A stretch of 58,453 bases of DNA, filler included, from Sphacelaria rigidula (GCA_964200075.2; 9 parts of 9 records of this genome joined end to end with filler, not necessarily neighbours in it); one strand, 5' to 3'; shown: positions 1 through 58,453, counted from the whole stretch's first letter. The notes: generated by a model not told the origin, from the letters alone. Numbers and translations: made by a program.

Positions 1-13110: not shown

Positions 13111-14363
13111 GCGGTTTGTGGGGGGAGGGGGCAATAGTGATTGTTTGATAGTTTTCGATTGGTGGAATGATCTTCTTATGTCACGCTACAGATCGTGTGT
13201 CTCTCCGGCTATCTCGTGGTCCAGCGATAGTTTTACTCCTCCTTTACAAGTAGTGCCGATTGGGTTCTGGAAAGCACACAACACAAGATTAGTTCTGTTT
13301 TTCGCTTTTTCCGTAGTCTTCGCCACCTACCCACTCCACTTTGTGCTTGCCAAGATGGCTGCGCACGCTTGTGGAACGATGCGCTATTATTTGTACGACG
13401 TGCAACGTGAAAACAGCGTTGAAGGCTGTGCACTGTAGAGCGACGGCGCACCGCGTATTCTACTGCTGTATAGTTTGTACTGGTCTAGTAAGCTCTGATG
13501 AAAAGCTCTGCTCTTGGTTGTACAGCAGCGCTGTAGCACCATCAAGGATTGTGTGACATGCAGTGAGCTCAGTATCAAGGCAACGCTTGAGGTGCTCCAG
13601 CACTGCGAGATCTCCCGAGCCCGATTTCTCGAACCCGCGGTCACAGACGTGGACTCGCGTTTCCAGTACCCGTCAGTGCTATTTCTGACAGGAGATGGAG
13701 CCCATTGCTTCCTCCTGAGACGCCCAAAATGAAGCAGAATAACACAAAATAAGAGCAATAAGAGAGGGACGTCAGGAAAACTGTCGAGGAAAAGCCTCCC
13801 CCTGAGTTGGTCGGGGTGTGGTGAAACAAGCACATCAGGTTGTGCTAATAAAGCAAGCACAGGAATAATAAAAAGGAGAAAAGGAAGAAGAATGAATCAG
13901 AATGGAAACCACGCGAGAGCTGAACGACAGCCCCAGCTACCCGCACCGGAAAAAAATGCCCCAAGTTTTGAGGAAGACGGCAGGCACACTAGCTAGCGGT
14001 CTAATCGCTGCGTTTCGGTGGTGCCCGATAGTCGCAGAGGCATCTTTAGCGGTAACACATCAACCAATTCCTTGGTGACCCAGTAGAATATTTTTCCTTT
14101 GCTCCCCCTCCCAACTGGAAATGAAGTCGACTCTGATGCAGCAGCGACGAGGCAGTTTTGCGCTGCTGACACAAGAGGCAAGAGAGAGGATGTACGAGTA
14201 TCGCACCATGCGTCAGCAACCGCTGTACAGGGTGTGATGATTTTCCCCTCTCATCAAGTTGCTTTTTCTGGCCAAAAGCATGAATGCGGGCAGTAAGAAG
14301 TGACGTTGGTGTGAGTCGTACGTGGCTGGTTGCAACTCCGCTGCTCTGGGGGTTTGGAGTGTT

Positions 14364-14450
14364 GCCGCGCCCCGGTGCTGTAATGGCCCGACTGTCGCCA
14401 TTGGGGTGGAGAGAACGAGGGTTCGATTCCCGATGCGTTGGGTTTTTTCT
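14364..14450 (+). mobile_element. tRNA-derived SINE head (Pol III A and B boxes)
   Basis: GCCGCGCCCCGGTGCTGTAATGG (A-box-like)...GGTTCGATTCCC (B-box) then a T-run; second copy at 45544-45600 (-); no intact cloverleaf evident. Confidence 0.65.
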
Positions 14451-15459
14451 TCGTGATGTATGATTTCCACCGTGGCAAGCGTGAGAACGTGAGTAAACAA
14501 AGTAGTCAACTGAGTTTGTTTGACGTCAGTTGACGTGGTGCGGGAGTGCTGACCCAATACGCAAGACCATAATGCAAGGCGTGTACCGCGGGAGAGATGG
14601 GTTGATCCCTTGAGACTGTTAGACCACGGACTTGTCCCGTGGAAGGGGAGAGATTTAACGTGCGACAAATGAAAAAATAGAAAATAAAAGTGTCGAGACG
14701 CGCCGAGACTCATATAACGGTGTGACACCGTTGCGCCAGTTGGTTATACATACAACGCTGTGGAGACTTCAGCCCTCGCAGCAAACTTTTCGCTCGTCTT
14801 CTCTGGCAACCATATATATGGTTGCTGTTTGTTGCTACTGGACATTCAGGAATTGAAGACGATTTTCGGCCTAGCATATAGCTTCAGTACCACAGTGATT
14901 CCTCTGCACACGCGTTCGAGGTTTAATGCTTACGCCTTTCCATATTTTTTCACCGGCGTGATGAGATAACCTCACCTGAGTACGTCAAGGCTACAGTATG
15001 CGTCCCGCTCACCCCCCGCGCCTCCTGTGGTGTGTGCATCTCGTATAACTTCAACCACTCAGGTCGGGCGGAAGAATACGGCGGGTTCCATTCCCGGCAG
15101 ATGTAGCCATTTTTTTCTTCAATCGAAGAAGCGCAGGATCTGATTATTTATACTCGTCGTTGAAAACGTGACACCTTGATTTTTTTTATTAAGTAATAGC
15201 AATATATATATATATATTTACGAGAGTCGACGCGCCGTGTGGAGGTGCTGAATCAATCAATTTGCGATGCCAAATTGCACAGCGTGCGTACACTGAGGTA
15301 GGGATGGGCTGATCCCTTGCCATTGAGACAATGGACTCGTCCCGAGGGAGGGAAGGGATGGGAGATGTAGCGAAATAAGAAGATATGCAGCTGAACCCCC
15401 TCCCAACCCCCCAACTCCCCAACCCCCATGTCGCGGACACCTACGCGCACCACAACCAG

Positions 15460-15855
15460 GTGCCGCCCGAATTCGTGTACGACGTCCACGGCGGGTTTGG
15501 AGAACCGGCTGAAGCTGGCGCCAACCCGGAGGACACCGAGACTGCCAATAGCTCTTTGAGGCGTCGCCGCAAGTTGGACTCACAGCGTCAGCGCCGTCGC
15601 CGTCAATCCGACTTACAAGGCAAGCGCCGGAAACGGCCCCGTGCAGCAATGACGGAGGCGGAGGCGGAGGCGGAGGCGAAAGGTGGTGCTTCCAACGGCA
15701 CTTCCACTTCCGCTGACAACGGTCCCTCTGCTGCCAGCGACCCCCCGGCTTCCAGTGGCCCTTCGACTGCTAGCGGGCCTTCGGCTGCCAGCGGCCCCCC
15801 TTCTGCTCCCAACGACTCTTCTGCTCCAAATGTCTCCGCTCCGAATGGGGCATGA
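15460..15855 (+). CDS. Possible terminal exon of an unknown protein (basic NLS-like stretch, Ala/Ser/Pro-rich tail)
   Basis: CAG acceptor after C-rich tract; open frame VPPEFVYDVHGGFGEP...RRRRKLDSQRQRRRRQ..KRRKRPR...APNGA*; followed by T/GT-rich UTR-like sequence. No recognisable domain. Confidence 0.35.
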   Translation: MPPEFVYDVHGGFGEPAEAGANPEDTETANSSLRRRRKLDSQRQRRRRQSDLQGKRRKRPRAAMTEAEAEAEAKGGASNGTSTSADNGPSAASDPPASSGPSTASGPSAASGPPSAPNDSSAPNVSAPNGA

Positions 15856-17842
15856 TTTTTTTATTCTTATTTTCGTAGCTGTGCGGTTGTGCGTCTTGTG
15901 TGTCTCACGTGTTGTCTGTGTGTGTGTCCGTGTTCGTGTTTAGTGTCCGTTTGATTCTGTGCGTTGGGGCGTACAAGTGCGCGTTGTCGGGTGGGTGGGT
16001 GTAAAAGTGACTGAACCGCGGCTTTTTTTCTCGTCGTTTGCTACACGGGACTCGTGGGGCACCGTATCCTGCCGTATATACCGTGCCCTGCTTGTTTGAG
16101 TCTTTGTTCTTGCTTTTGTTTTCGACGTGCTTCCCCTTCGCATCTTGGTTCCTCTTCTGGGGGGGGCTATGTAGTGGTTGTGAGACGAAAGATGGGGGGT
16201 TATCATTACTCGAGACATGTATTAGTGACTATTTTGGTGACGTTGGTTGATTGAAAGAGTTAGCGTAGTTCTTTTCTTAGTTTCTCATTTTTCGGTGCTT
16301 GTGTCCTGTCCTATGCACACATTTCTACACCCCCCCTCCTCCTCTCCACAAGTCTCTTGTCTGTAAGCGCGGACGGACGTGAACAACCCGCCTTTTGTCC
16401 GATTTTGTTTTTACTTGGGGGGGGGGGGGGGGGGGGGGTAACACGTTTGTATCAGCTGTTGACTTCATCAACCCTGTCCCGAGTAAGATGGTGACCGCAA
16501 TCCTCATGTCTCGGTAGAGAGAGGGCGAGGCCGCCTGCCAGGACGATATTCCCAGAAACATTTTATTTTTTTTCCTACTTTTTTTACTGCCCCGTTTTTT
16601 CCGGGCATGCTAGTCAAGATTTTTTCGTTTTGTCATTTATTTGCCGGAAGAACATCTGGGGTTCGCCTTTGTGTTGGGTAGGAGGTAGGGGGTAGCCTCT
16701 TGATTTTTAATCATGCCATACGGCGTTGAACATTTCCTGTTTTTGTCGACGCTTTTCACTAGGGTTAGCTGGGGTCGACCGGCCACTGTGTTAAAGTCCA
16801 GCTTCCTTGCGACTGTTATTAGACACTCTCTGGCCATGAAACGTGCGGTGTCGAACGGTGGCGGCTGGGAAAGGGTAAATGTGTGCGGGGCCGCAGGGGC
16901 TGTAATCGGTACTACTAAACGTGCTTTGTGCTCACGATGTCGCCTTTGTAATGTGCTCGAGATGAAAAAAGAGGGGAACTTGACAAGAAGAATGTACATG
17001 GCGACGTTAGATCATGACGATGTTGAAGGAGTACAGTAGTAACTGATGGGGGTAAGAGCCGGGGCCATTCTGTCGAGGAGTATATGTTTAGTTCGCAAGA
17101 AAACTATCTGTAGCCAAAGAGGCGTGTGTTTATTTTTTGGGCGGCAAAGAAACGGGTTGATTGATGGCTGTTCGTATGATCAAGAAAATACATATACATA
17201 TACAGATATATACATATATATATATATATACATACACATATGCAGAAGTGGGTGCGCGGGCCGTCTGGGTGACATCGTCGTTGTTTCTTTGGGCGTCTGG
17301 GAGGGCATTGAAGCGGTATCACGGTGCGCTCATGTTGTTGACAATACCGCACTGTGACACGGTACGACCAGCCGTGGGTTGCTCTGAGCCTCTGCATTTA
17401 TTTACAGGTGGTCCTCAGGAGGGGTAGAAAGAGATGGGCTAGTGGGCGGGGAGGAAGTGAGGTTATGGTTTTCGCGAGGTTGTGGTGTTTTCCACTGTAC
17501 CTAAAAGCTGTGGACGTCTTTTTATTTATTTTTTGCTCGGGTCGTGGCTGCTGTGTTACGAACGTTAATTTTTCTTGCCGGCGTCATGTACTCTTCCTTT
17601 TTTTTTTTTAGTCGAGAACGCCGGGGAGTCGAGTGTGCGTGTAGTGATGTCACTGTTGTCGTGTACCTGGGTTGTTTTGTAGAGAAATAGTAACATATAT
17701 TACGTACGTATGGTATTGTAGTTTTATCCACTGATTCAAGAAATAATACAAAGTATAACTTTTCCAAACGTCCAGATTGTGAGTCACCACGTATGTTGAC
17801 TCGACCCGCTTGGTAATGACCCGGACCTCCATCCCGGCTCTT

Positions 17843-17930
17843 GTCAACCACAGGACTGTCATCCTCCAATCCCCAGTCCGGGCTATGGTCATGCTCCTTA
17901 CCTTGTGCATTGGTTCCCGCGACGCCCACA
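17843..17930 (+). repeat. Short dispersed repeat, second copy at ~50656-50740 (-)
   Basis: GGACTGTCATCCTCCAATCCCC(A/G)GTCCGGGCTATG(G/C)TCATGCTCCT shared between contigs 3 and 8. Confidence 0.7.
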
Positions 17931-18096
17931 GTACGTCAGTTTATTTTCTTGTCCCAATAAGCCGTGGATCTGCAAGGCTAACCGGCTCCAAGTCAACCTG
18001 CGTTTTCACACGCTCCGTACACCCTACACCGAGTGAGAGGCTACAACCTACACACCCTCCGTCCTGGGAAATATGGGCCTTACCCATCGTGCACAA

Positions 18097-18459
18097 CACA
18101 CGCGGCCATTCGGCTACCCCCATAAAAATCCTCCATCAAGATTTTCATCCTCTAGAGGGTATTTCATCCCCAGGTGCGGTCAAAAACCAATCTCCTGGAG
18201 GGCATCTGATGCTCTAGCGACTTCTGAGGTCTGAATTCCTCGAGAGGGACAAATAAGATAGTGCTCCAGAGGGCCACGCATCCTCCAAATTCCTCCGGAG
18301 GGATGCGCGGCCCTCCAGAGGCAAAACAAGCCTCTGGAGGCGTTTGATCCCATCCCTCTGGAGGGCCGCGCACTCCTCTGGAGGCGTTTAATCCCTCTGG
18401 AGGCTCGAAAAGTTGACCGGAAGAGAGCATTTTTAGGGGTAGCCGAATGGCCGCGTGTG
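18097..18459. mobile_element. MITE with 24-bp perfect TIR and ~10 internal CCTC-NN-GAGG palindromes
   Basis: CACACGCGGCCATTCGGCTACCCC / GGGGTAGCCGAATGGCCGCGTGTG; no clear TSD. Confidence 0.8.
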
Positions 18460-19419
18460 GAGTGCCGTTTATCAAATGACGTATTCGATTTTTCGTCCTC
18501 GGGAAGAAAAAATGCTTTTACTACTACTACTGTTAATTGTTCTTGTAGCAGAGAGTGTCGGGGATGACTTTTTTTTGCAATCAGCATATAACTTCTGCCC
18601 GCGCATACGCATCAACTTTACGGTATCGAAAACTCCTTCTTTTGTCTTCACACAACACATCATCATCCCCAATGAAAGCTCCATCCTCAATTTTTTTATC
18701 GGCTGTCAACAATTTGACTCCAGTACCGATTTGCACTGAACAACACGAGTCACTGTGGAACATGACCATCCTCCCCCCGTTCCGTGCTGCCGCCTGATAA
18801 AATGTATGTCCGTACGCCAACGAGGAATGTAGTGTGAACCGGACCTGATGAACTAATAATAATAGGAATGATTTTTGCCGTCTCGATTTTCTCGGAAATC
18901 GCGGTGGCCAGCACAAATTGAAAACAGCCATGGTTTTCTTATCATGATTCAGTCTCAGCCCCCCCCCCCCCAAAAAAGGCAACTCAAATGCCAAGATGCC
19001 CGCACACAAGAATCATACGCACCTCATGTATCTTATTAAGGCGGTTTATTTAGTGCTGTATTTTCAGTACAAGTCAACCGTTCCTTTGCTTGTGGATTTC
19101 TCCGCCGTGAATTCTCCGCCGTGTCTGAACGAACCGGCCTGAAACTTGGCACAGAGGTAGACCACATCACATACATACAGCATATTCCCGGATCGGCAGC
19201 ACGTTTTACGTGCGAGTGGTGTGTCCGTCATCTCAGCGCGGTCTCCATGCCAAGGATCTCTGTACACAACAGCTTACCGCATCCGCCCACGCCTCGGCAA
19301 TAAACTAGGGGGTAGCAGACTACCCCCCCCGCCCCTTATTCCCCCCCGGGTTAGACACCCATGAGGCAGTGTAAAAGCTATGGCTGTCTCGGGAAGTGGC
19401 GATACCACGGAATGAAGCA

Positions 19420-19519
19420 NNNNNNNNNNNNNNNNNNNNNNNNNNNNNNNNNNNNNNNNNNNNTTAATTAATTAANNNNNNNNNNNNNNNNNNNNNNNNN
19501 NNNNNNNNNNNNNNNNNNN
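19420..19519. other. Artificial contig spacer
   Basis: 44N-TTAATTAATTAA-44N. Confidence 0.98.
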
Positions 19520-19972
19520 ATTGCAATAGACAATAGATTCCATACTGTACCCAGTACATTTTTTGACCGTGTAATCTATTGTCCAGGGTATCAATTTTTG
19601 ACCCCGGTGGAACCGTGTTCAACTCTGTTTCTCCCGTTAGATTCCCAGGCTGATGACGGTCACTACGATCTGAAACACGTGGAGATTCGGTGGAAATTGG
19701 GCCTGGAATTCGTGTTTTCAATTTCGGAACAATTTGGAGGGCTCTTGATTGATCGAGACATACTTTTGTCCATAGCGCCATCGCTATAGCCTTGAACAAA
19801 AATATGGATATGTCACCCTTTTCGTCTGTTCATTTCATAGTCTGATACCACATTTGTGCATAGTGGCTGGATATTGCGTTCGTCATTGGCTGGGGAATAA
19901 ATTTTGGGTATTTAATCTGAACAAGCTTTTAGAGTTTTTACAGCTTGAATGTAAAAATCTTGACTTGATGCT

Positions 19973-20878
19973 TGTTTTTCAGACCCGTACAAGCATGTGC
20001 CCGAGTGCAGCACGGGACTCAGTATAGAAAATAGACAGGTAGTACCGGCTTTTGTTTGTATAGAGGTCAGGCACGCAAGTGCTAACTTTGACTATTTGCA
20101 CAGAGTTGAACACACTTGACCCGTTGCGTCTCCTCATTGAACGAAATTAATCCGACGGCACCGGAGTGACATTTTTGGTGCGCGCATGACGTGTGCTGGT
20201 GGGTTCTTCTGCAGCCCTCCACCGTAAGAAAGGTTGCCGTCGGCGTTTTCTATTCCCATCTTTTCTGTGTCAGAGCTTGACATGATGAGGCATGTGGCCC
20301 GGGGCCGTGAGGGGAGGGGAGGGTTCCCAAAGGGCTGAGGCTGTTACAGCTTGAGCAGTCGTATCAAAACGGAGCAAACGAATCGGTGCATTGGTGCAGT
20401 GGCTGCCATACATGAACTTGAAGAAAAGTCCCGCGGTCAAAGGGTGAATCCACCGCGAAGCAACCCGTGACACTCGGGTGTGTGTCCCGTTTGTTACGCC
20501 CGCCATCATTTTAGCCCTTCGGGAACCCTCTCCTTGCGTCCCCGGACCAGACGCCTTATTGTTTGAAGCCCTGACGAAAAAAGAAGAGACTGAAACAGAA
20601 GGGATCGGCGGCAACCATTTTCACGTCGGAGGGCCACAGAAGAACCCACCCACCAGCATACGTCATGCGCGCACCGAAATGTCACCCCGGTGCCGACGGA
20701 TTAATGCCGTCCAATGAGGAGACGCAACGGGTGAAGTGTGTTCAACGTTGTGCGCACAGCAAAAATTAGCACTTGCGTGTCTGACCTCTTTACAAACAAA
20801 AATCGGCACCACCTGTCTTTTTTCTATGCTGAGTCCCGTGCTGCACTCGGGCACATGCTTGTACGGGTCTGAAAAACA
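19973..20878. repeat. Long inverted repeat (arms ~19973-20240 and ~20608-20878)
   Basis: TGTTTTTCAGACCCGTACAAGCATGTGCCCGAGTGCAGCACGGGACTCAG and its exact reverse complement; imperfect similarity over ~270 bp. Confidence 0.85.
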
Positions 20879-21429
20879 CGCCTTGGGCTAATCGTTTTGT
20901 GTTCAAACTGTAAAAGCTTAACCGTATTAGTATGTTGTTCAAAAAATAGCACCTCACAATCCAATTTTTTTCCGTTGTCAGTGCCGAAAGGGTTAGTCCC
21001 CTGCATGATGGTATCGTCAGATGTCGGGTTCACCTCTCGTGTCGCTCGTGATGGTGTTTTTTTTATTTTCGGCCCTGTCTCGTGCCTACTCTCTTCTGTA
21101 CGGAATAAATGTTCTGGACCGTCGATTGATTGATTTGCTGTTTTATTGATCGCCGCGTCATGTGGTTCTGAACCTAATAACAGTGTGGCATCTAAGTATA
21201 TATATATTATCTCAATCGAAGGACTCATAACAAGCAGTACGCAGATGACGGTCCGTTGGAATGGCGAAACAGCAGTGACCTTGCAACACTATACTGTCAT
21301 GAGTAGAGCCTGATGTTGAATTTATTCGGGTACGTTTTTTGGCATTTTAATCCAGTTTGCACTAGAATTGATCTTCCTGAACGCTGGATGTCCTACCGTC
21401 AACACGGCGCACCCCACCCATGGTTCGAA

Positions 21430-21998
21430 TGGTGCGGCGAAAACCCGGCGTGCCCCGTCTCGGCTTAGTAAGGACGGACCCTATATGGGATTGGCATCGG
21501 TTGGCAATGATCCTGTAAAACGCGCTACTCAAATCTCAGCGTAAGCTAGGCAACCAGGTTACGGATTCTTTTTTGCGCGCTTGCTTTTTTTTGCGGTAAC
21601 GATGATGGTGATCGAGCTAGATCATACTGTACGGGCTTGGAAAACGTCATTCCCGCGCAAAAGGGACGATCATACCACGTAGTGTTTGGATGGTGAGACA
21701 CCCATGAGGCAATGTATAAGCCGCGAGCGGCTGTCGCTAGAAGTGGCGATCCTAGAAAATAAAGCAACTCATTGGAGGGTGTCATCCATATGAAGGAGAT
21801 TCAGTATGCTTCGGGCGGAATGAACGTAGCAGGATGTAGCTCGTCCTTCATGCAACTCGCCGGACGCACAACGGCGCTTGCGCGCTCGGTGATTGATTGC
21901 AAGCCTGGCCGGCCAAGAACCGGCGTGCTCCATCCGGGCTTTTGTAGGGATACGAGGTCAATGATGATGTGAGTATGGCATGCAAAGTCATGAGTATA
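21430..21998 (-). mobile_element. Full antisense copy of the G-tract-bounded repeat, in the intron upstream of the RanBP2-finger exon
   Basis: Colinear reverse-complement similarity to 46420-46960, including both direct-repeat copies; C-rich flanks on the + strand. Confidence 0.78.
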
Positions 21999-22085
21999 GC
22001 CCTCTCTCCACCCCCTTTCCCCCATCACCGCCCCACGTACCCTTGGGTTCCACCAACACAAACACACGTGTATCGTTTCCTGCAG

Positions 22086-23298
22086 GGCTTGCCCCAGCTG
22101 TGGCAACAACTGCTACGCCTTCCGCACGGAATGCAACCGCTGCCAGACTCCCAAGCCCGGTGGAGGCGGTGGAGGTGGAGGTGGCGGCTATGAACGCGGC
22201 AACCGCGGGGGAGGGGGAGGATATGAGGGAGGCGGTGGAGGGCGCGGCGGCGGCGGCGGCGGCGGCGGGGGCCGTGAAGGCGACTGGTGCGAAACTGCTG
22301 TGAAACTAAGGGGTGTTACTAACGGATTCTAATTTTGTCGTCATGTCTCCGATATCTTCTGGGGGGGAGGGGGAGACAAACGCCTTGTCGGAAAAATGTG
22401 GAATTAGAAATCTGGACCATGTCACACAGTCGATCAACTCAAGAGTGGCTACAGATTTCTCCAAAATTACAGTGTCGGGTTCGTTTTCATCTTTTTTTGT
22501 TCTTTGGAATAGTCGGGATTTTTATTTTTACGGAACAAAGCCGGAGCAACCTGGAATAAAAAAATGAACACCCCGTTTACAGAACCCCTAAATGGTTGTG
22601 AAAAAAATGTACTGTTCTGTATCAGTAAAAGTTACGAAGTAAAAATCTACGATATTAATGGGATGTTCTCGGGGTACACTTTTGTGCCAGAAACGAAGAA
22701 GGATCAGGAATACCCGAATTCAGGGAAGTCACGGGCAGTATTTGTGAGATATTGCACGCGTTGTTACTCGTGACACAACCCTCTACAACTACTCGTGACA
22801 ACTGATTCACTGACTGAGGCAAGTTATTATAGTATAAGTTAGTATGGGGGAGCCAAGTCTCTTGATCGAACAGTCGATGAGCCAAGTCACTTGACCTCAG
22901 CTTCCATTTTTGAGAAGTGCAGTCAATGTTGTATGAATCACATGGCAAGACAATCGTAGTAAAAAGCAAGAACGAGGCTTCTAACAACAATAATAAGAGC
23001 TGAAAACAGTTGACCAATATATTCATTGCTCAGTGGTAGTCTAGTCAGCCGTATACATACTCTTCCGGGCGGGACGCGTGTAGACCTGATCCTATCCCCC
23101 CTCGGGGCGCTCTGTACTTTCACTGCGTCTTGCGTTTGTCGTTGACGCAGGGCTTGCCCCAGCTGCGGCAACAACTGCTACGCCTTCCGCACCGAATGCA
23201 ACCGCTGCCAGACTCCCAAGCCCGACACGGGTGGTGGTGGAGGAGGAGGCTACGGGGGCGGCAGCTACGGCGGTGGAGGGCGCGGTCGTGACAGGTGA
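22086..23298 (+). CDS. Partial Gly/RGG-rich RNA-binding protein with tandem RanBP2-type zinc fingers; exons 22086-22286 and 23151-23298 (5' partial; 3' end uncertain)
   Basis: Exon A: (W)ACPSCGNNCYAFRTECNRCQTPKP-G-rich YERGNRGG..GREGD(W). Exon B: ACPSCGNNCYAFRTECNRCQTPKPDTGGGGGGYGGGSYGGGGRGRDR*. Matches the RanBP2 finger consensus W-x-C-x2-C-x3-N-x6-C-x2-C; CAG acceptors, phase-2 intron inside the Trp codon. TGA at 23296-23298 may be the stop, or GT at 23295 may be a donor. Confidence 0.88.
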
Positions 23299-25925
23299 AA
23301 AGAAAAAGAAGAACGTGCCCTGGCGAAGGTTTCACGTATGAAAAGTCCCCGCCCCCCCCCCCCCCCCCCCCCCCCGCCCCCCCCCCCCCGCCACCACCGC
23401 TTTTGCGGCTGTCCTGGTTGNNNNNNNNNNGGGGGGCCGGTGGTGAACAGTAAAAAAAAAAAAAAGACCGTGCCCCGGCGAAGGTTTCACGTATGAAAAG
23501 CCCCCCCCCCCCCCCCTCCCGAAGACAAACAAGGTACAGCCGCATGCTTCCTTTTGTTTTCCGGTGTATGTATGACCTTCCTCGCTGGATCTTGTCTGGA
23601 CCTATCTGTACATGTACATATATACAGATGTGTACTGTATGTGTGTCGCCGTTTGTGCCGGATCCGTTTGTTGTTCGCGCGAGAATAGCCAACAGCAGTG
23701 GTGCGTACTTTGGTTGAGGTTTAACTTGAAGATGATATATTTTTTCGTTTTTCCCTTTTTTTCTCTCTTTTATTTTCTTCCCCCCTCTTGCTTGTTTATA
23801 AAAAAAAATCCCCCGCGGCGACGAAGAAGCAAACATTGGTCGTCATTAATCGTGTTCCTGTCTCGTTCCGTTCTGTGCTTGTACTCGTATTTGTGCCGCC
23901 TTATCTGTTTAGTGTGCCTACTATCTGTCTCTCTTGCGTGATTTTCTCTTGTCACCTCATGTAACATGCACACAAACGTATGCACATGCGCAAAATGATA
24001 TTTTGTCACATGCTTGCGTGAGGCGTCCACCACTACGTCTCACGTACGTCCACACATGACGGATGCGACAACAGCCTCTCCTACTCTTGTGGGAGTGTTT
24101 TGTTCTTCCTTCTTTCTCCGGGCGATGGGTGTGGCGAGCGAGCGCCATTTGAAAAAAGGTGGAATTAAATGGATCGGATCGATCTACCGCGGCTGATGGA
24201 TGATGACCGACCGAAGACAGACGGCTTCGATAATTTTCCCTCAAAAACGCCAAGTCAAGGATGATGACCAAACCCAGCGCGACAAGCTTCGGGGGGGGGG
24301 TCTTGCCTTCCGGAGGTGTGGGTTGTAAAATGGCGGTCAGGAGTGACTGCTAACATGGGATATCGGTCGCGTAATGTGTCATATTCCAATCTGCGTGTTT
24401 GAAGGGTAGAGGGAGGGAGGGGCTGGGATGTGATGTGATGTGATTTGTTCTCATGGATGGGGACCTTTTTGGCGTGTAGGATGTTCATGACATACTACAG
24501 CATATGGCAGTAAAACAAACGATGTAATTTATTACAGCACTGTGTGATGAAAAATAAAACCACACGCTGGATAATGACAAAATACTACTTTGTAAAGAAG
24601 TGTACTGTGTCCAGTATGCAATTTATTGTCCGTTGTAGTGGACGTACACACTTTTTGACAAATCAATCTATCATCCAGGGTGTAAAATGAACAGCCCTGT
24701 GGAAAAATCTGTCCTTCTTGTGTTCCCAGAACTTCGCTGTGACTTCGCCAACGGCCTACGCCTGAGAGACTTGATCCTGTATGCTAATAACATTAGAAAA
24801 GGGTGGGGGGGGAGGAGGGTCAACTCATGACGATCGGAGGAGCGGGGGAGGTTTTGCGCCGGGATGGTGACCTTATCCACCGACCTTTAGTTGAGGGTTA
24901 GTGCAAGCTTTGGCTCGCTCACAGGAACACCATCAGCGGATGGAGTTTGGGGGTTGACGGTTGAGGTTTGTCGTACATGGCATGTATGGCGTTATAACTA
25001 CATGTGTGCCTGTGTGTGTGTAAGAGAGAGAGTGGTGCACTCCGGATATGACGGGGGACCTGCTCACGCACCGATCGATACTTTTGCCCCATCTCGCCTG
25101 GGGGAGAGGGGGTGTCTGAGTTCCGTCATCAACAAGACGCATCATAGCAACCGACCACTCTACTGGTTCGAGATTGCCGCGGAAACAGACTTGCTGAGAT
25201 AATCAGCTGCGTGTTGCGTGCCCCGTATGGGGCATGGCGCTTTTTATGATGAGTCTAAACAATTGATTCCACCCAGTCTGCAACAAGAACAGTTACCCAA
25301 CCTTACGAAATTTTGCACCCCCACATCTTTACTTTTGCGCGCGGGGGGGGGGGGCAACCGTCGTCAACGATTACATCGGGGTGATTGTGATGATCACATG
25401 TAAACGTTTGTGTGATCGAGCAGGTTTTGCGGAATGATCGATTGCTGGTAGTTGGAAAATCCTTCGTGAGAAGTTGTTTCCCCCACGTGGAAATAAAATG
25501 TAGGCTGTCTACTGGTGCTGGATATCTCCCTTCCGCACCCCTCCCCTGTTTGCTGCATTTTTGTTATTTGTGTGTGGAAGTTGGTTTGGTTTGTGTGTGG
25601 TTTTGGACGTCATATCACGAGGAGGAGGGAGATGGAGAACGGGTCGCGCAGCGTACAAAATGTGATGAAATTCCTACTACAGTACGACTCGTGTGTGCGT
25701 CCCCGGCGGGCTACGCCGTACGTAAATGTATGGTATAGTTATAGATATAGATGTATGCGTGTTGTACAGGAGGATGATTTGTTGCTGACACGCGGCGGGA
25801 CATTGCGGGTGAACTTTCCCGGTGTGTGCTGCTCTCTCTGCACAGAATAACGTGATTCGTATCCTGAACCGTTCCCCCCCCCACCCCCCCCCCACACCTG
25901 CCCTCACGCATAGCAAATACAAACC

Positions 25926-26025
25926 NNNNNNNNNNNNNNNNNNNNNNNNNNNNNNNNNNNNNNNNNNNNTTAATTAATTAANNNNNNNNNNNNNNNNNNN
26001 NNNNNNNNNNNNNNNNNNNNNNNNN
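25926..26025. other. Artificial contig spacer
   Basis: 44N-TTAATTAATTAA-44N. Confidence 0.98.
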
Positions 26026-26029
26026 CCAC

Positions 26030-27100
26030 ACATGGATCAAATAGCAGTTCGGCCGCTAGCATCCTGGTTGCATAAAACAGTACACTTTTACTTTTACATG
26101 CCGTGCCAACTTGTGTACACCCGTATGGATTTCGCCTGGCCAGCAATTCCGAGCAACGACCAGCTCCCATATGAATGATACAATGCACTCTTCTTTTAGC
26201 ATGCTGTGCACATGCACCGCATCTCGCACATAATATCAGCTCTATCAGCCATCAAATATGGCTCATATGCGTTTTGCTGATCTGTAGCACAGGAATTTTA
26301 CGTGCCCACAATCACTCTTCCGAAATTCTCATGATCAGGTCAAGCGGCTAGTATTGCGCTACTCAGTCCTTGCTCCTACCATAACAACAAAGTCTTATCA
26401 ACCAATCCAGTCAAGAAACCGATGCCTCGCGAATCCTGCACCTCTTGAATAATAACAACTTTTTTACTTAGATGTCGAGTTTCGGAACCCACCTCAAATT
26501 TGTGGTCTCAACCATCGTTCATCCATCTGTATACCCCTCTGCGGAACTCTTTACCGACATCACCCTCTAGTCTAGTCAGACCATGGTGCCCCATGTGCCT
26601 ATACTCACCAAGGCGACGAACAAGGTTCCACCTCAACCGATCGAGTAAGTATGCGGTGCCCCGCAGCCCTGCGCTCATCGGGGTGGCAAAAATGTTACAC
26701 ATAAGCGTTGAGTTTCGGCATACATGTAAAAATATGTCCTCAAAACTCTTCACGCAACTCCATTCTGTGCAATTTCACCGACACCGTTCCACAGTCAAGT
26801 CGAGACGCGGTGCTCCGCTCTTCTCACACTTACAAAAAACGGTAGACGATCCTCTATTCATCAATCGAGTCAAACAAGCGCGCAAATCAAGTCCACACTC
26901 ATCGAGACAGATATATTCGTCAAACATCAACACTGAGTTTCGGTCTCCATATCAAAAATATGGTCTCAATATCGTCCAGAGATGTCCAACATCTCGATCC
27001 ACCTGGGCATCAACCTTTCCTTGGGTATAAGAATCGTCATCTGCATGGCCACGAACACTCAAAAACATGGAACACCAAAGGGGTATTTGAGTCCTTCCTA
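26030..27100 (-). mobile_element. Highly degenerate Ty1/copia pol relic (RT and RNase H)
   Basis: Frameshifted fragments SYTQGKVD, DIETIFL/YGD..EYI, and NP...T/HVKVK resemble copia GYTQ.EGVD, D(V/I).TAFL.G....IY and NP..H..TKHI motifs, in the expected order. Confidence 0.45.
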
Positions 27101-27244
27101 GGTTTCATGCCGTCATCTGAAACGCTCCCCCGCCCGCGTCACAACATACTGAAGAATTGCTATTACTCGACGACCCTACTGCCATCACTGTATCTTCCTT
27201 TTCTCCACTAGTACAATCCTGCACACCTCGGATAACGTAGTATG

Positions 27245-28607
27245 ACATGTTACCTATGTTACGTTATTTGGCTAGGTTGGCGGGTATTGTAACACGAGAA
27301 ACATATACTACGACGAGTTCTACTGGTTTCATGTTAATGGGTAACTTATGTTACAGCCGACACTCACCGCTCTAATGACAGTGTAGTATGGTGTTGGATA
27401 TAGAACCCTGACGGCTGTTGTACGATAATATTGTGTTACTCTGCCAGTCCGCAGGTAGCTGTAACACAAAAACATACTAGTACGGTTGGGTTCCACAAAA
27501 GCAGGAACATAAGAACACACTAGTACGGGTCGGCTGTACAAGAACACAAACGTGAGCACATAGTCCCATCGTTGACGTCCACAAAAACAGCAACATAAAA
27601 CCACACTCGTACGGTTCGGCTCTACAAAAACACAACCATGATCACATAGTCCCATAGTTGGTATCCACGAAACAGGAACAGAAAGACACACTCCTACTGT
27701 TGGGCTCTACAAAAACACAAGCACAGTAACTTTGCAGTAGCTGGCGGGTCGGCAGTGACGTACAAGTTGATAACGCTATGTCCACACGTTGGTCACACAG
27801 AATGTTGCGGAGTCTCGATGATTGGGTACTAAAATATAACACATTTCGGACCTCTTCTGCTTTAGGGTCGGATAACGTAGCATTTAACAGAAATTACTGT
27901 GTCACAGGCCTTGCTGGACCTGAGCCCTAACTCACGTTACTGCAGTTATGAGTGGGCTGCCAATTTGTTCAGCACATGCTAGGTCGCTTATTGTTTCAAC
28001 TGTAAACGGTCAAATTTTTGGCGGTCGATTGACCGCTTGTCGGTTATCCCATATAACACTGTGTTCCTATCTTGAGACCTGACCCGTTGGGCACATGAAC
28101 ATCCTACTTTCGTATGGTTGGTAATATACTGTTCGAGATGGTATTATGTTACTTTGTTCCGCCGTGGTCCGTGGGGTATACCAACGTTGTACTAGTTGAA
28201 CTGGGGTACTTTGATAACCCCTTATGGTATAGTGCTCCTGTTTGTTGAGCCGTTGTCCTTTCGGTATATATGTGGCTTCTTTGATCCATCGCTTGCCGGC
28301 TATCCAATATATCACTGTGTTTTGTGTTCCTGTTTTTGTGGAGACCAACAATAGGACTGTGTGCTCATGCTTGTGTTTTGTAGATCCGAACCGTACGAGT
28401 GTGTTTTTGTGTAACAGCCATGTGCGGACAGCTAGAGTAGGCCAATGTTATCGTACAACTGCCGTGAAGATTCTATTAGAGCAGGCAGTGTCGGCTGTAC
28501 CATAAGTTACACAATAACATAGCACCGGCAGACCTCGTCATAGTATATGTTTTTTGTGATGCAATACCCGTCAACCTAGCCAAATCACGTGACATAGAAT
28601 ATTCATG
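27245..28607. mobile_element. Foldback-like element with modular inverted arms
   Basis: 27255-27720 is inversely similar to 28315-28600 (e.g. ATTTGGCTAGGTTG / CAACCTAGCCAAAT); internal subrepeats TAGTACGGTT..G.TC.ACAAAA. Confidence 0.65.
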
Positions 28608-29931
28608 CACGCTATTTTCGTTCTGAAAAAAGGCGGGGAAGCATGTAACATGACTGAATACTGGTACATCACTACTGCTTGCTACGGTCGCTTCTTATGG
28701 CAAACAAAAATTCAAATCTGGAAAAGAAGCCCTTTTGGATCTTCCGCGTCGTTTTACGCTCTGTCATTTTTGTGGGCTATAGACTGGTCTCCGAGAAAAA
28801 TCAGGGGTCTCCGAAAAAAATGCGTGCTTCGCCAAAACAATAACTGCGCAAAAGTAGCGCTTTGGCTTGTCAGACCCCGCTGTCACACATATTTCGTTCT
28901 TGGACAAGGAATCTGAGAGTTCTCTCCGATTTGTATTTGTGTATTGTGGTAGCACGTGAGCTGTCCGACGTGTGCAAGGTTGAAAAGAGTAGCAGTTTTT
29001 TGCAGATTTGAATTTTTGGCTTCCGTAGGAAGCGCCTACGAGGAGGACAATCGTGTAAACAAGACAGCATCCATCGACCCCTACGCAATCACAACAACCA
29101 CAATCGACATCGCAGCTCGTGACGCTCAGCAAGTGAGAAACCTCATCATGCCTGATGATACCAGTAGTGCTGATGCGACGGAGGCTTCATCACCACCCGC
29201 CGCTGCGGGGGCAGCCGCCGCACCCATTATTGTTCCCGACGGCAATGCCGCCGCCTCGGGTGGGGGGAGCGACGACCACGCTCTGGTGAACACGACAGTA
29301 TCATCCAGTAGCTACAGTGTGTCTGCAATCCAGGACGCTCAAAAGGCGTTCGAGTGCCCGGAAGGGTACAAGCTGTACATCATCGCCACTAAAGAAAAAA
29401 AAGATCACCCATGTATGCCAATGGGGTGCGCGTGGTGGCTACAGGGAACTTTGATCCCAAGAAACCTATCCCCCACCGGTGGTACTGCATGGCCAGCAAG
29501 AGGTGCCGAGATCGTAAGGCGTGCATCAAAATCAACGCCAAGAACACAACGGCGGCGACGTATCATCTGTCTAGCGTTCACGGGATCATGTCGAGCAGAG
29601 GACAGGACGTCATACAAAAGTGAGAAATGCGGGTACTATCCGTAGCCCACGCCCGTTTCAACTAGGGGAAAGGCCTGTTGAATTAATTTTTGATGCAGTA
29701 CTATTCCAGGCTTTTTGTTTCATTCAATTTTGTATTCATTGTAAGTTGATATTTTTGTAACATTATCCAATTTGAGTTTTTACTGTAGGGATCAATTATT
29801 TTAGACTGAACAGAATTTTGTAATTCCATCTAATTTGATTGCTATTTCCTCTCGTAGATATGCCTGTACAATGATACTGTTGGTTTAACTTTGTTTTACT
29901 TCATTTTTTATGAAGTGGATTGGCAATGTTA

Positions 29932-30540
29932 GGCCGGATGTTATGGCAAACAGATTTTTGGCCCACGGATTGTTCACTTTCATGACGTTTGACCCACCTT
30001 TTGTCCCCCAAGCCGAGAAGACCGCCAACACACGTCTCGGACACTTTGCATCACCCCTTAGAGAGGAGCCTAGTCTGCTTTTCAGGTTCGCTTGGCTCCG
30101 AGGTTCAAAATTAGCCGCGGAACAAAAATCTGCGCGAAAAAATCTGTGCCTGCCGACCCCCGCCAGTTTGGCTTTACAGATTTTTTCGCGCAGATTTTTG
30201 TTCCGCGGCCAATTTTGAACCTCGGAGCCAAGCGAACCTGAAAAACAGACTAGGCTCCTCTGTGGGGTGTGACGGTTTAAGAGACTACCAACTAGACTAC
30301 TCACCAGTCAGCGCGACTAACTTTTGTGACGGTTTAAGAGACTGCCAACTAGACTACTGATCAGTCAGCGCTGACTGGTCAGTAGTCTAGTTGGTAGTCT
30401 CTTAAACCGTCACAGGGGTAATGCAAAGTGTCCGAGACGTGTGTTAGGGGTTTTCTCGGCTTGGGGGACAAAAGGTGGGTCAAACGTCATGAAAGTGAAC
30501 AATCCGTGGGCCAAAAATCTATTTGCCATAACATCCGGCC
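29932..30540. mobile_element. Tourist-like (PIF/Harbinger) MITE, near-complete palindrome
   Basis: TIR GGCCGGATGTTATGGCAAA... / ...TTTGCCATAACATCCGGCC; TTA on both sides (29929-29931, 30541-30543). Confidence 0.85.
30268..30414. mobile_element. Ginger-like mini-element (TGT...ACA ends, 4-bp TSD) nested in the Tourist MITE
   Basis: TIR TGTGACGGTTTAAGAGACTACCAACTAGACTAC; GGGG at 30264-30267 and 30415-30418; left TIR duplicated internally at ~30325. Superfamily inferred from termini only. Confidence 0.7.
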
Positions 30541-30543
30541 TTA

Positions 30544-30951
30544 GACCAACCCCTGTGCCGTTCAATCTTTTGCGCTCAACATTTCACTTTGGGACGTTTG
30601 ATCCCGTTTTTGACCCCCAAACACGGGAAATTGCCAACAGGCGTCTTGGACACTTTGCATAACCTCAAGGAGAGGAGTCTAGCCCATTTTTCCGATCGCT
30701 TGACTCCGAGGTTTTGAGATTGACCCCAGGCAAAAAAATGGAGGGCCCGTTGATATTTTTTGCCTGGGGCGATTCTCGACACCTCGGAGTCAAGCGAGTC
30801 GGAAAAATAGGCTAGACTCCTCTCCGTGAGGTGATGCACAGTGTCCAAGACGCCTGTTGGCAATTTCCCCTGTTTGGTTGTCAAAACTGGATGAAACGCC
30901 TCAAAAGTGGAATTTTGAGCGCAAAACATTTGAACGGCATGAGAGTTGATC
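30544..30951. mobile_element. Second, related Tourist-like palindromic MITE
   Basis: GACCAACCCCTGTGCCGTTC... / ...GAACGGCATGAGAGTTGATC; TTA at 30541-30543 and 30952-30954; shares internal GACACTTTGCAT..GAGAGGAG.CTAG motifs with the neighbour. Confidence 0.8.
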
Positions 30952-32431
30952 TTAGTTTTTTATACCGTATATTCACATACTTCGAAGTATCTCTTTTATA
31001 TTTCAAATGGCAACAAATGTCATGTTTTTATACTTATTTTAAGGTAGATCATCATCGTATTGTCAGTCAAGTCATGGCCAACTCGAAGCAGTTGTTTCAA
31101 CACGCATGTATTTGAACTGCTGTACCTTGAACTGGTTGAATCATGTGTTCTATTTGATATCTGTCGCAGGAGGAAGGACAAAACGACGGCTTTGGAGGCA
31201 GTTCTAGAGAGCAAGCTCTACAAAGACGACCCCGTCAGGTACATGACGTTGATGTACGTGAAGAACCTAGTCGTGGAGCTGAACCTCCCCTTCTCGGCAT
31301 TCGACGGCGAAAAGCAACAACTGTGGGTACAGGTGGTTGGCAGCAAGGACGACGCCCACACACCGAGCTTGGGACCGAAGATGGGGTCGAAACAGGTACT
31401 TACGGGGAGCTAGTTGTTGATTCGGTGACGAGCAGTAATATGAAAGCCGTTGATATTACGGTGTACTTACATGTACCGTTCGCAACTTGTACGTGTGGCT
31501 GTTGTTTGTAGTCTCCTTATGGGATGTTTTTCTCGCACGGTTGTTCTATTGCAACATGATGTTGTCCTCACCAGGCAAATAAGTGTATAGTTGCAGACAA
31601 GAGGGTCTCGATTTTTTTCCTAACCCCGCCCCCCCTCCCATTTCAGCGTGCACATGACCTCCCCCCAGATATTTTGTTGGGGTTCCACACAAGCACGCAC
31701 CGCGAGCACGTGCTGAGCAGCGCCCCCAGCCCCCCCCCCCGTCTCTTTCTAGTTACCCGTGGGGGGGGTCCCATAAAAAACCCCCCCATGCCCCGCCCCC
31801 TGGGTCGCTCTACGCAGAAAACGGCGAGTAATGGGGGTTGCTATAATTCGATTCTATAAATGTTTGTATTCCGGTTGGATGGTCCCGTCTCAGGCATATA
31901 GTGGCAGTAGGAGATTCATATATATATCACTCCACAGCAGTACATTATGGCATAGATGACTGCAGCAGGCAGTGTTGTCCAGGTGTTTTTGACAGTGAAG
32001 ACGTACTAAAAGTAGCACCGCTGACAGTACCATGCCACGGCTCGGCCGTGCGAGAATCACACTCCTCCATTTTGGGTATAAATGCAAAAACTCACCTGCT
32101 ATTGTTAATCCTGCTGCTTGTGCAATTCTGATGGCATCTTCGCCCAAAAATTGTTCGCTACGTTCCGCAGGTCAAACGGACGGTGGTTGAGCTATACGAC
32201 GCGACGATGGACGTGCGCAAGACCAGGATGGAGAAGATTTAAGAGGCATCCCCGCTTCCCTGGCTACACATGGACGTGGACTTGTGGACATCGCGCACCT
32301 CCAAAGACAAGTACATAGGTAACGGCATTACCTCGTGTTTTCTTCGCGTGGAGATTCAGTCATATTTTCTGTCACCTTTAAATGCCCTCCGCCGTCCCTC
32401 CCCCTCCGATAGCTCACCCCCCGCTCCCCAC

Positions 32432-32531
32432 NNNNNNNNNNNNNNNNNNNNNNNNNNNNNNNNNNNNNNNNNNNNTTAATTAATTAANNNNNNNNNNNNN
32501 NNNNNNNNNNNNNNNNNNNNNNNNNNNNNNN
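32432..32531. other. Artificial contig spacer
   Basis: 44N-TTAATTAATTAA-44N. Confidence 0.98.
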
Positions 32532-32699
32532 GGATGCAGCTCACCCTTCATGCGACTCGCCGAACACACCACGGCGCTTTGCGCTTGGTGACTGAGTGCG
32601 AGCGTGGTCCGGCGAAAACCCGGCGTGGTCCGTCCCGGCTTTGTAGGGATGCGAGGTCGATAGCCTTATTATGACTATGGCATGCATGATCATGAGTAC
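32532..32699 (-). mobile_element. 5' part of the G-tract-bounded repeat, truncated by contig edge
   Basis: GGCGAAAACCCGGCGTG...TTGTAGGGATGCGAGG...CATGATCATGAGTAC followed by a C-run. Confidence 0.75.
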
Positions 32700-33440
32700 G
32701 CCCCACCCCCCCAGTCCCCCTTAGCAAGGCAAGAGTGAAAGAAGAGAACACACCTTCCGTTGATGTGCGGAAGAACTCGGAGCAAAAACAAGTGCTTGCG
32801 CTTTTGTCAATGAGGCGATTCTGTACAAATATACCACGTAGTGGTGAATTTAGGGGGCGAAAACCACAAAGCTGAATCACTTCTAACCAGATCCCCCCGG
32901 CATGCATTTTCAAGACCACATCTTATGGGCATGTGCATGATGCTTTTAAAAACTCTACGCGGCCGATATTGGCGATTTCCCGTGCCCTCGCATGCCATAG
33001 CCGATATCTTCACAGCCAATACTCTTCACACATGGAGATGAATGGAGTTAGCTCTCGTGCATGATGTATTAGCATTACCTGGAGCAACCCACCGAGCCTC
33101 ACGTGGACCGCGGCTGTCATTATGCTTCCGGCAATTTTAAATACATTGTTCTACTTTGCATCGCGCTTCCAATTTTTTTTTACTTTGTTATGGTGGAAAA
33201 GGAGAATAATCGGCATACAAGTACAAGCATGGAAAGAAACACTTGAAATTCATGAAATATAAACCCACTAAAGCTCTCGCATCTCGCACGCGTGAATAAC
33301 ATACATTCTATATGCATCATACGAGCTGGGATCGGGCGGTGTTTTAACGAAACAAGGAAAATGATAATCATCTCGTGATAGTGATGGTGAAGTGACGGTT
33401 CACGACTTCAGTATCGCTAGAAATTACGCGCCGTTCTTAT

Positions 33441-35040
33441 CTAGCAAGCTAGGGTGGGTAACAAGGGATACCGAGACGGTAAAACAGTACGCAAACAAAC
33501 CAGCGACTTCAAGCAGGGAGGAGGCAATAACGCGCGAGGTGCATGGGCATTGTCGCAGGGCGAAACGCGGACCGCCTTCCGCACGAGAAGAAGAAGCAAT
33601 AGCAGCAGTATCAGCAGCATCTTTACTGCCAATAAATGTATGCGGCTGGAGGTGGGCCTGAATCAGCCTGTGCCAATACTGCTGCTGCTGCTGCTGCTGC
33701 TGCCGTTTTTCTTCATAGGAGAGACGGTCCGCGTTTCAATCGTGCTACAACGTCAACGCACCTTGCGCGTGATAGCCACGTGCTGGAAGGCGCTGGTCCG
33801 TACTACTCGCTGATGAGTCCATGCTTCCCCACAACGCTAATTGCTGGGATATGTAGCTGTGCGCATCTCTCTGTACGAGCTGTATACGTCGGGTGTGTCT
33901 CGCACGCGTTGTTACTACTAGTGATAGGAATAAAGCCAGCGTCCAAAACAGGGGGAAACAAGTGATACGTACTGTACTCATACTGAAAATGCTATGTGGG
34001 TAACAACACGTAAACAGATCATAGTCGACTTCAAGTAGGGAGGAGGCAATAACGCGCCAGGTGCATGGGTATTGTTGTACGTCAAAACGCGGACCGCCTT
34101 CCGCATGAGAAGCAGCAGCAGTAGCAATAGCAGTAGCAGCAGCAGCAGCAGCAGCGGCAACAGCGGCAATATCAGCAGCAATATCAGCAGCATATTTATT
34201 GCCAGTAAATGTGCGCGACTGGGGGTAGGTCTGAATCAGCCGGTGTCGATGCTGCTGCTGCTGCTGCTCTTCATCATAGACGGTCCGCGTTTCGACCGTG
34301 CAACAACACCCACGCACCTTGCGAGTGATAGCCACCGTGCTGGAAGGCGCCGGTCCGTATAACCCGCCGATGGGTCCATGCTTGCTTACTTGGCTAAGCG
34401 CTGGGAGACATAGCCGTGCGCATTTCTCTGTGGGAGATGTGCACGTCGGTGTGTTTCCCACGCGTGGCTACTGCTGGTGATAGGAAAGCCAGCGTCGAAT
34501 ACAGGGGAAAACAAGTGATACGTACCCGTACTGAAAATGCTACAGTATACTGATACTTTATTATGAGGGTGACTAGACGCAAACAGATCATAGTCGATTT
34601 CAAGCAGGGAGGAAGCAATAACGCACGAGGTGCATGCGCATTGTCGTACGTCGAAACGCAGACCGCCTCCCGCACAAGGAGAACAAGAAGCAGCAGCAGC
34701 ATCTTTATTGCCAGTACATGTGTACGGTTGCGGGTGGGTCTGAATTAGCCGGTGCCGATGCTGCTGCTGCTGCTGCTGCTCTTCATCGTAGACGGTCCGC
34801 GTTTCGACCGTGCGACAACACCCACGCACCTTGCGAGTGATAGCCATCGTGCTGGACAGCGTTGGTACGTACTACCCGCCGATGGGTCCATGCTTGCTTA
34901 CTCGACGAAGTTCTGGGAGATATAGCTATGCGCATCTCTGTGTGGGAGATGTGCACGTGGAGTGTGTCTCCCACGCGTGGCTACTGCTGGTGATAGCATT
35001 GAACCCAGCATGGCTACTGCTAGTGACGGGATGCCAACCG
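33441..35040. repeat. Tandem array of three ~520-570-bp units, each with an arm-(CAG)n-loop-(CTG)n-arm hairpin
   Basis: Unit marker GA(C/T)TTCAAG at 33505, 34027, 34596; arm GGCAATAACGCGCGAGGTGCATGGG...GAAACGCGGACCG is inverted after the CTG tract; related pieces at 1-320 and 36161-36420. Confidence 0.85.
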
Positions 35041-35608
35041 TCTGTCCCATGAAGTTCTAAAACCACCGTCGGACTTTTGTGTTGTGTACGCAGTACACTT
35101 CTATTCATGTAGTCTATCGTCAGTTCTGACATGTTCCAATAACACTCTTGGACTTCTGTATTGTGTTCAGTGTAATACTCTGTATTATTTATGATACTGT
35201 AAAAAACGAAGTTTTCTGTCACAGATTTTCTGTCACAAGAAATGAATGTGACATGAGGAAAGGCCCAAGACAACACCCTTTTTCATTCGGAAAATTGAAA
35301 AAGCAAGTTGTAATACCCTTCGTGCTGCGATTGAGTATTTCAAGGTTGTGTTCTGTAAGGTACGGGTACGTTATATAGGGTACGAGATTCCTTACAGAAC
35401 TTACAGAAATATCGAGTACCGGTATAAAGGTCTTATAGAGTTTACAGAACTGTCAGGTACCGATATGAAAGTCTTACAGATGTTACATAACTTGTCGGGT
35501 ACGGCATGGGAGGCTCACAGAAACCGGTACCCGCAATCGGGTAACTCGTTTATGGTATACCCGCCCCTCGGGTACGGGTAAAGGCTTTGTACAGAACTCA
35601 CAGGACTA

Positions 35609-35861
35609 GAGTGATGCCACGATAGGGGTTGCACTTTTTGTTTCTGGGTCTCGTTTTTGTAGGAGCCCAAATATATGGGGCTTACTGTGCAACCCGAATC
35701 TCCGGGGACAGGTCATGGAGATGCACACAGGGGCCTTTTCATGAATCGGCATCATTTTCAGTCTTTTAAAAGTGAAAATGATGCCGATTCTCAAAATTAT
35801 CCGTGCAACACCCCGAGGAACATTTTCGCTCAAAAAGTGCAACCCTATCGTAGCATCACTC
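35609..35861. mobile_element. Sola-like MITE (GAG...CTC ends, ~30-bp TIR)
   Basis: TIR GAGTGATGCCACGATAGGGGTTGCACTTTTTG / CAAAAAGTGCAACCCTATCGTAGCATCACTC; flanks ACTA/ACCA (imperfect 4-bp TSD). Confidence 0.7.
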
Positions 35862-36870
35862 ACCATCGGGTAAGGGTATGAGGGGTTTCCAAAACTCACA
35901 GAACGGTCGGGTATGGCATGGAGGTTACACAGAAAACCGTACCCGCAATCGGGCATCTGGCATCCAGAGCGTCCCCGTCCCTCCCGGTAACGGCACGGGA
36001 GGAGAACAGAATTCACAGAACTATCGGGTACAGGTATGGCAATCTTACAGAGTTTACCAACTAGATTGCTCTGCTTTGCATCGCGCTTCCGATTTTTGTT
36101 TTTCGTCTGCTTTCTCATGATGAGAAATGAGCATAATAAGAAATCATGCGCCATTTTAATCTAGCAAGCTAGGGTGAGAAACAAGTGATACCGAGACGGT
36201 AAAATAGCACGCGAACAGACCAGCGACTTCAAGGAGGGTGGCAGTCTCGCGCAAAGGGGTATGGGTATTGTCGCAAGTCGAAACGCGGACCACCTTCCGC
36301 ACGACAAGGAGAAGAAGCAATATAGGGGAAAGCAATTGATACGTACTGTTGTACTCGTATTGAACATTATATGTAAGACAGCGTCCAGTACAGGGGAAAA
36401 TAATTGATACACGGCTTTCACAGTTTCGCTACGCTGTAGACTGTACAGGTTGACTCACAGCACAAGAGCTGGTGCAGGAATTTTGCAGGGTGCTCACAGG
36501 AACGGGGTCCTTTGCACAGATGCCACCCAAAAATTACAATCCTGTGCAGGTTTGCCAAGAGGAGCACCCAGGGCTAAAATGCCTGCCACAAGGCTACGAT
36601 TGGCCTGTCACAGTGCAAGGCTATGCAGCAAGGCTCTGCAGTTCACCCACAGGGAAGACCTTTGCCTACATGCGCAGGGCTCCAGTGCAGAAGCCGAGGC
36701 GTCTATTATAGAGCGATTGTAGTACGTGCACTGCCTTACATCTGATAGCGACACGTTTTCTGTTGTTTTTGACACGCACGCGGCCGCCATTTGTCCAATA
36801 CAGAACAGATTTCCGTCAAATAAAGACTGCCGTGTGTAGATTAGCAAGGACTGGCAGTAATACTAATGCG

Positions 36871-37269
36871 GAGTGATGCTACGGTAGGGTTGCACTTTTT
36901 GAGCGGAAAGGTTCCTCGGGGTGTTGCATGGATCATTTCAAGAATCGGCATCATCATTTTCACTTAACCCTTTGGGAACTAGACCCCCAGGGAGTGCTGA
37001 TTTTTGTTTTGGTGAATCGGCATCATTTTCAGTCATTTTCGAGTCAAAATGATGCCGATTCACAAAGATTCACAAAAGAAGAATCAGCACTTGAGTTCCC
37101 AAAGGGTTAAAAAACACTGAAAATGATGCCGATTCGCGAAAAGGCCCCCGTGTGCATCTCCATGTCCTGTCCGCGGAGATTTGGGTTGCACAGTAAGCCC
37201 CATATATTTGGGCTCCTACAAAAACGAGACCCAGAAACAAAAAGTGCAACCCCTATCGTAGCATTGCTC
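36871..37269. mobile_element. Second Sola-like MITE copy, opposite orientation, TGCG TSD
   Basis: Reverse complement of 35609-35861; TGCG at 36867-36870 and 37270-37273. Confidence 0.78.
36968..37106. mobile_element. piggyBac-like mini-element (139 bp) nested in the Sola-like MITE
   Basis: TTAA-CCCTTTGGGAACT ... AGTTCCCAAAGGG-TTAA; absent from the sister copy at 35609-35861. Confidence 0.85.
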
Positions 37270-38937
37270 TGCGCGTGAGTGGTGGACATCTGTCCGTGCT
37301 TTTTCGGGGCTGGGTGTGTAGGTGTTGTGTTGCGCCGTTGCGTGATGTCTGCATCAATACACAGACCTTGGACCTGCTTGGACTAACGACCACTTCTAGA
37401 CCCGCCGCATTTCTCAACCTGCGCGCAGATCCGGGTTCGTGCCGCAATAGCCTGTACACGGGCTCAAACATATTTTTTACTTGTGGCCTGTCTTTGCCGC
37501 CTGCCTGACTCCTCTGTTGCCAACATAGCTTCATACTGTAGTGTTGTTGTGGAACACCAAGCAGAGACACCAGTAGCGTGCAGTAGACTGTGTTCAGTGC
37601 AGAACGATGCACGCTCACTGTTTCTTGCCGCTGAGTCCAGCGAAGACAAACAACATTCTGACACATTCTGACTTCGTCCTCAGATATGATTCGTGACAAC
37701 CTCGCAGGGTTAGGATTAGACCCAAGGAGAAGTCCTGAGATAACGGATGGTTTTCTTGGAAAGCAGTCGTTCATTGTAACGAGTATAAAGCGTTCAAGCA
37801 AGGAACTTTCGATTTTGAACAGGGAAAACTGTACTACGATACCCCTGAATACTATTCTACATGTTTCATTCCGAGCGATCTTCCCCACATACCCCCACAG
37901 TTGTCACAAATCCTATCTGAGGGGGGGGGTGCCAGCGGTTTCCGTCGCTAGTTCAGACCCCGCTTGGGACAGTCAGGAGAGATATTCAAACTACAGCTGG
38001 TGCAGGTTCTAAATTCGACGAAACGGCGCGGATTCTGCACGCGCGCTGCACTACAGTTTAGTATTGCTCGAGAGCCTCACCGCGAAACCGGTTCTCAACA
38101 CAGCCACAGCGGAAGTGGCCATACGAGGCGTGATGGCTTTCAGACTGGATGAAGCGCCTCGCATGGGCACTACTGGCGAAACAACCCCAAGCGTGGGACT
38201 AACCCTTACCCCCGTTGTGAGTGTCTGCACCTTAATTGTGGGGCATCCATTTTATCCAACTGACGGCTATACTGTAGTGATGCTGTTCTCTGGTGACGGT
38301 ATATCTCAGCAGACTGCTGAATGATGCTGCGTTTCAAAGTTCGCTGGCGTCTGTCGCCGCATTGGATCGTTTTGCTGACGGCGGTGTCTCGCCGGCGCAA
38401 CAGCATGAAGTCTCTCTCAGATACTCAACAAGAGGCGCTCGAAAACTCGAGGACTAGTCCAAAGAAGTATGTTTTCAGCATGCTCTGTTACGTGTTCCGT
38501 AGCGCTTAAACGCAGGTCCTGCTGAAAACACAATGACGCACAATCGATCACGGCGGTTTTTTCTGTTGGACTGCTCATCATCCTGCTTGCCCTGCCGTGC
38601 AGAAACGTCTGGGTCAGGGTTACATGGTCGAAACCGGTTGCGAATCCCGCGCCTTTTGGACAGAGCACATGAAAAACCGATGGTCTATTGAACCTCACCC
38701 AAATGTTGAACCTCAAAAACGAATCCAGGCTGTGTTACACTGTAATACTGTTTAGATTGCTCTGCTCTGTATCGCGCTTCCAATTTTCTCTTCTCCTTTT
38801 GAGTGATGCTCCGGTAGGGGTACACAAATATTTTCTGAGGTTAGGATTGTTAAAAGCCCTTTATCTCGTCCAAAACACGAATTAAACAGCCGATTATCTA
38901 TGTTGAGGATGGTGCTTTTCATTGAGGATGAGAACCC

Positions 38938-39037
38938 NNNNNNNNNNNNNNNNNNNNNNNNNNNNNNNNNNNNNNNNNNNNTTAATTAATTAANNNNNNN
39001 NNNNNNNNNNNNNNNNNNNNNNNNNNNNNNNNNNNNN
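38938..39037. other. Artificial contig spacer
   Basis: 44N-TTAATTAATTAA-44N. Confidence 0.98.
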
Positions 39038-42000
39038 GAGCAGATGGGCACCTTCCCCTTGGTTAGACGATTAATACAATATGCGGATCACGGCCCAACT
39101 CGTCCGTGTCGACGAGATATTGCTTTGAGAGCTTGAATCCGTGTCTAGGCTGGCCCAGCTCGTACATCCTTTCAAAATGTAATCGAAAGCTACCAAAGAT
39201 TGAGCTCGGGAATCGCGTCATTCTCTCGAAATCGACTTGCTTTCTTCTACTCTCGGCTCAGAGGTCTTCACAAACTGCTCGTTGGTTCGCACACTACTAC
39301 CGGAGGCCTTGGCGCGCTGGGGGCCTCGTCTGCGTACATTCTTCGAAACTGCGCACGTAGTGCGACATGTGTTGCGGCACCACGCGGCACAACCGGCTGT
39401 AACCGATAATCAAATTTCAGCCGTTTTTTGGCTAATTCCGCCGCATATGGTACCCTCAACTCTTCACATTTCGGCACTTGGCTACAGTTTGGAATTTCGT
39501 TTGATGAAACCTTGTCGAATCGCAGTGCTACATGAATTTGAAGACACGCGCTGATTTACCGATTACCACGATGTGCCACAGTAGGCACAACTCGCGATAC
39601 ATCGTCAATTAGGACGGGCTGAAGGAAAGTGCACTTCTTAGGCGACCCAGCTTGTATTCTCTGCCGCTCGGCGCGATCCATCTTTTACTCGCATCGCCTG
39701 TGAACTACCTTTGGGTTAGTCTCGGTTGCGATATGGCGCGAGAATCCCGTTCATAGAACCCCCCACCCCGCGACCACTTCGAATCCGTCACCCTAAGCAC
39801 AGCGTGTATGGATGGGGAAAAGCGCACATTCGCAGTATGACATGTCTTCAGCAAGGTGAAGCGGAGAATGTCTGCACTTTTGGATAGATCCCTATATTCC
39901 ACGACCTTATTTTCTCTGCGTGGCACAGCTCACGCTGCTCCTTATAGTCAGCAAAAATATACTTCTGGAAGAATGTGTTTTTGGTCCTTCTTTATCATTT
40001 GACGCCCTAAAAGAGGGGTAGGCGGAGTTTTACACGTTGGAATGAGTTGTTCTACATGTAGAGGGGATTCCACGATACCGAAGCATCTTCCGGTGGCCGC
40101 AATTTTTATTCGGCTGAACAAGTTGTCTTGTCCAGAGACGGTCAAGTCCAGAAAAAAAAGTGGCGATTTTTTCTGAATTCGATTTTTCCTGATCATCCGT
40201 GAACAAAAATGCTTTGGCCAAAACCCAGGAAATGCCGCCACTGCTAAACGCGGAGACATCCTGAAACCGCCTCAAGGAGTAGAGCAAATCACTTCAACGT
40301 GGAGTAGAGCAAATAATCCCAACGTCTCAAACTCCGCCTACCTCTCTTTTAGGGCGTGACTTGATTTACGGTTAAAAAAATAACAAACAACTTTATTGTT
40401 GCTTGCTATAACGTACACTCTCTCGACATGTTGGCTGCCGACATTCACTGTTCCACAAGAAAACAGAAGGGTTTCACGGCTTGAGCGCTACTGGTGCGTG
40501 GGTACTCCCGAACTACATGACTGTTCCTGCATAGCTGTTAACGTTAGCGTCCGGGATCGCTGCCATCGACCAAATATGCAAAAGGATGATGGGTGGGGCT
40601 CTCAATATTCCCAGCAGACATGACTTTTGCTTCGGTATTTGCGTCGTATGGCCAGTATTCCCCCACGTCCCAGTACGCGAGAAAACCTGCGAAGCAACCC
40701 TAAACAGTTCAGGCGTCCACTACTGTAGAGTTGTCAATATGAAAGGTGAAACACACTGGTTTTCGAGGGAGTGCCGCAGCGAGGAAGGGATGCCACCTTT
40801 TCGACACAATATGGAGGGCGGCGGCTGACCACTAAATGTATCTTGTGAATGACAAGAAGGGGAGATCTCTGACCGGTGTAACAGCGCCATGTACTCTCTC
40901 TTCGGGTGATCGCTACCCTCTCCGGCGAGGTTCGTCGCAGGGCGTGTTCGTGATGAGAAACCTGGAGGCAAGTTGCGAACGCCAGTGGGTGAGGACGGTG
41001 CTATGAAGTTTCCAACAGTCGGGGTCGTTTACCGAAGCGTCCACCACAACAATGAGCAATGAGCGGCACGCAACAATACCCTATGACGGAACCCACCCAT
41101 ATAGTACAGTACAGGACAGTGATATGATGGACAGCAAAACACATGCCGTACAGGATACAAATGCACATGGCGATACCGAACAGTACAGTGCACGCCGCTT
41201 TACAGTTATGGGCGCGCCTGACCCCCCAAACTGGGTAAAGAAAGTGTCACCGACCAAAATCACGAAAATACAGGAACAGATCGACTTTTGGGGCTTATCT
41301 GGGCTCATCGGGTAAAATATGCCTAACGTCATCGGAAGAGAACGACATGGATCCAAAATTCATATAGAGAACCCTACCGTTACTTCCGTTGTTGTTCCAC
41401 ATATGTCACATACCACTGCGTAGCTTTTCGTCCATGCTTGCGATACGCTGGAATGCCAGGAGGCTAGTTGGGTTGATCCAACCCAACGCACACCGAGAAC
41501 CCTCGGGCAAGGGCGGTACATACACTCTCTGAACAAACTGAGACCTTGGTAGACCCCAAATCTGCGCCTGTGGCGCCGATGTCAACGAAAACCCGTTCTG
41601 CTCACACGAGGAGCCCACGGAACTGTCAGTGCTACTTGAAATCCGGTTCTTGTTGTACACATTCAAACCAAGTAATATCAACCATGAACATTTGTAGCCC
41701 AACGCCTGAAACGGGACCGCTGAACCATTGATTTTTGCAAAATCATATGCTCAATATGCGACGGAACCGTATGTACTGATGGACTACGACAAGGACGGCC
41801 CTTACACAGACGAGTGGAGTACAGTCGCCGGGTGTGTCATGTAGGCTGGGCGGATGTTGGTCGACGTCCTCGTCGTGTTCATCGTTCTACAATTTGAGCG
41901 GATGAATGATTCGCCCTGTGCAAGCGTAGTTATTGTTCCGTGGGTATGCCTTTTCATTTTATGAATGTGCATGATTTTCATCGGACTCCTAGGATATCGT

Positions 42001-42300
42001 GTTCCAAGAGGGAATGAAAACAAACCGCCGGTCGTCACCCACCACTGCCGATACATCGGACGCGTGTCTTATGACGGGTTGGTGCACTGAAAGACATGAG
42101 TGGGGCTTCGGTGCCATGTGGCTTCAGCAACAGTGGACTGACGACTTTATCCTGTCTTCTGTGTCGCCTTGACGCAGAATAGTTGACCATTCGGGAGGGT
42201 AAGTTGATCCATCTTGATTTTATTGTGAACCGAAATCCGGATCTTTTCATGGGAGGTGTGCTTCTAGCATGCTTTGTTGCTTTCTTTTCTCCTTCAGTTC
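39038..42300 (-). mobile_element. Highly degenerate Ty3/gypsy pol relic (protease-RT-RNase H-integrase order)
   Basis: Fragments DILG (~41990), VPWAP and PLP (~41610-41500), EKVASL..TP (~40800), AFLFTDD and LRYRG (~40210-40070), SHYVRSFEEC (~39360); many stops and frameshifts. Confidence 0.45.
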
Positions 42301-43092
42301 AGAGTTTGTCCACAGTTGCCGCCAGGTGAGATTAGATACAAAGCTACGCTATCGATGGTGGCGTGGTGATGGCACCGGGTGCAGGAGAACGAGCGCTACT
42401 CTCGCCACTATCACAAGCGATGCACAGATGGGGGTAAATATCCGCAGACACGGAAGCCTCTAGGGGTTCGGTCAAATGTTCAAATTCTACACCTGCCAAA
42501 CATTCCTCACATGCGATGTATCAACCATCTGCAGTATCAAGAGTCATTCATGGGTGTAATCTATTCTGAGGCCGTTGGGCAGGGGTGACGGTTTCGTATG
42601 TTGTGAAAACCGGCGAGGGTTGGAGGTGCTGGTTTGCGCCCGTAGCCCAAAACGGTTGCCCCCATTACTCATCGCCAAGGCGATCGATTGGGATGCGATT
42701 TTTTGTATCATCTGCGCGAAGGCGGCAGCTACAAATTCGGTGATCGTTTTTTTTATTCTTATCGGGATTCGAATTTTTAACGAATTAAATGGAAAAAAAA
42801 CATGTTTTTTTGCGATTTCCTCGATCACCATAACTCCTTTGGTTCCACAATCTTTCCAGATTGTAGCTTGGACAAATACACGCCGGTGAGTAGCCTAGGC
42901 ACGCCGTGGTTCGTAACCCGGGACAACGAAAATGGAAAATCATCGAGTGGAAACCCCACTCAAATCACAAGTACTTGGGGGGATTTTACGGCGTGCATAA
43001 TCAGGGAATAAACGAGATCTCCGGTCTGTTCGTGCTTTTGGTCGGTGACGCGTTTTGGGCTCATTTTGGGGGGTCAGGCGCGCCCATAACAG
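41203..43092. mobile_element. Inverted pair of ~85-bp termini, possibly Tc1/mariner-type
   Basis: TA-CAGTTATGGGCGCGCCTGACCCCCCAAA... and ...TTTTGGGGGGTCAGGCGCGCCCATAACAG-TA, both bordered by degenerate (CAGTA)n. Confidence 0.5.
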
Positions 43093-45443
43093 TATAGTAC
43101 AGCAAAGTAGAAAATAGTCAAGTGCCTTACAGAACAACAGAGGCGGTGCCGTACACTGTACTGGACGGTTTGCGACCGTTTGCAGTGCGCAACAGTCGAG
43201 TGGATTACAGTCGAGTACTGTACACGATACTGTTGAGCAGAACGGGACAGCGTGCTCCCCTGTTGTCATTACACACGACCCCGCACGTGATCGCGGACCC
43301 CCCTAATCAGTAGTGGACAGCACATTACGATACGCTCGAGTACATCAGACGACGGCACGCGGCTCCACATAAAAGTATGTTGTGTATTGCCGCCCTACAG
43401 TGCACCGCACCGGAACGTGCACGGCACTTTCCAGTACATGACGTTACACTACATGACACTCGAGCATAGACACAACAGCCCAGCCCAGCACGCAACAGTG
43501 ACCTGTGTGTTGCCATCCCATCACATACCGTACTGGACCGTGCACAACGCGTGCATTTTTTTGCGGTACAATATCATTCGAGTACAGTACACATCATGAC
43601 AGAGCGGTGCGGTGGGTCATCAACGTTTATACTGGAATATATATGCAGTTTGCAGCCCCCGTCTACCACCAGGCATGCTCGCAATCAATCGCCTCTTGTG
43701 TAGAGTCCCACACACCAATCGCGACGGGTTTTGTCAGATGGACTCTATGCGTCATAGGCTTCACCATGCACGCCGTGCGGCCTATCAACTCCTAGCGCGG
43801 CCATCACTAGTCTGCGTACCATCACGTGACATTCCGGCCACGAGGAACCTATACAGAGCGCCACCGTTCAGACCGGCCAACGCGAGACCTAACCACCTTG
43901 TCACCCAGAAACTGGCACCGACACCCCGCCTTGAACACAGCTTTCCACCGGTGCCGCGTCTTGGAGTTGTGCTCCTTCGTGAGGGCTGGCCACCCGAGTG
44001 AGCTGCGAGTACTTTGCGGCTGTGCTAGCTCAGTGTTATTCCTTTTCGATAATATGGAGGCGGTGTTTTGGCAACTTGGGCGTAAAAAGAATCCGCGCCT
44101 CGTATCAGATGACGCCGAAACTTGGAGAATGTGTAGATTGGTATTAGAAGAAGGTGTCACAGTCACAGCTGCGGCAGGGGAAGTCGCTCATGACTCGGTC
44201 TGCATCGATACGGTGGATAATCACCGCGCGCCGATTTTTGTCTTTCCAACACCCTGCTGTCTGATGATTACAGTGGGTACAGTGTCAGTTGACCACGCTG
44301 ACTGTGCATGGATGCTGCCGGCCTCATCATCAATATTCGCCGATTTATGGATTAACGCTCGAAGAAACCCAGCAAACAAGCATCGTTTATGATTTGCCAT
44401 ATATATGAGGGTTGGGAGGCGAACGTTTCCGCTCCAAAACGGTCGACAGTCGAAGGTTAAGCTCCTGTCGCGCGACCGGTGGGTAGCGCGACGTACCCTT
44501 GCCGGCGTACCTGGTACTGGAGGCGGCATCCCGGTACAGACAGTCCCACCACTGCCGTCACGGCCGTGCAAACAGGCTGGCAGCCGGCGTGGGCGTTGCT
44601 CTGGTATTCTTCTAGCCTTATCAACTTAGATTATCTCCGCAATGGCTTTGCACGTGAATATTTCGGTGATTGCCTCACTTCCACGTCGGCCATATTTTGG
44701 CGACAAGCCACGGTCTCACTGCCCAACTTTATATGTGAAAATGTACAACGATGGACGAGATATTTCTCTTCAGCTTTGAAAAAAGTGTACTGCGCACAGT
44801 ACTGAAATCTGTTGTCGACTGCCAAAGGCAGCACGGCGTCGAATGCGCGCAGTATACTGTGAGACGGTCCAGAAATCCCCACGCCGCGAAAGGTAACAGC
44901 AAGCTTTCGCGCCACAGCGCCTGTATCCACAGCGACCTTCGCCCAACATACGGGCATTGATTATAGGAGCGGATAGCAGCGGAGGCGGACTTCACTCACA
45001 ACATCGAGCACGTTGTACCGCTACAGGCCTCACTGCTGCGGATGGTGCGCAGTAAAACACAGGCGGTAAGCAGTATATGATGTGCTGTACTGACTGTACT
45101 GTTTCATATGCGTTCAGATCAGTGCGCACGGGGTGGGGCCCGCATGTACACAACCCTCCACGAACTTCGTGGTGTATTATCGTCGTGGCATGAGGTTTCA
45201 GCAGAAATCGCTTGCGATCTATGCTGTTACATAACTCGTAAGTGATGCAGCTTCCTCCACATACGCAATCCGTCCGTGAGGTGAGCTCTTGATGCTAGGA
45301 GCGCCCACTCCTCTTTCCGTGATGATGTCCAGTCTGGGGCTCAGACAATTGAAACCTCGGAATATGACAGTAACTGTAAGGAAGGCGTATCGCTAGAGTA
45401 GTCAGAGACCTACGGGGGGAGACTGCCGTCCTGATGCCGAAGG

Positions 45444-45543
45444 NNNNNNNNNNNNNNNNNNNNNNNNNNNNNNNNNNNNNNNNNNNNTTAATTAATTAAN
45501 NNNNNNNNNNNNNNNNNNNNNNNNNNNNNNNNNNNNNNNNNNN
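45444..45543. other. Artificial contig spacer
   Basis: 44N-TTAATTAATTAA-44N. Confidence 0.98.
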
Positions 45544-45600
45544 CCCCGTTCTCTCCACCCTGATGGCGACAGTCGGGCCATTACACCACCGGGGCGCGGC
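45544..45600 (-). mobile_element. Second tRNA-derived SINE head, truncated by contig edge
   Basis: Reverse complement GCCGCGCCCCGGTGGTGTAATGGCCCGACTGTCGCCATCAGGGTGGAGAGAACGGGG. Confidence 0.65.
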
Positions 45601-45939
45601 GGGCTGCACTAGAAACAAGAGATGAATTTTCTTTAAAACATGCAGATATGTAGGACCGCGCACTATCAGGAATATCAGCGTCCCCCTTGACTAGTCCTCT
45701 ACATACACGGATGTAGCCGGATTTGAGTGGCTGGAATCTCTGATCATGACGGCTCAGCTATCATCAGGGTCTTTCTCGCTGCCACGACCGTCGATTACTG
45801 TACGTGTTTTCTGTTTTCAGTGCAATGGCCAGCCCTAGCATCAGTACCATCAATCATCATTATCAACCGATCAGTTGTCATTATTTGCCGTCACCCCCAC
45901 AGTCACCATCCAATCATCATCCACACGATTACACACGAC

Positions 45940-46140
45940 CTTCAGGGGATCCTCTTCCTCCAGGACTCTGACCAGCTCCCCCGGATCATCAAGACCCAGC
46001 TTGAACAAACGCCGTAGAGAGCTCGAATGCCCAACGTCGCTCTCTCCGCCATAACTGTCAATTCCCTGCCATTTTTCCTTTCCCTGGGCAGCGTCGTCCG
46101 TCAATCCCGCCGCTTTCGGTATTTCCGCTACTACTGTCGA
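45940..46140 (-). CDS. Possible internal exon (201 bp, phase 0-0) of an unidentified gene
   Basis: Pyrimidine-rich tract and AAG acceptor, open frame STVVAEIPKAAGLTDDAAQGKEKWQG...LRRLFKLGLDDPGELVRVLEEEDPLK, GT donor at 45939-45938. Confidence 0.4.
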
Positions 46141-46419
46141 CTTGTGCATGCAAGGCAATGGCGATGCGCACGCGGGGCAGGGCGTCGAGGGGGGAGAGAA
46201 TGAAGGAGGACAGGGGGCATGGCCTAAATGTGAAATTTCGCACAATCTCGGAATAACAATTGTGGCGTATGCCACCCCGACCATCAAACTGGTGCCTCAT
46301 GGGTCAGTGTGGGCGGATCTTGTGGATTCCAATCCCGACATTGAGAGCGAAGTATTTAATACTGACACTTGATAATGAAAACGGGGGCAGGGGACGGTGG
46401 GGGAGGGGGGAGGGCGGGG

Positions 46420-46960
46420 TGTACTCATGATCTTGCGTGCGATAGTCATCTGATCATTAACCTCGCATCCCTACAAAGCCGGAACGGAGTACGCCGGGTT
46501 TTCGCCGGACCAGGCTCGCAATCGATCACCGAGCGCGAAGCGCCGTGATGTGCTCGGCGAGTCGCAGGAAGGGTGAGCCGCATCCTGCTAAGATTTTTCT
46601 GCCCGAAGTGTGCTGATTATTGTGCATTTGGATAGCAGCCTCCACTGAGCTGCTTCATTTTCTGGTATCGCCAGTTCTGCAGACAGCCACGGCTTATACA
46701 CTGCCTCATGGGCGTCTCACCATTTGAACGCTACGCAGTATGATCATCGATTTTGCGCGGAATCGAGGTCCTTCCAACCCGCACAATAAAATCTATCTCG
46801 ACCACCATCATGGTTACCGTAAACAATCGGTGATCTGGTTGCCTAACTTACGCAGTGAGTGGCCTGTTCTACAGCGTCATTGCCAACCGACGTCAACCCC
46901 ATAGGTGGTCCGTCCCTACAAAGCCCGGACGAAGCACGCCGGGTTTTCGCCGGACAAGGT
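46420..46960 (+). mobile_element. Unclassified ~540-bp dispersed repeat bounded by G-tracts (full copy)
   Basis: Starts GTACTCATGATC after a G-run; ~47-bp direct repeat at 46468-46514 and 46913-46959; followed by G-runs; homologous to 21430-21998 (-). Confidence 0.8.
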
Positions 46961-47695
46961 GGGGGGGGTTGGGGGGGGTACTAGATGCAACAGATGCAGA
47001 GTTCCGCGCAAGTCGATGTATCACGTCACGCGAGAAACAGCGAGTTGGGCCAGCCCAGAAACCCAACTGTAGGTTGTAGGCTACTTGGCAGCTCCGCTTT
47101 CAGGGCTGTGCTCTGAAATTTGGAATGTAATATCGCAAGGTCATGATCAAAAAAAATTGCGGATGAAAAACTGTGACGGCAAGAAATCGGGACTCTTGTT
47201 TTTTCGTGAGTGAATCACAGACAAGAAACAACATCCACGTGAAGGCGACATCGAAAAATTTGACATTATCACGACAGCTGCCGTACATCTTCATGCCCAG
47301 TGGAATTTCTGTTGTGACGTCATTATCGAAACCCCGGAGCCAAGCGAATAGAAGAAATGCGCTAGACTCTCCGTGAGGTGATGCAAAAAGTGGCCAAGAA
47401 ATGTGGTGGCGATGCTCCATGTTCGGGGGCCAAAAATAAATTACAAATGTCCCAAAACTGACAAACAAAAACAACTTTCATACGAGAAGGCCTGAAACAT
47501 TGCGATAAGTTTGCGCCCGATAATGTTTTTTTCACGCTACGCGTACATCCGGTGGACTTTGCAGATTAACACCGTATTTTGGGATCCGGCCCAGTGAAAC
47601 ATATACGAAGCGAGAACTATCACCATATACTACAGATAAACGAGATCAGATATCTGTGAGAAATTCCGCAAAACAATGTATTTAGGGGTAGGGTT

Positions 47696-47889
47696 CCAAG
47701 GGGGTGTTGGGTAGGGTATTTCCTTCATTCGGGTACTTTGAAAAATCGTACTCTAAGCACCCGAAATTCGGGTATAGCACTGAGATCGTACTCAACAACA
47801 CCCCGATGTTGGGTAGAGTAATGCGATCGCACCTAGCAAGAACGGGAGAGCAAAAACCCGGGTATATACCGTACCCAACACGCCCTTGT
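47696..47889. mobile_element. Small MITE-like element
   Basis: CAAGGGGGTGTTGGGTAGGGTAT / ATACCGTACCCAACACGCCCTTG. Confidence 0.55.
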
Positions 47890-49122
47890 GAGGTTCTCTC
47901 CCTTGGGATGAATCCGCATCAGTCCATTTCCCCCTCGGTACACGCCCCCCAGCAGCCCGTCGGCGTTCTTTAGTTCAACTTTCATCGCTACTCACATTTT
48001 GCCGTTTTCGAGGACAGGGATCATATAATTCTCAGAAAAAGCACCTAGGGCACCGTCTATGCACTGTTTATATATATATACAGAATATTTGGAACTCACG
48101 AGCGTCAAGCATACTTTGTAACGAGGCGTCCACGAGATTCAATGCTGATTTTAGTGTCCAAGTTCCTCCGCACCCGCCCCCGGAGATGACTGTTCGGGCC
48201 AACGCCAATGCTAGGGGTTCGGTTGGCAGATTCGTACTTTACTTTGTGCGGGGGTACACATGCGTTTGCGACCGTTCGAACGGACGCGCGATCGCGGTGG
48301 TCCTGGAATGCTTCCAGCGGGCATGAACATTTCGAGAGAGGATTTATTCTCACGAGGGCTTGGCAAGGCAAGAATACCGAGACCCTCGAAAAAGACGGAC
48401 GGGATCGGGGCGCAGCCCCGGGTCCCGTACGGCTTGTATATATATATATATATATATATAATTCATACGGGCATGGGACTGTATACGCTGAATGTGTAAG
48501 GGGTATTGCTAACGGGTCTACTTATTTTCCCGAAACCTTCGAACTTCACGAGAAAGGAAAAAAATGTTCCTTCGAACAAAATGAAAGCAGATTCCTCAAC
48601 CGTGTCAGGCAATAGATCGATATAAGACTGACGACGGATTTATCCAAAACTCAAGCGTCGGATTTGTTTTCAGTAAAATTGTTTTCGGAGAAGCAGGAAG
48701 AAGATGTAGATATCAGAAAAGGTTACGAAAAATCCGAAGAAAAAAACAGTTATGTTGATGAGACTCTTAATGTGTTTGTCACACGCCTACATACTTACTC
48801 TGGCCATTTTCCAGACGCGACATGTAACCCACCTTTGGAGGCGTAAAACACGAGAGAAAGTACAGCACCCAGGCAATCCCAAACATGACGGCCGCTATGC
48901 CCACAACCCCTCTGATCAGCGATGAGCCGCTCTGTTTTCGGCCCAGGCCCACCCCCTCAATCCCCAGTCCCCGAACACGCCCCTGTTAGTAATCATGAAA
49001 AAAAATAGAGAGAGGGAGAGAGCGGGAGATGAGGGGGGGGGGGGGGGGGAGGGGGTAGACAAAAAAGAGAAGAGATTTAAGGTGGGGGAAAAACGGTCGC
49101 AATGGGTTCATCACGGGTGCCA

Positions 49123-49231
49123 TCTCTGTCTGTCTCTGTCTGTCTCTGTCTGCCTCCGTCTCTGTCTCTATCTCTGTCTCTGTCTCTCTCCCTCTCTCTC
49201 TGTCTCTGTCTGTCTCTGTCTCTGTCTCTCT
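49123..49231 (+). repeat. (TCTCTG)n microsatellite
   Basis: Direct inspection. Confidence 0.88.
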
Positions 49232-50865
49232 ATCCGTCTGTCGCTCGCTCGCCCGTTCGCTCTGTTTCTCTGCATCACAACGAAAAAAATAAAGATAAAA
49301 GAAAGCTGTTGCAAAACAAAAACAAGGAAAACTGTTCCCGTGACTGCCCGTTGTTTGTGTAGCAGCAGAAGAAGCCATGAAACTCGTTCCGTCGCAAATC
49401 CAGCTTATTTCCCTTGGTCCTGTGCCGCTTTCGCGGTTGCTCCAGCCTGTGGCTGTTTCCCTTCGTCCTTTCACGGGATGTCCCGTAATACGTCGCGGAA
49501 GGTCCCGTCACCGGGACGGGAGTTGTTCCCGCCCAATCTCACGTGTAATTGAGGACATCTGAGGCGAATATATGCTTCATCTTTTGACGGGTGTGATGTA
49601 TGTATGTTTGTTACAATACTCGCCGGCACGTCAGATGTGGGACATGATATGTTCGCAGCAGGCCCGACGTTCTAAAAACGGTGCGCTTTGACTGTTTGGT
49701 ACTTCCATTTCTTCGAATGAGGTCTTCTCTTTGTCGCCGGAAAAAGAGCAGATCCCCACCACACTCTGCACAATGGACAACATTGGCGAAACGTGTACCA
49801 CGTACAGTTTCGAATGCATATAGAGTAGTAGACGAAATGCTCCATATTGTACGCGGTACAATTCTTGCCAATGTAATCTACTGTCCCTTGCCAAGCTGTG
49901 ATCTCCGCCCCGACAATTATCTTCATGGTTACCAACAATAGTTTTGGCTCACCTACTACATTTCACAAGTCATCCCCACGGTGTCCTGAGCAGCAACCTG
50001 ACCGTCCGATATCATTACGAGTATTTCCCCTCGGTAACAACGAAAATATCACATCCACCTACAGGGAAGCACTGTCGTAGTGCATGAAGTCTCGGGGCTG
50101 TGCGCGGGCTAAAACGAGGAAAAAACGCGCCGCTGTCTTTCGCGTGTCCTCATTTCCCAAGCTAAAACCAAAAAATTGCATTGCCCTCGAAAGACAGCTG
50201 GCAAAAATATCCAACAAAAAGCGAAAAAAAAACAAAAATCAAGAGAAGGCGTGCGCGGAAAGTCTTGAAAAAAATTGAAACATGACAAATACCGGGGGAA
50301 ATAGCGAAGGTTTTCCGCAGTCTATTTATATTTAGGAAGGCGCATACAACGACCGCCGGCACTTCTTTCGAACACTCCCTGTGTCAGATTCTTCCCCCGT
50401 CGGTGCAGCAGTGGTCAGACGAAATGGCTCACGACTCGTCATCTTCCACGATTTCACGTGCAAGATCGGAGAGTGTTAGTATCGCCACAAAGCCTGACTA
50501 GGGTTCTCTGCGTCGATGCTGCTCGATTATTGGTCCAGCTGTATCTGGATTTGAACACCGTAGTACCGGGTATCGATATAAACAGGACTCGTGGAGGACG
50601 AGCACGGTGTATCAAAGCAGAGGCAGGGCTTGGGACAGGAGATGGAGTGACAGATCGTGGGCGCTGGGCATCAACGCTCCGAGTGAGGAGCATGAGCATA
50701 GCCCGGACCGGGGATTGGAGGATGACAGTCCCAGGGTGCTGTCGAAACATTGCTGCGGTGATGGGGGCATATTATGCACAAGATAGAAAGGTGTTGCGTG
50801 GGTACTCTTGAAATGCGCGACCAGATAAAAGGAAAGGCCCTCTCGCCAGGCGAACATACAAAAAG

Positions 50866-51330
50866 CAGGGGTCTACACGTTCCACGTGCCACAACGTTAC
50901 ACGTTACGTTCACGTTACGTTTTGGCCGAAACGTAACGTGAACGCAACGTTAAATTTGCAAATGAAACGTTCACGTAACGTTATCTTTTTTAACGTGCCA
51001 AACGAAACGTAGGGTGAACGTTAACTCGTGCAAACGTTCAAAACACGTAATATGAAACGTTTAATGGAACGTGTAACATCTTTTACACGTTGCACGTGCA
51101 TTAGACGTGTCGCGTTACATGAAACATTTTATCTTACGTTCCACGTTTCATTAAGCGGTACACACTTCAGGTTTGCAATGAATTTTGAAATCCTAGAAGA
51201 AGGTGCTTCAATGAACCAGGGCTCTACACGTTACACGTGCCACAACGTTACACGTTACGTTTTGGCCGAAACGTAACGTGAGCGTTAATTCTTTTTCACG
51301 TGATCAACGTAACATAACGTGAACGTTAAT
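50866..51330. repeat. ACGT-rich subrepeat cluster with duplicated CAGGG-initiated end (possible hAT subterminal region)
   Basis: CAGGG.TCTACACGTT.CACGTGCCACAACGTTACACGTTACGTT at ~50866 and ~51217; dense AACGTT/TAACGT motifs. Confidence 0.65.
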
Positions 51331-51948
51331 ATCGGATGAACAAAACCATGAGTCTGTGTCAGTGAAACAAAAGCTTGTCAAGCTGGATAAATGCATCGAT
51401 TGCCTGGACCGCGGGGTAAACCTGTCATACATACACATATGCATGCATACGTACGTCTGTCTTTGACGGCCGTGATGAACTATTAATATCTTATTTGTTT
51501 ACGTATACAAATATATAGCTAAGGGTACCCGATATCGGTTTGTCTTGCGAAATGGCAGGACGACTCAGGCCGGCGCTCAATCATGTTCACGATTTGTTGT
51601 GTGTACAGCATGTGCTGTCGTGCGAATGACCAATCATCTAAAAATTGAAAATTGGAAAAAATATATATGAAAAAAAAAAAAGAGGAGATAATGAAAATGC
51701 TACGGTCAAAAACGAATGAACGATACACTGTAGCGAAAGTAAGGTTACACAAGCAATGCTATCGGTTCAACTGGCGGCCTACACATGTACTCAGGGGCTA
51801 TGTCCATTACTCGAGTACACGTTTGGTGGCCGGATTACTTCACTACAGAGTAAGTCATATTGGTACAAAATGCACATACTTTTGTCCGAAATTCAAGGGA
51901 GGGGGGGGAGAGATGGGTAGGGGGGGTGTACTCATGATCATGCATGCC

Positions 51949-52048
51949 NNNNNNNNNNNNNNNNNNNNNNNNNNNNNNNNNNNNNNNNNNNNTTAATTAA
52001 TTAANNNNNNNNNNNNNNNNNNNNNNNNNNNNNNNNNNNNNNNNNNNN
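51949..52048. other. Artificial contig spacer
   Basis: 44N-TTAATTAATTAA-44N. Confidence 0.98.
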
Positions 52049-52232
52049 GTTTCGAGATTGGCCGCTGAACAAAAATTCGTGCGCAAAAATCTGTGCTTGC
52101 CGACCCCCGCCAGTTTGCCCAAAGCCAAGACGTGTATTGGCGAGTTTCCCTGTTTGGGGGTCAATACGTGGGTCGAATGTCCCAAAGGTGAACAATCCGT
52201 GGGCCAAAAATGTGTGTGCCATAACATCCGGC
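52049..52232. mobile_element. Truncated copy of the 29932-30540 Tourist-like MITE family
   Basis: Shares TGCCGACCCCCGCCAGTTTG centre and GTGAACAATCCGTGGGCCAAAAAT...GCCATAACATCCGGCC terminus. Confidence 0.75.
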
Positions 52233-52549
52233 CTGATGGCGGTTACTACAAATTGGAGCAGGTCGGCACGGGTCATTGTAGAAATTGTCTTGGCAGTCCA
52301 CGTATTGTATTTCAGGGCACTTTGACGGGCGCTGATTCATCGATGTACATTTTCGCCATTAGTTCCACCCCTGTTGGTAACAAAACCCGACCTTGTCAAC
52401 TCCCCAGTTGTCCATGACGGTCGGTATGGTACCATGCAAGCAGCCATTGGGCAGGTAATGTGGGGGGCATCTTGAGGAAATTTTAAATTTTGGGTCGAAA
52501 GGGCGAACCAGCCTCTACCCTGGAGAACTTTGACATTGCATATTTGTGA

Positions 52550-55500
52550 TCATGATCGGTACAATGCCGGGCAAACATAAAAATATACCCTGTGCACAAC
52601 AGTAGAGTAGTAGTATACTGCACTACACATGCACAGCCCCCCGTCGCCGTTCGTCACTTGACCCTTCGACCGCGGTGCGGGTAGCCCATCTGGATCGTGC
52701 ATACTTTTTTCAAGCGGGTGTTCATGCCGATTGAGCAGGTGACCCATCTTCGGGTCGTTAGGGTCAACTGTATTTCAATATCCACTGTTGACTAACGGAG
52801 ATCGTACTAAACTATACAACCCTACCATTAAACTGAAGCGGGTTGCTGCGTGTCCCATTTCAACCCGTTTATTGAACGCAAGGCTGCCTTTCGAGACGAT
52901 GTCGTTGACCGATCCTCAACGTCGGCTAACCTCTTCGCTGAAGTTGAGCAACCTCGTCCTGTTCGCGAGCACGGCTGTCAGTGATAATATATTCTGCCGT
53001 GTACAACGGTCCCCAATTTATGACTTGTCGCGTAGAACTGTTTCTTGCAACCAATGTACTTGTGTGGTCCGCACCCTTCAGTAGGCCAGTGATCGATTGG
53101 CAGGAAATCATAAAGCGTTCTCATTTCATCCGATCTTCCAATTACTTTCGAGGTGAACATGATGCCGATTCATCGAAATGACTCGCCCTAGCAGGTGCGG
53201 GGTTCACATCATCCGCGCGAGGGCGGCCTTCGGAGAAAAACCCCGGCTTGAACACGCGTTCAATCTGGGCGCAACAGCTGAGGAGCTCCTATTTCCTAGA
53301 GTAGTCCTCGATGATAACAGATCGTGTACTTCATAGTCCCCAAGAACCGGTCACGTCATAGTAAACACTGAAACGTACGGTATGTCAGTGGTGCATATGG
53401 CCAACGCCCACGCCCAAGTGGCGAACAAGTACAGCCCCTGGTACGCTAACTCATCAGCAAAAAGCAGTAGTATGTCACCCACGGATAAAACTGGATGGCA
53501 GCAAGAACATGATGAAAAATCCTGTCAAGGATTGCCGAGCCCACCCTATTCATATGTTCATGGCTGAATGCCTCCTTCTCTTGACGCGAGGAAAGACGAA
53601 CAGCTGCCCTGACAAGGACACGCCCGAAGACGTGTGTGCCCTCCACAGGGTGTGGCATATTAGCATGTCATACATACCCTGTGGTTCCTCCAAAGATCCT
53701 CGGCGATTTTTTTCAACACCTGACCCGAAAACATCCGGCATCATTTAAATGTCAGAGGTGCCACTGCCGATGCCGAGGTTTATTATTATCGATGCCGAGG
53801 TAAGATCGCAAAATAATGCATGACGTGTTATTGTCTTCGGTTTCGTTGCAAAATCACGCGACAAAAATCGACCAGACCGTCCGCGGATCGTGTCAAGCCG
53901 TATGCTGTCGAGGACGATTGGCGACAACGGCACGTTCAAACATCAGGTTGGCAGAAATGAGATGGGGGCGGGTTTCCGCTCGTGAATACAGATATCCAGC
54001 CTTTGATGAATATGGCGAGGGAGTGTGGTGTCTCCACTAGACAGAAAATGAGGATGAACAGATGACAACGGAAGTGATCCAAGAGCGTCACCCTACAACT
54101 TATTTCTCTATCTCATACTGGCACCCTCCCCCGTTCAAGGCCTTTCTTTCCGGTATGATGGAGATCTGGCCGGAAACCGCTTCGATCGGCGATCGACTTG
54201 CGAGAGTTTGACGAGTTCCACAATACTTAGTACTGTTGTAATAGTACACATGCACAATGAGTCTGTTGTATCGTGAATGAAGAAACAAGCTGCCGTAGAA
54301 GGGGAAAAACAAGCACACTCTAGAATAGTGAGTACCAAACGAGAACAAGCGGACAATTCTGCCTTTCTTTCCGGTATGATGGAGATCTGGCCGGAAACCG
54401 CTTCGATCGGCGACCGACTTGCGAGAGTTTGACGAGTTTCACAATACTTAGTACTGTTGTAATAGTACACATGCACAATAAGTCTGTTGTATCGTGAATG
54501 CAGAAACAAGCTGCCGTAGAAGGGGAAAAACAAGCACACTCTAGAATAGTGAATACCAAACGAGAACAAGCGGACAATTCTCCACAGACAATGAGTACCA
54601 CAGGCAGTCTGGACAACAAGCGGACCGTTTTCCAAGCTGCTACAACGTACTGCCCAGGATCTCGTGTGTCGTACTGTATTGATACGTGACATAGAACTCT
54701 CATACCTGCGTTGCCAAAACAACGACGATCTTCCGTATAGTGCCGTCACGATTATATGAATAGTGAGTAGCCTTCTGCTCTTGAACGGGAAGTTTACCCT
54801 CCCAAGTCCGTCACTCGATTCGGCGTAACCGCCACGAGCAAGCCCGTTAAGCTTCGTCTATTTCGCGGAATATGATTGGGTGGTACATTGGATGAGACGT
54901 TCGTTCCCCGTCAGGGTCGGACATTTTTTGTTACTGTTCTTATCACCTATGGTGTGCGAACTGTTCTCTCGAACATGCAAAACGCTATCATGTACAGATA
55001 TAATACCACAAGCTCGTTTTTTTTTTCCAAAATATATCTCATAGCAAATAACTGGGACATGTACCGGGAATCTCGAGTCCAAGATACTTCTGGTAAGAGA
55101 CGACGCAACCAATTTCAAGGGTTAATAAACTCATGTTATACCCATCAAGAAGAAGAAAAGTCGATTGAATATGATATCTCCGCTGTGAACGCGAGTACAG
55201 ACAGATATAGCAATAAAACGACGAATGACCCTGCCGGCCGAAAAAAGGGGGTCACGTCTCGACCAGCCCGTAGGTGCGACCATATTCAAATCAGGCTCAA
55301 CCACGCTCAACCCCCTAACGAGGTTTAACCCAGGAACAGTGCTGGCCCAAACCTTCCGCAAACCTTTACCTAGCCTAGACATACTAAACATGTGCAAATG
55401 CTGCTTGAATGCCCCATGCTTTGTCGATGTGATCATGCCCCGCGATCGGGTGGATAGCTCTTGAGTGGCTTTCACTGACTGACTGTGTTCGTCCAACCGA

Positions 55501-56550
55501 CTATCTTGCTAGGTTTATCTAGCTGTAGAATTTATGACCCCAGATTCGAGACAAATAACACTCTTGCCCAGCACTGCCGGCGTACGCAGTCACTAATAGC
55601 CGCTGAAGAGGTATCAAGGTGATCGAAGAGCTCCAGGTAGACCAAAGAAGTCGTTGAGGCATACGCATTTTGAATTTGGACAAACCGTTGTGTACGGGTT
55701 GGTTGACGAGTTGTGGGGTGAACCTCATTCATAGAGAAGCACTCACTTGAATCGGCATCACCATGCTGCGCCAATTTTGATCATCGGATGCGAGTTGCCG
55801 TGCGCCTGTGGGCGCTCACGAGTCACCGGTGTGTACCGAACCGCTGTTTGCTCTTGTTTCGAAAATCTTGAGTAGATGGAGACCAAACAGCAGTAATAGT
55901 GGAAATCTTGCCGATTCGCACCGATCGTGTCCACGACATACACTTCATGACACGCACTTCGACAAGTACAACGTCGCGATCATACCTGTATACCCCCAAC
56001 GAGCGTGAAGGTCTGCGAAATTTCCCAGAGGTACAACAATTTGTTTGCATTTATATTTGAACGGAGAGCAAAAGTCAAAATTCGGGTCGATGGTCAACGA
56101 AGAATGAAGAACGCTGCCACTTCTGAAGTTTGTATTGTGGTCCCAGAAATCCTCATACTCATCGTATCACAATCGATTTCAGACGCGTCCAGATCATGAT
56201 CAGGTGTGCCTATGCGTGCAATAGCTTCACCGAAGCGTTTCACCTTTCGTCCGTTCAGGCTCTGCCTCCGGTTTGACACTGACTTGGCGCGGGTGTTTCT
56301 TCGGTGACCATTAGAAAATGACAAAATTTCAACACGGCCGATACAGACCCCTCACTCTTACGTTATTGGTGATTTCACGCTGATTCGCTTGAGCTTCGTA
56401 GCCAGCAGAATCGGGGGAATCAGTTATCGTACAGAAGTTCCTGTCGATGTGTTTTGCGATACGTGTGGTGTTCGCCCTCCCAAACTCGTTCATTGCAGCC
56501 TGTCTTACACTTTTGGAAGGGTGATAAAAAATAATAAAAATCAATGGCAA
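52550..56550 (-). mobile_element. Highly degenerate Ty3/gypsy-like relic
   Basis: SILDS (~55085, protease-like), MNRVGSAILDRIFHHVLAA (~53550) and FSPKAAL...LLGRVIS (~53240-53175) resemble gypsy protease/RT segments. Confidence 0.4.
54140..54581 (+). repeat. Near-identical 221-bp tandem duplication
   Basis: 54140-54360 and 54361-54581 differ at only a few positions. Confidence 0.92.
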
Positions 56551-57448
56551 CAACGCTTTGCCGGGCGAGTGCAGTCTGCTGTGCTGCCACTTTGTGTGGG
56601 CCAGCCCTTAATCACGATGAATATGCTGGAGTTCTCGCGGCAGCTGCAATTGAGACTGCCGCAGCTTCAGTCCAGGTATACTGTATGGTCTAGATTGTGG
56701 GACGCATGGGGCTACCACACTCATCTTGCTTGGATTCAAAACATCATGAACATCTGTTGACGATGTCCATCACCCCCTGTTGCTGTGTGCTTGAAGGGTT
56801 TGGTTTTCTGGGGGGATATGATGTGCAATTCTTCTGACATCCCCTAGGTCGAGGTATGTTGATGTAATATTCCGATCACTCTGGTTCCACGTGGAGCGGT
56901 AGCTATAACTTTCGATCACTCGGTTTTGACATTTTGTTGTTATGAGGGGTGGTGTACCCCGTCACGTAAGGAATCTCCGGTACAGATTGAGGGGTAGGTG
57001 AGAGAGCAGTGAAACGAACAGGGTGCAGCTCGTAGTGTGGTGGGGGCTGTGAGCATGGAGGGGGAAAGGAAATGGGGGGGGAGGGGGGGGGGGGGGGGTG
57101 GGGGCGGTACCGGGGAGCTGCTCCGACAACTGCACATGTGCTCGTTGTGGCAAATTTCCTGCGTCTGCTACGNNNNNNNNNNGGGGGGTGGGTGGGGGGG
57201 GGTGGGGGGGGGGGGTGGGGTGGGGGGTGGGGGGGTGGGGGGGGGGGGGGGGGGGTTGGTGCAGTCACAGTGGAGTATATCCGAGAATCTGACATGTGCG
57301 CGTGTGCGCAAATTGCCAGCGTCGTCTACGGTTAGTTCCCCCTCATGTTGTAGGCAAATGACAGATCCAGTTATATCTCCAGGGTAGGCGATTCAACCAC
57401 AAGGAAGTATACGGTGCACGGCAAAACCGCATCACAAGCGGATGGGCT

Positions 57449-57730
57449 GACGGCCATATGGTTGTCCGAAATCACCGCACTTATATTGTTGGCGAGGAAG
57501 GCCCACAGGCATACCTGAGTCTGCCGTCTGTTCTGCGAACCTGTACCTGACAGTCGAGCTGTAGCTGGGCCTGGTCACGGTTCGAATCCGCCACAAATAG
57601 GTGAATTTTTTGGCCAGGTTCAGGTACAGTACGACTTTCAGGTACAGCTGTGGAGAAAAGACGACAGACTCAGGCATGCCTATGGTCTGCCTCCGCAATA
57701 ACAGGAAATCGGCGGTCACATGGCCGTTGA
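57449..57730. mobile_element. Degenerate palindromic MITE-like element
   Basis: AGGCATACCTGAGTCTG..CTGTACCTGA vs TCAGGTACAG..CAGACTCAGGCATGCCT; outer ACGGCCAT/ATGGCCGT. Confidence 0.55.
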
Positions 57731-57739
57731 TTCATGCTT

Positions 57740-58320
57740 CTGTTTTTAGTTACAGCTTATACTTCGTCTGCCCAATAAGTAAAGGTGCCTAGATTTGTAC
57801 GGGCCCTTAACGATGTCTGATCGTTCTATTTTTATGAACTTTACGGTGTTTTTTGGGTTGAGGAAATGTGTTTCAAATTTGCAGCTCGTGCTTGAACCGT
57901 GCCGCGGAACGGCTGCAAAAAAAATAGTCGGCCCAAAAATGGCCGTTTTTTGCCCCTTTCCGAGGGGCAAAAAAATGTCATTTTTTTTCTAAATATTTTT
58001 TTAATCCCCCCCGCCTTTACTGTGGCTGGCTGCCAGGAAGTCCCACGCGATTAAAAAGCATTAAAAAAACATACAACACTTTTTTTGTCCTCGGAAAGGG
58101 GCAAAAAATGGCAATTTTTGGGCTGACTACTTCTTTTTGCAGCCGTTCGGCGGCATGGTTCAAGCACGAGCTGCAACTTTGAAACACATATTCTTAATAA
58201 CCCAAAAACACCGTAGAGTTCTTGAAAAAAGAAACGATCGGACATCATTAAGGGCCCGGACAAATTTAGGTACCGTTACTGATGGAACAGAGGAAGTATT
58301 TGTTTGTGGCTGAAAAACTT
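57740..58320. mobile_element. Palindromic MITE/foldback with ~250-bp arms
   Basis: 57778-58005 is the imperfect reverse complement of 58049-58280. Confidence 0.8.
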
Positions 58321-58453
58321 CTCGTGGATGTGTACAGGACTTGCATCTGTCGTTTGCCCTATGTTTTCATTCCATAATGGTACATAAGACCCACTTTTAT
58401 GGCAAGCACGAATCTTGATTTTTCAAAATCGGGGGGACAAAAAATCGGGGAAC

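What the first reader, a model, noticed from the sequence alone, without database searches (positions are those of the whole stretch)
46420..46960. Abundant non-coding element with an internal-plus-terminal direct repeat, ends abutting G-tracts
Seen: seven pieces on five of nine unrelated contigs (6537-6585 -, 13014-13110 +, 19352-19419 -, 21430-21998 -, 32532-32699 -, 46420-46960 +, 51927-51948 +). Both full copies have the layout A-B-body-B, with B a ~47-bp unit (TCCCTACAAAGCC.GGA.G.AG.ACGCCGGGTTTTCGCCGGAC.AGG). I see no TIRs, TG..CA LTR ends, Pol III boxes, poly-A tail or ORF. Every visible terminus abuts G-rich runs on the element's + strand. Inference: a high-copy non-autonomous element that targets or carries poly-G. 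The layout recalls split direct repeats of Ngaro-type tyrosine-recombinase elements or pseudo-LTRs of Penelope-like elements, but matches neither exactly; no canonical hammerhead core (CTGAnGA...GAAA) was seen. Several contig ends fall inside it, so it probably helps fragment the assembly.
Basis: partly seen in the sequence, partly recalled or inferred. Interest (0 to 1): 0.72.

Follow-up and report, generated by a model that had tools for sequence, protein, structure and literature searches.

The report
Poly-C-tailed retroposon family of a brown alga
The repeat is a real, very abundant, non-coding "copy-and-paste" element of the brown alga Sphacelaria rigidula that sits in runs of G/C, and it looks like the poly-C-tailed LINE-dependent elements catalogued in 2025 in Ectocarpus, so it is a new family of a known kind.

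Summary
The window is nine whole contigs of about 6.4 kb from the brown alga Sphacelaria rigidula. All seven listed pieces are real, and there is an eighth at 6604-6661. Both full copies (46420-46959 and 21430-21998) have the A-B-body-B layout. In 11 of 12 termini the 20 bases outside hold at least 12 G on the element's own strand, against 1.1% of random places.

Public contigs of four sequencing runs carry 32,000-52,000 matching pieces per run. That suggests roughly 10^4-10^5 copies.

The left end (GTACTCATG) is fixed and the right end varies, and each truncation is followed by a G run. Read on the other strand, this is a 5'-truncated retroposon with a (C)n 3' tail and C-rich flanks. The curated Ectocarpus library (Genome Biol 2025, supplement) records this anatomy for RTE-X LINEs and their non-autonomous RTEX-N1 (607 bp, the most abundant family) and RTEX-N2 (188 bp).

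My best reading (0.6) is an RTE-X-type non-autonomous retroposon. Homology to the Ectocarpus families and the partner LINE could not be tested. The Ngaro, hammerhead-bearing PLE/retrozyme, MITE, LTR and tRNA-SINE readings failed their tests. It is a new member of a known kind, of moderate interest.

The parts
46420..46959 (-). Full-length copy.
   Evidence: The unique flanks have single-copy depth. Logan contigs bridge both junctions with 0 mismatches (record 25, and records 8, 16, 24, 32).
46383..46419 (-). G-rich run next to the constant end. On the inferred sense strand it is the (C)n-like 3' tail or target.
   Evidence: In one search, loose ends before 46416 have a G-run consensus in 202-289 contigs per run.
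46960..46978 (-). G-rich run next to the B2 end. On the inferred sense strand it is the C-rich 5' flank.
21430..21998 (+). It is 74.8% identical to the first and has the same A-B-body-B layout.
21999..22035 (+). Degenerate purine/G-rich run next to the constant end of the 21430 copy.
   Evidence: 12 G in 20 nt.
32532..32698 (+). The G run 32699-32712 lies next to the constant end.
   Evidence: 83.7% identity over 190 nt.
13014..13114 (-). It is followed by the G run 13118-13131.
   Evidence: 85.1% identity.
19349..19419 (+). On the other side it is truncated at the equivalent of 46721 and then followed by a G-rich run (19323-19347).
6604..6661 (+).
6540..6585 (+). A G run at 6508-6523 lies at the contig start.
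51927..51948 (-). It is preceded by the G run 51897-51926.

Best explanation
The element is a non-autonomous non-LTR retroposon of the type catalogued in Ectocarpus as RTEX-N, that is, dependent on an RTE-X LINE.

On that strand it starts with the complement of B2. It ends with the complement of B1 plus A (...CATGAGTAC), followed by a (C)n tail.

Inferred steps:
1. A master copy is transcribed, and the transcript runs into the downstream C run.
2. The endonuclease/reverse transcriptase of a partner LINE nicks a (G)n.(C)n tract.
3. The G-strand 3' end pairs with the C tail and primes reverse transcription.
4. Synthesis often stops early, which gives 5'-truncated copies.
5. The new DNA is joined to the rest of the tract.

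Every copy, full or truncated, is therefore bracketed by homopolymer on the same strand, and no clean target duplication can be seen. New copies bring new tails. These are new targets, which gives head-to-tail clusters and many G/C tracts.

Shown here:
- the constant end and the variable end;
- same-strand G runs at both ends;
- head-to-tail joints;
- very high abundance;
- absence of coding capacity, TIRs, LTR ends and known RNA motifs.

Inferred only: the RNA intermediate, the sense strand, the LINE partner, and whether the tract is a pre-existing target or is brought in as a tail.
For: (1) Constant versus variable end in the window. All 6 visible 'left' ends start at the same motif directly after a G run. 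Three copies are truncated on the 'right' at different points (6604, about 6540, 19349), and each is followed by a G run. No copy is truncated on the left and preceded by a G run.

(2) The same pattern genome-wide.
- The best-supported loose end is a G-run consensus before 46416: 202, 289, 275 and 258 contigs in the four runs.
- All three 'goes back' joints shown in table 5 return to 46399-46416.
- Ten of the 12 shown letter-between-joint rows return to 46410-46419. They come from different upstream stop points: 46477, 46515, 46516 twice, 46677, 46712, 46717 twice, 46721 and 46953.
- Among the rows shown, G-rich loose ends 'behind' occur at internal stops (46723 and 46520 in X2). No internal 'before' end is G-rich.

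(3) Abundance. 32,081 to 51,880 contigs per run match at >=80%. Summed word depth at 46467-46497 is 1.7-3.2 x 10^5 times that of the unique flanks, and in the poorest bin about 400-600 times.

(4) Published precedent in a brown alga (PMC12477816).
- Main-text passages: RTEX-N1_Ec32 is a ~600-bp non-autonomous element. It is the most abundant family, with >6000 copies and 2.48 Mb, and its 3' end resembles autonomous RTE-X elements.
- Supplement MOESM3: RTEX-1a is noted '(C)n 3'' with TSD 'C-rich'. RTEX-2 is noted '(C)n termini/TSD'. RTEX-N1a (607 bp) is noted 'can be present in tandem' with TSD 'C-rich'. RTEX-N2 (188 bp) shares its 3' 100 bp with RTEX-N1.
- The pairing seen here matches that size and anatomy: a ~540-570-bp form, and a short A-B form of about 95 bp inferred from the joints at 46514-46516, both sharing one end.

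(5) No terminal inverted repeats, no tandem array, no ORF, no tRNA or Rfam motif.
Against: - No autonomous LINE was seen. None of the 168 frames >=90 aa or the 377 frames of 55-89 aa in the window hits a reverse transcriptase, endonuclease, recombinase or transposase domain. The whole genome is not held.
- Sequence similarity to RTEX-N1/N2 or to any RTE-X 3' end is untested, because the consensus FASTA files of the paper cannot be read here.
- The depth profile along the element is jagged, not a smooth rise toward the constant end. It peaks at 46467-46528 and 46684-46714 and has a trough at 46746-46776. This copy differs from the family majority at 40 or more listed positions, so alignability confounds the profile, but the profile does not by itself prove 5' truncation.
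- Only a few of the thousands of joints and loose ends were shown by the tool.
- The repeat of B at the far end is not a recorded feature of the Ectocarpus families.
- The 3' module has no significant fold (z from -1.3 to +0.8).
Confidence: 0.6

Rival explanations
1. It is a non-autonomous Penelope-like element of the Chlamys type. It would be mobilised by a GIY-YIG endonuclease/RT protein that prefers (C)n microsatellites. The repeated B unit would be a remnant of a pseudo-LTR, and A would be the short 'tail' extension seen at PLE ends.
For: Craig et al. 2021 (PMC8557442; passages and sections 9 and 10 read) report for Chlamys elements:
- targeted insertion at (C)n and (CA)n;
- frequent 5' truncation;
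- pseudo-LTRs;
- multicopy head-to-tail insertions;
- non-autonomous derivatives;
- no canonical hammerhead;
- 30-40-bp tails.
The metadata sheet lists '(C)n' for many Chlamydomonas-group families. Chlamys PLEs exist in a brown alga: 3 families and 4782 copies in Ectocarpus. Here we see (C)n flanks, head-to-tail joints and no hammerhead.
Against: The Ectocarpus Chlamys notes say '(A)n 3'; no pLTR' and give no C-rich target. The C-rich signature there belongs to RTE-X. A pseudo-LTR should repeat the element's true 3' end at its 5' end. Here only B is repeated, A is not, on either strand. No GIY-YIG or RT domain is in the window.
Confidence: 0.12
2. The element would be a SINE-like retroposon with a poly-G tail after B, and with extra G at its 5' end from cap or terminal-transferase addition.
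For: B closes both the short A-B form and the long form, as a shared 3' module would. G runs follow B2 in 2 of 3 full copies.
Against: Copies keep the A end and lose the B2 end: 3 truncated copies in the window, plus the joints. That is the opposite of what 3'-primed reverse transcription gives. B contains a T4 run that would stop Pol III, and no Pol III head was found. The published brown-algal precedent is (C)n on the sense strand.
Confidence: 0.07
3. It is a DNA-level element of a class without TIRs, moved as single-stranded DNA. Candidates are a non-autonomous Replitron or Helitron-like element, or an unknown class. Insertion beside G tracts would be orientation-specific.
For: Replitrons occur in brown algae, lack TIRs and usually lack target duplications, insert in one orientation, and carry short direct repeats at or near their termini (PMC10288648, passages read). 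Here there are no TIRs and there is a direct repeat.
Against: The direct repeat here is 47 bp and sits internal plus terminal, not at both termini. The ends do not fit the Helitron pattern of 5'-TC...CTRR-3' between A and T. Truncation at one end with a fresh homopolymer after each stop is not a described outcome of rolling-circle transposition. No Rep or helicase domain is in the window.
Confidence: 0.06
4. It is not a mobile element. It would be a satellite or segmental repeat, or an assembly or sequencing artefact in which poly-G comes from two-colour Illumina chemistry.
For: Two partial copies lie head to tail at 6540-6661. Some contigs show tandem joints. Contig ends and gaps cluster at G/C runs.
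Against: - Copies sit on five contigs with unrelated flanks.
- The 46420 copy lies in single-copy DNA.
- Both junctions, G runs included, are bridged without mismatch by independent Logan contigs in the runs laid: record 25 on one side, records 8, 16, 24 and 32 on the other. These runs may include the source sample.
- The runs are imperfect and of different composition at each copy.
- TRF finds no array over any copy.
Confidence: 0.03

Closest known systems
RTEX-N1_Ec32 and RTEX-N2_Ec32, non-autonomous partners of RTE-X LINEs in Ectocarpus sp. 7 (Genome Biol 2025, PMC12477816; main-text passages and supplement MOESM3 read)
   Same: - Brown-algal host.
- Non-coding.
- Sizes of about 600 bp and about 190 bp, sharing one terminal module.
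- 5' head of unknown origin.
- (C)n 3' end and 'C-rich' TSD on the sense strand.
- 'Can be present in tandem'.
- The most abundant family of its genome.
   Different: - Sequence relatedness is untested, because the consensus files are not readable here.
- Abundance here is one to two orders of magnitude higher: roughly 10^4-10^5 copies against about 6000.
- The 47-bp unit repeated at the far end is not mentioned for the Ectocarpus families.
- The Sphacelaria partner LINE has not been seen.
'Sower', the most abundant unclassified repeat of the 2010 Ectocarpus genome (1.2%, ~2.5 Mb; as summarised in PMC3145265, passage read)
   Same: It is an abundant unclassified brown-algal repeat. Its megabase figure equals that of RTEX-N1, so it is probably the same family (my inference).
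   Different: I saw no sequence or anatomy for it. The identity with RTEX-N1 is not stated in what I read.
Chlamys-type Penelope-like elements and their non-autonomous derivatives such as MRC1 (Craig et al. 2021, PMC8557442)
   Same: (C)n insertion bias that hides target duplications, 5' truncation, head-to-tail insertions, terminal direct repeats, no canonical hammerhead, and high copy numbers.
   Different: The pseudo-LTR logic does not fit, because only B is repeated. The brown-algal Chlamys notes record (A)n and no pLTR. No GIY-YIG/RT partner was found.
Ngaro (DIRS-like) retrotransposons
   Same: Direct repeats that are partly internal.
   Different: The Ngaro layout is A-int-BAB with RT/RNase H and tyrosine recombinase genes and 0-bp TSD. 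Here A occurs once, nothing is coding, one end is variably truncated, and the flanks are homopolymer.

Membership tests
RTE-X-dependent non-autonomous retroposon (RTEX-N type) | (C)n 3' end and C-rich flanks/TSD on the sense strand | tested here: met
   11 of 12 termini have >=12 G of 20 on the complementary strand. The runs next to the constant end are about 14-37 nt. This holds if the sense strand is as inferred.
RTE-X-dependent non-autonomous retroposon (RTEX-N type) | Constant 3' end with variable 5' truncation | tested here: met
   6 of 6 visible constant ends, and 3 copies truncated at different points. The joints and loose ends agree, but only the best-supported rows were shown.
RTE-X-dependent non-autonomous retroposon (RTEX-N type) | 3'-terminal sequence shared with an autonomous RTE-X LINE of the same genome | not testable with these tools
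   No genome is held. No RT or EN domain was found in 545 window frames.
RTE-X-dependent non-autonomous retroposon (RTEX-N type) | Sequence homology to RTEX-N1/N2_Ec32 | not testable with these tools
   The consensus FASTA (MOESM1/2) cannot be read here.
SINE in the strict sense | Pol III head derived from tRNA, 7SL or 5S | tested here: not met
   ARAGORN found 0 genes. Rfam gave no hit at gathering and none of these families at E<=10.
Chlamys-type PLE derivative | Pseudo-LTR: the element's 3' terminal part repeated at its 5' end by partial tandem insertion | tested here: inconclusive
   B is repeated and A is not. Head-to-tail joints do exist.
Chlamys-type PLE derivative | Partner encoding an N-terminal GIY-YIG endonuclease plus RT | not testable with these tools
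   None is in the window, and no genome is held.
Canonical PLE / retrozyme | Hammerhead ribozyme in the repeat | tested here: not met
   cmscan of 46300-47100 at E<=10 returned only two lncRNA models. The whole window at gathering returned 0.
Ngaro/DIRS | A-int-BAB split direct repeats and a tyrosine recombinase | tested here: not met
   A is single and B is double. No ORF lies in the element. No recombinase domain is in the window.
MITE / TIR DNA transposon | Terminal inverted repeats and a fixed-length target duplication | tested here: not met
   0 inverted pairs in 46360-47010, and only short internal ones in the second copy.
Solo LTR | TG...CA ends, both ends constant, 4-6-bp target duplication | tested here: not met
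   The element ends in ...CCAGG or ...CAAGG, one end is variable, and the flanks are homopolymer.
Helitron | 5'-TC ... CTRR-3', a 3' hairpin, and insertion between A and T | tested here: not met
   The termini and flanks read do not fit. The folds are not better than shuffles.
Satellite DNA | Long head-to-tail arrays of one unit | tested here: not met
   TRF finds no array over any copy, and copies have unrelated flanks. Arrays elsewhere in the genome cannot be excluded.

The most novel reading that the evidence does not exclude
One poly-C-tailed LINE/non-autonomous partnership has done two things in Sphacelaria. It has amplified to the order of 10^5 copies, several per cent of the genome. By re-targeting its own tails it has also seeded the genome with G/C homopolymer tracts, about one per 1.3 kb in this window. 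These tracts are G-quadruplex-prone and break short-read assemblies. Most G/C tracts of this genome would then be retroposition scars rather than ordinary microsatellites. The repeated 47-bp B unit would be the functional head and recognition module that let this family outrun its Ectocarpus counterparts.
Probability: 0.3. Interest if true: 0.55.

Novelty: new member of a known kind. Interest (0 to 1): 0.35.

Why it matters
- It gives a mechanism-based name to what is probably the most abundant repeat of a poorly assembled brown-algal genome. It also explains why that assembly shatters at G/C runs.
- It suggests that the unusual (C)n-tailed RTE-X system noted in Ectocarpus is older than the Ectocarpales, and that it can expand ten- to fifty-fold. 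That bears on genome-size differences among brown algae. The Ectocarpus paper says TE landscapes of other brown algae have not been analysed in detail.
- In practice, a consensus of this family would improve repeat masking and gene prediction for Sphacelariales.

Tried and rejected
- Whole-genome search: no genome is held.
- Earlier-findings look-ups by place, sequence and words gave nothing relevant.
- Collection scans with two short window motifs:
  - metagenome contigs gave 2 loci, and BLAST showed both to be chance 20-27-nt matches in 58-61% GC contigs;
  - viral contigs gave 0;
  - prokaryote genome contigs gave 0.
- Sequencing runs: no RNA holder is listed, so nothing can be said on expression.
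- A protein search with a 51-aa frame of the element found 3 unnamed ENA peptides (63-73 bits) and nothing longer or named.
- RNA folding of the terminal modules on both strands was no better than shuffles, z -1.3 to +0.8. No covariation test was worth making on six B copies.
- Pfam scan of all 545 stop-to-stop frames >=55 aa found no transposon protein.
- Papers:
  - the Phaeoexplorer preprint has no passage on this repeat, poly-G or SINEs;
  - the 3D-genome/centromere preprint does not mention Sphacelaria;
  - word searches for poly-G/G-tract with Ectocarpus, and for poly-C/poly-G tails with retrotransposons, listed nothing relevant;
  - one search was badly framed and its listing was uninformative.
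- Poly-G as a two-colour sequencing artefact was rejected. The runs are imperfect, lie inside contigs, and are reproduced in the Logan contigs of the runs laid.
- A target duplication beyond the G runs: none is visible at the 46420 or 21430 copies.
- B1 is bracketed by the hexamer CTCGCA in 3 of 3 copies. I considered a 47-bp insertion with a 6-bp duplication, or a template switch, and could not decide between them.

Full report
**What the window is**

The 58,453 bases are nine pieces of 6405-6407 bp joined by N44-TTAATTAATTAA-N44 spacers, with three internal 10-N gaps. An ORF at 10645-11610 carries a Rubisco-LSMT substrate-binding domain. Over the aligned part it is 100% identical to an NCBI protein labelled Sphacelaria rigidula whose longest contig is 6406 bp. 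The next best named hits are other brown algae at 73-82%. The pieces are therefore whole, length-sorted contigs of a fragmented brown-algal assembly, and the contig ends are real. No whole genome is held for this window.

**The observation**

- They also recover one more piece, at 6602/6604-6661.
- Two copies are full length: 46420-46959 and 21430-21998, 74.8% identical.
- The other pieces are cut by contig ends or are truncated.
- Both full copies read A (about 47 bp), B1 (47 bp), body (about 400 bp), B2.
- B1 is bracketed by the hexamer CTCGCA in 3 of 3 copies that hold it. I cannot explain this.
- Nothing coding is shared by the copies.
- There are no terminal inverted repeats, no tandem array, no tRNA-like part and no Rfam family, hammerheads included.

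**G tracts**

- The window has 22 pure G or C runs of >=10 nt, where 0.08 are expected from composition. A or T runs of that length number 5.
- By an 80%-purity rule there are 45 G/C-rich runs, about one per 1.3 kb.
- Even against that rich background the association with the element is extreme. In 11 of 12 termini the 20 nt outside hold >=12 G on the element's own strand, against 1.1% of random positions.
- Four of 18 contig ends lie inside copies, and five more lie in or within 30 nt of a G/C run.
- One of the three internal gaps directly abuts a long G/C run (the 77-nt run after 57173-57182). A second (23421-23430) has only a 6-nt run beside it and a long C run 26 nt away.

**Abundance and genome-wide ends**

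Logan contigs of four public runs, from two studies, were laid on 46250-47150 at >=80% likeness.

- The flanks have single-copy depth: 11, 27, 68 and 40.
- The element attracts 32,081 to 51,880 contigs per run.
- Summed word depth is 1.7-3.2 x 10^5 times the flank depth at 46467-46497, and about 400-600 times in the poorest bin (46746-46776).
- The tool warns that such sums are not copy numbers. I take them only as an order of magnitude, 10^4-10^5 copies.
- This copy differs from the family majority at 40 or more listed positions, so it is old and aligns unevenly.
- Contigs bridge both junctions of this copy, G runs included, without mismatch (record 25, and records 8, 16, 24, 32). These runs may include the source sample.
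- The strongest loose end is a G-run consensus just before the left end, in 202-289 contigs per run.
- All three 'goes back' joints shown, and 10 of the 12 shown rows of letters between joints, lead from various internal stop points back to 46399-46419. That is a truncated copy, a few G, then a fresh left end.

**Orientation and mechanism**

- In the window, all six visible left ends begin at the same motif right after a G run.
- Three copies stop early on the right at different places, and each is followed by a G run.
- No copy shows the reverse pattern.
- One constant end and one ragged end is the signature of target-primed reverse transcription, with the constant end being the 3' end of the RNA.
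The element ends in ...CATGAGTAC followed by (C)n, and both full and 5'-truncated copies lie in C-rich flanks.
- The short A-B form of about 95 bp, implied by the joints at 46514-46516, and the long form share this 3' module.

**Comparison with what is known**

- A curated TE library of Ectocarpus (PMC12477816; passages; supplement table) lists RTE-X LINEs with '(C)n 3'', '(C)n termini/TSD' and 'C-rich' target duplications.
- It also lists their non-autonomous partners. RTEX-N1 is 607 bp, has a head of unknown origin, 'can be present in tandem', and is the most abundant family of that genome at 2.48 Mb. RTEX-N2 is 188 bp and shares the 3' 100 bp.
- These details are in the supplement only. The main text does not mention the C-rich signature.
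- The older name 'Sower' for the most abundant Ectocarpus repeat (~2.5 Mb; PMC3145265) probably refers to the same family. That is my inference.
- The Sphacelaria element has the same anatomy, so I file it as working like, and probably being, an RTE-X-type non-autonomous retroposon.
- Membership is not proven. The partner LINE and the sequence relation to the Ectocarpus families could not be tested, because no genome is held and the consensus FASTA files are unreadable here.
- None of the 545 window frames >=55 aa hits any transposon protein.

**Rivals**

- Chlamys-type Penelope-like elements also prefer (C)n, truncate at the 5' end, insert head to tail and lack hammerheads (PMC8557442). They exist in Ectocarpus. 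However, the Ectocarpus notes give them (A)n ends and no pseudo-LTR, and the repeat of B without A does not fit a pseudo-LTR.
- Rolling-circle or Replitron-like elements (PMC10288648) share only the lack of TIRs.
- A satellite or an artefact is contradicted by unique flanks and bridged junctions.
- Ngaro, MITE, solo-LTR, Helitron and strict SINE membership each fail a defining feature that was tested.

**Verdict**

The element is ordinary in kind but unusual in scale. It is a new, very abundant family of the poly-C-tailed LINE-dependent retroposons so far catalogued in print, as far as my searches reached, only in a supplement table for Ectocarpus.

The open questions are:
- whether the G/C tracts pre-exist or are made by the elements;
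- what the repeated B unit does.

Noticed in passing
whole window; e.g. 12816-12883, 57183-57259, 1903-1943, 23347-23395: G/C homopolymers are far over-represented. There are 22 pure runs >=10 nt against 0.08 expected, and 11 runs >=15 nt. A/T runs >=10 nt number only 5. Most runs are not next to the studied element, so other families or processes also make or use them.
   Followed up: partly
window 1773-1841 and 1944-2068 (contig 1): A second, unrelated short repeat. Two adjacent copies in the same orientation each start right after a G run (1748-1772, 1903-1943). The second copy is closed by another G run (2069-2091). They are roughly 70% alike over about 68 nt in the alignment. This may be another family moved by the same machinery.
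   Followed up: partly
window 22067-22215 and 23133-23280 (+ strand): A duplicated exon-like segment, 83.6% identical. It encodes a C-x2-C-x10-C-x2-C motif followed by a glycine-rich stretch. From recall this is the pattern of RanBP2-type zinc fingers, but Pfam gave no hit at E<=0.001. C runs and a 10-N gap lie just downstream, so part of the duplication may be an assembly effect. The 21430 copy of the element lies directly upstream.
   Followed up: partly
window 33400-35010, also 1-330 and 36139-36322: Three tandem units of about 510-570 bp, 72-88% identical, containing CTG/CAG runs and long open frames of no known family. Related pieces lie at the start of contig 1 and 2.7 kb downstream.
   Followed up: no
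window 35608-35767 / 37111-37270; 29931-30058 / 30414-30541 (related: 52125-52234); 19933-20336 / 20513-20918: Three pairs of long inverted repeats: 160 nt at 94%, 128 nt at 96%, and about 410 nt at 79%. They look like terminal inverted repeats or foldback elements of DNA transposons. One has a relative on another contig.
   Followed up: no
window 54140-54581: A perfect-register tandem duplication of a 221-bp unit, 98% identical.
   Followed up: no
window 10155-11610 (+ strand): Exons of a SET-domain-associated gene with a Rubisco LSMT substrate-binding domain. Its closest named relatives are in other brown algae. This gene is what identified the organism.
   Followed up: partly
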